A DNA stretch of 64,000 nucleotides from NCBI GenBank assembly GCA_963725665.1, contig CAVRZA010000011.1, positions 288,001 through 352,000 on the forward strand. Direction: 5' to 3'. A program made the translations under genes and the position numbers. The DNA is from an uncultured Actinomycetes bacterium (lineage in GTDB: Bacteria; Actinomycetota; Thermoleophilia; UBA2241). Positions 1 to 64,000 of this stretch are shown here, one piece after another. Under the pieces are notes generated by a model that searched no databases, had not been told where the DNA came from, and worked only from the letters and a program-made list of their open reading frames with translations. Each line of letters begins with the position of its first letter. Within the stretch, counting starts at the first letter, position 1.

Positions 1-167
1 GGCCTCGTGTCGAGGAAGAAGAGGAGGGTCTTGACGACCTCAACGAGTGGGACCCCGAGGAGATCTGCGGCGCGCTTGGCGGTGTCGGCCAGCGCCGGCA
101 GATGGATGATCTCGTGCGCCACGCCCTCTTCGTGCAGGAAGTTGTGGACGTCGGTGCACGACCTCAT
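1..167 (-). CDS. YbaK/EbsC family aminoacyl-tRNA deacylase (5' part, runs off the window)
   Basis: Manual translation from ATG at 167: MRSCTDVHNFLHEEGVAHEIIHLPALADTAKRAADLLGVPLVEVVKTLLFF, with the YbaK-like 'TA..AA..LGV....VVKTLL' pattern; AAGGAG upstream. Confidence 0.75.
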   Translation of the reverse strand, partial: MRSCTDVHNFLHEEGVAHEIIHLPALADTAKRAADLLGVPLVEVVKTLLFFLDTR

Positions 168-303
168 GGGCGTCGTTCCTACTCCTTGCGTGGGGGATTT
201 GAGTCTACCACTCGGCGGCCGTTCGACCCACACGCACCCGTTGCCGCGGACCGCCGCGGCGGATGCGCTTGTACGGCCCCACCGGGCCGCCTACGATCAC
301 TCT

Positions 304-996
304 ATGAGCGCCCGCCCGCGCATCGGACACCGCACGCGGCTCGCCGCCGATCTCCTGCTCGTCGTCGGCGGCCTCGTTCTGGCCTTCCCCTTCTGGTCGG
401 CCGCCTACGCGCGCTACCAGCAGGGACGCCTGGAGCGCACCTACGCGGCGCGCGCCGCCGCCTTCGACACGGCGGCGCGCGCCGCGTCGGCCGCGACCCA
501 GGCGCAACGGGACCCGGAGGCGCGCATGCAGCGTCTGGCGAACCTCTACCGCCACCAGACGAAGCCGGGCGAGCCGATAGGGCGCCTGCTCATCCCCCGC
601 CTCGGGATCAACGTGATCGTCACGCAAGGATCGACGGGGCGGGGCAGCCTCAACCCGCGCAGCGACGTGAATTATCTTCGCGGCGGGCCCGTGCACTACG
701 GCGTGACGCCGCTGCCCGGGCAGGGGCAGCCCTTCGCCGTCGCCGGCCACCGCACGACCTACGGGGCGCCTTTCTACCGCCTCGATCGGCTGCGCCACGG
801 CGACCAGATCGTCGTCATCATGCCGTACGGTCGCTTCACCTACCGCGTGACCAAGCTCACCCGGGTGCGCTCCTCTGACGTGACCGTGCTCGCCGACCGC
901 GGCTACGGCCTCGTGCTGACGACCTGCGACCCGCCCTACAGCGCCGCCCGCCGCCTGATCGTCTGGGGAAGGTCGACCGGGTTCACGTTCAGGTAG
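304..996 (+). CDS. Sortase (class E-like)
   Basis: N-terminal TM segment; AGHRTTYGAPF, LTTC and RLIV motifs give the His/Cys/Arg triad. ATG at 304 lies 6 nt after a TACGAT -10 element. Confidence 0.9.
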   Translation: MSARPRIGHRTRLAADLLLVVGGLVLAFPFWSAAYARYQQGRLERTYAARAAAFDTAARAASAATQAQRDPEARMQRLANLYRHQTKPGEPIGRLLIPRLGINVIVTQGSTGRGSLNPRSDVNYLRGGPVHYGVTPLPGQGQPFAVAGHRTTYGAPFYRLDRLRHGDQIVVIMPYGRFTYRVTKLTRVRSSDVTVLADRGYGLVLTTCDPPYSAARRLIVWGRSTGFTFR

Positions 997-1011
997 GGGC
1001 GCCCTCCCCCG

Positions 1012-2238
1012 TCAGTCGGGGTACGGCGGGCGCTGCGCGCTCGAACCAGCCAGCAGCATCACCGTGAACGGCGTGCCCGCCGGGCCGCCGCTGAAGCCGG
1101 ACGGCACGAAGCAGAGCCCGTTGGCGAGGGCCATCGAGCGCAGGATCCCCGACCCCTGGGGCCCGGTGGTGGAGAAGGTCCAGGCGCCGTCGCGCACCTC
1201 GACGCGGCAGCGGCGCGCCTCCACGCGGCCCTTCGCTGGGGCCACAGGCTCCTCCGAGAGGGCGGTGCAATGGAGGCGGTAGATCTCCGCTCTCCCCTGC
1301 ATCGCGAGCAGCGCCGGGCGGACGTAGAGCTCGAAGCAAACCATCGCGGCCACGGGGTTGCCCGGCACGCCGAAGACGAGGGTCGCACCTTTCGTCCCGA
1401 ACGAGATCGGCTTGCCCGGCTTGACGCGCACGCCCCAGAAGCCGCGCTCCACGCCGAGCTCGTCCTGCACCTCCTTGACGAAGTCGAACTCGCCCACCGA
1501 GACGCCGCCCGACGTGATGGCTACGTCCTCCTCGAGCGCGCGGGCGACGAGGCGGCGCGTCTCCTCACGGTGGTCGCGCGCGATCCCCAGCAGCACCGGC
1601 TCGCCGCCGGCCCGCAGCACCTGGCCGTAGGCGGTGTAGGAGTTGGAGTTGCGGATCTGCCCCGGACCAACGGGCTCCCCGGGAGGGACCAGCTCGCTGC
1701 CGGTGGCGAGGATGGCCACGCGCGGGCGCCGCGCCACGCGCACGCGGTCGCAGCCCAGCGAGGCCAGCAGGCCTATCTCGGCCGGCCCCAGGCCCTGACC
1801 GTGCGCGAACACCGTCTCGCCGCGGCGCAGGTCCTCGCCGGCCGCGCGCACGTTGGCGGCGGGCGCGACCGTGTCGCGCAGCGACACGGTCGCGCCCGCC
1901 GCCTCCGTCAACTCCACCTGCACCACCGTGTCGGAGCCCTCGGGCAGCGGCGCCCCGGTCATGATCTTGGCCGCCTGCCCCGGCGCCAGACGCACCTGCG
2001 AGACGTAGCCCGCCGGCACCTCGTCGACGAGGATGAACTCGCGCACGCCGGCGCGCAGGTCCTCGCCGCGCACGGCGAACCCGTCCATCGCGGAGTTCGC
2101 AAACGGCGGCACGTCCTCGCGCGCGACGATCTTTTCGGCCAGCGTCCGGCCCAGGGCAGCGAGCAGGTCGACCTCCTCGTCGCCCACCGGCCGCACCGCC
2201 GCCAGCACTCGTCCTACCGCCTCATCGATGCCGATCAC
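1012..2238 (-). CDS. moeA: Molybdopterin molybdotransferase MoeA
   Basis: PPFANSAMDGFA, IMTGAPLP, TSGGVSVG, KPGKP and GVPGNPVA motifs; start taken at GTG 2238. Confidence 0.95.
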   Translation of the reverse strand: MIGIDEAVGRVLAAVRPVGDEEVDLLAALGRTLAEKIVAREDVPPFANSAMDGFAVRGEDLRAGVREFILVDEVPAGYVSQVRLAPGQAAKIMTGAPLPEGSDTVVQVELTEAAGATVSLRDTVAPAANVRAAGEDLRRGETVFAHGQGLGPAEIGLLASLGCDRVRVARRPRVAILATGSELVPPGEPVGPGQIRNSNSYTAYGQVLRAGGEPVLLGIARDHREETRRLVARALEEDVAITSGGVSVGEFDFVKEVQDELGVERGFWGVRVKPGKPISFGTKGATLVFGVPGNPVAAMVCFELYVRPALLAMQGRAEIYRLHCTALSEEPVAPAKGRVEARRCRVEVRDGAWTFSTTGPQGSGILRSMALANGLCFVPSGFSGGPAGTPFTVMLLAGSSAQRPPYPD

Positions 2239-2301
2239 GCTGTCCTCTCTTTCTCCATCCGGGGCGCGCAACGCGCAGTCTCGCCTGCTTACGCGCATTC
2301 G

Positions 2302-2329
2302 TAAAGCCCGCCTCAGCGCGCCCCGATAG
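2302..2329 (+). promoter_or_regulatory. sigma28 (FliA/SigD/WhiG)-type promoter
   Basis: TAAA(2302)-N16-CCCGATAG(2322-2329), against the consensus TAAA-N15/16-GCCGATA; directly upstream of the FlgM-like gene. Confidence 0.6.
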
Positions 2330-2347
2330 TCATTCCCGGAGACCTTC

Positions 2348-2596
2348 GTGTTGAGCGAGCGAGACAACGATCAGGAGCCCGACCGCCGCGGCAGGGACGA
2401 AGAAGGCCCGCCGGAGCGGGCCCAGTCACCTCCGGTTGACCCGGCGACGGCGTACGCCTTGCGGCGCCAGAAGCGTATCCGGCGCCTCAAGGAGCTGGTC
2501 CAGGAGGCCGACTACGACGTGCCCGCCGACGAGGTGGCGGCGCGCATCATCCGCGACGCCCTCTTCGGCGCTCCTGACGCCGATGAGCCCAGCTGA
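2348..2596 (+). CDS. FlgM-like anti-sigma28 factor
   Basis: 82 aa with a disordered N-terminus and C-terminal 'RQKRIRRLKELVQEADYDVPADEVAARII', matching the FlgM pattern R..kv..lk..i..G.Y.vd...iA..i. Confidence 0.65.
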   Translation: MLSERDNDQEPDRRGRDEEGPPERAQSPPVDPATAYALRRQKRIRRLKELVQEADYDVPADEVAARIIRDALFGAPDADEPS

Positions 2597-3002
2597 GGAG
2601 CAGCGCCACAGTCGCCACGCCGCAGACGTCGAGCGCGAAGTCGCGCAGGTCGGCAGACCGGTACGGCAAGGGGAACTGCACCGCCTCGATGAGCAGGCCG
2701 TAGCCCACGCCCGCCGCGACACCGACGAGGAGTCCCTCCGTCCAGCCGCGCCGCCGGCTCTGGCTCCAGGCCACGGCGACGAGCGCCGTGAAGATGCCGA
2801 ACTCGGCGAAGTGCCCCAGCCCCGCCATCCACGACCAGTCGTCGCTCTCGGCGAAGCCGAAGACCCACCCGACCGGCACGACCGAGACGATGAGCACGAT
2901 CGCCGCCCACAGGGCCCAGCCGTTGCGCACGATCCAGCGCGCGGGACGATCGACTGCGGGCTCGAGCTCGCGCCGGCTGGCGTGCGACGAGAGGCCGACC
3001 AC
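2547..3002 (-). CDS. VanZ family membrane protein
   Basis: GHFAEFGIF ... IEAVQFPLPYRSADLRDFALD is the VanZ H..E / E..Q...P.R..D..D signature; start uncertain. Confidence 0.8.
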   Translation of the reverse strand: MVGLSSHASRRELEPAVDRPARWIVRNGWALWAAIVLIVSVVPVGWVFGFAESDDWSWMAGLGHFAEFGIFTALVAVAWSQSRRRGWTEGLLVGVAAGVGYGLLIEAVQFPLPYRSADLRDFALDVCGVATVALLLSWAHRRQERRRGRRG

Positions 3003-3761
3003 CTAGGCGTCCCCGGCTGGACCGGCGAAAGCTTCGTCGGAGGCGAAGACGACAACGAGGACCTCTCCCTCGAGCGCGTCGACCCGGGCGCCGGCCTGCC
3101 GCACCGCGTTGCTCACGCCGAGGCAGACGTCTGCCCGCAACACGCCCTCCGTGAGCGGATACTCCAGACCCGTCAGGGTCACCACAGCGGTGTCACTCAG
3201 ACACAGGAGCGAGACGCGCGTGCCCACCGGCGACGACAGCGCGATCCGCGCCGGGGCGCACAGCGCGGCGACCGAGAGGGAGGGGGCGAGGAGCCGTGCT
3301 GCGGCGCCTCGCCGGGCGAGGAGCCGCAGCACGGCCACGTTGCCCAGCTCGTGGTCGAGGGCGCCGCCCGACGCGCCCATGAGGTCGATCGCGGCGCAGC
3401 CGCGCGCCAGCGCCAGGGCGACCGCGGCCTCGGCGTCGGTCTCGTCCTTGCGCACCGGCAGCCTCACGATCTCGACGCCCTCCGCTGCGGCGGCTGCCAG
3501 GGCCTCGCCGGGGAGCGAGTCGAAGTCGCCGACGAGCACCTCCGGCCGCAGGTCCAGAGCGCGCAGGGCCGCGTAGCCGCCGTCGGCGGCGATGCGCAGG
3601 TCGGCCACGGCGAAGCGCCTCGTGTAGAACTCATCGTGACCCGCCGGGTAGTCCCCGTTGAGGAAGACCGCGGCGCGGCACTTCTTCAGGGGGGCACCCC
3701 GTCCGCGTTCGTCGGCGCCGGCGGGCTCACCCGCCGGCGCCGCCCCCGCATCGCCCCTCAC
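3003..3761 (-). CDS. thiN: Thiamine diphosphokinase
   Basis: AADGG, VGDFDS, KDETDAEAA, GASGGALDHELGN and LGVSN motifs. GTG start overlaps the thiT stop (GTGA). Confidence 0.9.
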   Translation of the reverse strand: MRGDAGAAPAGEPAGADERGRGAPLKKCRAAVFLNGDYPAGHDEFYTRRFAVADLRIAADGGYAALRALDLRPEVLVGDFDSLPGEALAAAAAEGVEIVRLPVRKDETDAEAAVALALARGCAAIDLMGASGGALDHELGNVAVLRLLARRGAAARLLAPSLSVAALCAPARIALSSPVGTRVSLLCLSDTAVVTLTGLEYPLTEGVLRADVCLGVSNAVRQAGARVDALEGEVLVVVFASDEAFAGPAGDA

Positions 3762-4439
3762 CACGCCCCGCCGGCGATGTGGGGCGTCCCGAAGGCGGCG
3801 TCGTATGCCTTGAGCAAGGGCCAGAGCACGATCGCCGTGACGATCGCCTCGGGCACGAGATACAGGAGGTTGTAGGTGATCGAGTACAGCCACGGAGCCT
3901 CCCACGACGGCGCGTACGAGGCGAAGTAGATGAGGCCCGAGAGGAAGTGGAAGAAGAACCGCGCACCGGTCCCGAGCAGCACCGCCGGCACGAGGGACAC
4001 GATGGCTCGAGCCGCACCGTCGAACCAGCTCCTGCGGTTTCCCGGCCTCCTCCGTCGCGACGTCGGTCCTCACCGGTACGAGACCCGCGAGGCCGACCGC
4101 GGCGAACGCCAGCGGGTAGTCCAAGAGCGCCTGCAGCGGGTGGTAGACGAAGGCGCCAGGGAGCACGAGCTGCACGACGCCGTAGACGGCCCCCGTCGCC
4201 ACCCCGGGGCCAAGGCCGCGCCGAATGGCCACAAAGAGGATGGGGAGCATCTCGAGGCTCACCGACCCGCCCTGCGGCATCGTCCACACACGCACGAGGC
4301 CGAGCACCGCAGCGAGGGCCACGGCGACGCCCATCTCAGCGATGGCGGGGACGCCCCAGGAGCGCGGGTCGATGTTGAGCCGCGCGCGCATGCGCACGCC
4401 GATAGGCGCTCGGGGGGCTGGCACGGACGACGATGTCAC
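3758..4439 (-). CDS. thiT: Energy-coupled thiamine transporter S component ThiT (frameshift near 4037)
   Basis: MPQGGSVSL, RRG...G, Q.LLDYPLAF in one frame; RFFFHFLSG.IYFASYAP...WLYS..YN in the next frame. TPP riboswitch upstream. Confidence 0.85.
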
Positions 4440-4444
4440 GGCGA

Positions 4445-4568
4445 TCTCCCTTCGCTGGCATTACCCAGCGGCGTCGCGGGCGGCGCCGCCACCCTCAAGG
4501 TGGTCAGGTACTGCGCGTCGGCGCTAGGAAGCGCCCTCTCAGCCCCTCTCCACAGGAGCTCCGCAGGT
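4445..4568 (-). ncRNA. TPP riboswitch (variant with an insertion between J4/5 and P5)
   Basis: Minus strand: CTGCG-GAGCTCCT..AGGGGCTGAGAG-GGCGCT..AGCGCC-GACGCGCAG-TACCTGA-[35 nt]-CTGGGTAATGCCAG-CGAAGGGAG. TAGAAT -10 at 4576-4581. The GGGAG doubles as the SD of thiT. Confidence 0.9.
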
Positions 4569-4644
4569 ACTCGGATTCTACCCTCCCCGCGGCGCTCCAC
4601 AACGTGTCGCGTTTCAGCTCCCGCCGATGACCCCCCGAGACGCC

Positions 4645-4974
4645 TGTGGAAACTGTGGACAATCGCCGTTTGCGGTGCTGACCAGGCTCGCGGCCACAGT
4701 GGATAACGCATTGACGGCGACCGATGTTGCGCGCCGTCTCGTGCGGCGCGGCACAATCCCTCAGAATTCGCGCTGTGCAGGCATCTTCGTCTGCAAGAAG
4801 GTCCTTGACAAACCCCGCCGCCGGACCTTCGAGCTCCGTCGCCGAGCGCCGCGGGCTGGTCGTCGCCACACAAGACGCGGCGAAAGCCCTCTATCCACAA
4901 GGGCTGCATCTGACGCTCCTCGGGCGTCGCACGGCGCGAGGCTTCTCCACAGATGTTGAAGACCCTGTGGATAA
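4645..4974. promoter_or_regulatory. DnaA-box cluster upstream of the dnaA operon (oriC left part)
   Basis: TGTGGAAAC 4645, TGTGGACAA 4654, AGTGGATAA 4698, CTATCCACA 4891, TTCTCCACA 4943, TGTGGATAA 4966 (perfect). Confidence 0.85.
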
Positions 4975-5064
4975 CCCCGCCCTTTCACCTGCTCAGCCGC
5001 TTTTCGCAGGGGACCTCGGAACGCGCCGGCGAGGAGCGGGGCGTCTGCTATACTGCTTGCCCCC

Positions 5065-5950
5065 ATGGAGTCCTTCCTCGACAGGCTGCTGGCCCAGCCG
5101 GCGGGTGATGTCGCCGCCCCCGCGACGGCGCCCGAGGTGACCGGAGAGCAGGCGGGGCCGGGCGACGACGACGAGAACGGGCGAGGTGGGCCGGCCGCCA
5201 CCGTGATGGCGGCGGGGCGGCCCGACCGGAGTCTTCCCCGGGGACCGGCGGCTCCGCGCATCGCCGTCTACGACACTCTCACCAGCCCGCCGCGCGTGAT
5301 CAGCGTCGAGGAGGGCGATCTGCCGGCGCTCATCGCCTCCCTGGCCGAGAAGACGTACCACTACTGCCGCGAACAGGGCGGCCATGTCCCCTACACGGTC
5401 ATCGGCGAGCTGATCGAGAACCTCATCCACGCCTACTTCCGCGACGTCGTCATCACCATCCTCGACGGCGGCCAGGTCATCCGCATCTCCGATCACGGCC
5501 CGGGCGTGAGCGACGCCGAGCGCGCCTTCCTGCCCGGCTTCACCACGGCCACGGCCGAGCAGCGCGCCTTCATCAAGGGCGTCGGCTCGGGGCTGCCCAT
5601 CGCGCGTGAGTCGCTGAGCTTCCTGCGCGGCGTCATCAGCGTCGAGGAGAACCTGGGCGGCGGCGCCGTGTTCACGATCAACCTGCCGCACGGCGCCGGC
5701 GCCCCGGCGCCGGCGCCGCCCGGCGCAGCCCGAGGTCAAGCTGACGAACCGGCAGACGAAGGTGCTGGTGCTGCTCATGGAGCTCGGCTCGGCTGGCCCC
5801 TCGGCCATCGCCCGGGAGCTCGGTGTCGCGCCCGCGACCGCGTTCCGCGACCTCGGTTTACTGGAGGAGAAGCGGTTGATATATTCCCTCGGCGACGGGA
5901 AGCGAGCCCTGACCGAGGACGGGATAGACCTCCTCGACAGCATCATCTAG
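5065..5950 (+). CDS. GHKL (HATPase_c) ATPase with C-terminal winged HTH (frameshift near 5720)
   Basis: ELIENLIHA (N box), DHGPG (G1), GFTTA (F), GVGSGL (G2). The shifted frame continues PEVKLTNRQTKVLVLLMELGSAGPSAIARELGVAPATAFRDL (wHTH). Extended -10 TGcTATACT at 5046-5054. Confidence 0.75.
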
Positions 5951-6005
5951 ACGTCCCCCCGGCAGCGATCGCCGCGTCGTCCCACGAGCGAGCCGGAAGA
6001 CCGCA

Positions 6006-7490
6006 GTGACGTCGATCGACGATCAGTTGACACTAGTCTGGGAGGAGGCGAAAGCGCACCTCCGAGGCCAGGTCAACGACGCCACCTTCCGCCTCTGGTT
6101 CGAACGCACCGTGCCCGTTTCGATGAGCGAGGGGACATTCGTCATCGGCGCGGCCAACGGGTTCGCGAGGGAGTGGCTCGAGAGCCGCTTCGGCGAGAAG
6201 GTCCGCCGCGCCGTGGCCGAGGTCCTGGGGGCCGATGTCACCATACGCGTGGTCGTCGACGAGCGGGCCGCCGCGATCGACCCCCACCGCCCCGCCGAGG
6301 CCGGCGAGGCGGACGCCGCGCCGCGACCCGCAGGGTCGCACCGGGGTGCGCATGAGCATGAAGACCCCGCGACCGCCGAGGCCGGGTCGTCGGCCGCGCT
6401 GGCCGCGGCCTCCAGCGACGGCGACCTCCGCGCGTCGCGGCCGACCGACGCCCGTGGCCTCAACCCTCGCTACGTCTTCGAGCGCTTCGTCGTCGGTCCG
6501 CACAACGAGTACGCGACGGCCGTCGCTCGCAGCGTCGCCGAGTCGCCGGCCACCGCCTACAACCCCGTGTTCATCTACGCGGGCACAGGTCTCGGCAAGA
6601 CTCACCTCATCCAGGCCATCGCCCACGAGACGATCGCCCGTCACGCCACCCTGCGCGTCAAGTACGTCACCGTCGAGCAGTTCACCGATGAGTTCATCAA
6701 CGCCGTGACGGAGAAGGGGCGCATCGAGGGCTTCAAGCAGAAGTACCGCACCAACGACGTCCTGTTGATAGACGACGTCCAGTTCTTGGCCGAGAAGCAG
6801 CAGACCCAGGTCGAGTTCTTTCACACGTTCAATTTTCTCTATGAAGCGCACAAGCAGATCGTCATCACCTCCGACCGTCCGCCGCGTGAGCTCGAGGAGC
6901 TTGAGGAGCGGCTGCGCTCCCGCTTCGGTCAGGGGATCGTCGTCGACATCGGCCGCCCCGACCTCGAGACGCGCATCGCCATCCTGCGCAAGCAGGTCAA
7001 ATGGGAGGGCTTGAAGGTACAGGAGCAGGAGGTCCTCGAGTTCATCGCCGGACGTGTCTCCACCAACATCCGAGAGCTAGAGGGGGCGCTGACGCGCGTC
7101 GTCGGCTTCGCTTCGGTCGCTGGTGTGCCCGTGACGGTCGAGGTCGCGCGTGAAGCGCTCAAAGGACTCCTGCCGCAGGCTTACGAGCACCCCGTGACGG
7201 TCGACGCCATCCAGGGCGAGGTCGCGCGCCAGTTCGGCTGCTACGTCAGCGACCTGCGCGGCGACCGGCGCAGCCAGGATATCGCCTACGCGCGCCAGAT
7301 CGCCATGTACCTGGCGCGCGAGCTCACGGACATGTCGCTGCCCCAGATCGGCGACCGCTTCGGCGGCCGCGACCACACCACCGTCCTGTACGCCGTCAAC
7401 AAGATCAAGCGCCTGCTCAACGACGACCATGACCGCCAGCTCCACGAACTCATCCAGCTCCTCACCTCACGGCTGAAGGCGGCGCGCTGA
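6006..7490 (+). CDS. dnaA: Chromosomal replication initiator DnaA
   Basis: [50 protein letters not shown]. Confidence 0.98.
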
Positions 7491-7788
7491 CGGCCTCGTG
7501 TCGGCCGACTGACGACCCTGTGCGTCGGCGTGGGGGACAAGCTGTTGACAACAGCCGCTGTGGTGGTGGAGACATTCACAAACCGCACGCCGACCGACTA
7601 TGCTTTGCGTCGGTGAGGGGTAAGCAGCTGCTGAGACGCCTGCACTCGGTGAACGTTCCGTCCACACCACTCTCCAGAGGCGACTCACCCTCAGGTGCAG
7701 CCGGAACGACCGGGGTCCACAGAGTACACAGGGGCTATGACGACGACGAGGAGAGATACTTCTCTCTTAAGAATGATAAGGAGCTGGG
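7491..7788. promoter_or_regulatory. oriC core in the dnaA-dnaN gap, with tandem DnaA boxes, GC spacer and DnaA-trio-like repeats
   Basis: Degenerate boxes (TGTTGACAA, CCGTCCACA), then GGGTCCACA(7713)-GAGTACACA(7722)-GGGGC-TAT GAC GAC GAC GAG GAG(7736-7753), followed by an AT-richer stretch. Confidence 0.75.
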
Positions 7789-8889
7789 ATGAGATTCACC
7801 TGTGACCGCGCGACGCTGGTCGAGAAGCTCAACGTCCTTGCCCGCGGAGTCTCGGCGCGCAGCGCGCTGCCCGTGCTCTCAGGAATCCTCCTCCAGGCAC
7901 ACGACGGTCTCCTTGAGCTGTACTCGACCGACATGGAGCTCTCGATTAAAGCGACCCTTGAGACGGGTGTCGAGGGCGAAGGTGACCTGGTCGTGCCGGC
8001 ACGTCTGTTCACCGACGTCGTGAAGAGCCTGCCGGGCGACGAAGTCGTCATCGAATCGAGCGAGGGCTCGGTCAAGGTGTCGGCCGGCAAGGGCGTGTTC
8101 TCTCTCAACTCGTGGGTCGCGAGCGACTTTCCGCAGACCTCAAGCTTCGACACGGAGGGGGGCTTCGCCGTGGGGCGGGAGCCCTTCATTGAGACACTTG
8201 AGAAAGTGGGGCGCGCGGCCTCGCGCGACGAGACGAGGCCGATCCTCACTGGTGTGCTTGTGACGATCGGCGGCGGTACGCTGAAGATGGTGGCGACCGA
8301 CAGTTACCGGCTGAGCGTAAAGGAGACGCACCTCGAGGGTGGGCCGTCCGACGAGGTCGAGGCGATCGTGCCGGTGAAGGCGTTGAACGAAGTGGCGCGC
8401 CTCGCGGCGACGACTGGTGAGGGCGACATCCAGGTGGCCGTCACCGAGAACCAGGCGCTCTTCAGCCTGGGCGACGTGTGGGTGGCGACGAGGCTGATCG
8501 ACGGTCAGTTCCCCAACTACCGCCAGCTCCTCCCCGAGAGCTTCGACCACAGCATCGCCGTAGACCGAGAAGAGATTCTGGCGGTGGCCCGCCGGGTAAG
8601 CCTACTGGCGCAGAAGAACGCACCGCTACGACTCAGCTTCGCGCCGGGTACGCTGACCATGCGAGCGGTCACACAGGATGTGGGCCAGGCAGAGGAAGAG
8701 CTCGCGATCGAGTTCGGCGGCGAGGATTTCGAGATCGGCTTCAACCCCCTCTTCTTCATCGACGGTCTCGAAGGCGTCGGCGGCGAACAGGTCGTCCTGA
8801 AGTTCATCAACCCGTTGCGCCCTGGGCTCGTGACTGGGGCGGATGGTGGCTTCCTCTATCTGATCATGCCAATCAGGCTCAGCAGCTAG
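7789..8889 (+). CDS. dnaN: DNA polymerase III beta clamp
   Basis: STDMEL, RPILTGV, VATDSYRL, RLIDGQFPNY, IGFNP, YLIMPIRL. Confidence 0.98.
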   Translation: MRFTCDRATLVEKLNVLARGVSARSALPVLSGILLQAHDGLLELYSTDMELSIKATLETGVEGEGDLVVPARLFTDVVKSLPGDEVVIESSEGSVKVSAGKGVFSLNSWVASDFPQTSSFDTEGGFAVGREPFIETLEKVGRAASRDETRPILTGVLVTIGGGTLKMVATDSYRLSVKETHLEGGPSDEVEAIVPVKALNEVARLAATTGEGDIQVAVTENQALFSLGDVWVATRLIDGQFPNYRQLLPESFDHSIAVDREEILAVARRVSLLAQKNAPLRLSFAPGTLTMRAVTQDVGQAEEELAIEFGGEDFEIGFNPLFFIDGLEGVGGEQVVLKFINPLRPGLVTGADGGFLYLIMPIRLSS

Positions 8890-8953
8890 AGGCGGCGACG
8901 CGGCAGACGTTGCGTGCGGGGGCGTTCTCTCGGGAGTGCGCCGGGAGGTCAGC

Positions 8954-9175
8954 GTGGCGCGCGAGATAGCGATCCAAGGCCCCATCCCGTTGGGTTCCTT
9001 CGTCAAGCTCAGTGGCGCCGCGGCCACAGGAGGCGAGGCCAAGCGTCTCATCCAGGGCGGGGCCGTGCGCGTGAACGGCGAGGTCGAGCTGCGGCGCGGT
9101 CACGACGTCATCCCCGGTGACCTCGTGGAGTTCCGCGGCGAACAGTACATCGCGATCCGGGGCGACGCGCCCTGA
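8954..9175 (+). CDS. S4-domain protein YaaA/RlbA family
   Basis: I.LG.FVKL.G...TGGEAK..IQ.G.VRVNGEVE.RRG; GGGAGG SD before GTG 8954. Confidence 0.9.
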   Translation: MAREIAIQGPIPLGSFVKLSGAAATGGEAKRLIQGGAVRVNGEVELRRGHDVIPGDLVEFRGEQYIAIRGDAP

Positions 9176-9200
9176 GGCCCAAGGTACTGAGCGGACGGTC

Positions 9201-10566
9201 GTGTACGTCGCCTCCCTGAGACTCGTCAACTTCCGCAGCTACCGCGACAACCGGGTGCGCTTCTCGCCCGGCATCAACGTCATCGTCGGCGAGAACGCCA
9301 GCGGCAAGACGAACCTTCTCGAGGCGGCGTTCTTCGCCTTGCGCGCCGCCTCGCCGCGCACTAGCCGCGAGGAGAAGGTCGTCTCCTGGGGAGAGGAGTT
9401 CGCACGGGTGGCGGCCGAGGTGGGACAGCTCGTCGGCGACGAGCCGCCAACCGGGGGCGTTCGCTCAGCCGGCGACGAGCAGCCGCCGGTCGACGGCGGA
9501 CGGCTGCACACGGTCGAGGTCGCCTACGCCCCTGGACAGGGCAAGCGCATACGCTTCGACAGGGTCGAGGTGGAGAACCTGGGCGAGTTGCGACGACGAG
9601 CGCACGCGTTCATCTTCGTTCCCGAGAGCCTCTTGCTCGTGAAGGGTAGCCCCGCGCGACGCCGGGCCCACCTCGACGCCTTCGCCGCGACGATCGATCC
9701 TGCGTACGAGGCGACCGCCCAGGCGCTGCCGCTGGCGCTGAGGCAGCGCAACGCGCAACTCCAGCGCGTGCGCGAGGGCAGCGACAGCGCCGGCCTCGAC
9801 GTGTGGGACGGCCAGCTCGCCCGTGTCGGCGTCGAGCTCGGGCGGCGGCGAAGGGAGCTCGTCGCGCGCCTGGCGGCGCGCTTCGCTCCCTTCGCCGCCG
9901 CCCTCGCCCCGGCGGGCGGCGACTTCAGTCTGGTCTTGGCCTCGCACTTCGATGAGACCGGCCTCGACGAAGGGGCGTACCTGGCGGCCCTGCGCTCGCG
10001 CCGCGCGCGCGAGGTCGCGCGCGGCGCGAGCGCGTTTGGACCCCACCGCGACGACCTCCAGGTCGTCGAGCGCCAGGCGGACGGGCGTGTGCGCGACCTG
10101 CGCCTGTTCGGCTCTCAGGGCGAGCAACGAGCGGCCGTGCTGGCCCTCCTCCTGGCGGAGCGCGCGGTGGCCGAGGAGGCGACCGGCGACCTGGGCACGC
10201 TCTTCCTGGACGACGTCATGAGCGAGCTCGACGACGCCCGGCGCCGCTTGCTGGCGCGTGTGCTCAACGACGGCGGGCAGAGCATCATCACGACGACCAA
10301 CCTCCTGTACTTCACCGGTGAGGAGCTGGCCGGCGCGCGCGTGATCGAGTTGCCGCTCCCACAGAGCGCTCTCCTGCAGAGCGGTGGGGAGCCGCAGGGC
10401 GACGCCGTCGCGGCGGGAGGCGGGACCGCTTACGGGAGAGCCGGGGCTGATGCGGCCCGCGGTGGCGATGCCGCGGCGTCCGGCCACGACGGGTACGACG
10501 AGGGCGCCGCCGTGCGCGGCCACGGGTTGCCCGACGATGGCAGTGACGTCGCCGAGGCGGCCGGCG

Positions 10567-10574
<8 letters not shown>
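9201..10574 (+). CDS. recF: DNA replication/repair protein RecF
   Basis: NFRSY, GENASGKTNLLEA, GPHRDDL, SQGEQR, LDDVMSELD. Confidence 0.95.
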
Positions 10575-13586
<3,012 letters not shown>

Positions 13587-13683
13587 GCGCACGGCGACCG
13601 CGCGCCGGTCACGTCACACCGGTCGTCACCAGGCGGGCGCCCTGCGCCGCCGGCGTGGGGCGATCCTCTCTTCGAGGTAGGCC

Positions 13684-16158
<2,475 letters not shown>

Positions 16159-16262
16159 GCCTCGCCGGCGCGACCCGGCGCGGGGACCCGCACCGTAGCG
16201 CCGCACTCCACAGTGGCCGCCGGGCGACCGGTCAGGGCCCCTCGGGGGAGTACAATCCCCCT

Positions 16263-16514
16263 GTGATCAGCGCCACTCCGGGGCTCAGCGAATCCGACAC
16301 ACGTGCCAAGCTCATCGACCCGGCCATCCATGCTCGCGGCTGGACCGAGGAGCTGATCCGGCGCGAGGAGGCCGCCGGCGCCGTCGAGATCATCGACGGG
16401 CGGCCCTTCAAGCAAGCCAAGGGACGCATCGACTACACGCTGCGCATCAAGGTCTCGGCCGACGCGCGCAGCAGAAGATCATCGCCGATGCGATCAGAGA
16501 GCTGCGGGGGCTGA
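16263..16514 (+). pseudogene. N-terminal remnant of a type I restriction HsdR (EcoAI-like)
   Basis: LSESDTRAKLIDPAIHARGW.E..IRRE...G.......GRIDYTL resembles the HsdR N-terminus; the frame then degenerates and stops with no helicase domains. Confidence 0.65.
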
Positions 16515-16515
16515 C

Positions 16516-17124
16516 ATGACGGCGGGAGCGACGATCCCGAAGCCGCGGGATCTCGAGCGCGCACGCGCCGCCTTCCGGGAGCACGAGCCACGGGACATCT
16601 TCTATCGCGCAGCCAGAGAGCTGGTGGAAGCTGCGCTGCGCGGCGACGGCGAGCTGAAGGTCAGCGAGGCATTGGCGGTGCTGCTGCAGACCTGGAACAG
16701 GGCCTTTTACCAGTACCGGCCCTTCGACGAGCAGCACCTGGCCGACATAGACCGCCTATGCGAGAGCCACCAGGCCGACGTGGAACTCTGCCGGACCATG
16801 ACGATCGACGACATCGCCGCCGACGACGAGGCGTTCGTACGCGAGATCTTCGGCGATTTCGAGTCCGTTCTCGGGCCGGTAGGGGCGGCAAAGGCCCTGC
16901 ATCTCCTGGCGCCGGCGTTCTTCCCCCTGTGGGATCGCGCCATTGCGCAGGCGTGCGGTCTTGCGCTGCAGAAGACGGGCTCCAATTCGGAGCTGTATTT
17001 CCGCTTCATGCGGGTCACCCAGCTGCAGTGCCGGGAGCTGAGGTCCGCCGGCGTTTCCGGCGCCGACCTTCTGAAGCGCATTGACGAGTACAACTACTGC
17101 CGCTACACAATGGGGTGGCTGTAG
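16516..17124 (+). CDS. Hypothetical protein, possible HhH-type DNA glycosylase-like fold
   Basis: Clean 202-aa ORF; LGPVGAAKALHLLAP.FFPLWD and LLKRIDEYNY resemble HhH-K..H...P..D patterns. Confidence 0.55.
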   Translation: MTAGATIPKPRDLERARAAFREHEPRDIFYRAARELVEAALRGDGELKVSEALAVLLQTWNRAFYQYRPFDEQHLADIDRLCESHQADVELCRTMTIDDIAADDEAFVREIFGDFESVLGPVGAAKALHLLAPAFFPLWDRAIAQACGLALQKTGSNSELYFRFMRVTQLQCRELRSAGVSGADLLKRIDEYNYCRYTMGWL

Positions 17125-17236
17125 GTCCTCGGGACGCGCCGGCTGCCTGACCAAGGAGCCGTGCGGCCTCGAGGGCCAAACGCCGCTGATCACTCTCCTT
17201 GGCTGCGACTGAGCCGACGGCTTCGAGCGCGGCTGG

Positions 17237-18607
17237 TCAGGTCACCAGGATCGCCCGGAAGTCGTTGACGTTGGTGCGCGTGGGGCCGGTGACGACGAGG
17301 TCGTCGAGGGCGGCGAAGAAACCGTAGGCGTCGTTCGCCGCCAGAGCGGCCTCGGCGTCGACGCCGGCCCGAGCGGCGCGCTCGAGTGTGTCCGGGCCGG
17401 CCACGGCGCCGGCGTTGTCCTCGCTGCCGTCGATGCCGTCGGTGTCGCAGGCGAGCGCGGTGACGCCGGGGGCGCCGGCGAGGCCGACCGCCAGCGCGAG
17501 CAGGTACTCGCCGTTGCGACCGCCGCGCCCGCCGCCGCGCACCGTCACCGTCGTCTCGCCACCCGAGAGGAGCACGAACGGCGGCGCGGGCGGCGGGGTC
17601 GTGAGCACTGCGGGGCGGGCTGCCCCCGCGGCGACGGCCGTTTCGAGGGCGGCTTGTGCTTGCCGACCGTCGGTGGCGTGCGCGAGGGCGAGGGCGAGGC
17701 GCGCGTGCTCGGCGGCGAGCACGCGCGCCTCGCCCTCGAGATCGCCGCCGAGCACGAGCGCCGTGACACCTGCTGCCTGCGCCGCGCCCGCGGCCGCAGC
17801 GAGCGCTCGCCCGGCCGTGGCGACGACCTGCACGAGATCGTCGGCGAACCCCGGATCACCGGGCTTGGGCGTCTCGGGCGGGCGCCGGCCGGGACCCTGC
17901 GCCCCGTCGTAGAGGTGGGCCACGACGGCTGCTGGCCCCTCGATGTCGTAGCGGGCCAGCACGTCGAGAGCCTCCGCGAAGGTGGTGGGGTCGGGCAGGG
18001 TCGGCCCCGAGGCGACGACGGCCGCGTCGTCGCCGGGCACGTCGCTCACGACAAGGGTCGCCACACGAGCCGGGTGCGCCGCCTCGGCGAGGCGGCCGCC
18101 CTTCACCGCCGAGAGGTGCGTGCGTACGCAGTTCATCTCGCGGATCGAGGCGCCGCAGCGCAGCAGAATCGCCGTGACCGCCTGCGTGTCGTGCATCGAG
18201 AGCCCCGGGGCCGGCAACGCCAGCAGCGCCGAGCCACCGCCCGAGAAGAGGGCGACGAGCAGGTCGTCGGGCCCCAGGGCGCGCGCCAGCTCGAGGATGC
18301 GCGCGGCCGCCTCGCGGCCGCGCGCATCGGGCAGCGGGTGCGCCGCCTCGACGACCTCGATCCGCTCGCAGGGCACGCCGTGCCCGTCGCGGGTGACGAC
18401 GAGCCCCTCCAGAGGGCCGCCCCACGCTTGCTCCACGGCGCGTGCCATGACCGCTGCGGCCTTGCCGGCGCCGACGACGACGGTGCGTCCGGCCGGCGGC
18501 GTGGGCAAGACCGCGGCCAGCTCGTCCCAGGGCGAGGCCGCGGCGACGGCCGTCTCGAAGAGACTGCGCAAGAAGACGCGCGGGTCGTCCACTAGGCCGG
18601 CTCCCAT
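17237..18607 (-). CDS. Glycerate kinase, class II (TtuD/MOFRL)
   Basis: GAGKAA..MA, AAHP.PD, SGGGSAL, LS.VKGG.L, SDVPGD, SGP, SGGETTV, GGRN, TDGIDG, TG.T.TNVND. Confidence 0.93.
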   Translation of the reverse strand: MGAGLVDDPRVFLRSLFETAVAAASPWDELAAVLPTPPAGRTVVVGAGKAAAVMARAVEQAWGGPLEGLVVTRDGHGVPCERIEVVEAAHPLPDARGREAAARILELARALGPDDLLVALFSGGGSALLALPAPGLSMHDTQAVTAILLRCGASIREMNCVRTHLSAVKGGRLAEAAHPARVATLVVSDVPGDDAAVVASGPTLPDPTTFAEALDVLARYDIEGPAAVVAHLYDGAQGPGRRPPETPKPGDPGFADDLVQVVATAGRALAAAAGAAQAAGVTALVLGGDLEGEARVLAAEHARLALALAHATDGRQAQAALETAVAAGAARPAVLTTPPPAPPFVLLSGGETTVTVRGGGRGGRNGEYLLALAVGLAGAPGVTALACDTDGIDGSEDNAGAVAGPDTLERAARAGVDAEAALAANDAYGFFAALDDLVVTGPTRTNVNDFRAILVT

Positions 18608-18623
18608 TGGCGGTGCACGTTCA

Positions 18624-21268
18624 TCAGACCAGCCCCCGCAGCCTTGCCGCCGCGCGCTCGAACTCGGGCCCTGTGAAACAGTAGCCGAGCTCGGTGAACC
18701 CGGCGCGCAGCTCGCGCACGCGCTCCCGCACGTCGGCGTCCTCGAGGATCACCGCGGCCATGAGGTCGGCCACCTCGGCGAAGTCGGCCTCCTTCATGCC
18801 GAAGCGCGTCATCTCGGAGACACCCAGGCGCAGACCGCCGGCGGCTGTGAACGCCTCCTCGTCGGGCAGGCCCTGGTAGTTGCAGATGATGTTGCTCGCC
18901 TCGAGACGCTCGGCGACCTCGTGTCCACGTCCGTAGCCGACCTTGACGACGACCTGGTGGGTCTCCGTGAAGTCGACGGCAGGGTCGCCGGCGACCGACA
19001 CGCCGCGCCCGTGCAGCGCCCGGGCGAAGGCCTTGGCGTTGGCGATCACCTGCGGCTGGTAGGAGTCCTTGAAGGCCATCATCTCGTAGGTGGCCAGAAG
19101 CAGCCCGAGCAGCGTGCCCAGGTGGTGGTTGGAGACAGACCCCGGGAACGTGCGGCGCTGGATCGCCTCCCAGAGGTCGTAGCGCTCCTCGCCCTCGACG
19201 AAGCGGCTGCCGACGACTCCGCGCTGCGTGCCGAAGAAGGTCTTGTGCGTCGAGCCCGTGACCAGGTCGGCGCCCTCCGCGAACGGCTGCTGGAAGTGCG
19301 GCCCGACGAGGCCCAGCACGTGGGCCATGTCGTACATGACGACGGCGTCGAGGCCGGTCTCGTCGAGGTACGCGCGCACCTCGCGCACCGGCTCGGGGTG
19401 CAGCACCATGCTGCGCCCGAAGATGATGAGCTCGGGCCGGAAGCGCTCGATGAGCTCGTACGTCTCGGCGAGGTCGATGCGGTAGGGGTTGTCCTCACGC
19501 ATGGGGAAGTTGACCACGGCCGGCGCGTCGGTGCGCGGATAGCGGGCGACGTAGTCGCGCAGCGCCCCCATGGGCTGGGCGCTCAGGTGTCCGCCCTTGG
19601 CGATGTGGTTGTTCATCACCATGCCGATGCGCCGCGGCTCGGCCTTGGGGTCGCCGCGGTTGAGGTACTCGACCATGGCGCTGAAGACGGCGGCGTTGGC
19701 CATCTGGCCGCTGATCACGCGCGTCTCGGCCTCGGCACAGCCCAGGTAGGCGGCCATCTCGGCCCGCAGACGCTCCTCGACCGCCTCGATGAACCGGTGC
19801 CCTGGTAGTAGAAGACATCGACGTCGTAGAAGGCCTCCGCCTGCCGATGCTCGGCGTAGCGGAAGGCGGGGTCCATGATCGAGGCCAGGCGCACGAGCGG
19901 CGAGGCCGTCATCTCGGACGGTATGAGGTTGATGCACTCCCGCTGCCGCCACTCGGTGTTGCTGACCGTCTCGTCGAGCAGCAGGCGCGCCTTCGCCGGC
20001 GCGTCTCCGCCCGACAGCTCGGGCCCCGGCGGCTCGTAGTCGTAGACGATCGGCCGCGCGTACGGCGGGGCGTCGCTGCGCGCGTGATAGGGCACGACGA
20101 CGGCGCGCGCGCGACTGCCGCGGATGTCGACCGCGACGATGTCGTCCTCGACGATGTCGCTGTCGATGTAGGCCAGGGCGATGGCGCGCTGCGCCTTCTC
20201 GTCGGTCAGGCGCGAGTCGAGACCCTCGCCGACGATCTGCCAGTAGGGGATCGAGGTGCCGCTACTGACCCAGCCGACCCGCTTCTCGTCCTTGAAGACG
20301 GGAGCGCCGGAACGCGCGATGCCGCGCTCCGCGAGCGCGATGGGCTGGACCAGGCGTGGCAGATCGTCGATCAGCGAGTAGTCGCGGCCGACGATGCGCA
20401 CGTAGGCGTCGTGCTGGCGGCGCAGCGACTCGCGTCCGATGTATTGGCCTTTGAGCGGCGAGAAGCTCACGGCGAGCTTCGCCAGGGGGATGGCGTAGAT
20501 GGGGATCTCCACGCCGTCGGGATCGACGCCCAGCTCGAAGCCGTAGAGCGGCAGGCCGGCCTCGAGCCGCAGGGTGTCGCGGGCGCCGAGCCCGGCGGGC
20601 TCGGCGCCCGCGCCGACGAGAACGTCCCAGAGCTCGCCGGCGTGCTCGGCGACCACGAAGAGCTCGAAGCAGAGCGGCTCGCCGGTGTAGCCCGTGCGTC
20701 CGATCTTGACCTCGAAGCCGCCCAGCGTGGCGATGCTGAGCTCGTTGCGCATGACGTCGGGCAGGCCGCCCTTGGTGAGCAACGGCGCCAGCACGTCGCG
20801 CGAGCGCGGCCCCTGCAGGGCCACCATGGCGATGCGGCGCGTCGCGTCCTCGAGCTCAAGCCCGGCAAAGCGGCCGCGCTCGCGGGTGAAGTGCTCCCAG
20901 TCCTTCTCCCGGTTGGCGGCGTTCACGACCAGCAGGTACTCGTCCTCATGGAAGCGGTAGAGGTAGGCGTCGTCGATCGCCCCGCCCGTGGGCGTGGGGA
21001 CGACCGTGTACTGCGCCTGACAGACCTCGAGCCCGGCGGCGTTGTTGGTCAGGACGTGCTGCAGGAACGGCAAGGCTTCGGGGCCGCGCAGCACGAAGCG
21101 GCCCATGTGCGAGACGTCGAAGAGCCCTGCCCGCTTGCGTGTCGCCAAGTGCTCGCCGATGATGCCCGTCGGGTACTGGACGGGCATCTCCCAGCCGGCG
21201 AACTCGACGAGCTTGGCCCCGGCTGCCACATGGCGTGCGAAGAGCGCGGTGCGCGCAAGCCCGGCCAT
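18624..21268 (-). CDS. GcvT aminomethyltransferase - serine hydroxymethyltransferase fusion (1-nt frameshift near 19795)
   Basis: GcvT part: FAGWEMPVQY, LFDVSHMG, RTGYTGE, GLGARDTLRLEAG. The same frame runs on into SHMT (INLIPSE, RYAEH..YYQG); the shifted frame has SGQMAN, GGHLS, DMAHVLGL, GSTHKTFFG and R.G. Confidence 0.85.
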
Positions 21269-21270
21269 CG

Positions 21271-22521
21271 TCACAACGACCGCCCCTCGACGAAGGCCTT
21301 CAGCCTGCCCAAGCCCATCGCGATGCGGTCGGCGTCGATGCCCGAGTAGGCGATGCGGATGTAGCGCCGGTGCTCGCCCGGAAGCTCCCGCCCGAAGTGC
21401 AGCCGGGTGCAGAAGGAACAGCCGGTGGCGTCGAGCGCGCCTAAGCGAAAGTCGGCGTAGTCGGTCAGGCCGGTGCGCTCCATGGCCCCCGTTACGTCGG
21501 GGAAGAGGTAGAAGGTGGCGTCGGGCGAGTAGCATGAGACGCCCTCTATGTCGTTGAGGGCACGCACGGCGATGTCGCGCCGCTCCTGCAGCACGCGCAG
21601 GATCTCCTGCGGCCCCGACTGGTCGCCGGTGAGGGCCTCGACGCCGGCGTACTGCACGAAGTGGTTGGTGCAGGACTCTTCGTTCACGTTGAGCGTGGCG
21701 ATGACGGAGATGACCTCCTTGGGGCCCACGGCGCCGCCGAGCCGCCAGCCCGTCATGGCGAACTTCTTGCTGAACGTGTACAGGATCACGGTGCGCTCGG
21801 CCAAGCCCGGCAGCGAGGCGATCGACCGGCTCTTACCGCTGTAGCGGATGTCCCAGTAGGCCTCGTCGGAGAGGACGTAGAGGTCGTGCTTGAGCGCCAG
21901 CTCGGCCAGCGCCTCGAGCTCCTCGGGCGGGCTCTCGGCGCCGGTGGGGTTGTGCTGGTTGTTGTAGATGAGCAGGCGCGTGCGGGGCGTGATGGCGGCC
22001 TCGATCGCATCGAAATCGAGCAGGAAGTTCCGCTCTCCGGGGATGAAGCCGTACGGCTTGGCGACACCGCCGTGGAACTCGATCTGCGACTCGTAGATGG
22101 GGAAGCCGGGGTTCGGATAGAGGACCTCGTCGCCCGGGTTCATGAGCGTGAGGAGGAACTTCTCGATGACCGGCTTGCCGCCGGGCTGCACGGCGACGTT
22201 CTCGGCCGAGTAGGCGATGCCGTGTGTGCTCGAGACCTCGACCGCCAGCGCCTCCCGAAGCTGGGGGATGCCGCCGTTGGGGCAGTAGCCGGTCTTGCCG
22301 TCGCGCATGGCGCGCTCCGCTGCCGCCATGACGTTCTCCGGCGTGCGCAGGTTCATGTCGCCGAGGTGGAAGGGAAAGATCTCGTTGCCTTCTTGCGCGA
22401 AGGCCGTCGCCTCGGCCGATACGGCGAACGCCGTCTCCGTGCCCAGGTGCGCCACCCGATCGGCGAGCTTCATGGTCATCTGCGTCATGTCGTCCTCCGC
22501 TCCGGTCTTGATCTCTGACAT
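21271..22521 (-). CDS. PLP-dependent aminotransferase class I/II
   Basis: NPTG, SDEAY, SKKFAMTGWRLG (PLP lysine), IRIAYS. Confidence 0.9.
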   Translation of the reverse strand: MSEIKTGAEDDMTQMTMKLADRVAHLGTETAFAVSAEATAFAQEGNEIFPFHLGDMNLRTPENVMAAAERAMRDGKTGYCPNGGIPQLREALAVEVSSTHGIAYSAENVAVQPGGKPVIEKFLLTLMNPGDEVLYPNPGFPIYESQIEFHGGVAKPYGFIPGERNFLLDFDAIEAAITPRTRLLIYNNQHNPTGAESPPEELEALAELALKHDLYVLSDEAYWDIRYSGKSRSIASLPGLAERTVILYTFSKKFAMTGWRLGGAVGPKEVISVIATLNVNEESCTNHFVQYAGVEALTGDQSGPQEILRVLQERRDIAVRALNDIEGVSCYSPDATFYLFPDVTGAMERTGLTDYADFRLGALDATGCSFCTRLHFGRELPGEHRRYIRIAYSGIDADRIAMGLGRLKAFVEGRSL

Positions 22522-22532
22522 GTCGTCTCCCC

Positions 22533-23684
22533 TCAGGATGGCTGGTCGCACATCGGCAGGCCGAGTTCGGCGGCATTGACTATGCTCGGCGCCGCCTGCG
22601 GCGGCGCCGAGCCCAAGAAGGGCGTCACGTCGTCCCGGCCCCACACCGGCCAGCCCTGCAGGCAGGCGGCGATGTTGCTCGCCGCAAGAGTGGCCATGCC
22701 CTCGCGCGTCCAGCTCGTCGCCGAGCCGATGTGCGGCACGGCGACGACGTTGGGCAGCTCGGCAAGCCCCGGCGCGAGCTCGGGCTCGTGCTCGAATACG
22801 TCCAGGCCGGCGTAGAACCCCGGGTTCGCCCGGCAGTGGTCGACCAGCGCCGCCTCGTCGACGATCGGTCCGCGGCTCGCGTTGATGAGGATCGCTGTGG
22901 GCTTCATCAACGCGAGCCGCCGCGCGTCGATGAGGTGCACGGTCTCATCGCTGAGCACGGTGTGCAGGCTCACCACGTCGGCCGTGCGCAGCACCTCATC
23001 GGCACTCTCGGCCCGCCGGCAACGGACCGGCGCCTGCCCGTGACGGGCGAGGAAGGCGCCGTAGTCGGCGAGGTATCCTTCGAGGGTCTCGTTGCCGTGC
23101 GGGTCGAAGTAGACCAGGTCCATCTTGTGGCCCTCGACCATCATCCTCGCGTAAGCGGCGCCGATGCGCCCTGCGCCGATGACGCCCACGGTCTTGCGCC
23201 AGAGCAGCTCGCCCAGGAAGAGCGTCGGCAGCCAGCCCCTGAAGCGGCCGGCGGCGAGGTAGTCGTGGGCCTCGACGACGCGCCGCGCCGCGGCGAAGGT
23301 CAGGGCGACGGCGAGCTGCGCCGTCGTCGCCGTCAACACCCCGGGGGTATTGCCCACGGCTATGCCCCGACTCGTGGCCGCCGCCAGATCGACGTTGTTG
23401 TAGCCGACGGCGTAGTTGCTGTAGGCGTGACCGCCCGCCGACGCGAGCGCGTCGAAGGCGGCCGCGCCCCAGGGCTCCGTGAGCTGGCCGATGACCCCGT
23501 CGCAGCGCTCGCCGATCATCTCCACCAGCTCGTCGATGGTCATGGGCTCGGTCGAGAGGCACATGTCGACACGGCAGTCGGCGGCCACGAGGCGTTCGAA
23601 CCAGAGTCGCCCCGGGAGCTCCTGGGTGACGAAGACGCGCCGCGTCCCGGTGGGGTTCTCGATCCAGCACTCCTTGCCGCTCAA
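22533..23684 (-). CDS. Hydroxypyruvate reductase / D-glycerate dehydrogenase, plant HPR1-like
   Basis: DGVIGQLTEPWG, AVGYNNVD, GNTPGVLT, GAGRIG.AYARMMVEG.KM, SRGP, DVFE.EP, PHIGSA..WTREGMATLAA, PSIVNA..LGLP; TTG start after AGGAGG. Confidence 0.9.
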   Translation of the reverse strand: MSGKECWIENPTGTRRVFVTQELPGRLWFERLVAADCRVDMCLSTEPMTIDELVEMIGERCDGVIGQLTEPWGAAAFDALASAGGHAYSNYAVGYNNVDLAAATSRGIAVGNTPGVLTATTAQLAVALTFAAARRVVEAHDYLAAGRFRGWLPTLFLGELLWRKTVGVIGAGRIGAAYARMMVEGHKMDLVYFDPHGNETLEGYLADYGAFLARHGQAPVRCRRAESADEVLRTADVVSLHTVLSDETVHLIDARRLALMKPTAILINASRGPIVDEAALVDHCRANPGFYAGLDVFEHEPELAPGLAELPNVVAVPHIGSATSWTREGMATLAASNIAACLQGWPVWGRDDVTPFLGSAPPQAAPSIVNAAELGLPMCDQPS

Positions 23685-23702
23685 ACGCCGCTCCTCCTGC
23701 CT

Positions 23703-23741
23703 GAAAGGCGAAAGGACAGGGTGAGCTCCCTCACCCTGTCC
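23703..23741 (-). terminator. Hairpin followed by a U-rich tract in the glycine riboswitch expression platform
   Basis: GGACAGGGTGAG-ggag-CTCACCCTGTCC (12-bp stem) followed by TTTCGCCTTTC. Confidence 0.6.
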
Positions 23742-23783
23742 CAGTGTGCGGTCGCTTTCCGACGCTGGTCCGGGGGCCCGTCC

Positions 23784-23888
23784 CGTCGCGATCCTTGGGC
23801 CTGAGAGTTTCGGCGGCAGCACCGCCTTGCCCCTTCGGCGCCCGCCGCGCACAGACTCACCGCGGTGGGCTCTCGCGCGACGTTCAGT
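23784..23888 (-). ncRNA. Glycine riboswitch aptamer
   Basis: Minus strand: CGTCGCG-CGAGAG-[P2]-CGCCGAAGGGGCAA-[GGCGG..CCGCC]-GAAACTCTCAGGCCCAAGGA-TCGCGACG; upstream of a gcvT/SHMT operon. Confidence 0.9.
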
Positions 23889-23915
23889 CGGGCGTCCTTC
23901 GCTGCTTGCGGCGCC

Positions 23916-23945
23916 AATCTAGCAGCGCCCGCGTGAAGAGGTCAA
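23916..23945 (-). promoter_or_regulatory. sigma70-type promoter of the glycine operon
   Basis: TTGACC (23945-23940)-N18-TAGATT (23921-23916). Confidence 0.55.
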
Positions 23946-23980
23946 CCGCCGCCCTCAACCGCCGCCCTCAACCGCCGCCG
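23942..23980 (+). repeat. 13-bp tandem repeat, three copies (TCAACCGCCGCCC)
   Basis: Copies at 23942, 23955 and 23968 (last base differs in the third). Confidence 0.9.
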
Positions 23981-24003
23981 GCTTCTGGTAGAATCTCGTC
24001 TCC

Positions 24004-25035
24004 GTGAGCCCCTCCCCCGACAACCCGGTGACCACCGAGCGCCGCCCGCGTGTCTTCTCGGGTATCCAGCCCAGCGGAGCGCTCCACCTGGGCAACCTGC
24101 TCGGGGCGATCCGCAACTTCGTCGCTATGCAGCAGACGCACGACTGCGTCTTCTGCGTTGTCGATCTGCACGCCATCACCGTGCGCCAGGAGCGCAAGGA
24201 GCTACGCCGGAGCACGCTCGAGGTGGCCAACACCTTCCTCGCCGCCGGCATCGACCCGCGGCGGTCGATCGTCATCGTGCAGTCACAGGTGCCGCAGCAC
24301 ACCGAGCTCGCCTGGATCCTCAACACAGTCGCCTACATGGGCGAGCTGCGGCGCATGACGCAGTTCAAGGACAAGACCGGCGGCGGGGAGAGCGAGAGCG
24401 TCGGCGTCGGGCTCTTCGACTACCCCGTCCTGATGGCGGCCGACATCCTCCTCTACCGGGCCGACGCCGTACCGGTGGGCGAGGACCAGAAGCAGCACGT
24501 CGAGCTCACGCGTGACCTGGCGGAGCGTTTCAACAACGCCTTCGGCAAGACGTTTGTCGTGCCGACTCCGATCATCCGCGAGGAGGGGGCCCGCGTGATG
24601 GCCCTCGACGACCCGACCAAGAAGATGAGCAAGAGCGCCGGCTCGGCCTACAACTACATCGCCCTCGACGACTCGCCCGACGACATCAGGCGCAAGATCA
24701 GGCGCGCCGTGACCGACTCAGGCACCGAGGTGCGCACGGGGCCCGACAAGCCGGCCCTCACCAACCTGTTGACCATCTACGCGCTGCTGGCCGGCGAGCC
24801 GGTGCCGGTCATCGCGGAGCGCTACGAAGGCAAGGGCTACGCCGACTTGAAGCAGGATCTGGCCGAGGTGGTGGTCGAGGTGCTGGCGCCGATCCAGGAA
24901 CGCATGCGCGCGCTCGAGGCCGATCCGAGCCAGACCCTCTCCGTGCTCAAGGACGGCGCCGAGCGCGCCGAAGCCATCGCCGAGCGGACGATGGCGAGGG
25001 TGCGCGAACGCGTCGGACTCTTGCCCAGGTTGTAG
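24004..25035 (+). CDS. trpS: Tryptophan--tRNA ligase
   Basis: SGIQPSGALHLGN, YPVLMAADIL, VPVGEDQKQHVEL.RD.A.RFN, KMSKS. Confidence 0.97.
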   Translation: MSPSPDNPVTTERRPRVFSGIQPSGALHLGNLLGAIRNFVAMQQTHDCVFCVVDLHAITVRQERKELRRSTLEVANTFLAAGIDPRRSIVIVQSQVPQHTELAWILNTVAYMGELRRMTQFKDKTGGGESESVGVGLFDYPVLMAADILLYRADAVPVGEDQKQHVELTRDLAERFNNAFGKTFVVPTPIIREEGARVMALDDPTKKMSKSAGSAYNYIALDDSPDDIRRKIRRAVTDSGTEVRTGPDKPALTNLLTIYALLAGEPVPVIAERYEGKGYADLKQDLAEVVVEVLAPIQERMRALEADPSQTLSVLKDGAERAEAIAERTMARVRERVGLLPRL

Positions 25036-25185
25036 GACCGCGTCCCTCGCCTGGCTCCCGTCTCTGCCGCAGGTCCCCTTCTGCCATGGGGATCGTTCGT
25101 CCGCTTCACAGAGGAACGTCGCTAGGGCAGGCCGATGCGCCTGCCCGCAGCTAACCGCTCTCGGCCCCGAGTCGACGCGAGCGCC

Positions 25186-25557
25186 TCACTCCTCCGGGTG
25201 CTCGACCCACTCGTTGTCGACCGCCGGCGCGCCGACGGCGAGCCAGACGAGCTCGTCGTGACCGGCGTTGACGATCTGGCGCTTCTCCGCGGGGTCGAGG
25301 CGCACCAGGGTTCCCGCTGAGACGGGGTGACGCTCGCCGTTGACGACGAGCTCGCCGGTGCCCTCGAGGATGTAGAAGAGCTCCTCCTGGCGGCGGTGGG
25401 AGTGGTACTCCATCCTGTCGCCGGGGCGGAAGCGGAAGACGTTGGCGCGCATCTGATCGAGCCCGAGGGCGGCTGAGAGATCGTAGTAGGCGTAGCTGCC
25501 CTCGTCCGCCGCCGGTTCCATGTCGCTGAGGTTCACCATCACCCAGGGCTTACCCAT
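25186..25557 (-). CDS. Cupin domain protein
   Basis: PGD...YHSH..QEELFYILEG.G cupin motif; GGAGG SD. Confidence 0.85.
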   Translation of the reverse strand: MGKPWVMVNLSDMEPAADEGSYAYYDLSAALGLDQMRANVFRFRPGDRMEYHSHRRQEELFYILEGTGELVVNGERHPVSAGTLVRLDPAEKRQIVNAGHDELVWLAVGAPAVDNEWVEHPEE

Positions 25558-25662
25558 GGTCACTCCTCCGGTCACTGTCGGCCGATGCCTCATATAGTAT
25601 TCCATCGCTCAACGCCCCAGACTGCCGGTAGAATCGTGCCGTACCAAGTGCCGGAGGAGAGC

Positions 25663-26301
25663 GTGATCTTTCGAGAGACCGTGGAGGAGTATCTGCGCGC
25701 CCTGCGGCCGCGAGTCGATCCCGTGCTCGAAGACATGGAGGCGTACGCGCGCGAGCATGGGGTGCCCATCGCCGGCCGCGAGACTGCGGCGCTCCTGGCG
25801 ATGCTGGCGCGAGCCAGCGGCGCGAGGCTGGTCCTCGAGGTCGGGGTGGCGATCGGCTACACGACGCTGCACCTCGCCCGGGCGCTGCCGGAGTTCGGCA
25901 AGGTCATCGCCCTCGAGGTCGACATGCACCTGGCGTCCGTGGCCAAGACCTACCTGGCCCGCGACCCCGCCGGGGCGCGCGTCGAGATCCTGCTCGGCGA
26001 TGCCCACGAGAGCATGCAGGCATTGAAGGAGACGTTCGATCTCGTCTTCATCGACGCCGACAAACACTCGTACGCGGCCTACGTCGACCTGGCGCTGCCC
26101 CGCCTCAAGCGCAGCGGTCTCGTCGTTCTCGACGACGTGCTCATGGACGGCCGTGTCGCCGATGGGGTGGGCGACGACCGCTGGAAGCAGGAGTCGGTCG
26201 ACGACATCCGCGCCCTCAACGAGCTCCTCGGCGCCGACGAGCGCTTCTCCTACTTGCTCCTGCCGGTCGGCGACGGCGTGGGCATCCTGCAGCGGCGCTA
26301 G
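25663..26301 (+). CDS. O-methyltransferase (COMT/CCoAOMT-like)
   Basis: VLEVGVAIGY, FDLVFIDADK, GLVVLDD, LPVGDG. Confidence 0.9.
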   Translation: MIFRETVEEYLRALRPRVDPVLEDMEAYAREHGVPIAGRETAALLAMLARASGARLVLEVGVAIGYTTLHLARALPEFGKVIALEVDMHLASVAKTYLARDPAGARVEILLGDAHESMQALKETFDLVFIDADKHSYAAYVDLALPRLKRSGLVVLDDVLMDGRVADGVGDDRWKQESVDDIRALNELLGADERFSYLLLPVGDGVGILQRR

Positions 26302-26357
26302 CGGGCGCGGGCGGCGGCGGCCCCCCGGCCGCCGCCGCCCGCGCCCGCTAGCGCCGC
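26292..26357. terminator. Perfect 31-bp inverted repeat with a 4-nt loop, overlapping the O-methyltransferase stop
   Basis: GCGGCGCTAGCGGGCGCGGGCGGCGGCGGCC-cccc-its exact reverse complement. Confidence 0.7.
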
Positions 26358-26619
26358 CCTGCCCTCAGGCGATCTGCGTCTCGAAGCGCCGAAGACCTTC
26401 AGGTCGCGCCTTCCGAGCTCGGCGATGAACGCGTCGCGCACCGCGCGCGGCAGGATATCCGGTGCGACGATGCCGAGCTCTGTGATGCGGCCTTGCACGG
26501 TGCTTCCGCAGCGGGCTTGGACGCCGCGGCGAAGGCATTTGCAGCCCGTCGACTCCCCGGGGATCCCGGTGCGTAGCGGGTAGACTACGAGAGCCCCGAC
26601 GCCGGTGAAGGAGGAGGCC

Positions 26620-26997
26620 GTGCACGAGCTGGGGATCACGCAGGGCGTCATCGACCGCGCGCGCGAGGCGGCGCACAAGGAGTCCGCCGCCCGGGTTCGT
26701 ACCCTCCACCTGGTCCTCACCCCTGCGGCCGACTTCAGCGCCGAGTCGATCGAGATGTACTTCGCCATGCTCACGGAGGGCGACCCGTTGTTCGAGGGGG
26801 CGGCTCTCGAGTTCGGTGTGGCCCCCGCCGGTGCCCTCTGCTTGGCCTGCGGTGACGAGTTCATGACGGAGGCGCCGCGGCCTCTGTGCTCGCAGTGCGG
26901 CTCGCCGCAGGTGCGCTTCGACCCGAAGGCGCCCATGGTCCAGCTCACGGCGATCGACGTCGACGACGCAGACGAGGCGGGCAGCGCCCAAGGGTAG
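26620..26997 (+). CDS. hypA: Nickel metallochaperone HypA/HybF family
   Basis: N-terminal MHE, two CxxC motifs (CLAC, CSQC); GGAGGAGG SD. Confidence 0.85.
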   Translation: MHELGITQGVIDRAREAAHKESAARVRTLHLVLTPAADFSAESIEMYFAMLTEGDPLFEGAALEFGVAPAGALCLACGDEFMTEAPRPLCSQCGSPQVRFDPKAPMVQLTAIDVDDADEAGSAQG

Positions 26998-27111
26998 CCG
27001 GCGACGAGCCCGGCGGCGGCGCGCCTGCTGGCGCGGCCTGCCGGCGTCCGGTGCGGCCGAGACGGCCGGCACGCGGCGACGGCCGAACGCCGTTCTGGCC
27101 GAACGCCGTGC

Positions 27112-27657
27112 CTACTGTTGCAGGCGCCGGGAGCGCACCCGGCGGCGCCCGCGCCGCACAGAGCCTGCGTCCTTGGGCACCACGCTGATCGTCCCGTCGA
27201 CTTCGAGCACAGCCAGCTCGATCTCATCGATCTTGTCGAACCCGTGTTCGCGCAGCGCCATTTGCGCTTCGTCCTGGTCGATGCCCTCTCGTTCCATGAC
27301 ACGGGGGAACCACTGACCGTCCTTGGCGATCACGGTCGGGTGTCCCTCGAGAAACTCACGCGCGCGCCGGTTGTGCAGTCGCAGCCACGACAGGGCTATG
27401 TTCACGAGGAACAACGCGGCGACGATGACCAGTCCGCCGACCAGGGAGGTGTCCGGGCCGGTCATGGCCGGCTGCACGGCGTTGGCCGCGAGCAGGATGA
27501 GCACTAAGTCCGAGAGCGTGAACTGCCCGATCTCGCGCTTGCCGAACAGGCGCAGCGCGAGGATGAAGACGAGGTAGATGACGATCGTGCGCAGCACGAT
27601 CTGCCACCACGGCACGCCGAAGCTGAACGGGCTGAGCGCTATCGGGGGTGGCGTCAT
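27112..27657 (-). CDS. DUF421/YetF family membrane protein
   Basis: LRLFGKREIGQFT..D, LEG.P.VI..DG, LRE.G, AVLE.DG.ISV. Confidence 0.9.
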   Translation of the reverse strand: MTPPPIALSPFSFGVPWWQIVLRTIVIYLVFILALRLFGKREIGQFTLSDLVLILLAANAVQPAMTGPDTSLVGGLVIVAALFLVNIALSWLRLHNRRAREFLEGHPTVIAKDGQWFPRVMEREGIDQDEAQMALREHGFDKIDEIELAVLEVDGTISVVPKDAGSVRRGRRRVRSRRLQQ

Positions 27658-27773
27658 GGCCGAATGCTACCACCGGCGCACTCCGCAACTCTGGCAGGCG
27701 AGTGAGGATCGCGACCGGTCAGAGGGGCGAATGCGCCGGCCGGGCTCGCGGAGCTGTGTCACCGAGGGCGAGG

Positions 27774-27849
27774 TGGTGGAGCATAGCGGATTCGAACCGC
27801 TGACCTCCTGGGTGCGATCCAGGCGCTCTCCCAGCTGAGCTAATGCCCC
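27774..27849 (-). tRNA. tRNA-Ala (anticodon CGC)
   Basis: GGGGCATTAGCTCAGCTGGGAGAGCGCCTGGATCGCACCCAGGAGGTCAGCGGTTCGAATCCGCTATGCTCCACCA; G3:U70 pair and encoded CCA. Confidence 0.97.
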
Positions 27850-27953
27850 GATGACCGAGAAGTCCCCGCGGGGGGCTTCTCTTTATACCCGCTCAGGCAG
27901 CCCCCGGCAAGGTCAGGCGGCCGTCCTCGCGCTCTCGTTGGCGCGAGATCAGG

Positions 27954-29039
27954 TCACTGGGGGACCGGCGGTGGAGGCGGCGCCTGAGGCGGCGCGGGCG
28001 GTGAGGTCGGCCCAGCGGGAGGTGGCTCGGGCGCCGCCTCGCCGGGCTGTTCGCCGGGTGGCTTGGGCAGGGCCTCACCGGGCTCGCCGCCGGGCGCTGC
28101 CGGGGGCACCTGGCCCTCCGCGGGCGGCGCCTCCGGCAGCTCGGTCGTGCGTTCCTCGGCGGTGGCCTGGGAGTTGAAGCGGTCGTCGACCCACTGGTCG
28201 CCAGAGGCCGGCGCGGGCGGGAGCGGCGCGACCGGCGTTGCGGGCGGGAGCGGCGGTGGAGGCGGCGCGAGCGGAGCGCCCGCCGCCGGCCCCGCCGCTC
28301 CCGACTCGATCGTGTCGAGACTGAAGGGCGGATAGCGGTCGGTCAGGCCGTTGGAGTAGGCGCCGATCCGCGCCGCCCAGCCCATCCACTGCGCCACGAA
28401 CTTGTGCATGCCCTCGGGGAACCGGGCGACGAAGAGGATGACCCATTGGACGATGAACCAGATGATGCCCACCGCTATGCCGAGGATGGCCACGATGATC
28501 AGATGCGGGATGAGGAGGATCAGCCGGAAGATGGCCAGGGGGTTCTCGGCACCGGTACCGGACCAGCCGCCCGGATTCCGCCACGAAGTGCCGCTCGATG
28601 TCCCGTGATGGATGACGTAGCGGATGGAGAAGACGAAGACGACGATGCCGAGCACCACGAACACCAGGCTGAGAGCGGCGAGGACCTTGCTGCTGCTCTT
28701 CGGGTACTCGACCTCGACGTCGACAGGATAGTCGGGGTCGCTCTCCAGGCTGAACGGCGGGTAGCGGTCGGTCACGCTGAGGAAGAAGGCCTCGACTCGC
28801 GCGTACCAACGGATGTAGCCGGTCAGGAAGGCGAAGAGCCCCGGTGGAAACACGCCGCGCGACACCACGGCTATCTGCGCGATGACGAAAACGACGGCGG
28901 CGGCGATGCCCAGCGCGATGAGCACGATGCCGTGCGGGATGAGCGCGAGGAGCTTGATCAGAAGGATCGTGAGCACCGCCCAGCCGCGCGAGCTCCTCTC
29001 CGGGTACTCGATGCGCACCTTCACGGGGTAGTCGTCCAC
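27954..29039 (-). CDS. DUF4389 domain membrane protein (two repeats, Pro-rich tail)
   Basis: Twice-repeated IPH...G.FP.G.F.F...RW..RV..Y...TDRYPPFSL. Confidence 0.85.
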   Translation of the reverse strand: MDDYPVKVRIEYPERSSRGWAVLTILLIKLLALIPHGIVLIALGIAAAVVFVIAQIAVVSRGVFPPGLFAFLTGYIRWYARVEAFFLSVTDRYPPFSLESDPDYPVDVEVEYPKSSSKVLAALSLVFVVLGIVVFVFSIRYVIHHGTSSGTSWRNPGGWSGTGAENPLAIFRLILLIPHLIIVAILGIAVGIIWFIVQWVILFVARFPEGMHKFVAQWMGWAARIGAYSNGLTDRYPPFSLDTIESGAAGPAAGAPLAPPPPPLPPATPVAPLPPAPASGDQWVDDRFNSQATAEERTTELPEAPPAEGQVPPAAPGGEPGEALPKPPGEQPGEAAPEPPPAGPTSPPAPPQAPPPPPVPQ

Positions 29040-29201
29040 GACCCTATCCTCCTCACGCGTTTCTCTGTCCCCTCGGCCTTGCCCGTACGGCGTCTGTTTC
29101 GACGCCGGGGCTCGCGGCCCTCGCAGCGGCGAGCCCGATTCCTCTCCAAGGCCTCGCGCGAGAGCCAGCGCCTCGCGGCCTATTCCCCGCCGTACACGGG
29201 C

Positions 29202-29912
29202 CTAACCGCGCAGATCAGTGTCCTCGGTGGTGAAGGGTGGGTAGGCGTCGGCGAGGCCGTAGAGCCACGCCCAGGTGCGCGCCATCCAGCGCAACCAGCC
29301 GGCCAAGAAGGCATGCAGGCCGAGGGGAAGGTACCCGCCGATCAGGATCAGCACCTGGCCGACCGCGAGCACGACGAGCGCAGCCAGGAGAAAGAAAGTG
29401 AGTACGACGTAGTGGGGCAGAAGCACGAAGAGGCGGACGTTCGAGAGCCAGTCGAGGGGCTGGAAGAGCGGTGTGCCGTAGCCGCCCCAGCCCAGGGGAA
29501 GCACCACGGCGAGCCAGAAGATGAGCGCGGCGACGGTGAAGCTCGCCAGCCACGGGTTGCTTCTCTGCGGGTAGACGACCTCCAGGTCGACCGGGTAGTT
29601 GGCAGCGGGCGCGAGGCTGAAGGGCGGGTAGAGGTCCGTGAGGCTGAACGCGAAGGCGTAGACGCGCGTCTGCCAGCGCAAGACGCCGGCCACGAAGTCG
29701 AAGAGCGGCCGCGGGTAGGTGCCCCGCGCGACGACGACTACCTGGGCGATGACGAAGGCGACGAGCACGGCCAGTCCCAGGAAGAACAAAGCCAGCGCGT
29801 GTGGGAGCAAGACGACGAACTTCACCAGGGTGATGGTGAGGACGGCCCAGATGCGCGAGCTGCGCGGGCTGTAGTCGATACGGACCCTTACGGGGTAATG
29901 CAGGCGAGCCAC
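29202..29912 (-). CDS. DUF4389 domain membrane protein (paralog)
   Basis: Same repeated LPH...YP..LF.F..G.LRW..R....D.YPPF motif. Confidence 0.85.
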   Translation of the reverse strand: MARLHYPVRVRIDYSPRSSRIWAVLTITLVKFVVLLPHALALFFLGLAVLVAFVIAQVVVVARGTYPRPLFDFVAGVLRWQTRVYAFAFSLTDLYPPFSLAPAANYPVDLEVVYPQRSNPWLASFTVAALIFWLAVVLPLGWGGYGTPLFQPLDWLSNVRLFVLLPHYVVLTFFLLAALVVLAVGQVLILIGGYLPLGLHAFLAGWLRWMARTWAWLYGLADAYPPFTTEDTDLRG

Positions 29913-30005
29913 TCAGCGCTCCTCTGACGACGATGCCCGCCTCACTTCGTCGCCGTCGCGCCCGAACCCTTGTGGGCGACCGCTCGCGCGGCGCCGGGAA
30001 GGTAT

Positions 30006-30179
30006 TCAGGCGATGAGGAACGAGCAGAGGTAGTCGCCGAGCTCGCGGTCGCTCACACCGATCTCGAGCGTCCCGAGAAGGCGGCACAGGGCTTCGTCGT
30101 CGCCGACGATCAACGCGCCAGCATCATGGTACTGCTCCGCGAACCGCTCGACGATCTGGTTCCGCTGCTTGCGGGTCAT
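30006..30179 (-). CDS. Small hypothetical protein (57 aa)
   Basis: MTRKQRNQIVERFAEQYHDAGALIVGDDEALCRLLGTLEIGVSDRELGDYLCSFLIA; strong AGGAGGAGG SD and GC-ending codons. Confidence 0.6.
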   Translation of the reverse strand: MTRKQRNQIVERFAEQYHDAGALIVGDDEALCRLLGTLEIGVSDRELGDYLCSFLIA

Positions 30180-30349
30180 GGCCCTCCTCCTGATACCCCG
30201 TCTCCACTTCGAGTCATCGAAGGATGGGGCTGGGAAGGCGATAGAACGGCTGTCTAGAGACGGCTCTGTGGCCGCACAACGAGCGCTTCGAGCCGCGGCA
30301 AGACGATCGCTGCGCGCGCCGTCGCGCCGGGGACTTCGAGAGGTAGCGT

Positions 30350-31450
30350 CTAGGACCGGCCGCCCGTCGCCGGCCGCTGCAGGGCGATCCCGGCGATCAC
30401 CTCGAGCACGGCGCGGGCTGCGAGCTGGCTCAGGTGACCCTGCAGGTCGTAGCGCGGCGCAAGACAGCAGAGGTCGAAGCCGGCGACGTGGGCGCGCGAG
30501 AGCACGCGCAAGGCGCGCAGCAGCTCGCGCGCCGACAGCCCCGCGGGCTCGGGGTACTTCTGTCCGCCGTGGGCCGTGTCGACGACGTCGATGTCGAGCG
30601 AGATGTACAGGGCCTCGGTGCCTCGCGTAGCCGTCTCCAGCGCTTCCTGCGCCACGGTAGCCACGCCGAGCTCGTCTACGTCGCTCATCGTGTAGTAGTG
30701 GTAGCCGAGCTCGTCGGCCACGGCCCTGTCGGCAAGCGACTCGCGCAGCCCACGGATGCCGATCTGCACGAAGTTCTCCGGCTCGACTATGCCGAGCTCG
30801 AAGGCTCGCGCCCACTGCGAGCCGGCCCAGTACTTGGGCTCGAAGCTCATGTCGAAGTGCGAGTCGAGGGCGACGATGCCGAGCCTGCCGTTGAGCTTGC
30901 CCGCCAGCACCTGCAGCACGGGGACGGGGATGGAATGGTCGCCGCCGAGGACGAGGGGCACGGCGCCGGCGGCGACGACGTCGGCCAGCTTTGCGTGCGC
31001 GCGCAGGAACGTCTCCTCGACGTCGCCGGGCACGACGTCGACGTCGCCGTAGTCGACCACGCGCACGCGGTCGAGGATCACCAGGTCGCGGTCGGCCTCG
31101 GGCATGAGGCCTCGTCCGTGACGCAGCGACGCGAGCACGGAGTAGCGGCGGATCGCCTCCGGGCCCTGGTCGGCGCCGCTGCGGTAGTAGACGGAATCGT
31201 CGGGCGCCGGGGCGGCAAGCGGCGGCGCGTACGTGAGTGGGTCGAGCAGCTTGACGCCCTCGTAGGGGATGCCGAGCACGGCGACATCGGCGCGTTCGAG
31301 ATCGGCGGGGCCGGTGGCCCTCGGCGCTTCGGCGAACGTGGGGACGTCGCCGTGCAAGATGGGAGCCATGCTCCGCTCGACGCGTGCCTTCTGACGCCGC
31401 GCGCGCTGCGCGGCCCGTTCCCAGGCCGCCCTGACGTCGTTCACATCCAC
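30350..31450 (-). CDS. Ureohydrolase (agmatinase/arginase family)
   Basis: GP.AIR, DYGDV, GGDHS, DSHFD, QIGIRG, SLDIDVVD, P.PAGL. Confidence 0.88.
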   Translation of the reverse strand: MDVNDVRAAWERAAQRARRQKARVERSMAPILHGDVPTFAEAPRATGPADLERADVAVLGIPYEGVKLLDPLTYAPPLAAPAPDDSVYYRSGADQGPEAIRRYSVLASLRHGRGLMPEADRDLVILDRVRVVDYGDVDVVPGDVEETFLRAHAKLADVVAAGAVPLVLGGDHSIPVPVLQVLAGKLNGRLGIVALDSHFDMSFEPKYWAGSQWARAFELGIVEPENFVQIGIRGLRESLADRAVADELGYHYYTMSDVDELGVATVAQEALETATRGTEALYISLDIDVVDTAHGGQKYPEPAGLSARELLRALRVLSRAHVAGFDLCCLAPRYDLQGHLSQLAARAVLEVIAGIALQRPATGGRS

Positions 31451-31714
31451 GAACGCTCCTTCCTCAGTCTGGGCAGCCAGGACCGTCGCCCCACGGCCGC
31501 CGCCTTCCCACTCGTGAGCCATGGTCTGCGTCGCGCCGGGCCCGCGGTGTGCGCTCGAGGATGTGGGCAGCGACGACGGTCACGCGCAGGCGAGCCTTTG
31601 GGAGAGTGCGTGGTCGTGGCGATTATCCTTCTTTTTCGCGAGGCCAGCCACGCGGCGCATGACGCACCTTACCACCGTGGAGAGCTGCTGCAGCCTGGAG
31701 CGTCGGGCGCGAAC

Positions 31715-34700
31715 CTACTCCGCATTGCCGAGGAGCGCCTCGAGCGCCGCGACGACCTCCGGATCGAACTGCGTGCCGGCGCAGCGGCGCAGCTCCTCGA
31801 GCGCCTGGTGTTCTGAGAGCGGCGGCCGGAAGGGGCGTTCGACAAGCATGGCGTTGTACGCGCAGGCGACGGCCACGACGCGGGCGGCGAGCGGTATCTG
31901 CTCGGCGGCAAGACCCGCCGGGTACCCCGTGCCATCGAAGTGCTCGTGATGCGAGGCGATGGCGTTCGCCACCTCGTTCGAACCACCGAGCTGTCGCAGC
32001 AGGCGCTGTCCGGTCAGGGGATGTTCCCGGATCAGCGCCCACTCGTCTCCGGAGAGGGCCCCGCGTTTGTTGAGGATGTGTTCCGGCACGCTGATCTCGC
32101 CGATGTCGCAGAGGCGAGCGGCCTCGACGACAACGGTCGTCTCAGTCTCGGGTAGACCGAGGCCTGTGGCCATCCCGCCGGCCAGGCGCGCCACGGCCTC
32201 ACCGCGCTTGGCCGCATACGCGTCCCTGGCCTCGACGACCTCGGCGATGAGAGACAGATACCCGTGCCCCTGAGTGTGGATGACGCGCTCGGAAGCAGTG
32301 GCCACCTCTTCGAGGGAGAAGGCCACGACCCTGTTGCGTCCGTGGCGCTTGGCTCTATACATGGACCAGTCGGCCTTGTCGAGGAGCTCCTCCTTGCCGT
32401 CGGCGTCGTCGGGGAACGTCGCCGCGCCGATGCTTATGGTGAGGCCGCCCCGTCCGTTCTCGAAGGTCGCATCGGCCACGCCGGCACGGATCCGCTCGGC
32501 GACCTCCGATGCCTCCGCCGCGCCGGTCTCTATGAGGACGACGCAGAACTCCTCGCCGCCGTAACGGGCCACCAGGTCGACGCGCCGGATGGAGTCCTCG
32601 ATGATGCGCGCCACCGCCCGCAGGGCGCGGTCGCCGGTGCTGTGCCCCAGGAGGTCGTTGTAGTCCTTGAAGTGGTCGAGGTCGCAGAAGAGGAGTGTGA
32701 GCTGCGTGCCCTCGCTGCGAGCGCGATCGATCTCCTCGCTCAGGCGGTCGTGGAGGTAGCGGTGGTTGTAGAGGCCGGTTAGGCCGTCGGTGATGGCGTC
32801 GATCTCGGCGCGGCTCAGCCGCGAGGCCGCGGTCTCGAGCATCGTGGCCTGCGGCTGCCTCATCTTGCTCGTGAGGCCGACTATGTCGAGAGCGGGGATG
32901 TCGACCTCGACCGCCCCGACGATGCGGCCGGCCTCGTCGCGCAGCGGCGCGAGGCCGGCCGCCCAGACACCGTACCCGTCGGCGAAGATGAGGTTCATGT
33001 CGCCCCTCTCGCCGGCGAGCACCAGGGGCAGTTCCTCGTCGGCCTTGACCTCCTCGCCGAGGTGCGAGTGTTCGGGAGACTCCGGCTCCTCGGCGTCGAC
33101 GACGATCATGTGCTTGCCGTCGCGCTCGACCTGGGTCGTCACGTAGCGCACGGGGGGGTTGGCGTCGCGCAGCTCACGCAGCATGCTTGCCATCTTGAGG
33201 TACTCGGGGCGACGCTCGTCGTCTGGCTCACGCAGGAGCGTGTGCTCGGCCGGGTCGATCCTCGCCGCACCCTCCGTGGCGATGCCCGTCGCCCACGCGT
33301 GGCGTTCCGTGAGCCTGGCGAGCACGCGCTCGAACGCCTCGACCATGGCCGGGTCGAACTGGCTGCCCGCGCAGCGGCGCAGCTCCAGCAGGCACTCCGC
33401 GTACGAACGCGCCGCCTTGTAGGGGCGTTGCAGCGACATGGCGTCGTAGGAGTCGACGATGCACATCGCGCGGGCAAGAGGCGGGATCTCTTCGCCGGCG
33501 ATGCCGTCGGGGTAGCCGCCGCCCTCGTAACGTTCGTGATGGTGGCGCACGCCGAGGACTAGCTGCTCGTCGAAGAGAGGACGGATGATATCGGCGCTGA
33601 TGACGGGGTGCTCGCGCATGAGTCCCCACTCCTCCGGGTTCAGCGGTCCCTGCTTCAACAGCACGCGGTCGGAGACGCCGATCTTGCCGATGTCGTGCAG
33701 GTAGGCCGCCTCCTCCACCTCCTCCAGCAGCTCGATCGGCCAGCCCAGCTCGTGGCCGAGCATCACAGCATAGGCGGCGACACGCGCGGCGTGGCCCAGC
33801 GTGTAGTAGTCCTTGGCGGTGAGGGCGGTGCTCAGCCCCTTGAGGTTGCTCAGGTGCAGGCGCTTTATCTCGTCGTAGAGCCGGGCGTTGCGGACGGCGA
33901 GGGAGAGCTGCACTCCGACGCGCTCGAGGAGCTGCAGGTCGGCGGTGCCGAAGGCGTGGGTCGCGGCGGACAGCAGAGCCAGTGCGCCGGCCGGTGTGCC
34001 GTCGCCGTCAAAGACACCCACGACGATGGCCGACGAGGCGTCGCCGAGCAGCGAGCCTGCCTGGGGGATCGGGTCTTCGCGAGGGAGGTCGAGGGCGACG
34101 ACGGGCGCTGCGGTGAGGCGGGCGATGAATGCCGGATCGACGTCGAGGTCGGCTGCCCATTCGATCTCGGAGAGGGGCCGCGGCCAGGTGAAGACGGCGC
34201 GCAGCGCACCGTCTTCGCGCAGCACGAACCCAGCCTTGTCAAAGGAGTACAGCGGAGCGAGCTGCTCCACTACCGCGCGTGCTATGTCGGGCAGCTCGAG
34301 GCTGGCGGTCGTGCTGCTCGCGATCGCGTTCAACAGCGCGTTCTCGCGCGTGCGGAGCTGGGCGCTCTCGAACAAGTCGGCGTTGTGGATGGCGAGGGCG
34401 GCCACGCGGCAGATCGACTGGACGAGCTCGATCTCGGCCTCGCTGAACTCCCGTTCTACGCGCCGGTCGAGCAGTTCCACCGCGCCGATCACGACGTCAT
34501 TGACGATCAAGGGAACGACGAGGAATACCTGCTGGCCGTACTCCCGCAGCGCCGCCGCGGCACGAGGACTCACGCGGGGGTCGCCGCGGCGCAGCACGGC
34601 GGGGCGTCGCGATTCCGCGACGATCTGCATCGGCGACCAGTCGGCTAGTGAGAGCGCCTTTGCCCGCCGCAGCCACGGCTCGTCGAGGGCGCCGTCGACC

Positions 34701-37700
34701 ACGCTCGCCAGGCAGTCCAAGTGCTCGTTGCCACGCAGGATGTAGACGTCGCAGTCGGGCACGCCGATGGTCGAGGTGAGGCGCATGGCGGTCGACAGGA
34801 GGACGTCTCGCAAGGCGAGCGTGGAGGAGAGCTCCATGCTGGTCTCGCTCAGCAGCGCGAGCTGCCCGAGGCTCTTTTGCAGCTCTTTGTTGGTATCGCG
34901 CAGGCTCTCGATCAGCTTGCCGTTGTGGATGGCGATCGCGGCCTGTTCGCCCAGTGCGGTCACGACTTCGATCTCGGCCGGCGTGAAGTGGCGCTCCCTG
35001 TCGAGTTCCAAGAGCTCCATGATCCCGACCGGCTGGCCGGCGAAGTACAGCGGAGCGTTGAGCGAGGTCTTCGCGCCCCAGCGCTCCATCGATGCGCGGC
35101 TGCAGGGGTGGATGGCCGGGTCCGAGAGGGAGTCCTCGACGATCTCACCCTGAGCCAGTTGAGCAACGTGGTTGGGCCACTCTTCGAGCGGGAAGCGCTT
35201 ACCCAGGTACTCGTACTCCTCGCGCCGTGCCGAGAAGAAAGCCCTCGCGGCCTCTTCGCGCCGCTGTTCGTCGACCTCGAAGATCACGCACTCGTCGCAG
35301 TCAAGCGCGGCTACCGCCTCACGCGCGACGATGACGAGCGACTCGTCGAGCTCCGCGGCCGAGGATATCGCCCGGCTGGCATCGAGCAGCGAAGCCAGCT
35401 GCAGCGTCTGTCGTTCCTGGCGCCGGTAGAGCTGGGCGTTGCGGATCGCCGCCGCAGCCTGCTCCCCGAAGGCGCGCGCCATGTCGAGCTCTGCGGGGGA
35501 GAAGTGACGTTCTGCGCCGTGCTCGGCGATCTCCATAAGGCCGACGATCTCGTCGCCGAAGCGCAACGGCACGCTGACGAGAGTCGTCTCGTGCCACTCG
35601 TCCATCTCGGCGCGCGTGCGCTCGTCCAAGTCCGCGTCGGACCGGTGACGCTCGATGATCGCCGACTCGAGCAACAGATCGTACTCGGGCCAGGTGGCGT
35701 AGGGGTACGCGGTGCCGATGTCGGCGCCGCCCGCGTAGGCGGCGTCGCGCTCGTACTCGCAGCGCCAGCGAAAGGCCTCGGCCTGCGCGTCGAGTTCGTA
35801 GATGTAGCAGGCCCCGGTGTCGAGCAGCTCACCGGCACGCTTCGCGACGAGCTGCAGGACATCCTCGAGCACCAGGGTCGAGCTGATGGCGCGGCTGGTG
35901 TCAAGAAGGCTCGAGACCCTGCGCGCCTCCTCCTCGCGCCGGCGCGCGCTGTCCAGGAGCTCTCGGTTGCGGTCGTTCACCTGATCGAGCAGGAAGCGGT
36001 TCTCGAGGGCCCCCGCCACCATCTGCCCGGCGCTGGTGATGAAATCGAGGTACTCGGCGAAATCGCGCTCGCGGTCGTCGAAGACGTCGATTATCCCGAT
36101 CAGGCGCTCGCCGGCGAGCAGGGGGATGCACAGCTCGCTGACGTACCCCCAACGTGCGAAGATGGCGCGCTCCGCCGAGTTCAGCCGCGGGTCGTCGGGG
36201 TTGGTGACGACGAGCACCTCGCCCGCACTGGCGAACCGTCTGGTGAGCGGGTACTCCTCGGTGTCGAGCACCGTGCCCACGCACTCGTCGTCGAAGCCGA
36301 CGTCGCGCTCGTAGCCGGCTCGGCAGCACAGCGTTCCCACATCGTCGGCAAGGTACACTTCGCAATCAGCCGCTTCGATGGTGAGTGTGAGGCGGTGGGT
36401 GACCTCTCGCAGGAAGTCCTCGGCGTCGGGAGACTGCGCCGTCACTGCGCCGAGGTCGACGAGGGCCTTGAGGACCTTGCTCCGGCGCTCCGCGAGCCTG
36501 TAGAGGAGAGCTTTCTCCATCGCGCCGCCGATCACCTGGGCGGCGCCCTTCATGAAGTCGAGGTACTGCCGGAAATCGCGCGGCCGGTCGTCGTAGATCT
36601 CGATGACGCCGACCGCGCGGCGATCGACCATGAGGGGCACGCACAGCTCACTCGCGAACCCGTACTCGTCGTAGACGGCCAGATCCTCGGCGGTGAGGCG
36701 GGGATCCGTGCGATCGTGCACGATGACGGGCTCGCCGCTCTTCACCGCCTCGGCGGCCAAAGGGTAGAGGTCGAGACGCAGCGCCTTGCCCACCACGCTC
36801 TCGTCGTCTCCGGAACGGTCGACGCTGACCAGGCAGGTGAAGACCCCCTTCTCCTGGATCTTGTAGATGTCGCAGTCGGTTGCGCCCAGAGTCGTGAGCA
36901 GGCGCCGCGCAACCGAGCGCAGGAGCTCGTCGACATCGTGCGAATGGGAGACGAGCCTGCCGATGTCGACGAGCTCTCGCAGGGCTGCGTTGTGGCGCTC
37001 GACCTGCTCGAAGAGCCGCGCGTTCTCGATGACGCGGGCGGCGACCTCGGCGAGGCCCCGAATGAGCTCGAGGTCGTCGGCGTAGTCGCGCGGCACCGTG
37101 TCCGAAAGCTCCGCGAGGCCAATGACCTCGTCGTGCGCGACGAGCGGCAGGGAGAGCTGCGACTGGTATCCCCACGAGGCGAGCGACGTGCGCACCTCGG
37201 GCGTCAGGACCGGATCGTCGAGGCTTGCGACCACCCGGACCTGTAGTGACTCGATCGCCTGGCGTGTAGCGGGGTAGTCGGCGATGCGGAAGGTCTTGCC
37301 CTCCCAGCTTGGGTCGAAGGCGCCGTTGTCGTAGCTGACGAGGGCCCTGATGCTCCCGTCCTCTACGGCGTAGATGTCGGCTACGGGCGAGTGAGTCGCA
37401 TCGGCAAGACGGCGGGCGACGGCGCGCAAGACGTCGTCGACGCTGTGGCGCTCGGCGCCTTCGAGGCCGGCCTCGACGATTGCGCCGAGATCAGCCACGC
37501 GACGCCGGAGCTCGGAGACCGTGAGGCGCTCGGGGTCGGGCCGCGCCTTGGATGCGGTAGGCCGCTCCTGGGCGGCGAGAAGCGCCTGGAGGTCTTCGCG
37601 CCGGAAGCGCCGATGCCCTCCGGGGCTGCGATAGCAGGCTATCTTGCCCGTGTCGCTCCAGCGGCGGAGGGTGTTCAAACTGACGCCGAGAAGATCTGCT

Positions 37701-37759
37701 GCGTCGTTGACGCGCAGCCAGCCGTTGCGTCGCTTTGAACGTGTGGCGGACAGCCCCAT
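31715..37759 (-). CDS. Giant c-di-GMP signalling protein: MerR/BldC-like HTH, about 7 GAF domains, HD-GYP, GGDEF, degenerate HD-GYP
   Basis: AADLLGVS.NTLRRW.D.GKI...RSPGGHRRF; repeated VPL.....IG..E GAF motifs; LHDIGK..HHERYEG.GYP; RRVD..RYGGEEF; LCDIGE..HHEHFDG.GYP. Confidence 0.9.
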   Translation of the reverse strand: MGLSATRSKRRNGWLRVNDAADLLGVSLNTLRRWSDTGKIACYRSPGGHRRFRREDLQALLAAQERPTASKARPDPERLTVSELRRRVADLGAIVEAGLEGAERHSVDDVLRAVARRLADATHSPVADIYAVEDGSIRALVSYDNGAFDPSWEGKTFRIADYPATRQAIESLQVRVVASLDDPVLTPEVRTSLASWGYQSQLSLPLVAHDEVIGLAELSDTVPRDYADDLELIRGLAEVAARVIENARLFEQVERHNAALRELVDIGRLVSHSHDVDELLRSVARRLLTTLGATDCDIYKIQEKGVFTCLVSVDRSGDDESVVGKALRLDLYPLAAEAVKSGEPVIVHDRTDPRLTAEDLAVYDEYGFASELCVPLMVDRRAVGVIEIYDDRPRDFRQYLDFMKGAAQVIGGAMEKALLYRLAERRSKVLKALVDLGAVTAQSPDAEDFLREVTHRLTLTIEAADCEVYLADDVGTLCCRAGYERDVGFDDECVGTVLDTEEYPLTRRFASAGEVLVVTNPDDPRLNSAERAIFARWGYVSELCIPLLAGERLIGIIDVFDDRERDFAEYLDFITSAGQMVAGALENRFLLDQVNDRNRELLDSARRREEEARRVSSLLDTSRAISSTLVLEDVLQLVAKRAGELLDTGACYIYELDAQAEAFRWRCEYERDAAYAGGADIGTAYPYATWPEYDLLLESAIIERHRSDADLDERTRAEMDEWHETTLVSVPLRFGDEIVGLMEIAEHGAERHFSPAELDMARAFGEQAAAAIRNAQLYRRQERQTLQLASLLDASRAISSAAELDESLVIVAREAVAALDCDECVIFEVDEQRREEAARAFFSARREEYEYLGKRFPLEEWPNHVAQLAQGEIVEDSLSDPAIHPCSRASMERWGAKTSLNAPLYFAGQPVGIMELLELDRERHFTPAEIEVVTALGEQAAIAIHNGKLIESLRDTNKELQKSLGQLALLSETSMELSSTLALRDVLLSTAMRLTSTIGVPDCDVYILRGNEHLDCLASVVDGALDEPWLRRAKALSLADWSPMQIVAESRRPAVLRRGDPRVSPRAAAALREYGQQVFLVVPLIVNDVVIGAVELLDRRVEREFSEAEIELVQSICRVAALAIHNADLFESAQLRTRENALLNAIASSTTASLELPDIARAVVEQLAPLYSFDKAGFVLREDGALRAVFTWPRPLSEIEWAADLDVDPAFIARLTAAPVVALDLPREDPIPQAGSLLGDASSAIVVGVFDGDGTPAGALALLSAATHAFGTADLQLLERVGVQLSLAVRNARLYDEIKRLHLSNLKGLSTALTAKDYYTLGHAARVAAYAVMLGHELGWPIELLEEVEEAAYLHDIGKIGVSDRVLLKQGPLNPEEWGLMREHPVISADIIRPLFDEQLVLGVRHHHERYEGGGYPDGIAGEEIPPLARAMCIVDSYDAMSLQRPYKAARSYAECLLELRRCAGSQFDPAMVEAFERVLARLTERHAWATGIATEGAARIDPAEHTLLREPDDERRPEYLKMASMLRELRDANPPVRYVTTQVERDGKHMIVVDAEEPESPEHSHLGEEVKADEELPLVLAGERGDMNLIFADGYGVWAAGLAPLRDEAGRIVGAVEVDIPALDIVGLTSKMRQPQATMLETAASRLSRAEIDAITDGLTGLYNHRYLHDRLSEEIDRARSEGTQLTLLFCDLDHFKDYNDLLGHSTGDRALRAVARIIEDSIRRVDLVARYGGEEFCVVLIETGAAEASEVAERIRAGVADATFENGRGGLTISIGAATFPDDADGKEELLDKADWSMYRAKRHGRNRVVAFSLEEVATASERVIHTQGHGYLSLIAEVVEARDAYAAKRGEAVARLAGGMATGLGLPETETTVVVEAARLCDIGEISVPEHILNKRGALSGDEWALIREHPLTGQRLLRQLGGSNEVANAIASHHEHFDGTGYPAGLAAEQIPLAARVVAVACAYNAMLVERPFRPPLSEHQALEELRRCAGTQFDPEVVAALEALLGNAE

Positions 37760-37768
37760 CCCACCCGT

Positions 37769-37796
37769 TCATCGGCTATCCGCGCTCGGAACTTGA
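37769..37796 (-). promoter_or_regulatory. sigma28-type promoter
   Basis: TCAAG (37796-37792)-N15-GCCGATGA (37776-37769), just upstream of the giant gene. Confidence 0.65.
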
Positions 37797-37923
37797 CCAA
37801 TCCTACAATCCACGCGTTCCGTGAGAGCGCGCTCGGGGTCGGGTTGGCGGCGCTGCATCGGGTGGGCGGGCTCGAAGGACCACGCGACACCCGCGCGGGA
37901 CCGCCGAGGCGCGGGAAGAGGGG

Positions 37924-39108
37924 TCACTCGATTTCGCTGGGCTCCTCAGGGTGACGCGCGCCATCCGTGCGCGGCGAGCGTGCTGCGGCGCCGACGACGG
38001 ATTGGCCCTTTGATCCGGCGCGCAGCTTCGGAGTGCTCCCGGGGGGAGCGGGGCGATGGGCGAGGACGGCGCGGGCGATGTCCGCGAAAGCCCCGCCGAC
38101 CGCGGTCTCGGGATGAAGGGCCGCCGGGATGCCGGTGTCGCCGCCCTGTCGGGTATCTGGATCGAGCGGGATGCGGCCGAGGAGCCGCGTCTGCATCGTA
38201 TGGGCGATCTCGCAAGCACCGCCGCGACCGAAGAGGTAGTGCTTCTCGCCGCAGCTCGGGCAGAGGAAGTAGGCCATGTTCTCCACGACGCCCAGCAGCG
38301 GGTGGCCAGTCATCTGCGCCATTCGCGCGGCCTTGATGGCGACCTTGGCCGCGGCTTCCTGCGGTGTGGTCACGAGGAGGATCTCGGCCGCCGGCATCGC
38401 TCGCGCCACTGTGAGAGCGACGTCACCGGTCCCGGGGGGCAGGTCGATGAGAAGGATGTCGGGGCTTCCCCACAGCACGTCGGCCAGGAACTGTTCGAGG
38501 GCGCGGCCGAGCATCGGCCCCCGCCACACCACGGGCTCGCCGCCGGCGAGGAAGAGCCCCATCGACACGAACTTGATGCCGTGGCGCTCGGGGGGGACGA
38601 GCTTGCCCTCATGCGCCCCCGGCGGCACGGCCGGCGCCCCGAGCATGAGGGGGACGGTGGGCCCGTAGACGTCTGCGTCGATGACCGCGACCGCCAGGCC
38701 TTCTTGCGCCAGCGCGACCGCGAGATTGACGGCGACGGTCGACTTGCCGACCCCTCCCTTGCCGCTGGCCACGGCGATCGTGCGCGTCTTCGAGCCGGGG
38801 CCGAACAGGTTGCCGGGCGTCGCCGGGCGCGAGGAGGACGAGCGCGCCAGCGCTTCTCTCTCCTCGCGCGTCATGGCCGTGATCGTCACCTCGACGCGAC
38901 GGTCGCCCGCGATGGCGCGCAGGGCGGCTTCGGCCTGACTCCTTATCCTGTCGCGCAGGGGGCAGGCTGACGTCGTCAGGGCCAGGGTCGCACGCACGAC
39001 CTCGTGGCCGGCGTGCACGTCGCCCACCATGCCGAGGTCGACGAGGCTGCGCCCGAGCTCCGGATCCTTAACGGTCGCCAATGCGGCGATGATGTCTCGG
39101 TCGTCCAC
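37924..39108 (-). CDS. Mrp/ApbC (NBP35) Fe-S cluster carrier ATPase with N-terminal DUF59
   Basis: V.DPELG.SLVDLGMV, ACPL, SGKGGVGKST, DADVYGP, WRGPM, DLPPGTGD, ENM.YF.CP.C. Confidence 0.93.
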   Translation of the reverse strand: MDDRDIIAALATVKDPELGRSLVDLGMVGDVHAGHEVVRATLALTTSACPLRDRIRSQAEAALRAIAGDRRVEVTITAMTREEREALARSSSSRPATPGNLFGPGSKTRTIAVASGKGGVGKSTVAVNLAVALAQEGLAVAVIDADVYGPTVPLMLGAPAVPPGAHEGKLVPPERHGIKFVSMGLFLAGGEPVVWRGPMLGRALEQFLADVLWGSPDILLIDLPPGTGDVALTVARAMPAAEILLVTTPQEAAAKVAIKAARMAQMTGHPLLGVVENMAYFLCPSCGEKHYLFGRGGACEIAHTMQTRLLGRIPLDPDTRQGGDTGIPAALHPETAVGGAFADIARAVLAHRPAPPGSTPKLRAGSKGQSVVGAAARSPRTDGARHPEEPSEIE

Positions 39109-39360
39109 TATCCTCCACTCTCGTTGTGCCATCCGGCGGCGGAGAGGCAAGTCGCGCTCGCCGCGGGCCCCGACAGTGCCCCGAGCCCCGGGGTCTGGCG
39201 GTAACCACTACGTCTCTAGTGTAAATTGCCACGCCGAGGGGAGCAACGCGAGGATGACCTTCGCTCACCGTTACGATGCAGGAAGCCGGAGACGCGGTGC
39301 CGGGGTCGCCGGGCAGCGGTCGTCTCCTGGGCAGCGTAACCGCCTGCCTCGGTGACGGGT

Positions 39361-39404
39361 GTTCATAGGCTTTGCAGACCCAGTTCACACGGTCTTCACA
39401 ACTG
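39361..39404 (+). promoter_or_regulatory. 11-nt-phased GTTCA direct repeats (OmpR/PhoP-type box candidate)
   Basis: GTTCA at 39361 and 39383, CTTCA at 39394 (TTCACA-N5-TTCACA). Confidence 0.4.
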
Positions 39405-39467
39405 TGCCCTACCCTGTGTTCACGAGCAGGAGTCCGAACGGCCGGTCACGGCCGGTCAGGAGGCAGA

Positions 39468-40001
39468 ATGAGACGCTGGAAGGTCTGGATACTCGTGGCA
39501 GGAGTGGCGGCGACCGTCGGGCTCTTACTCTTCACGACAGGCGCGGGCGCCGCGACGCGCAAAGCGGTCCCCAGGCTGTGGGGCGGTGGCGGCGCTTGCC
39601 GCACCCTGATGAGCAACCCCGACGCTCTAAAGGCGATGCAGGCGCTGCGCACCGAGCACCGCCAGGACATGCAGGCGTGGTGGCAGAAGTACGGCGGTGA
39701 TCCTTCCAGTGCTGCGGCGCAGAAGGCGCTGAAGGAGCTGCGCCAGGAGCACTGGAACGACATGCAGCAGCTCTTCAAGAAGTTCGGCATCAAGGTACCC
39801 CAGGGGAGCTCCCCGGGCGGGTACGGCCCCGGGATGATGGGCGGCGCCGGAGGCAACCGAGGAGCGGGTGGAGGCTGCTGGCGGAACGGTACGCCGGCGC
39901 CGAGCGCAACGGCCTCGCCGGGTGCATCCAGCGGCGGGACGTCGTACGGCCCTGGGATGATGGGCGGCGGCTACGGCGGCATGATGGGGCAGAGCCTGTA
40001 G
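39468..40001 (+). CDS. Secreted Spy/CpxP/ZraP-like helical protein with Gly/Met-rich repeats
   Basis: Signal peptide, helical core (LRTEHRQDMQ / LRQEHWNDMQ) and repeated YGPGMMGG. Confidence 0.6.
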   Translation: MRRWKVWILVAGVAATVGLLLFTTGAGAATRKAVPRLWGGGGACRTLMSNPDALKAMQALRTEHRQDMQAWWQKYGGDPSSAAAQKALKELRQEHWNDMQQLFKKFGIKVPQGSSPGGYGPGMMGGAGGNRGAGGGCWRNGTPAPSATASPGASSGGTSYGPGMMGGGYGGMMGQSL

Positions 40002-40068
40002 TAGGCGTCTCTTTTCACAGGCGCCGGCCGGAGCCGCGTGCCACGGCCGGGAGTCCGCATGTGAGGCA

Positions 40069-40113
40069 GTGAAACGGGGCGGGCAGTCCTTCGGGCAGCC
40101 CGCCCCGTTTCAC
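40069..40113. terminator. Long hairpin between convergent genes
   Basis: GTGAAACGGGGCGGGC / GCCCGCCCCGTTTCAC 16-bp arms with an inner C-TTCG-G loop. Confidence 0.65.
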
Positions 40114-40121
40114 GTGAAACC
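40106..40121. promoter_or_regulatory. parS centromere-like site
   Basis: cGTTTCACGTGAAACc, a perfect match to the 14-bp parS core; parAB lies in the window. Confidence 0.9.
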
Positions 40122-40239
40122 GACCCTCGCGGCTGGCTGCCGTCCGGGACAGGCCGCCTGTGCGGGAGCCATGCGGTCGGCACGCAGGGGGCGCCCCGCG
40201 GCGCCCCCTCGCAGACCCGGTGGCCGACCGATTCGGTCG

Positions 40240-41322
40240 CTACGCCTCCTCGGCCTTGAGCCCCACCGGCTCGGGGTTACCGGCGCCGGTCGCGTAGGTG
40301 TCCTTGAAGATCTCCATCAGGATCGGGCTCTCACGCACGACTTCGAGGGAGATGACGGCGTGGTCCTTGGTGTAGCCGTTGCCGATGATCATCGTCGTGT
40401 CGGCGCCGATGCCCTCGGCGCCCAGGGCGGCTGAGGTGAAACTGGTCGCCATCGAGAAGAAGTAGACCAGTCCGTCGTCCTTGGTGGCGAGGATCGAGGC
40501 CAACTCGGTGTTCGGGATGTCGACGCAGTTGATGGTGAGATCGGCCATCTTGCCGTCGGTCGCCTTGCTGACCTCTTCCCAGACGAACAGTTGGTCAGTC
40601 GCCGAACCCTGGATGATGACATCGGCGAAGCCGGCCCTCTCGAGGCGCTTCTTGCCGGCGTCGCCGTGGACCAGACAGATGACCTTGCCGGTCGGCTTGA
40701 CGCGCTTGCGCGCCTCGTAGGCGCAGAGCAGTCCGCTCTTGCCGCCGGCGCCGATGATGAACACCGTCTGCCCTGGCTTGCTCAGCTTGGCCGCCTGCGG
40801 CGGAGCGCCGGCCACGTCGAGGATGGCGAGGGCGAGCGGCTCATCCATGTCGCTCGGCATCTTGGCGTAGATGCCGGTCTCGAAGAGGATCGCCTGGCCC
40901 TTGACCTTCACCTGGCAGGTGTCCTTGTTGATGGAAATGATCTCGTCGACCTTGAGCGGCGTCAGCGACAACGAGACGAGGGTGGCGATGCGGTCGCCGA
41001 CCTTGAGGTCGCGGTCCTTGAGCTTCGGGCCGATCTCCTTGACGGTCCCCAGGAGCATCCCGCCGGATCCGGTGTCGGGGTTGTGGTGCTTGCCGCGCTC
41101 GGCGATGATGCCGAGGCTGTGGCGGGCCATCTTCTTGACGTCGCCGCCCTCGGCCTCCTCGATCTGCGTGAAGCTGGCTGCGTCGATGTTGAGCGTGTCG
41201 ACTTCGATGAGGATCTCGTTCTCGTAGATCTCCATCGTGTTGTCGATCTTCCACGCCGGCTGCGGCAGGACGCCCTTGGGCTCGATAACGCGGTGTGCGC
41301 CGTACTTGTTGCCTTCCTTCAT
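40240..41322 (-). CDS. kdd: L-erythro-3,5-diaminohexanoate dehydrogenase
   Basis: KYG.HRVIEPKGVLPQPAWKIDN, LNID.ASF.QI, TGSGGML, LDVAGAP.Q, GAGGKSG, GNGYT..HA. Confidence 0.92.
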   Translation of the reverse strand: MKEGNKYGAHRVIEPKGVLPQPAWKIDNTMEIYENEILIEVDTLNIDAASFTQIEEAEGGDVKKMARHSLGIIAERGKHHNPDTGSGGMLLGTVKEIGPKLKDRDLKVGDRIATLVSLSLTPLKVDEIISINKDTCQVKVKGQAILFETGIYAKMPSDMDEPLALAILDVAGAPPQAAKLSKPGQTVFIIGAGGKSGLLCAYEARKRVKPTGKVICLVHGDAGKKRLERAGFADVIIQGSATDQLFVWEEVSKATDGKMADLTINCVDIPNTELASILATKDDGLVYFFSMATSFTSAALGAEGIGADTTMIIGNGYTKDHAVISLEVVRESPILMEIFKDTYATGAGNPEPVGLKAEEA

Positions 41323-41403
41323 CAGCCCCTCCTCACTGTCACCGCTGCTGGCGGTCGCCGCTCTGCGGATAGTCCACGACCGGTCGGAGCGCGCCGATCG
41401 GTG

Positions 41404-42597
41404 CTACGCCTCCACCTTGACGACGGCGCCGGCGCCTTGACCTCCACCCACGCAGGCCCCTGTGAGGCCGATCTCCTGGCCGCGCTTCTGGAGCTCGTGG
41501 ATGAGTGTCACGATCATCCGCGTACCCGTGTTGCCCAGTGGGTGGCCGAGGGCGACGGCGCCGCCGTTGACGTTGACGATGTCCGGGTTGAAGCCGAGCT
41601 CGCGGATCGCCAGGGCCGCCACGCAGGCGAAGGCTTCGTTGAGCTCGGCCAGTTGCACGTCTCTGCTCGAAAGCCCGGCTTTCTCCAGCGCCTTCTGCGC
41701 CGCGACCGTCTCGCCATAGCCCATGATCTCGGGCGCCACAGCCGCCGTGGCGTAGCTCGCGAGATACGCGATGGGTTTGAGCCCGAGCTCAGCGGCCTTG
41801 GCGCGCGAGGTGACGACCACGGCACTGGCGCCGTCGGCGATCGCCGAGGCGTTGCCGGCGGTCACGACGCCGCCGTCCTTGAAGACGGGCTTGAGGCCCT
41901 CGAGCGCCTCCGGGGTGGTCTCCCGCGGGCACTCGTCGGTGTCGACGACCTTGGGGTCGCCCTTGCGCTGGGGGATCACCACGGGCACGATCTCGTCCTT
42001 GAACTTGCCGTCCCTGATCGCTGCGCTGGCGTTGAGCTGGCTCCTGTAGGCGACCTCGTTCTGCTGCTCTTTGCTGATGCCAAACCGCTCGCTCAGGATC
42101 TCGGCCGTCATGCCCATATGGTAGTTGCCGATGGCACACCAGAGACCGTCGAGGACCATGGTGTCGAAGATCTTGTCGCTCGGCAGGCCCATGCGATATC
42201 CACTGCGGCCGTTCTGTAGCGCCCAGGGCGCACGCGTCATGTTCTCGGTGCCGCCGACGAGGTAGATGGCGCCGTCGCCGGCCCTGATCGCCGCCGCGGC
42301 CATGGCGAGCGCCGAGGCGCTCGAGACGCAGACGCGGTTGACGGTGATCGCGGGGACGTTCTCGGGGATGCCGGCCTTGAGCTCGGCCTGCCGGGCCGTG
42401 TTCTGGCCGAGACCGGCCTGGATGACGTTGCCGAAGATGACCTCGTCGAGTTGGTCACCCGTCACGCCGGCTCGATCGAGGGCCTCCTTCATGACTATCG
42501 CTCCGAGCTCGACCGCCGGCGTGGCGACGAAACCGCCCTGGAACTTGCCTTGCGCCGTCCGCACCGCGGACAGGATGACGACGTCGTTGTCAGGCAC
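41404..42597 (-). CDS. Acetyl-CoA C-acyltransferase (thiolase)
   Basis: NRVC (nucleophile), TAGNAS, NEAF, NGGA.ALGHP, CVGGG.G. Confidence 0.93.
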
Positions 42598-42688
42598 TAT
42601 CTCCTCCTCTATCTCGCGCGTGCGTTGCACTGCGCCAGGTGCGCCAATACCGCTCCGGCTGCGCGCTCTGTTTCGCTACGTCGTGCTC

Positions 42689-43432
42689 TCATCGGGCGCT
42701 GGCCGCGGCGAGGCGTCGCTTCATCTCGTGGGCGAGGAACGAGGCCACCTCGACGGGCGTGGTGCGCGGGCCGAAGCCCGCGTCGTAGCCAAGCTCCTTG
42801 GCGAAGGCGTTGTTGATGCGCGGGCCGCCGACGATGAGGACGAACCGCTCGCGCACCCCCTCGGCCTCGAGAAGCTCGATGAGCTTGGTCAGGTTCTGCA
42901 CGTGGATGTTCTTCTGTGTGACGATCTGTGACACGAGGATGGCGTCGGCCTCGCGCTCGAGGGCGGTCTTGAGGAGCTGCTCACAGGGGATCTGCGAACC
43001 CATGTTGAGGGCGTCGATCTCGGGATAGCGCTCGAGACCGTAGTTGCCGGCGGCACCCTTCATGTTGAGGATGGCGTCGATCCCTACGGTGTGGGCGTCA
43101 CTCTCGATGGCCGCGCCCACGACGCTGAGCTTGCGGCCGATCCGCTCCCTTATGTAGGCGTTCACGGAGTAGTAGTCCATCACCTCGACGTCAAGGTAGT
43201 CGCCCTGCACCTCGTCGGGGTCGATCCCCACCTGGGCGCGGCCGTAGGCCACGAAGAAGGTGAACGCGGGGTCGATGCCCCGGGCCTCGGCGACCGCGAC
43301 CTCCCTGAAGCCCAGCTTCTCGAGGAACTGCTTGCCGACGTCGGCCGCCTTGGCGGAGTAGGCGATGGGCAGGGTGAACGAGAACTGCATGATGCCGTCG
43401 TCGCGCGTGTCCCCGTAGGGTTTGACGATCAT
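42689..43432 (-). CDS. kamE: Lysine 5,6-aminomutase beta subunit (B12-binding)
   Basis: VKPYGDT.DDG..Q.SFTLP, DAHTVGIDAI.NMKG (B12 His and PLP Lys), GGPRI, GYDAGFG. Confidence 0.93.
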   Translation of the reverse strand: MIVKPYGDTRDDGIMQFSFTLPIAYSAKAADVGKQFLEKLGFREVAVAEARGIDPAFTFFVAYGRAQVGIDPDEVQGDYLDVEVMDYYSVNAYIRERIGRKLSVVGAAIESDAHTVGIDAILNMKGAAGNYGLERYPEIDALNMGSQIPCEQLLKTALEREADAILVSQIVTQKNIHVQNLTKLIELLEAEGVRERFVLIVGGPRINNAFAKELGYDAGFGPRTTPVEVASFLAHEMKRRLAAASAR

Positions 43433-45051
43433 AGCGGTCCCCCCTCGAGAGCGGCCACGGGCTTCCGGTCGACGACGCGCCGCGGAGCTGCGGGCGGGCC
43501 GCTGGGGCGGCCCGCCCGCAGCTCCGCGAAGAACGGGTTACAGTAGTCGGCGGCCTTGACGACGACGCCGTCGCGGCCGCGGCCGCCCTCGGGATCGCGC
43601 CTGACGTCGGCGAACTCGCCTTCTGCGAGCGCTGTGAAGAGCCCGACGGTGGCGACGTGCTCGAGTTGCGCGACGGCGCGCTCGAGCACGTCGTTGGCGC
43701 GCGTTTCGACGATGCCCCCAGGCCTGAAATCGACGTCCCCCATGAGGTGACGGCAACCCTCGAAGAGATACTTGGCGTTGCGTATCGAGAGATAGCGGTC
43801 CTGCAGAAGGGGAGTGTGCAGCGCCTCCGTGAGCATGCCGAGGAGCATGATGTCCTGCCCCGTGACGATGCCGGTGAAGTTGAACATGGCGTCGATGATG
43901 TGCCCCTGAAAGATGTCGCCCGGCATGTACTTGGTGGGCGGCATGTACTTGAGCGGGTACTCGGGGAAGCACTCGCGGACGAGCAGGGCGTCGGCTATCT
44001 GATAGACGACCTGGTCGGGCATGGCGGGGTTGATCTCGAAGGCGTGCCCGAGGCCGATCTGCCAGGGCTCGAGGTCGGCGCGCAGGGCGAACTCCTCGTT
44101 GATGAAGTCCGACGAGACCACCGTGTGCGCCTGCTCGAAAGCGTCGGCGGTGGTGAGGTAGTTGTCCTCTCCGGTGTTGATGATGATGCCGGCGCGCGCG
44201 TTGACCAGCCGCGCCAGATACTGGTCGACGAAGGTGCGCTTCATGTTGATGTTGCGAAAGATGATGCCGTACAGGGAGTCGTTGAGCATCATGTCGAGCC
44301 GCTCCAGCGCGCCCATAGTGGCGATCTCGGGCATGCAGAGGCCGCTGGCGTAGTTGCAGAGGCGGATGTAGCGGCCGACCTCTTCGCCGACCTCGTCGAG
44401 GGCCGCGCGCATGTAGCGGAAGTTCTCCTGCGTGGCGTAGGTGCCGCCGAAGCCCTCGGTGGTGATGCCGTAGGGCACGTAGTCGAGGAGGCTCTGGGCG
44501 GTCGTGCGGATGACGGCCACCACGTCGGCGCCGGCCCTGGCCGCCGCCCTCGCCTGCACCGCATCCTCTTTGATGTTGCCGGTGGCGACGATCACGTAGA
44601 CGTAGGGTCGCTGTGCCTCGCTCGTCTGCGCGACGAGCTCGGCGCGCCTCTCGCGCACGCGGTCTATGCGCGCGATGCCTTCGCGCGCGAGCCGGGTCGC
44701 TCGCTCCTCGACGGCGGCGCGCCGCTCAGCGGGGACGGCCACCAGCTCGAGGTCGCCGGCAGCGACGCCGGCGGCGGCTTCATGCGCGTTCTTGCCGGCG
44801 CGCATCATGAGGTCGACGAACGGCAGCATCACACCGCTGGCGAGAAGCTCGCGCGCGTGCTCGACCACGACGTTGACCAGCGGGACGTCCACCTCATTGA
44901 CGCCCTCGATGCTCAGCAGTCGCAGCGAGGCCCGCTCGACGGAGTCCGTCGTGTGTGCGTCGATGTGCTGCCAGACGTCGTCGGCGATCGCTGAGGCGGC
45001 CTCGCGCGCTCGGCCCAGCATCGCCTCGTTGAGCGAGATCTTGTGCTCCAC
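43429..45051 (-). CDS. kamD: Lysine 5,6-aminomutase alpha subunit
   Basis: YVIVATGNI.ED, IRTTAQSLLDYVPYG.TTEGFGGTYATQENF, NYASGLCMPEIA, KYMPPTK. Confidence 0.95.
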   Translation of the reverse strand: MEHKISLNEAMLGRAREAASAIADDVWQHIDAHTTDSVERASLRLLSIEGVNEVDVPLVNVVVEHARELLASGVMLPFVDLMMRAGKNAHEAAAGVAAGDLELVAVPAERRAAVEERATRLAREGIARIDRVRERRAELVAQTSEAQRPYVYVIVATGNIKEDAVQARAAARAGADVVAVIRTTAQSLLDYVPYGITTEGFGGTYATQENFRYMRAALDEVGEEVGRYIRLCNYASGLCMPEIATMGALERLDMMLNDSLYGIIFRNINMKRTFVDQYLARLVNARAGIIINTGEDNYLTTADAFEQAHTVVSSDFINEEFALRADLEPWQIGLGHAFEINPAMPDQVVYQIADALLVRECFPEYPLKYMPPTKYMPGDIFQGHIIDAMFNFTGIVTGQDIMLLGMLTEALHTPLLQDRYLSIRNAKYLFEGCRHLMGDVDFRPGGIVETRANDVLERAVAQLEHVATVGLFTALAEGEFADVRRDPEGGRGRDGVVVKAADYCNPFFAELRAGRPSGPPAAPRRVVDRKPVAALEGGPL

Positions 45052-46203
45052 CTAGACCTTCCTCGTCGCGCGGAGTTGCTCTGCGACATCGCCGGGGATC
45101 CGGGCGAGGCCGTTGACGACGTCGAAGACGGGGGCGCGGTCGCCGACTGCGTCGGCGACCGCGCTGAAGAACAGCTGCGGATCGTACGGCTTGGGCAGCC
45201 GGAACGGGTTGGTGGTCACCGCGAGCAGGCGCAGGGAGGTGAGAACGCGCAGGTCGACGCCGCAGCGGCGGAACCGCGCCACCGTTGCCGGCGGCAGGAT
45301 CAGCACGGTGGCGTCGCGCACGACGACACGTAACGTGTGGCGAGGTGCCAGGACGCGGGTGAAGTCGTCGACAAACTCCTCCGTAAGGGCTCCGCCGACA
45401 AAGAGCGTCGTGGTGCCTAGGCGCGTCACCTCGCGGGCGACCCTCACGCCCTCGCCGACGACCGTATCGAGCTCCAGCGCCGACTGGTGTCCGTGCTCGT
45501 CCACCGAGAGGGCGCGAACCGTGTTCAACGTCCGCGGCGCCACCAGGTCTCGGACCTCACGCGGGGCCTCGGGTATGGTGAGCATCTCCAGCGCGGCGGT
45601 CGTCGTCTCGACGATCTCGTCAAGGGAGTCGGCGACGAGGCCGCCGGTCGCCATGACGAGACCGTCGCTGACGCGCGGCGAGGCGCTGCCGAGGCGGTTG
45701 ATGGCGCCGTCGACCAGCACTTGCTCGGCGCCCCGTGCCTGCAGGCGGTCGACCGTTCCGCGAACCTCCGCCAGCGTCAGCGGACCGCTCACCTCGACCG
45801 CGCCCTCACCGCCGGCCTCGCCGATGACGACGCGTCCGAGCGAGGTGACGTAGGGGAGCTCCTCGACGATGCGCATCCTGTAGTGAGAGCGGGCGAGCGA
45901 CCCTTCCGTCGTCGCCACGAGCGTGCCGGGCGGCGGGGCGATGCGCGGCTTGTCGAGGCCTGTGAGGTGGTCGGTGCGCTCGCCGTCGAGGCCGAGCGAG
46001 GTGAGGCCGAACCGGCGAGCGCAGTTCGCCATCAGGCTGTTGACGACGGTCGTCTTGCCGGCGTTCTTGACCAGCCCGATGACGGCGATGGCGCCAAGGC
46101 CGCTCGTTTCCACGAGATCGTAGAGAGCCCCCGCCCCGCTCTCGTGCTCGCCTGTTCTTGGCGTCGGAGGAGTGATGGAGGTGCGCCCGGGCATGTTCGT
46201 CAC
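45052..46203 (-). CDS. kamB: Lysine 5,6-aminomutase reactivase-like subunit (KamB family)
   Basis: IG.VKNAGKTT, LTS.GLDGE..D..T...KPRI, DGA..R...ASP; directly upstream of kamD. Confidence 0.75.
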   Translation of the reverse strand: MTNMPGRTSITPPTPRTGEHESGAGALYDLVETSGLGAIAVIGLVKNAGKTTVVNSLMANCARRFGLTSLGLDGERTDHLTGLDKPRIAPPPGTLVATTEGSLARSHYRMRIVEELPYVTSLGRVVIGEAGGEGAVEVSGPLTLAEVRGTVDRLQARGAEQVLVDGAINRLGSASPRVSDGLVMATGGLVADSLDEIVETTTAALEMLTIPEAPREVRDLVAPRTLNTVRALSVDEHGHQSALELDTVVGEGVRVAREVTRLGTTTLFVGGALTEEFVDDFTRVLAPRHTLRVVVRDATVLILPPATVARFRRCGVDLRVLTSLRLLAVTTNPFRLPKPYDPQLFFSAVADAVGDRAPVFDVVNGLARIPGDVAEQLRATRKV

Positions 46204-46898
46204 GCCCTCGATGCCTCGCTCACGAGCGCGCCGGCCTCGGCGACGCCGTCGTGGCGCCGGATCTCCTTCAGATAGCTGAAGATGGTGTAGCGCGAGAGGT
46301 CGAGGGCCTCAGCGACCTGCTCAGCTGAGCGCTTGACGAGGAAGGCACCGCGTTCCTCGAGGCGCTTCACTACCTCGCGCTTGTCGTCGCGGGTCATCGT
46401 CGCCGGAGTCTTGCCCATCTCCGCGAGGATCGCGGCGATCATGCCCGCCACGACTTCGCGGATGTCGTGGGCGAAGATCTCGCGCGTCTCCGGGCCGGTC
46501 TCGCCGCCCGAACGCCCGACGGCGGTGAGCGCGCCGAGCGTGCGCTGTGCCTGGACGATCTCGGAGACGTCGAGGTTCACGCCCAGGATGCCGATCTGCC
46601 GACCGTCGGCGTCGCGCAGCGTGACGGCGAGCGACCTCAGGATCTTGCCGTCCTGAGACGAGACGTAGAGCCTGACGTCGCTGCCGCTCCCCTGCGCGTT
46701 GCGCAGTGAACGCAGCATCAGGTCGGTGGGGACGTCGCCGACGTGGCGGCCGGTGACGTGGCCGTTCTCGATCGCGACGACCGAGTTCGGCATCGCGGCG
46801 AGGTCGTGGAGCACCACCTCACAGTTGGGCCCGAACATCTCCGCGAGGCCGTGCACCAGCGGCACGAAGCCGCGCAACTTGGGATCGACTGGTGCCAT
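46200..46898 (-). CDS. YheO/DauR-family PAS-HTH transcriptional regulator
   Basis: FGPNCEVVLHDL, AIENGHVTGR.VG, GAFLVK.S...VA..L..SRYTI..YL. Confidence 0.9.
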   Translation of the reverse strand: MAPVDPKLRGFVPLVHGLAEMFGPNCEVVLHDLAAMPNSVVAIENGHVTGRHVGDVPTDLMLRSLRNAQGSGSDVRLYVSSQDGKILRSLAVTLRDADGRQIGILGVNLDVSEIVQAQRTLGALTAVGRSGGETGPETREIFAHDIREVVAGMIAAILAEMGKTPATMTRDDKREVVKRLEERGAFLVKRSAEQVAEALDLSRYTIFSYLKEIRRHDGVAEAGALVSEASRA

Positions 46899-46948
46899 CG
46901 GACCTCCGCCCTCGACGAAGCCTCGCGGGCTTCGCAGCCTACGGTCTT

Positions 46949-46978
46949 GTTATATCGTTCACGACCTTGGCTTGTCAA
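46949..46978 (-). promoter_or_regulatory. sigma70-type promoter of the regulator-kam operon
   Basis: TTGACA (46978-46973)-N18-TATAAC (46954-46949). Confidence 0.6.
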
Positions 46979-47083
46979 AAAAAGTCAGGCGGCTACCGGT
47001 TTTAGTGGCGCTGGGACGCAGTGCAGCCCCGCTTTCGGTGAGTGCCGAGCGTGATGATGGCCGAAACGGCAAAGTCGCAGGGA

Positions 47084-47122
47084 GCGAGGACGGCGGCGCC
47101 GCAGAGGCGCCGCCGTCCTCGC
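47084..47122. terminator. 17-bp inverted repeat downstream of htrA
   Basis: GCGAGGACGGCGGCGCC-gcaga-GGCGCCGCCGTCCTCGC. Confidence 0.6.
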
Positions 47123-47177
47123 GTCAGCAGTGCGCGCCGCGCCCGCCGGACGGCGAGCGCGGCGCACAGACGGAAGA

Positions 47178-48383
47178 TCAGAACCCTACTGGCTTACTGC
47201 CCAGCGTGACCTGGACGTCCTGGGTCTTGCCGTCGCGCACGATGGTCAGCGTGACCTTGTCGCCGGGCTTGTGGCCGGCGATGGTTTTCTGTAGCTGCTG
47301 CATGTCGGCGACCTTCTGGCCGTCGATGGCCGTGACGATGTCGCCGCCGATGGGGAAGGATTGGCCGCCGACGGTTGCGTCGGAGGAGGCTCCCTGCAGG
47401 CCGGCCGCCTCCGCCGGGCCGCCCGACATGACCGTGGCGATCTCGGCGCCCTCTGTGACCGACAGGTTGAGGGCCTGCGCCACCTGCGGGGTGATGCTGA
47501 CGCCGGAGATGCCCAGCCAGGCGGACGGTGTCTGGTTCTCGAGCCGCTTCATCGCCGTGACCGCCGTGTTGATGGGCACCGCGAAGCCCAGCCCGATGCT
47601 GCCGCTGCCCCCGTTCCTCGCCGTGGCGATCTGCTCGTTGATGCCGATGACGCGGCCCGTGGCGTCGATGAGCGGGCCGCCCGAGTTGCCCTCGTTGATG
47701 GCGGCGTCGGTCTGGATGCCGTTCTCGATGGCGGCGCGCGTCGGCGAGCTGAGCGGGCGGTTGATGGCCGACACGATGCCCGAGGTCATGGTGAACTCGA
47801 GGCCGAGGGGATTCCCGATGGCGACCACCTGCTGACCGACCTGGACCTTGCTGGAGTCGCCGAGCGGCAACGGCTTGAGGTTCGGCACCTTACCGGGATC
47901 GACTTTGAGGAGGGCCACATCGCTCGCGCCGTCGACGCCGACCACGGTCGCGTCGACAGTGGTCGTCTTGGTGCCGCTGCCCTTGAAGACGACCTGCACT
48001 TTGGTGGCCGGCTGTGGAGTGCTGAGATAGGCGCCAGTGTCGTCCTGGTACTCCACGACGACGTGAGCGTTGGTGAGGATCTCACCCTTGCTCGACACGA
48101 CGAACCCCGTGCCGATGCCGTGACCTTCCCCTTGCTGGCCGAAAAAGCCCTGGACCGAAGGGAAGGTCGACTGGACTTCGACGACGCTGGGCGTCGCCTG
48201 GCGGTAGATCTGCTCTGGAGTGAGACCGGCGCTCGGGCTCGCGAACGTCGCCGGGGCGCTCTGCACGATCTGCGTCGTCTCGGTCTTCACGAACGGGCTT
48301 CCGAGGAGAAGGAAGACGCCGAAGATGAGGGCGGCGCCGAGTACTCCGCCCACGAGGCCCAATATGAACGCTTTCGTCTTCAC
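47178..48383 (-). CDS. htrA: HtrA/DegP-family serine protease with PDZ domain
   Basis: TNAHVV, DVALLKV, QTDAAINEGNSGGPL; C-terminal PDZ, N-terminal TM. Confidence 0.92.
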   Translation of the reverse strand: MKTKAFILGLVGGVLGAALIFGVFLLLGSPFVKTETTQIVQSAPATFASPSAGLTPEQIYRQATPSVVEVQSTFPSVQGFFGQQGEGHGIGTGFVVSSKGEILTNAHVVVEYQDDTGAYLSTPQPATKVQVVFKGSGTKTTTVDATVVGVDGASDVALLKVDPGKVPNLKPLPLGDSSKVQVGQQVVAIGNPLGLEFTMTSGIVSAINRPLSSPTRAAIENGIQTDAAINEGNSGGPLIDATGRVIGINEQIATARNGGSGSIGLGFAVPINTAVTAMKRLENQTPSAWLGISGVSITPQVAQALNLSVTEGAEIATVMSGGPAEAAGLQGASSDATVGGQSFPIGGDIVTAIDGQKVADMQQLQKTIAGHKPGDKVTLTIVRDGKTQDVQVTLGSKPVGF

Positions 48384-48696
48384 AGGCGGTCCCTCCCGTC
48401 TCCGCTACTGAGCGCGGCGCCAGTCAGCGTCTACGCCGATGGCGACCTTGCGGCCGGCCGATCATCGGTCGCTCGAGATCAGCCGTGCGCCGAGGCCCGA
48501 TGACCCGCGTCCGCTCTCAGAGTAAGCCCTTCGGCGGTCTCCGTTAACCTCTGTCGATCCCATACTTCCCCCGCGCAGCCCTTAACAAGAGTCGATCCGA
48601 CAGCGGCGCGCCCCTTCTTGCAGGCTCACGCGCGCTCACTGTTGGCCGTGAGAGAGGGTTCCCAGGCCCGTCTGCGAGGGTGCCGAAAGGCCGCCG

Positions 48697-50499
48697 TCAG
48701 CTTTGACGACGCCGAGTCGACGTGTCTTCGGCCGGGCTCAGCGGCAGGGTAAGCGCGAAGGTCGCACCCGAGCCGTTCGTCAGCGTGGCGGCGATCGTGC
48801 CGCCCATGAGCTCGACGAGGTCGCGGGCGATGGAGAGCCCCAGCCCCGTCCCGGACTTGGCGCGGCTCGAGGAGCCGCGGTAGAAGCGGTCGAAGACGCG
48901 GTCGATCTCGCCCGGCGGGATGCCCGGCCCCTCGTCGGAAACGGCGAGCGCGGCGTGCTCGTCCTCCTTCGTCAGCGTGATGGTGATGCGGCCTCCCCGG
49001 GGCGAGAACTTGACGGCGTTGTCGAGCAGGGCGCGCAGCACTTGCGTGAGGCGCTGCTCGTCGCACCAGGCGACCGTCGCGACGCCTGGCGGCTCGACGG
49101 TCGCCGTAAGATCCTTGTCGACGAGGCGGCGCTGGAACTCCGAGAGCACCGAGGCGCTGACCTCGGCCAGGTCGACCGCGGCGGGGTGGATCGGCACCTC
49201 CCCGGAGTCCATCTGCGAGAGGTCGAGCAGGCTCAGCGACAGGTCGGTCAGCCGGTCGACCTGCTCCTTCATCAGCGCCAGGAAGTCGCGCTCGGTCGCC
49301 GGATCGAGGTCGCCCTCGTCCAGGAGCTCCATGAACCCGGAGAGTGAGAAGAGCGGCGTCTTGAGCTCGTGCGATGCGTTGGCGACGAACTCGCGGCGCG
49401 CGCGCTCGAGCTTGACCTGGTTGGTGACATCGCGCAGCACGATGATCGAGGCGACCTCGGCCTCCTCGTTGGTCGGGTAGGCGGTAGCTTCGAGGATGCG
49501 GTCCTTGAGATCGAAGACGACGGTCTGGTCCTGTCCGCCCTCGCGCGAGTCGCGCCACGCCTGCAGCGCGTCGTCGGGGAGCACGTCGGCGAGCGCCGAG
49601 CCGCCCGGCACGCGCCGCGCGAGAAGCTGGGCCGAGCTCGGGTTGGCGATCAGCACCCGGCCTTCGACGCTGACTCCGATGACGCCCTCACTCAGGTCGT
49701 TCAGGAGGATCTCGATCTGCTCCTTCTCGCGCTCAATCTGCGAGAACGCTTCGCGCAGCCTCTCGCCCATCTTGTTGAACGTGAGGCCGAGCTGGCCGAC
49801 CTCGTCGGGAGTGCGCACGCGTACCGTCGCCGCGAGATCGCCGGCGGCGATGGCCTCGGCGCTGCGCTCGATGCGTTTGAGGCGCCGGGCGATGAAGTAG
49901 GAGGCCAGGTAGCCTGTGAGAAGCGCGACGATGAGACCGAGCCCAGTGGCCAGGACGAGCTGCCGCTTCACGATCCCGACCGCCGTCTGCGCGTCGCGCA
50001 GCGAGGTCGTGATGAGCAGCACGGCGCCGAGCCTCTGTTCGTTGCCCCACGGGTAGAAGACGGGCGCCGCGACGGCGGCGTACTCAGTGCCGTTTATGGT
50101 CGTCGTGCCGGCCTGGGGCTGCCGCGTATCGACCACGCTCTTGATCATCGGGTAGTTCGCTGGATTGAAGGGCTGGCTGCGCCGCGAGTCGCCGAGCGCG
50201 TACTTCGTCGACGCGTCGACGAAGATGATGCGGGCGTTGATCTGCTGGTCGAAGAAGGCGGCCGTGTCCTGCAGTGTGATATTGGGGCCGGTCACGATCC
50301 GGCCGGTCTGGTCGATGGGAAGCAGCACGCGCTGGTCGAGGGAGCGCGCGCCCGTCGTCAGCTCGGTGAGCTTGCGGCTGACGAGGCGGTCCTGAAGGGG
50401 CGGCACGATGTAGAGGTAGGCGGTCAGCACGGCGACCGCCACCACGGCGAGGAAGAGGAGGGTCAGCCAGTTTCTGACCGATCGCAGCAGAAAGCCCAT
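48697..50499 (-). CDS. Sensor histidine kinase (TM-HAMP-PAS-HisKA-HATPase; WalK/PhoR-like)
   Basis: DEVGQL...FN.M, FVANASHELKTPL, LLDNAVKF, D.GPGI, FDRFYR, GTGLGL. Confidence 0.93.
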   Translation of the reverse strand: MGFLLRSVRNWLTLLFLAVVAVAVLTAYLYIVPPLQDRLVSRKLTELTTGARSLDQRVLLPIDQTGRIVTGPNITLQDTAAFFDQQINARIIFVDASTKYALGDSRRSQPFNPANYPMIKSVVDTRQPQAGTTTINGTEYAAVAAPVFYPWGNEQRLGAVLLITTSLRDAQTAVGIVKRQLVLATGLGLIVALLTGYLASYFIARRLKRIERSAEAIAAGDLAATVRVRTPDEVGQLGLTFNKMGERLREAFSQIEREKEQIEILLNDLSEGVIGVSVEGRVLIANPSSAQLLARRVPGGSALADVLPDDALQAWRDSREGGQDQTVVFDLKDRILEATAYPTNEEAEVASIIVLRDVTNQVKLERARREFVANASHELKTPLFSLSGFMELLDEGDLDPATERDFLALMKEQVDRLTDLSLSLLDLSQMDSGEVPIHPAAVDLAEVSASVLSEFQRRLVDKDLTATVEPPGVATVAWCDEQRLTQVLRALLDNAVKFSPRGGRITITLTKEDEHAALAVSDEGPGIPPGEIDRVFDRFYRGSSSRAKSGTGLGLSIARDLVELMGGTIAATLTNGSGATFALTLPLSPAEDTSTRRRQS

Positions 50500-50521
50500 G
50501 AGATGCGCCCTTCGTGGACTC

Positions 50522-51226
50522 CTAGAACTCCCTGAACTTGTAGCCGATGTTGCGCACCGTGAAGATGAACTCCGGGTCCTTGGGGTCGCGCTCGATCTTC
50601 TCGCGCAGGTGGCGGATGTGCACGTCGACCGTACGCGCGTCGCGATACTCGGAGTCGCCCCAGACCATCTGCAGGAGCAGCTGCCGGCTGTACACGCGGC
50701 CCGGGTGTGAGATGAGCGTCTTGAGCAGCTCGAACTCCATGTAGGTGAGGTCGACCTTCGTCTCGCGCACGTAGACGTTGCGCTTGAGGACGTCGACCTC
50801 GAGCTCATCGACGCTGACGACCTCCGTCGCCGCCTCGCGGCGACTGCCCATCTCGGCCCGGCGCAGTTGCGCGCGCACCCTGCTCGTGAACTCGCGCACG
50901 CTGAAGCGGTCCTTGGTGATGTAGTCGTCGGCGCCGATCTCGAGCCCCAGCACCTTGTCGAACTCGTCGGCTTTGGCCGTCAGCATGATGATGGGGACCA
51001 CACTCTCGGCGCGCAGGCGGCGGCAGACCTCTATGCCGTCGATCCCGGGGAGCATGAGGTCGAGGATGACGAGGTCGAACTGGTCCTTCGCGAACAGGTC
51101 GAGGGCCTCCTGTCCGTCACGCGCCTGCACGACCTGGTAGCCCTCGCGCTCGAGAGGGAACCTGAGCAGCCTCTGGATAGCCTCCTCGTCGTCAACGACC
51201 AGGATCTTCGCCTTCGATACCGCCAC
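50522..51226 (-). CDS. OmpR/PhoB-family response regulator
   Basis: VVDDE, LDLMLP, MLTAK, GADDYITK, RTVDVHIRHLREKIE, TVR.IGY. Confidence 0.95.
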   Translation of the reverse strand: MAVSKAKILVVDDEEAIQRLLRFPLEREGYQVVQARDGQEALDLFAKDQFDLVILDLMLPGIDGIEVCRRLRAESVVPIIMLTAKADEFDKVLGLEIGADDYITKDRFSVREFTSRVRAQLRRAEMGSRREAATEVVSVDELEVDVLKRNVYVRETKVDLTYMEFELLKTLISHPGRVYSRQLLLQMVWGDSEYRDARTVDVHIRHLREKIERDPKDPEFIFTVRNIGYKFREF

Positions 51227-51869
51227 CCGTCCTCCCTTCGATTGTCTGCGCCCGCCCCGGCGCCACCACCAACTGCCGCGCTCTGAACTGCGCTCCTATC
51301 GCCCGTGCCAGCGCCTCGCAATCGGCCAGGTCGACCCCCGGCTGTTCGACGGCGGTCAGCGTCGTGGCCACGCCTTCTTCGACGCAGCGCTGAGCGAACT
51401 TGATCACCGCCCTGTGTGCTTTTGAGAACATCGGGCGGCAAAGCTCGTCGTACGTCGCCGGGTCCGCGGCGACGAGGCTCACCGTCGCCGCCTCGAGCCC
51501 GGCGGCGGCGAGCTCTGCCGCCACGTCGCGGTCGGGGTTCAGCAGATTCCCGTGTCCGTTGGTGACCAGGCGCGACGGGATGCGTCGCAGGCGCAGCCAC
51601 TCGGTCACCGCCAGCACATCGTCGAGGCGCATGGTCGGCTCGCCCAGACCGCAAAAGACCACTTCGTCGGCCGGCCCGTCGAGGAAGGCGAGCTCGATGG
51701 CTCGCTCGATCTCGTCGACATCGGGCTCGGCCCGCAGCGTGAGGTCGTACCCGAACACCTCGTGGGTGAACTCGGCCAGGCAGAACTCACAAGAACACGA
51801 GCACCGGTCGGTGATGTTCAGGTAGATGTTCTCTTTGCCGCGGTAGGCGATGGTGTCGGGACGGTCCAT
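51192..51869 (-). CDS. TatD-associated-type radical SAM protein
   Basis: I.Y....IYLNITDRCSCSCEFC, L.L..EP, EVVFCG.GEPT, TNGHGNL. Confidence 0.85.
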   Translation of the reverse strand: MDRPDTIAYRGKENIYLNITDRCSCSCEFCLAEFTHEVFGYDLTLRAEPDVDEIERAIELAFLDGPADEVVFCGLGEPTMRLDDVLAVTEWLRLRRIPSRLVTNGHGNLLNPDRDVAAELAAAGLEAATVSLVAADPATYDELCRPMFSKAHRAVIKFAQRCVEEGVATTLTAVEQPGVDLADCEALARAIGAQFRARQLVVAPGRAQTIEGRTGGGIEGEDPGR

Positions 51870-51968
51870 AAGTGGCGGCGCTCGGAGGCGCGTGACGATT
51901 ATAGCGCGGTAGAATGGATGACCCGCCACCCTCGTGTCACGGGCGACGCCGCCGAGAGGAAGCCGGCA

Positions 51969-52931
51969 ATGGACGATACCCGCGCCAAGCTCGTCGATCT
52001 GTGCGCCCGCCTGCGTGATGTGGTCGTGCCGTTCCTCGGCCTGCACGGGGCGCGCGAGCACGCCGGTGAAGCGGTCGGTGGCGACGTCACCTTCGACATC
52101 GACGAGCGGGCGGAGCGCTTCCTCGAGGCCTACATGGCCGAGCGCCTGCCCACGTGGGCCTACTATTCCGAGGACCGCGGGCTGCAGGGGGCGACTGAGC
52201 CGGAGCTCGTGCTCATCGTCGATCCCATCGACGGGACTCGCCCGGCCGCCGCCGGTCTGGAATCGGCGTGCGTGAGCGCCGCCGCCGTGCCTCCAGTCGA
52301 AGAGCCGACCATGGGCGACGTGATCGTCGGCGTGGTGCAAGAGATCAAATCGGGTGATCGTTTCACGGCCGAGCTTCGAGCGGGGTTCGAGATGCGGCGC
52401 GCCGACGGCTCTGCCATCCCCTTCCTGCCGACAGGGCGCACCGACATCGAGAGCCTGTTCTGGACGCTTGGCTTCCGCGGCCGCCCGGCACTCGTGCTCG
52501 CGGGGGTCCTCGAAGAGCTGATCGATACCTCGAGCGTGCGCGGCGCCCTGTTCGATCTGGGCTCGGCCACGTACTCGATCACGCGTGTGCTGACGGGGCA
52601 GGTCGATGCCTACGTCGACATCGGACCGGCGATCATCACCGCGCACCCCGAGACCGAGGCGGACTTCAGGCGTGTCGGCTGGGGCGCGGTGCTCAACAAC
52701 TCGCCCTACGACCTCGCTGCCGTCCATCTCATAGCCCGCGAGGCGGGGCTGCCCATTACCGACGCCGATGGGCAGCCCCTCGACGCCTGCCGCCTTCTGG
52801 GCTCCGACGCGAGCTACCAGATGGCCTCCATCGTCTCGGGGAACTCCGAGCTGCAAGCGCGGCTCGTCGAGGTCGTACAACGGGGGCTGCGCGACTACAG
52901 GCCGGGCCGGAGCGGGGAGTTCCCTCGTTGA
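51969..52931 (+). CDS. Inositol monophosphatase/FBPase superfamily protein
   Basis: GD.TF.IDE.AE, SED.G, VDPIDGT, GS.......V..G.VDAYVD, YDLAA..LIA.EAG..ITD. Confidence 0.85.
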   Translation: MDDTRAKLVDLCARLRDVVVPFLGLHGAREHAGEAVGGDVTFDIDERAERFLEAYMAERLPTWAYYSEDRGLQGATEPELVLIVDPIDGTRPAAAGLESACVSAAAVPPVEEPTMGDVIVGVVQEIKSGDRFTAELRAGFEMRRADGSAIPFLPTGRTDIESLFWTLGFRGRPALVLAGVLEELIDTSSVRGALFDLGSATYSITRVLTGQVDAYVDIGPAIITAHPETEADFRRVGWGAVLNNSPYDLAAVHLIAREAGLPITDADGQPLDACRLLGSDASYQMASIVSGNSELQARLVEVVQRGLRDYRPGRSGEFPR

Positions 52932-53006
52932 CGGCGTGGGCGCGGCCGGTGGCCGAGGGGCGCGAGAAGCGGCGATGAGGAGACGTGCGGCGATGCGGAG
53001 AGCGGG

Positions 53007-54053
53007 GTGAGCGCGGTGCACGAAGCCATCCTCTACGACAGGCGAGACGACGGCTCAGTCGACTGCCGGGTCTGCCCCAACCGCTGTCACATCGCCATGG
53101 GGCGCTCGGGCACGTGCCGGGCGCGGGTGAACCGTGACGGGGTACTCGATGCCATCATCTACGGGCGCACCTGCTCGGTGGCCGCCGACCCGATCGAGAA
53201 GAAGCCCCTCTTCCACTTCTTCCCCGGCAGCACCGTGCTGTCGCTGGGCACGTTCGGCTGCAACTTCGGCTGCCGCCATTGCCAGAACTGGCAGATCTCG
53301 CAGGCCGATGCCACCTCCCACTTGAGGGATCTGCGTGAGCTGCCGGTGACCAACCTGCCCGTGTTGGCGGAGCACAACGGTTGTGCCGGCGTCGCCTGGA
53401 CCTACAACGAGCCCACCATCTGGATCGAGTACGTCCTCGACGGCGCCCAGGTCGCGCACGACAACGGCCTGTACACCGTGATGGTGACCAACGGGTACAT
53501 CACGGAGGAGGCACTCGACGTGCTCGCGCCGCACATCGATGCCTACCGTGTCGACGTGAAGGGGTTCAGCAACGAGCTCTATCGCGAGCTTTGCCGCATC
53601 AAGGACTTCCACCCCGTCTTGGCTGCGGCGGCCCGCGCCAAACGTGAGCACGACTGTCATGTCGAGATCGTCACCAACGTCATCCCGACGCTCAACGACG
53701 ACGAGCCGACGCTGCGGGCGATCGCCGAGTGGGTGGTCGCCGAGCTCGGGCCGAAGACGCCCTGGCACGTCACACGCTTCATGCCTTACCTGGATCTCTC
53801 GCACCTGCCGGCGACGCCGATCAGGACGCTCGAGCGCGCCAAGGCGATCGGTGAGGAGGCCGGTCTCGAGTTCGTCTACCTTGGCAACGTCCCCGGCCAC
53901 GGCGCCGAGAACACGATCTGCCCGAACTGTCACCGCCTCGTCGCGCGGCGCACGGGGTATGAGGTCGAGGACCTTGCCTTGCGCGGCAGCCACTGTGCGC
54001 TGTGCGGCGAAGAGCTCAACGTCCGCTGGACGGTCAAACCATCGCCGAGCTGA
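53007..54053 (+). CDS. amrS: AmmeMemoRadiSam system radical SAM enzyme
   Basis: C..CP..C, DPIEKKPLFHFFPG, GCNFGC.HCQNW.ISQ, TYNEP, VTNGYI, YLGNV, T.CP.C. Confidence 0.9.
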   Translation: MSAVHEAILYDRRDDGSVDCRVCPNRCHIAMGRSGTCRARVNRDGVLDAIIYGRTCSVAADPIEKKPLFHFFPGSTVLSLGTFGCNFGCRHCQNWQISQADATSHLRDLRELPVTNLPVLAEHNGCAGVAWTYNEPTIWIEYVLDGAQVAHDNGLYTVMVTNGYITEEALDVLAPHIDAYRVDVKGFSNELYRELCRIKDFHPVLAAAARAKREHDCHVEIVTNVIPTLNDDEPTLRAIAEWVVAELGPKTPWHVTRFMPYLDLSHLPATPIRTLERAKAIGEEAGLEFVYLGNVPGHGAENTICPNCHRLVARRTGYEVEDLALRGSHCALCGEELNVRWTVKPSPS

Positions 54054-54143
54054 CGGGGCGGCGAGCGCCTTCGTCTCCCTCCCCGGCCTCTGCTGGTATC
54101 GATCGTCGCGCTGTGGGAAGAGTATCGGATAGGATGCTGCCTC

Positions 54144-54569
54144 GTGGATGAACTCGTGACATTGGAGATGCCCGCCAAAGCCGAGTATGTCGTGCTCGGA
54201 CGGCTCGCCTTGTCGGGCATGCTGCTCCAGGGTGAGTTCAGCAGCGATGCGGTGGCCGACCTCAAGCTCGCGCTCACCGAGGCTTGCTCGAACTCGATCC
54301 GGCACGCCTACGGCGACGGAGAAGGACAGATCCGTCTGGGCTTCAAGGTCGCCGACCGCTGTCTGGTCCTCACCGTGCGCGACGAGGGCGCCGGCTTCGA
54401 CGACAGCGAGGGGGCGGCGACGACTTACGTGCCGGGGATGGACGAGGCGAGCCTCTCCGAGGGCGGCATGGGCTTCTCGATCATCCGGGCCGTCGTCGAC
54501 GATTTCGCCCTCGAGCGCCTCAGCGAGGGCGGCACCCTTCTCACGCTCACCAAGCGCTTCGACCTCTAG
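54144..54569 (+). CDS. RsbW-like anti-sigma factor / Ser kinase
   Basis: PAKAEYV...RL, DLKLA.TEAC.N.I.HAY, D.GAGFD, EGG.G...I....D. Confidence 0.85.
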   Translation: MDELVTLEMPAKAEYVVLGRLALSGMLLQGEFSSDAVADLKLALTEACSNSIRHAYGDGEGQIRLGFKVADRCLVLTVRDEGAGFDDSEGAATTYVPGMDEASLSEGGMGFSIIRAVVDDFALERLSEGGTLLTLTKRFDL

Positions 54570-54581
54570 TCACCTCTCGGC

Positions 54582-55299
54582 GTGACCCTCGACGCGGTCG
54601 CCCCCACCTTCGGCCTCGAGTCCGAGACCGTACGCGCTCTGGCTCGCTTCGCCGATCTTCTCCGGGGGTACGAGGGCGCCAACGTCACCGGCGCCCGGCG
54701 GCGCGAGGAGATCGTCGGCGCGGCTCGTAGGCGACTCGTTGGCGCTGCTCGACGTCGACGAGCTCGCGCCGGCCGCCGCCGGTGCCGGCCGTTTCGCCGA
54801 CCTGGGGGCCGGCGCCGGGGTCCCCGGCATCCCGCTCGCTCTCGCTGCGCCGTGGCTGTCACTGACTCTGATCGAATCGGTGGGCAAGAAGTGCCGCTTC
54901 CTCGAGCACGCCGTGGCGGTCTGCGACGTGAGCACGCGCGTGAGCGTCGCTTGTGAACGCAGCGAACGCCTCGCGGCCCTCGGTGCGGAGGGCCGCGAGG
55001 CGTTCGCCGGCGTGCTTGCCAAGGCGGTCGGGCCTCTGGCCACCGTCGTCGAGCTCGGCGCGCCCCTGTTGAGAGCGGGTGGGGTGCTTCTGGCGAGCAA
55101 GACGGGGCGAGCGCTCGAAGGGGAGCTGCCGCAGGGCGAGGTCGCAGGCACGGCCTGCGGCCTCGCCCTGCGGCGCGTCGCCCCCCTGCCGCGCTCGCCC
55201 CTCGACGACTCGGTGTGCGTCGTGTTCGAGAAGACGGGGCCGACTCCCGACTGGCTGCCGCGGCGCGAGGGCTTGGCGCGCTCGCGCCCGCTGGGCTAG
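54582..55299 (+). CDS. rsmG: 16S rRNA m7G527 methyltransferase RsmG/GidB (frameshift near 54717)
   Basis: N.T in the first frame, then DSL, DLGAGAG.PGIPLA, IES..KK..FL, R.E and PRR.G.....PL in the next; upstream of parA. Confidence 0.85.
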
Positions 55300-55429
55300 C
55301 TGAGACCCGGCGGGGGCCGCTCGGGGGAACGGCGGCACAGGGTGCGACGGCGTGACAGAGGGCCTTGGGCCGCGGTGGCTGGGCTAGCGCGACCCTGAGC
55401 GGTATCATCGCGCCCATGAGGGAGCCAGC

Positions 55430-56191
55430 GTGACGAGGGTCATCGCCGTCGCGAACCAGAAGGGCGGTGTCGGCAAGACGACGACGGCGGTGAACGTCGC
55501 CGCCTGTCTCGCTGAGGCGGGCGCCCCCGTCATCCTCATCGATCTGGACCCCCAGGCGAACGCGACGAGCGGGCTGGGCGTCACGGCACCGTCGGCCGAG
55601 CGCTCCACCTACGGACTCCTCGCCGGCTCGGCAAGCCTCGACGAGGTCGCCGTGCAGAGCCTTATCCCGGCTCTGCGCGTGGTGCCGTCGTGTGCCGACC
55701 TCGCCGGCGCCGTCGTCGAGCTGGCTGCGGCCGACGACAAGGAGTACGCGCTGCGCGACGCGCTGCACGATCGGGTCGGCGCCTACGACTACGTCTTCAT
55801 CGACTGCCCGCCCTCACTCGGCCTGTTGACGGTGAACGCCTTGGCCGCCGCGGGAGAGGTGCTCGTGCCGGTCCAGGCGGAGTACTACGCGCTCGAAGGC
55901 TTGGCCCAGCTCCTCGACACCATCGCCCTGGTGCGCGAGCGGCTGAACCCCGCGCTCGAGGTACTCGGCATCCTAGTGACGATGCTCGACGGGCGCACCA
56001 GACTGGGCAGGGAGGTGACCGTCGAGGTGCGCGCACACCTCGCCGAGAAGGTCTTCGACACGGTGGTGCCGCGCAACGTCCGCCTCGGCGAGGCGCCCAG
56101 CCACGGCGTCCCCATCTCGCGCTACGATCCCCGCTGCGCCGGCTGCGACGCCTACTTCGACCTCGCCCAGGAGGTGGTGGGCCGTGGGTAG
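55430..56191 (+). CDS. parA: Chromosome partitioning ATPase ParA/Soj
   Basis: NQKGGVGKTTT, DLDPQANATSGLG, IDCPPSLG.LT.NAL, EYYALEG, PRNVRL.EAPS.G. Confidence 0.96.
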   Translation: MTRVIAVANQKGGVGKTTTAVNVAACLAEAGAPVILIDLDPQANATSGLGVTAPSAERSTYGLLAGSASLDEVAVQSLIPALRVVPSCADLAGAVVELAAADDKEYALRDALHDRVGAYDYVFIDCPPSLGLLTVNALAAAGEVLVPVQAEYYALEGLAQLLDTIALVRERLNPALEVLGILVTMLDGRTRLGREVTVEVRAHLAEKVFDTVVPRNVRLGEAPSHGVPISRYDPRCAGCDAYFDLAQEVVGRG

Positions 56192-57110
56192 CGGCGACGA
56201 GCAGGGCTCCGGCCGGGCGCGCCCGGCGTCGGGGAGCAGGGCGCTCGGGCGCGGGCTCTCCGCACTCATCGGAGAGCGACTCGACGAGAGCCGGCTGCGC
56301 GAGGAGGGTCATCTGCGCGAGCTCCCGCTCGAGCAGATCGACGTCTCGCGGCGGCAGCCGCGGCGGGCCTTCGACGAGGAGGAGCTGCGCGACTTGGCGG
56401 AGTCGGTCCGCAACCTGGGGGTCGTGCAGCCGGTGCTCGTGCGACCGGGCGGCTCGCCGGGACGGTACGAGCTGGTGGCGGGCGAGCGGCGCCTGCGCGC
56501 CGCTCGCCTCGCCGGCCTGAGCACGGTGCCGGCGGTGATCCGCCCGGTCGACGAGGCCGCCTCGCTCGAGATCGCCCTAGCCGAGAACGTCGCCCGCCAG
56601 GACCTCAACCCCATCGAGGAGGCCAATGCCTACGCGGTGCTAAGCGATGAGTTCGGCCTCACGCAGGAGCGCATCGCGGAGCTGGTGGGCAAGAGCCGGG
56701 TGGCGGTGACGAACCTGCTGCGGCTGCTCGAGCTGCCCGACGACGTACAGGCTCTCGTCGAGGAGGGCAGCCTGAGCGAGGGTCACGCACGGGCGCTGCT
56801 CGGCGGGGTCGGCCATGCCGAGCAGCGCCGCCTGGCGCGCGTCGTCGTGCGCGAGGGACTCACCGTGCGCCAGACGGAGGCTTTGGTGCGCAAGCTGGCC
56901 GCGGCGCCGCAGGCGCCGGCCGTGGCCGCCTCGGCCAGCTTCGACGACCCCTACGGCGACATCACCGACGAGCTCTACGGCCTCCTGTCCGCCCCCGTGC
57001 GCATCAAGACGGGCAAGCGCGGGGGGCGGGTCGAGATCCACTTCAAGGACCGGCGCGAGCTGGAACGGCTGATCGAGCTGCTGCGGGGACTGACCGAGAG
57101 GCAGGCCTGA
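56184..57110 (+). CDS. parB: Chromosome partitioning protein ParB/Spo0J
   Basis: LGRGL.AL, QPRR.FD, GERR.RA, EN..R.DLNP.EEA, GKSR..V.N.LRLL. Confidence 0.96.
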   Translation: MGSGDEQGSGRARPASGSRALGRGLSALIGERLDESRLREEGHLRELPLEQIDVSRRQPRRAFDEEELRDLAESVRNLGVVQPVLVRPGGSPGRYELVAGERRLRAARLAGLSTVPAVIRPVDEAASLEIALAENVARQDLNPIEEANAYAVLSDEFGLTQERIAELVGKSRVAVTNLLRLLELPDDVQALVEEGSLSEGHARALLGGVGHAEQRRLARVVVREGLTVRQTEALVRKLAAAPQAPAVAASASFDDPYGDITDELYGLLSAPVRIKTGKRGGRVEIHFKDRRELERLIELLRGLTERQA

Positions 57111-57195
57111 CGGCTCGAGGCCAGTCGATCGGGGGCATCGCGGCGCTTGACGCTGCGATGCGGTTGGTCGAGGGGGCGTCCCTCGCGGGCCGGCG

Positions 57196-57750
57196 CTAGG
57201 GCGTTGCGGTCGGCGTCGGTGTCACGGCGCCGGGGAGGGTGCCCGGCACCGTGCCGGGATTCACCGTTGCGCCTGGTGTCGGGGTCACCCCCGTAACGGG
57301 CGGGGTCGTGGTCCCCGTCGTGGGCACCGAGCCGGTGGGCGCCGTGGCGCCGGTCGGGACGTACACCGTGGTGCCGTCGGCGAGCTGGTAGAACTGGCCG
57401 ATGAGTGTGCCGACGCCGCTGACCTGCTGGCCTGGCTGCAGGTTGAGCTGCATGACCGAATCGCCCTTTTTGACGATCACCTGCATGTCGCTCTGGCCCG
57501 GGTTCTTGACGATCGTCATGTCCTTGCTCGAGAGCACGTCGGTGAGGCCGACGCCGGCCAGGGCGGCGAGAAGGAAGGCCACGGAGAGGATGATGGCTAC
57601 GTCGAAGAGGTTGACCACGCCGTCGAGGGGGTCGCCGTTCTTGTCGGTCTTGCTCACGCGGCGCCGACCCATGTAGCGCAGGCCGCGCCCGGGCTCCTCG
57701 AGAACGGACGGCGGGTAGGACACGACGTTCTCCTGCACGTTTGGGCTCAC
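57196..57750 (-). CDS. DUF2149 family protein
   Basis: DPL.GVVNLFDVA, KNPG..DM..I.K.G, G..YQL.DG...YVP. Confidence 0.85.
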   Translation of the reverse strand: MSPNVQENVVSYPPSVLEEPGRGLRYMGRRRVSKTDKNGDPLDGVVNLFDVAIILSVAFLLAALAGVGLTDVLSSKDMTIVKNPGQSDMQVIVKKGDSVMQLNLQPGQQVSGVGTLIGQFYQLADGTTVYVPTGATAPTGSVPTTGTTTPPVTGVTPTPGATVNPGTVPGTLPGAVTPTPTATP

Positions 57751-58766
57751 GCCTCGTCGCCTCCCTCGCTCGAGCCGGCGCGAGGCGCGGAGGCCTTCTC
57801 GCCGGGGGAGACGATCTCGAGGGCCTCCGTCTCGGCGCCGACGAGGGCATCTTCGTTCGCGTCGAGCGGCGTCACGGCCGATCCCAGCCCGGGATCCGGC
57901 GTCGCCTCCTCGAGATCGCGGCCGCCGATGACGTCGGCCTGCTCGACGTGCACCATCCGCCGCTCGGCCTCGGCGGCCGCGTCGGGCAGCAGGCCGCCGA
58001 CGTCGGCGACGAGGATATCCTGTTGGGCGGCGATGCCTTCTTCGGCGATCGCCGCCTCGAGCTCCTCGTCCTCGGGCGACTTCGCCTTGCCACCGGCACG
58101 TGCGCCGCCGCCGCTGCGGAGCCGCTGGCCGCTGCCCTCCAACAGCTCGAGCAGGTACTCGAGGTCTGAGATGTCCTGCGAGTAGAGGCGGTCGCGCAGG
58201 ATGCTGATGGTGAAGGCGAGGCCTCCGATGAGGAGGCCGATGACGGTGACAGAGAAGGCGATCTCGAGCTGGTTGGCAAGCGTCGCCGTGTCGTTGTTGG
58301 CCAGCGCCTCGAGTGCCGGCGCCAGCGGGATCAGGGTGCCCATCAGCCCGAGCATGGGGCCGACGCGCACCAGTATGCGCGTCTTCTCGAGCCGCTTGAT
58401 GGTGTAGAACTCGTACTCCTGCAGCAGCTTGAGCGGCTTCTCGGCGAGGCGTTGCCCCTGGTAGTTGCGGATCAGGTCGAAGAGAAAGCGCACCACCACC
58501 ATCGAGTAGTTGTTCTCCTGCAGATAGCGGTACGCCTTGCGCGGCTGTCCATTGCCGAAGGCCTCGCGCGCGCGCAGGGTGCGGATCTCGAGGGCGTCGA
58601 GGTCGCGGTAGCGCACGCGCAGGTAGACCTCGTAGAAGAAGTAACCGAGCTCGACCAGGACCCAGATCAGGCAGACGATGGCCGCGATCAGCACCGGATA
58701 GAGCAGGAGCTTCGCGATGGTGAAGATGACCTGCTCTATGTCGTGCGCGAGCCCGGAGGTGTCCAT
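57747..58766 (-). CDS. MotA/TolQ/ExbB proton-channel family protein
   Basis: RVGPMLGLMGTLIPLAPAL, IAFS.TV.GL; acidic C-terminal tail. Confidence 0.85.
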   Translation of the reverse strand: MDTSGLAHDIEQVIFTIAKLLLYPVLIAAIVCLIWVLVELGYFFYEVYLRVRYRDLDALEIRTLRAREAFGNGQPRKAYRYLQENNYSMVVVRFLFDLIRNYQGQRLAEKPLKLLQEYEFYTIKRLEKTRILVRVGPMLGLMGTLIPLAPALEALANNDTATLANQLEIAFSVTVIGLLIGGLAFTISILRDRLYSQDISDLEYLLELLEGSGQRLRSGGGARAGGKAKSPEDEELEAAIAEEGIAAQQDILVADVGGLLPDAAAEAERRMVHVEQADVIGGRDLEEATPDPGLGSAVTPLDANEDALVGAETEALEIVSPGEKASAPRAGSSEGGDEA

Positions 58767-58779
58767 CCGCGCGGGGCTC

Positions 58780-60605
58780 CTACCGTTTGAGAGTCAGGGC
58801 GCTGGAGATGCCGAAGACACGCGCCTTGAACTGCTCCCACGGCGTGCCGCCGCCGAGGAGGGCGCGGCCGTTGCCGGCGCCCTCGAGGGCGGCCGCCTGA
58901 CGGCGGTGTGCGACGTACGAGACCAGCGCGCCGAGCGGCAGCAGGGCGACGAGCCCGAGGCCGATCCAGCCGGCTGTGCCGGACCCTCCTCCTTGGCCGT
59001 TGGCCGCTGCCTGCCCCGTCACGCTCGCCGAGGGCGAGGGCTGGGCGCCGGCGGTGAGGGGTGCGCCCGGCGATGCGCTCGGCGAGGGGCTGAGGGGAGT
59101 GCCGGTTACGGTGCCGGGCACGTAGGTTCCGGTGGTGGCGGTGGCGGTCGGAGTCGGCGTCAGAACGCCGGGCGTCGTCGGCGTGGAACCGGTGCCGGTC
59201 CCGCCTGAGCTGCTCGGCGGGCGATAGGTCGGAGTCGACGGTGAGGTCGGCGTCGTGCTTGGAGTCGAAGGCGCCGGCGCGGGCACGTTGACGGTGAACG
59301 AGCGCGTGCGCGAGAGGCTGTTGCCGGCCCGATCGGCGATGCGGATGATGACGGTGTGGGAGCCGTTCTTGAGCCCCGTGAGCCTGAGGGCGAGCGAGCT
59401 CGTCTTGATGGTAGCGGCCTTCGTCTTGTTGACGCCGTCGACGGTGACGCGCACGGCGCTCACCTTGATCCCCGTGCCTCCGACGTTGTCGCCGTAGGTC
59501 GCCTTGACGTCGACGGTGCTGGTCTTGAACGTCGGGTGGCCGCTGGGCGAGATGGAGTCGAAGTGCGGCCTGAAGGCTCTGTTCGTCGGGTTGTTGGAGA
59601 GGCCGAAGGGGAAGGGCTTCTGGGCCAGGGCGATCACGGCTTGCGTCGTCGTCATCAGGGGGTTCGAGATCGCACCCACGCGGTGCGCGAAGAGCCCGGA
59701 AGGCTGCTGCAGGCGGCGCAGGAAGCTGAGTGGGGTGTTGCTGCCCTTGTTCCACGACGACGGCGACTGGCCGCAGGCGACGATGGCCTGGGTGGCCCAG
59801 GCCGTCGACTCGGCGTAGCTGCGCCCGTCGGTCGGCATCGACGGGAAGCCGCCGTCACCGCGCTGTGCCGACTTGAGGTAGGCGAGGGCGTCGACGATCA
59901 CGGGGTTCGACGCGCCCATGCCGGCGCGATTGGAGAACGACGCCCGCAGGGCCATGACGGCCGCCGCCGTGTCGTCGACGTCGCTGGCCGAGCTCGGCTG
60001 GCTGCCGAAGCCTCCGTTGCCGTTCTGTTGCGCGACGAGCCAGGTGATGGCGCCGTTGAGGCCGCCATCGGTCTCACCGGCCGCCTTCAGGGCGAGGATT
60101 GCCCAGATCGTGGTGTTCACGGTCGCGTACGGGTTGGTCGCAGTCGAGCCTGAGGGAGAGAAAGCTCCGGTCGTCGTATTCTGGTAAGAGTGCAGCTTGG
60201 CGACCAAGTCGATGCCCTTGGTACCCGCAGACCAGATGAGGTCGACTCTCCCGGCTGCGATGTACGCGAGCATGACCTTCGCATAGAAAGCGGGTCGGTT
60301 GACCAGGCTCGAAGAGCTGCCCGCGGCGGCCTCGAGATCGAGGCCCTGGAGGTAGTCGATGGGGTCCTTGCCGCCCTGGTTCCACGCGACTTCTGCGGAC
60401 TCTCGCCGGCTGCCGAGATGGCCATGATCGCCCAAGGCGTGATCTGCACGTCGGCGGTCGAGCCCGTGCCGAAGCCGCCCGACGAGAACTGCTTGGCGTG
60501 GAGGTAGTCGAGCGCGCGTGTCTGCGGGCTGGCCTGTGCGCCAGCGGGGAAGACGGCAAAGACAACGAAGGCCAGCAGTAGCGCCGGCCATACTCTCCTG
60601 GTCAC
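58780..60605 (-). CDS. Exported prenyltransferase/squalene-oxidase-repeat (alpha-barrel) protein with Ig-like domain, Pro/Thr linker and C-terminal TM (frameshift near 60388)
   Basis: Signal peptide; repeated A..YL...Q..DGGF and S.VD.TA.A..AL motifs; C-terminal hydrophobic helix followed by HRR. Confidence 0.8.
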
Positions 60606-61426
60606 GACAGGTCCTCCAGTCCCACGAAGGTGACGCGGGTCCGGACGCGGAACCGAGCCACGATTCTAACAGCCTGCACGCCGAAAAGGCCAGCAAAGAC
60701 GGCAGTAGCCGCCACGTGTGCGAGGTCAAACGGCAGGCCCCGCGCGTAGAGCGCGACGAGGGCCGGCCACGAGTGCGCCGTGAAGGCGACGTACATCCAG
60801 AGGGTGACGAACCAGTCGAACGCCAGCGCCAGAGCGGCGCCGGCGGCGACGAGCTCCCAGCGGTGCGGCACGCGCCCGCCGCGGCCGAGCAGACCGCCGG
60901 CGACGCCGACGCCTCCCCAGGCGAGCATCTGCCAGGGCGTCCAGGGGCCCTGGCCGAAGAAGACGTTCGACACCAGCGCCGATGTCGCACCGACCATGAA
61001 GCCGGGGGCCGGTCCGAGGGCGACGCCCGAGACCAGCACGATGAAGGTAACCGGCTTGACGTTGGGCAGAGCCGCGAAGAGTACACGGCTGGCCGTGGCG
61101 AGCGCCGCCAGCGAGGCGACCAGCGAGAGTTCCTGGGCGGAGGCGTCGCGGGCGCCGTAGAGGGCCAGCGCGGTGGCCGCGAGAGCGGCCACCGCGAAGA
61201 ACGATACGGCGCCCCAGTCGACGGAGCCGGGGCTCACAACGGCGTAGACGGCCAGCCCCACGGCGAGCGCGACGAGGCCGGCCAGGACGAGACGGCTGGG
61301 CCGCACGGGCAGCGTGGCGAAGAGGCGCGCGAGCGACGCGCGCAGGCCCGTCGGCGCGACCCCGCCTCGCGGCGCGCCGGCGCCCGGACCAGACGCGGCC
61401 GGCTGCGTCCTGGCGAGCACGTTCAC
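60602..61426 (-). CDS. ECF transporter S component (CbrT-like)
   Basis: A..R..FAALPNVKPV, G...GF.VG....LVSN.FFGQGPWTPWQM.AWG, GLPFDL.H. Confidence 0.85.
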   Translation of the reverse strand: MNVLARTQPAASGPGAGAPRGGVAPTGLRASLARLFATLPVRPSRLVLAGLVALAVGLAVYAVVSPGSVDWGAVSFFAVAALAATALALYGARDASAQELSLVASLAALATASRVLFAALPNVKPVTFIVLVSGVALGPAPGFMVGATSALVSNVFFGQGPWTPWQMLAWGGVGVAGGLLGRGGRVPHRWELVAAGAALALAFDWFVTLWMYVAFTAHSWPALVALYARGLPFDLAHVAATAVFAGLFGVQAVRIVARFRVRTRVTFVGLEDLS

Positions 61427-63117
61427 GACATCCTCCAGCGGAGCTGGTCCTCGTGCAGCGCGCCCGGAAGCGAGTGGCGCAGGAGGCGGTTGAGCTGGGT
61501 CGAGAAGAACAGCGACCCGTCGAGCACCTCGGCGGTGGGGCCGTCGGCGAGGACGCGGCCGTCGCCGAGGATCACCACGCGGGTGGCGAAGCGGGCCGCG
61601 AACTCGACGTCGTGCGTGACGACGAGCACGCCATGCCCCTCCTGGGCCAGGCGGCGCAGCCTCCTGCCCAAGTCGGTCTTGTGGCCCGGGTCCATGCCGC
61701 GCGTTGGTTCGTCGAGGACGAGCAGCGCGGGGTCGCCGACGGCCACCGCGGCAAGCGCGACCCGGGTGCGCTCGCCTCCGGAGAGGTCGCGCGGGTTGCG
61801 CGCCAGCAGACCGTCGAGGTCGAAGGCGACGATGGCGCGGGCGAGGAGTGCCTCGCGCTCCTCGCCCGCGCCGACGCCCAAGGCGTCGAGGCTGTAGTCG
61901 AGCTCTTCCGCGACCGTGTCCTTCACGAAGTAGTCGTTCGGGTTCTGTCCCAACAGCGCGCAGGAACGCGCCGCCTCGGCGACGGTCAGGTCGCGCACGT
62001 CGCGTCCCAGGAGCAGCACCCGGCCCTTGCTTGGACGTGAGAGACCGTTGAAGTGTTTCACCAGGGTCGTCTTGCCGGCGCCGTTCTCGCCCATAAGCGC
62101 GATCACCTCGCCGCGGCCGACCTCGAGGTCGATGCCCTCGAGCACGGGCTCATCGCGGTCGTAGCCCGCGACGAGGCCTCTGACGCCCAGGAGCGCGTCG
62201 TGTGGGGAGCCGGGCGATGCGACCAGGCCAGCTTCGTCTGGCTCGACGAAGCTCAGCGGCACCTGTTCGCCGGCCGTCGTCTCCTCGAGTATCCGGCGTG
62301 CGTCTTTGACGGTCATGGGAAGGCGCCCTCCCAGGGGTCCCCGGCCGTTCATCGTCTGGGCGAAGAGACGCGTGACGGGCGGCAGCAGTTCGCGTCGGCG
62401 CCCGGCGGCCCAGAGGGCGAAAGCGTCGGGGTGGTCGTCGCGCACGAGCGCGCCGTCCTCGAGGTAGACCACGCGCGTGGCGAGGTGCAGGCAGCGCTCG
62501 ACTCGGTGCTCGGCGAGGACGATCGTGGCGCCGGTGTCCTCGGAGAGGCGGCGGACGGCGGCGAGCAGCTCCTCTGAGCTCACGGGATCGAGCTGCGATG
62601 TGGGCTCGTCGAGCAACAGGAGGTGCGGCTGGGTCGCGATCACGGCGGCGAGAGCGACCTTCTGCAGCTCGCCTCCCGAGAGGGTGGCGAGCTCGGCGTG
62701 ACGCAGGTGCGAGAGGCCGAGCGAGATCAGGGCCTCTTCGACCAGGCGGGTGACCGCGTGCGGCTCCACGCCGAGGTTCTCGAGGCCGAAGGCGATCTCG
62801 CGCTCGACGGTGGTCATCACGGCCTGGCTCTCGGGATCCTGGAACACCAGGCCGACCTCGCCGGCCAGGTCGCGCGGCTGAGCGTCGCGTGTGTCATGGC
62901 CGCCGACGACGACGCGACCGGCGAACGTGCCGCCGTGGAAGTGGGGCACGAGGCCTGCCAGGGCACGCAGCAGGGTCGACTTGCCGCTGCCCGATCCGCC
63001 GAGCAGCAGCACGACCTCGGCGGGCTCGAGGGTGAGCGAGACATCGCGCAAAGACGGGTGCTCCCGCCCGGGGTAGGTGTACGTGACGCGCTGTAGCTCG
63101 GCCACCCTCATCGCCAT
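61423..63117 (-). CDS. ECF transporter fused double ATPase (A-A')
   Basis: Two NBDs: GGSGSGKST/LSGGE/LDEPT and GENGAGKTT/LSGGE/LDEPT. Confidence 0.92.
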   Translation of the reverse strand: MAMRVAELQRVTYTYPGREHPSLRDVSLTLEPAEVVLLLGGSGSGKSTLLRALAGLVPHFHGGTFAGRVVVGGHDTRDAQPRDLAGEVGLVFQDPESQAVMTTVEREIAFGLENLGVEPHAVTRLVEEALISLGLSHLRHAELATLSGGELQKVALAAVIATQPHLLLLDEPTSQLDPVSSEELLAAVRRLSEDTGATIVLAEHRVERCLHLATRVVYLEDGALVRDDHPDAFALWAAGRRRELLPPVTRLFAQTMNGRGPLGGRLPMTVKDARRILEETTAGEQVPLSFVEPDEAGLVASPGSPHDALLGVRGLVAGYDRDEPVLEGIDLEVGRGEVIALMGENGAGKTTLVKHFNGLSRPSKGRVLLLGRDVRDLTVAEAARSCALLGQNPNDYFVKDTVAEELDYSLDALGVGAGEEREALLARAIVAFDLDGLLARNPRDLSGGERTRVALAAVAVGDPALLVLDEPTRGMDPGHKTDLGRRLRRLAQEGHGVLVVTHDVEFAARFATRVVILGDGRVLADGPTAEVLDGSLFFSTQLNRLLRHSLPGALHEDQLRWRMS

Positions 63118-64000
63118 GGTCCCCGTGCGCGATCCCAGATCGACGGCAGTGACAGCCAGACGACCGGAAGGACGAAGCAGGCGAGCGTGAACAGCCAGAC
63201 GGGGTCGAACAGCCCCGGCCAGGGGTCGTCGAGCAACGGGTAGTAGCCGTAGCGGAACAGGCCGGCCACCAGACCACCGACGAGAGCGCAGCCCGCCAGG
63301 AGCGCGAGCAGGCCGGTGAGGAGGTCGATCGACCGCCGTCGCCGATCGCGGCGCCAAAAGGTGCGGCCGGGGCGGCCGTAGCCGCGCGCCGCCATCGACT
63401 CGGCGATGTCCATAGCGCGCTCGAGACTCTGCGTGGAGAGGGCGGCGAGAAGCGGCAGGCGCGCCGCGATGCGCTCGCGCCTGCCGCCGGCGTCGAGCTC
63501 GATGCCGCGCGAGCGCTGGGCGTCGGCGATGCGCCGTCCGTCGCGGCTCAGCACTGGGAAGAGCCGCGTCGCCAGGGAGACGATGAGGCCCGACCGGAAC
63601 GAGAGGCGCGACAGGAGCTCGAGCTGGTCGTCGGTGTCGAGGACCACAGTGTAGAGGGCGAAGGCGAGCACCACGACCGCGAGGCGCAAGGCCGTGCCGA
63701 GGCCGAAGGCGATGCCCTGGATGGTCACCGTGGGATGCCAGAAACCGAGATCGAACTGCCAGAGCACGTCGAGACCGGCGGGGCTGAAGAGCGGGTTGAG
63801 GATCGCCAGGAAGAGCCCCGTCGTTAGAGCGATCATCAGATATGGAAGGGCGGCGCGCAGGCGGCCGGCCGTGGCGAGGATGACGAGCTCGAGGACGAAG
63901 AGCACGGCGAGCTGCAGCGGATTTCCGATAACCAGGCCGGCCGCCGCCAGCGCCGCCACGTAGGCGAAGCCGGCCACAGGGTGCAGGCGGGCGAGGCCGC
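63108..64000 (-). CDS. ECF transporter T component (5' end runs off the window)
   Basis: R.FP......R.I.DAQRSRG and A.SM.ARGY conserved Arg motifs. Confidence 0.9.
   Translation of the reverse strand, partial: GLARLHPVAGFAYVAALAAAGLVIGNPLQLAVLFVLELVILATAGRLRAALPYLMIALTTGLFLAILNPLFSPAGLDVLWQFDLGFWHPTVTIQGIAFGLGTALRLAVVVLAFALYTVVLDTDDQLELLSRLSFRSGLIVSLATRLFPVLSRDGRRIADAQRSRGIELDAGGRRERIAARLPLLAALSTQSLERAMDIAESMAARGYGRPGRTFWRRDRRRRSIDLLTGLLALLAGCALVGGLVAGLFRYGYYPLLDDPWPGLFDPVWLFTLACFVLPVVWLSLPSIWDRARGPWR

Follow-up and report, generated by a model that had tools for sequence, protein, structure and literature searches.

In described riboswitch-controlled glycine cleavage operons, a glycine aptamer and a terminator/antiterminator platform lead an aminomethyltransferase gene (PMC6944388, PMC6239177). 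We analyzed a locus of similar layout in a 64,000-nt stretch of DNA (the window) from a genome of 97.5% completeness (G000), whose host is a soil and sediment actinobacterium, probably of the Thermoleophilia. It differs from those operons in that the T protein (GcvT) is fused to serine hydroxymethyltransferase (SHMT), and in that three further enzymes, namely aminotransferase, HPR1-type reductase and glycerate kinase, would be encoded on the transcript. In the literature searched, we found no published link of these last three enzymes to a glycine riboswitch.

Three further systems share parts of the chemistry. The methylotroph serine cycle, with SHMT, serine-glyoxylate aminotransferase, HprA and class II glycerate 2-kinase, has the same serine-to-2-phosphoglycerate (2-PG) chemistry and the same kinase class (available excerpt of PMC2063504), but the aminotransferase here is of class I rather than class V, a glycine riboswitch exerts the control, and GcvT is part of the unit. 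Animal gluconeogenesis also takes serine through hydroxypyruvate and glycerate to 2-PG by means of a MOFRL-family kinase (same excerpt of PMC2063504), whereas the present system is bacterial, riboswitch-controlled and would be coupled to glycine cleavage. Finally, a glycine-to-3-PGA route proposed for Thermococcus kodakarensis joins glycine cleavage and SHMT to phosphoglycerate in a non-photosynthetic prokaryote and involves class I aminotransferases in C2 metabolism; there, however, serine is phosphorylated first, through serine kinase, phosphoserine aminotransferase and SerA (all according to the available portion of PMC11032457), while the route described here would pass via hydroxypyruvate and glycerate.

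The first-pass annotation held that the locus reproduces the photorespiratory route from glycine to glycerate. The second half of the plant C2 cycle does follow the same reaction order, with the glycine cleavage system and SHMT, a serine aminotransferase, an HPR1-type reductase and a glycerate kinase. However, RuBisCO (PF00016) was not found in G000, the kinase belongs to class II and would form 2-PG whereas the plant class III enzyme forms 3-PGA, the aminotransferase is of class I where plants use the class V SGAT, and a single operon here contrasts with three compartments in plants. The RuBisCO result and the kinase class therefore make the parallel a chemical one only. The locus presents known chemistry in a new gene arrangement, and it is not photorespiration.

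Four minus-strand genes, spaced by no more than 16 nt, lie behind a promoter-like site and a single glycine aptamer, which confirmed the first-pass description of the unit. In operon order they encode an HPR1-type dehydrogenase, an aminotransferase of class I, the GcvT::SHMT fusion and a glycerate kinase of class II (MOFRL), with intergenic distances of 11 nt, a 4-nt overlap (or 2-nt gap) and 16 nt, and they would be cotranscribed. The gene identities assigned earlier were borne out at the family level, and gcvP and gcvH had rightly been placed outside the window; both are at G000:C11:525232-528492. We interpret the operon as a glycine-induced route from glycine through serine, hydroxypyruvate and D-glycerate to 2-PG, and estimate the probability of this reading at about 0.6.

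Upstream of the genes, a perfect tandem repeat (13 nt x 2.9 copies, 100% matches, score 76; minus-strand unit GGGCGGCGGTTGA; 23942..23979, minus strand) supplies, with its final copy, the -35 hexamer of a sigma-70-like promoter (TTGACC-18 nt-TAGATT, with TG ahead of the -10; 23916..23945, minus strand). This was the sole such site that the promoter scan returned in 16900-24100, against an average of 0.2 in shuffled sequences, and most related leaders, read by eye, showed comparable TTGnnn/TAnnnT pairs 5' of the aptamer. The aptamer (23779..23887, minus strand) matched RF00504 over model positions 1-94 of 94 with 54.9 bits (gathering score, 32), and a search of 23600-24050 with this model revealed no second aptamer even at E<=1. 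MFE folds predict, 3' of the aptamer, a ghost-aptamer/antiterminator helix (CCCCC-GGA-CCAG ... CUGG-GA-CAGGG; 23734..23776, minus strand), the 3' strand of which doubles as the 5' arm of a terminator-like hairpin, GGGACAGGGUGAG-GGAG-CUCACCCUGUCC (23742-23713), succeeded by UUUCGCCUUUC (whole element 23702..23742, minus strand). The terminator hairpin was predicted in 18 of 18 leaders and, when the terminator 3' arm was omitted from the folds, the ghost helix appeared in 17 of them (the exception being L033); a simple terminator scan did not list the hairpin, its U-tract being too poor.

A ghost-helix/terminator platform is the published ON design of type-1 singlets (PMC6239177), which regulate glycine-cleavage genes in 93% of cases (PMC6944388). 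As modeled, the operon leader conforms to a type-1 singlet with this platform; the predicted architecture implies ON polarity, in agreement with the glycine-induced control that had been claimed. A second, similar glycine riboswitch, with the same CCCUGGA...GACAGGG/terminator layout, lies 213 kb away and heads the classic gcvH-gcvPA-gcvPB set (G000:C11:525232-528492), as in glycine cleavage operons.

To assess conservation, we relied on 22 relatives that gave a fused-type match, for 20 of which the locus was fetched. The riboswitch heads the cluster in 17/20 and the aminotransferase adjoins the fusion in 18/20, so that riboswitch, aminotransferase and fusion form the conserved core of the related loci. 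The complete four-gene set was present in only 7/20, and the commonest arrangement (8/20) has the core without the reductase (HPR) or glycerate kinase. The expectation of conserved co-occurrence thus held for the core, and the full four-gene order was confined to a subset. In 17 of the 39 family genomes that have both (17 of 81 overall), no more than 5 kb separates the HPR gene from the fusion; among the remaining genomes of the 47 with an HPR1 orthologue, the fusion is 8-16 kb away in 3, more than 100 kb away in 4, on another contig in 15 and without a match in 8. Two genomes of genus g6, G005 and G016, keep the aminotransferase and fusion and are missing the HPR1 orthologue; their glycerate-kinase matches amount to just 45% identity in G005 and none in G016. 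Genus g2 has a separate HPR-glycerate kinase pair without a riboswitch at E<=0.01, and locus L026 contains all four genes with no riboswitch match.

The GcvT::SHMT gene (18624..21274, minus strand, with a start at 21274 or 21268) specifies a protein of ~880 aa, the N-terminal half of which is an aminomethyltransferase and the C-terminal half a predicted archaeal-type SHMT (GCV_T, PF01571, 254.8 bits; GCV_T_C; SHMT, PF00464, 109.4 bits vs 27). The GcvT half passes two NCBIfam cut-offs (NF001567, 307.7 vs 300; TIGR00528, 256.5 vs 235.85), and the SHMT half scores 226.9 bits with PRK00011, under its cut-off of 335. The PLP-lysine motif THKT is present in the SHMT half and invariant in 14 fusions, and the best solved match, over the full length of this half, is 4bhd/4uqv ('serine hydroxymethyltransferase', E 3.4e-51), which we take to be the archaeal Methanocaldococcus enzyme. 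The fused domains are the sole SHMT and the sole GcvT found in G000, and the fused SHMT is also the only one in six relatives at least 90% complete (G005, G009, G012, G013, G016 and G018). At least 7092 protein clusters gave a match to the fusion at E<=1e-50; both domains are present in all of the top 120, and the only name given is 'aminomethyltransferase'. In other phyla, the fusion occupies the place of gcvT beside gcvH-gcvPA-gcvPB (L052, L045), and in L049, L056 and L062 it is directly led by a riboswitch.

In the assembly, the fusion frame is interrupted (19793..19797, minus strand): frame A stops after ...FYYQGTG and the reading resumes in frame B with FIEAVEE..., a break on which the first-pass annotation was silent. 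If it were a real mutation, the gene would be a pseudogene and the route dead in this strain, a possibility that we consider unlikely, though one to be taken seriously. The window sequence is two-frame at this point, and each of the 20 listed runs holds less than half of the sampled words, so that the source reads were presumably not among them. However, contig comparison showed that one base is missing: all four near-identical environmental contigs that bridge the site (3 runs, 2 studies) have one base more, the ORF is unbroken in 16/16 relatives examined, and a true mutation would abolish the genome's only GcvT and only SHMT. No slippery heptamer was seen at the site when it was read by eye, and an ALS-like gene (C4:270049-271493) is likewise divided over two frames, a sign that the assembly may contain indel errors.

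The first gene (22533..23684, minus strand; 383 aa), a D-2-hydroxyacid dehydrogenase with a TTG start behind AGGAGGAG, is predicted from its Pfam domains (2-Hacid_dh_C, 148 bits; 2-Hacid_dh, 62 bits) and homologues to encode a hydroxypyruvate reductase/D-glycerate dehydrogenase. Homologues of 64-73% identity carry the JGI names 'hydroxypyruvate reductase 1' or 'glycerate dehydrogenase', in a comparison confined to non-plant sequences. The protein passes no equivalog cut-off, the best NCBIfam equivalog being glyoxylate reductase (221.6 vs 455), and its nearest solved structures are the glyoxylate reductases 6bii, 2dbq and 5aov. The last gene (17237..18607, minus strand; 456 aa) encodes the class II domain pair, DUF4147 (277.7 bits) and MOFRL (128 bits); it matches PDB 2b8n ('glycerate kinase, putative', 231 bits, E 2.7e-67) and 1x3l (E 6.1e-65) and stays under the archaeal equivalog cut-offs. 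We predict a glycerate 2-kinase, and the class II kinases characterized so far all yield 2-PG (available excerpt of PMC2063504).

The aminotransferase (21271..22521, minus strand; 416 aa) is of class I/II and AspAT Ib-like (Aminotran_1_2, PF00155, 176 bits), with the aspartate aminotransferases 1j32 and 1bjw as closest solved structures; membership in the class V AGXT/SGAT group was thereby ruled out. It passes no equivalog cut-off (best NCBIfam match a generic subfamily, 236.9 bits vs 422), its homologues bear only a COG-style name, and our analysis found no class I serine:2-oxoacid aminotransferase. It keeps a GGK lysine, aligned with the lysine of PDB 1bjw, which is presumably the distal-carboxylate binder of aminotransferase subgroup Ib. 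The neighboring genes, and only these, suggest that it would convert serine to hydroxypyruvate as a serine:2-oxoacid aminotransferase. A class V AGXT/BhcA-like aminotransferase gene sits beside serA elsewhere in G000. Given this gene and the unspecific assignment of the operon enzyme, the earlier claim that a class I/II enzyme replaces the class V SGAT is unsupported. The class V enzyme beside serA could itself perform the serine step.

The same enzymes would also suit an operon for glycine detoxification, in which the aminotransferase acts on glycine/glyoxylate, or as a general Asp/Ala/Glu transaminase for the released nitrogen, and HPR is mainly a glyoxylate reductase. The retained GGK lysine, the reductase's nearest structures and the frequency of loci lacking HPR and kinase point in this direction, and class I aminotransferases using glyoxylate are known from Thermococcales (available portion of PMC11032457). 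However, this explanation gives the glycerate kinase of the same operon no role, and HPR1-type enzymes take their name from hydroxypyruvate. In addition, malate synthase was not found in G000 and nothing exceeded the cut-off for glyoxylate carboligase, which leaves glyoxylate without an obvious assimilatory sink. On balance, we judge glycine detoxification to be distinctly improbable.

In the glycine-to-2-PG route that we favor, transcription would begin at the promoter-like site; bound glycine would stabilize the ghost (antiterminator) helix and allow RNA polymerase to read through, and the terminator would form when glycine is absent. The second riboswitch of the same design would turn on gcvH-gcvPA-gcvPB. 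The GcvT half, acting together with the P and H proteins, would convert one glycine to CO2, NH3 and methylene-THF, and the fused SHMT half would combine this C1 unit with a second glycine to give serine; more speculatively, the two may be fused so that folate can pass directly between them. Serine would be converted to hydroxypyruvate by the class I aminotransferase, which is the weakest step, hydroxypyruvate to D-glycerate by the HPR1-type dehydrogenase, and D-glycerate by the class II kinase to 2-PG, entering lower glycolysis. The gene content thus fits the sequence from two glycines to phosphoglycerate that was proposed earlier. An exit through hydroxypyruvate rather than serine deaminase fits as well, since the Fe-S serine dehydratase (SDH_alpha) was not found in G000 and serine is left without an obvious exit of that type. 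Altogether, the route content and switch type of the first-pass interpretation stood, whereas the photorespiration parallel, full gene order and SGAT replacement were weakened or unsupported. Counting against our preferred reading are the unspecific aminotransferase, the class V enzyme as an alternative for the serine step, the partial linkage, the frame-broken fusion and the cost of placing the sole SHMT and GcvT under an ON-only switch.

We regard as very unlikely a C1-assimilation module, in which the operon would either take serine to phosphoglycerate within a serine cycle or drain a reductive glycine pathway, where glycine formed by glycine cleavage in reverse would induce its own assimilation. 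The class II kinase and HPR are of serine-cycle type (available excerpt of PMC2063504), glycine would switch on both glycine-cleavage operons, and anaerobes, including Desulfobacterales MAGs and Candidatus Formimonas warabiya, carry the fusion; for the reductive, C1-assimilating direction raised previously, the presence of formate-tetrahydrofolate ligase (fhs, C6:387520-389193) alone speaks. However, among the genes examined, which included RuBisCO (not found), nothing suggests autotrophy or methylotrophy, and the glycine riboswitches known from a GCV context act as ON switches of catabolism (PMC6944388, PMC6239177). An anabolic direction (glycerate to hydroxypyruvate, serine, and glycine plus C1) under an OFF switch is scarcely credible: it would account for the sole SHMT behind the riboswitch, in G000 and the six relatives, and OFF-type glycine riboswitches exist (available part of PMC5829553), but the kinase draws carbon off serine, GcvT breaks down glycine, the ON architecture is common to the operon and gcvH-gcvP leaders, and serine could be made in the usual way through serA and its AGXT-like partner.

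A bolder proposal, which we put forward tentatively and consider rather doubtful, is that GcvT::SHMT is a widespread, effectively unannotated bifunctional enzyme that makes serine from two glycines by passing methylene-THF between its halves, and is the sole SHMT of this Thermoleophilia family and the core of its glycine regulon; that a new class I aminotransferase subfamily took over the conversion of serine to hydroxypyruvate; and that a complete riboswitch-switched route from glycine to 2-PG was thereby put together independently of those in plants, animals and methylotrophs. If the glycine-to-2-PG reading is true, the known glycine-riboswitch regulon, so far glycine cleavage and transport, grows to include a full glycolysis outlet, and a large, generically named aminotransferase subfamily gains a testable function. 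It also draws attention to the natural GcvT-SHMT fusion, a ready-made part for pathways engineered to assimilate glycine or formate, whose designers must choose how to carry out the GCS-SHMT step and where to send serine. A regulatory puzzle is how the cell copes when a glycine ON switch controls its sole SHMT and its sole T protein. With ON-only control, glycine scarcity would leave both at low levels, and leak-through or other glycine sources would therefore be needed; Tdh-Kbl and three threonine-aldolase-like genes exist in G000.

A promoter scan, the open reading frames, and matches to Rfam, Pfam and NCBIfam bore out the riboswitch-led four-gene operon described in the first-pass annotation. 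The glycine aptamer lies on the minus strand at 23779-23887 (54.9 bits, where the gathering score is 32, covering the whole Rfam model), and a permissive rescan of 23600-24050 returned no second aptamer at E<=1. The sole sigma-70-like site in 16900-24100 is TTGACC-18-TAGATT (minus strand, 23945-23916; shuffle mean 0.2). Its -35 hexamer falls at the end of 2.9 perfect tandem copies of a 13-nt unit (23942-23979). This repeat gives three TTGA motifs spaced 13 nt apart and may serve a regulator or have arisen by slippage. The minus-strand genes that follow encode a putative HPR1-type 2-hydroxyacid dehydrogenase (HPR; 22533-23684, both 2-Hacid_dh domains), a class I aminotransferase (21271-22521, Aminotran_1_2), a GcvT-SHMT fusion (21274 to 18624, GCV_T and GCV_T_C, then SHMT) and a class II (MOFRL) glycerate kinase (17237-18607, DUF4147 and MOFRL), with 11 nt between the first two, 4 nt of overlap between the next two and 16 nt before the kinase gene. 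Genes on either side are unrelated to the operon: one flank holds dnaA-dnaN-recF-gyrB-gyrA together with two unassigned ORFs, and the other a divergent trpS, a neighbour conserved at the fusion loci L035 and L044. The dnaA, dnaN, recF-like, gyrB and gyrA genes stand in series at 6006-16158, and the operon is ~1-2 kb from this replication-origin gene block.

The operon is best read as a glycine-induced route to phosphoglycerate, running from glycine through serine, hydroxypyruvate and D-glycerate to 2-phosphoglycerate (2-PG), to which we assign a probability of roughly 0.6. This route, proposed at first pass, remains the best supported, but its aminotransferase step rests on gene neighbourhood. 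The chemistry itself is already known from methylotrophs, plants and animals.

The leader was compared with 17 related aptamer-bearing leaders. A common layout was found, in which CCC(U/C)GGA directly past the aptamer is followed by a variable hairpin, then GGACAGGGUGA...UCACCCUGUCC and a U-rich run. With the last arm left out of the fold, 17 of the 18 leaders formed a CCCUG/CAGGG helix enclosing the variable hairpin (L033 was the exception); with this arm included, all 18 formed a terminator hairpin. The leader hairpin was missed by a simple terminator scan, and the MFE fold of the whole leader was uninformative (z -1.83). In the published type-1 singlet ON switch, the antiterminator is a ghost aptamer, with glycine stabilisation of 2-3 kcal/mol (PMC6239177), and glycine-cleavage genes are the targets of 93% of type-1 singlets (PMC6944388). 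The folds suggest that the leader follows this published ON design, and by analogy the operon riboswitch would be an ON switch. The only other glycine riboswitch of the source genome (contig C11, 524956-525053) has the same layout and heads gcvH-gcvPA-gcvPB, which locates the gcvP and gcvH genes that the first-pass annotation had reported absent from the window. Three more GcvPA/GcvPB-like pairs, with 31-39% identity to a Christensenellaceae GcvP, were observed at C8:4856-7767, C4:638557-641258 and C1:251694-253994.

Next to be considered are the encoded proteins. The GcvT half of the fusion scored above two NCBIfam cut-offs. The SHMT half passed Pfam and reached 226.9 with NCBIfam PRK00011 (cut-off 335); its best solved match by far was 4bhd/4uqv (E 3.4e-51, full length), with bacterial SHMTs at ~80 bits. 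Because 4bhd is a Methanocaldococcus enzyme, the SHMT half appears to be of archaeal type. HPR fell below every equivalog cut-off, and its closest solved structures were archaeal glyoxylate reductases; homologues at 64-73% identity carry the JGI names 'hydroxypyruvate reductase 1' or 'glycerate dehydrogenase'. The kinase matched structures 2b8n and 1x3l. All class II kinases characterised so far give 2-PG, with roles in the serine cycle and in animal gluconeogenesis from serine (PMC2063504). The weak point of the route is the aminotransferase, which was placed at the serine step by its gene neighbourhood: it is AspAT-Ib-like (1j32, E 4.9e-64; 1bjw, E 5.5e-60), passed no specific model, and has homologues named only 'aspartate/methionine/tyrosine aminotransferase'.

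In the source genome (3.73 Mb, 12 contigs, 97.5% complete), RuBisCO, SDH_alpha serine dehydratase and malate synthase were not found, and glyoxylate carboligase gave nothing above cut-off. Because of these absences, which in a near-complete MAG are not proofs, a glyoxylate-forming role of the operon aminotransferase looks like a dead end, and hydroxypyruvate is a sensible exit for serine. The genome does encode a class V AGXT/BhcA-like aminotransferase, adjoining serA. The suggestion that the operon might serve as a C1-assimilation module has almost nothing behind it, although fhs was located in this genome. Also present are tdh-kbl and three threonine-aldolase-like genes. Photorespiration proper, or 2-phosphoglycolate salvage, was rejected, and the parallel drawn with it at first pass is one of chemistry only, because there is no RuBisCO in the genome as searched and the operon, unlike the plant pathway, has a 2-PG-forming kinase and an aminotransferase of another class.

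The fused SHMT was the only PF00464 match in the source genome and, in the search of relatives, likewise the sole SHMT in six of them (G005, G009, G012, G013, G016 and G018; 90-98% complete). Apart from the fusion, the genome has just one GcvT-like domain, which forms the tail of a dimethylglycine/sarcosine-dehydrogenase-like ORF. This genome carries its sole SHMT and sole true GcvT as the two halves of one gene (18624-21274), behind a riboswitch presumed to switch on with glycine. This poses a puzzle for the supply of glycine and C1 units at low glycine; Tdh-Kbl, the threonine-aldolase-like genes and fhs are present.

In the assembly, the fusion is split over two frames, the first of which stops at ...FYYQGTG and the second of which resumes at FIEAVEE.... 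We extracted the gene from 16 of the 20 fetched loci, omitting L029, L030, L037 and L043 (split tblastn matches), and all 16 contained a single ORF of 881-931 aa with an uninterrupted FYYQGTxFI. In addition, 19300-20300 was compared with Logan contigs from four metagenome runs labelled peat or freshwater sediment, and all four site-bridging contigs (3 runs, 2 studies) carried an extra base at 19793-19797. No listed sequencing run contained at least half of the sampled words, so none was recognised as the source of the assembly, and none of those listed was an RNA run. Programmed frameshifting was rejected, as no slippery heptamer was visible, the relatives are uninterrupted and the environmental contigs have the extra base. 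By these comparisons the gene is intact in the lineage, and the break stems either from faulty assembly or from a lesion confined to this strain. An acetolactate-synthase-like gene at C4:270049-271493 was matched in two adjacent pieces in different frames, which suggests other single-base indels in the assembly; because of this, the evidence leans towards assembly error.

The fused-type SHMT occurred in 22 of 40 relatives searched, and 20 of these loci were fetched (G017 and G020, with cut matches, were omitted). All four genes were found in seven (L026, L032, L033, L034, L036, L040 and L041), HPR-aminotransferase-fusion in two, aminotransferase-fusion-kinase in one, aminotransferase-fusion alone in eight and the fusion alone in two. 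The four-gene order described at first pass is conserved in a subset of relatives. A riboswitch leads 17 of the 20 clusters; rescanning of the exceptions (L025, L026 and L039) found none at the gathering score. In a wider sample of 81 family genomes, including the source genome, the fusion was present in 64, an HPR1 orthologue in 47 (26/32 of the high-quality genomes) and both in 39. Among the 47, HPR lies within 5 kb of the fusion on the same strand in 17, 8-16 kb away in 3, >100 kb away on the same contig in 4 and on a different contig in 15; the fusion was not matched in 8. HPR and kinase form a separate adjacent pair in genus g2, where the pairs of G019 and G022, and a G001 fragment, matched no Rfam family at E<=0.01, and the HPR1 orthologue is absent from G005 and G016 of genus g6. 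Because of these counts, the separate pairs and the HPR-less genomes, the stable core is riboswitch-aminotransferase-fusion, and the four-gene operon is one recurrent arrangement. Four genus-g2 loci have a SAM riboswitch ~6 kb 3' of the cluster (L024:167-301, L027:13890-13980, L028:14906-14995 and L029:10621-10711).

Beyond the family, a scan of species-representative genomes returned full-length fusions at 47-72% identity in a Thermoleophilia MAG, Desulfobacterales and other Thermodesulfobacteriota MAGs, Candidatus Formimonas warabiya, Oscillospiraceae, Christensenellaceae, Lachnospiraceae, SAR324 and Armatimonadetes. Neighbours were examined at 23 of the 80 returned loci. The aminotransferase adjoins the fusion in the Thermoleophilia locus, L044; at the other examined loci, no HPR, glycerate kinase or close aminotransferase relative was found beside it, and L050 has an aminotransferase at just 38% identity on the opposite strand. 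A Christensenellaceae MAG (L052, 2475-11063) carries glycine riboswitch-gcvH-gcvPA-gcvPB-GcvT::SHMT-tdh-kbl as one unit, which would unite threonine-to-glycine with glycine-to-serine conversion. Because gcvH-gcvPA-gcvPB or a riboswitch is its neighbour in L052, in L045 (where gcvH-gcvPA-gcvPB and fusion are divergent) and in L049 (two aptamers), L056 and L062 (riboswitch immediately 5'), the fusion occupies the gcvT slot. At least 7092 protein clusters matched the fusion at E<=1e-50; the best 120 of these all contain PF01571 and PF00464 and are labelled only 'aminomethyltransferase' or 'GcvT'. The closest named records are from Thermoleophilia or Actinobacteria, and the placement of the organism rests on them.

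No description of a GcvT-SHMT fusion was found in the literature searched, which had subscription journals outside it, nor any paper in which hydroxypyruvate reductase or glycerate kinase is tied to a glycine riboswitch; the sole paper matching both 'glycine riboswitch' and 'hydroxypyruvate' is reportedly on Bacillus RoxS. What is new is this abundant fusion, the placing of the whole outlet under a riboswitch of presumed ON polarity, and the use of a class I aminotransferase for the serine step, as assigned by gene neighbourhood.

Finally, a transketolase-like ThDP protein (~800 aa), which scores far below all transketolase cut-offs, is encoded 3' of the fusion or kinase in 7/20 related loci (L024, L026, L027:8055-10502, L028, L029, L030 and L038) and in L044 (8704-11064). 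Its orthologue in the source genome lies on a different contig from the operon (C1, about 248460-250120), flanked by a threonine-aldolase-like gene and a GcvPA/PB-like pair. Since transketolases can take hydroxypyruvate as donor, this protein may be an alternative outlet. Elsewhere in the window, a tRNA gene lies at 27777-27849 (minus strand, 63.8 bits), and 31715-37759 (minus strand) encodes a 2014-aa protein that combines an HTH/MerR head with several GAF domains (6-7 matched stretches), two HD domains and one GGDEF domain.
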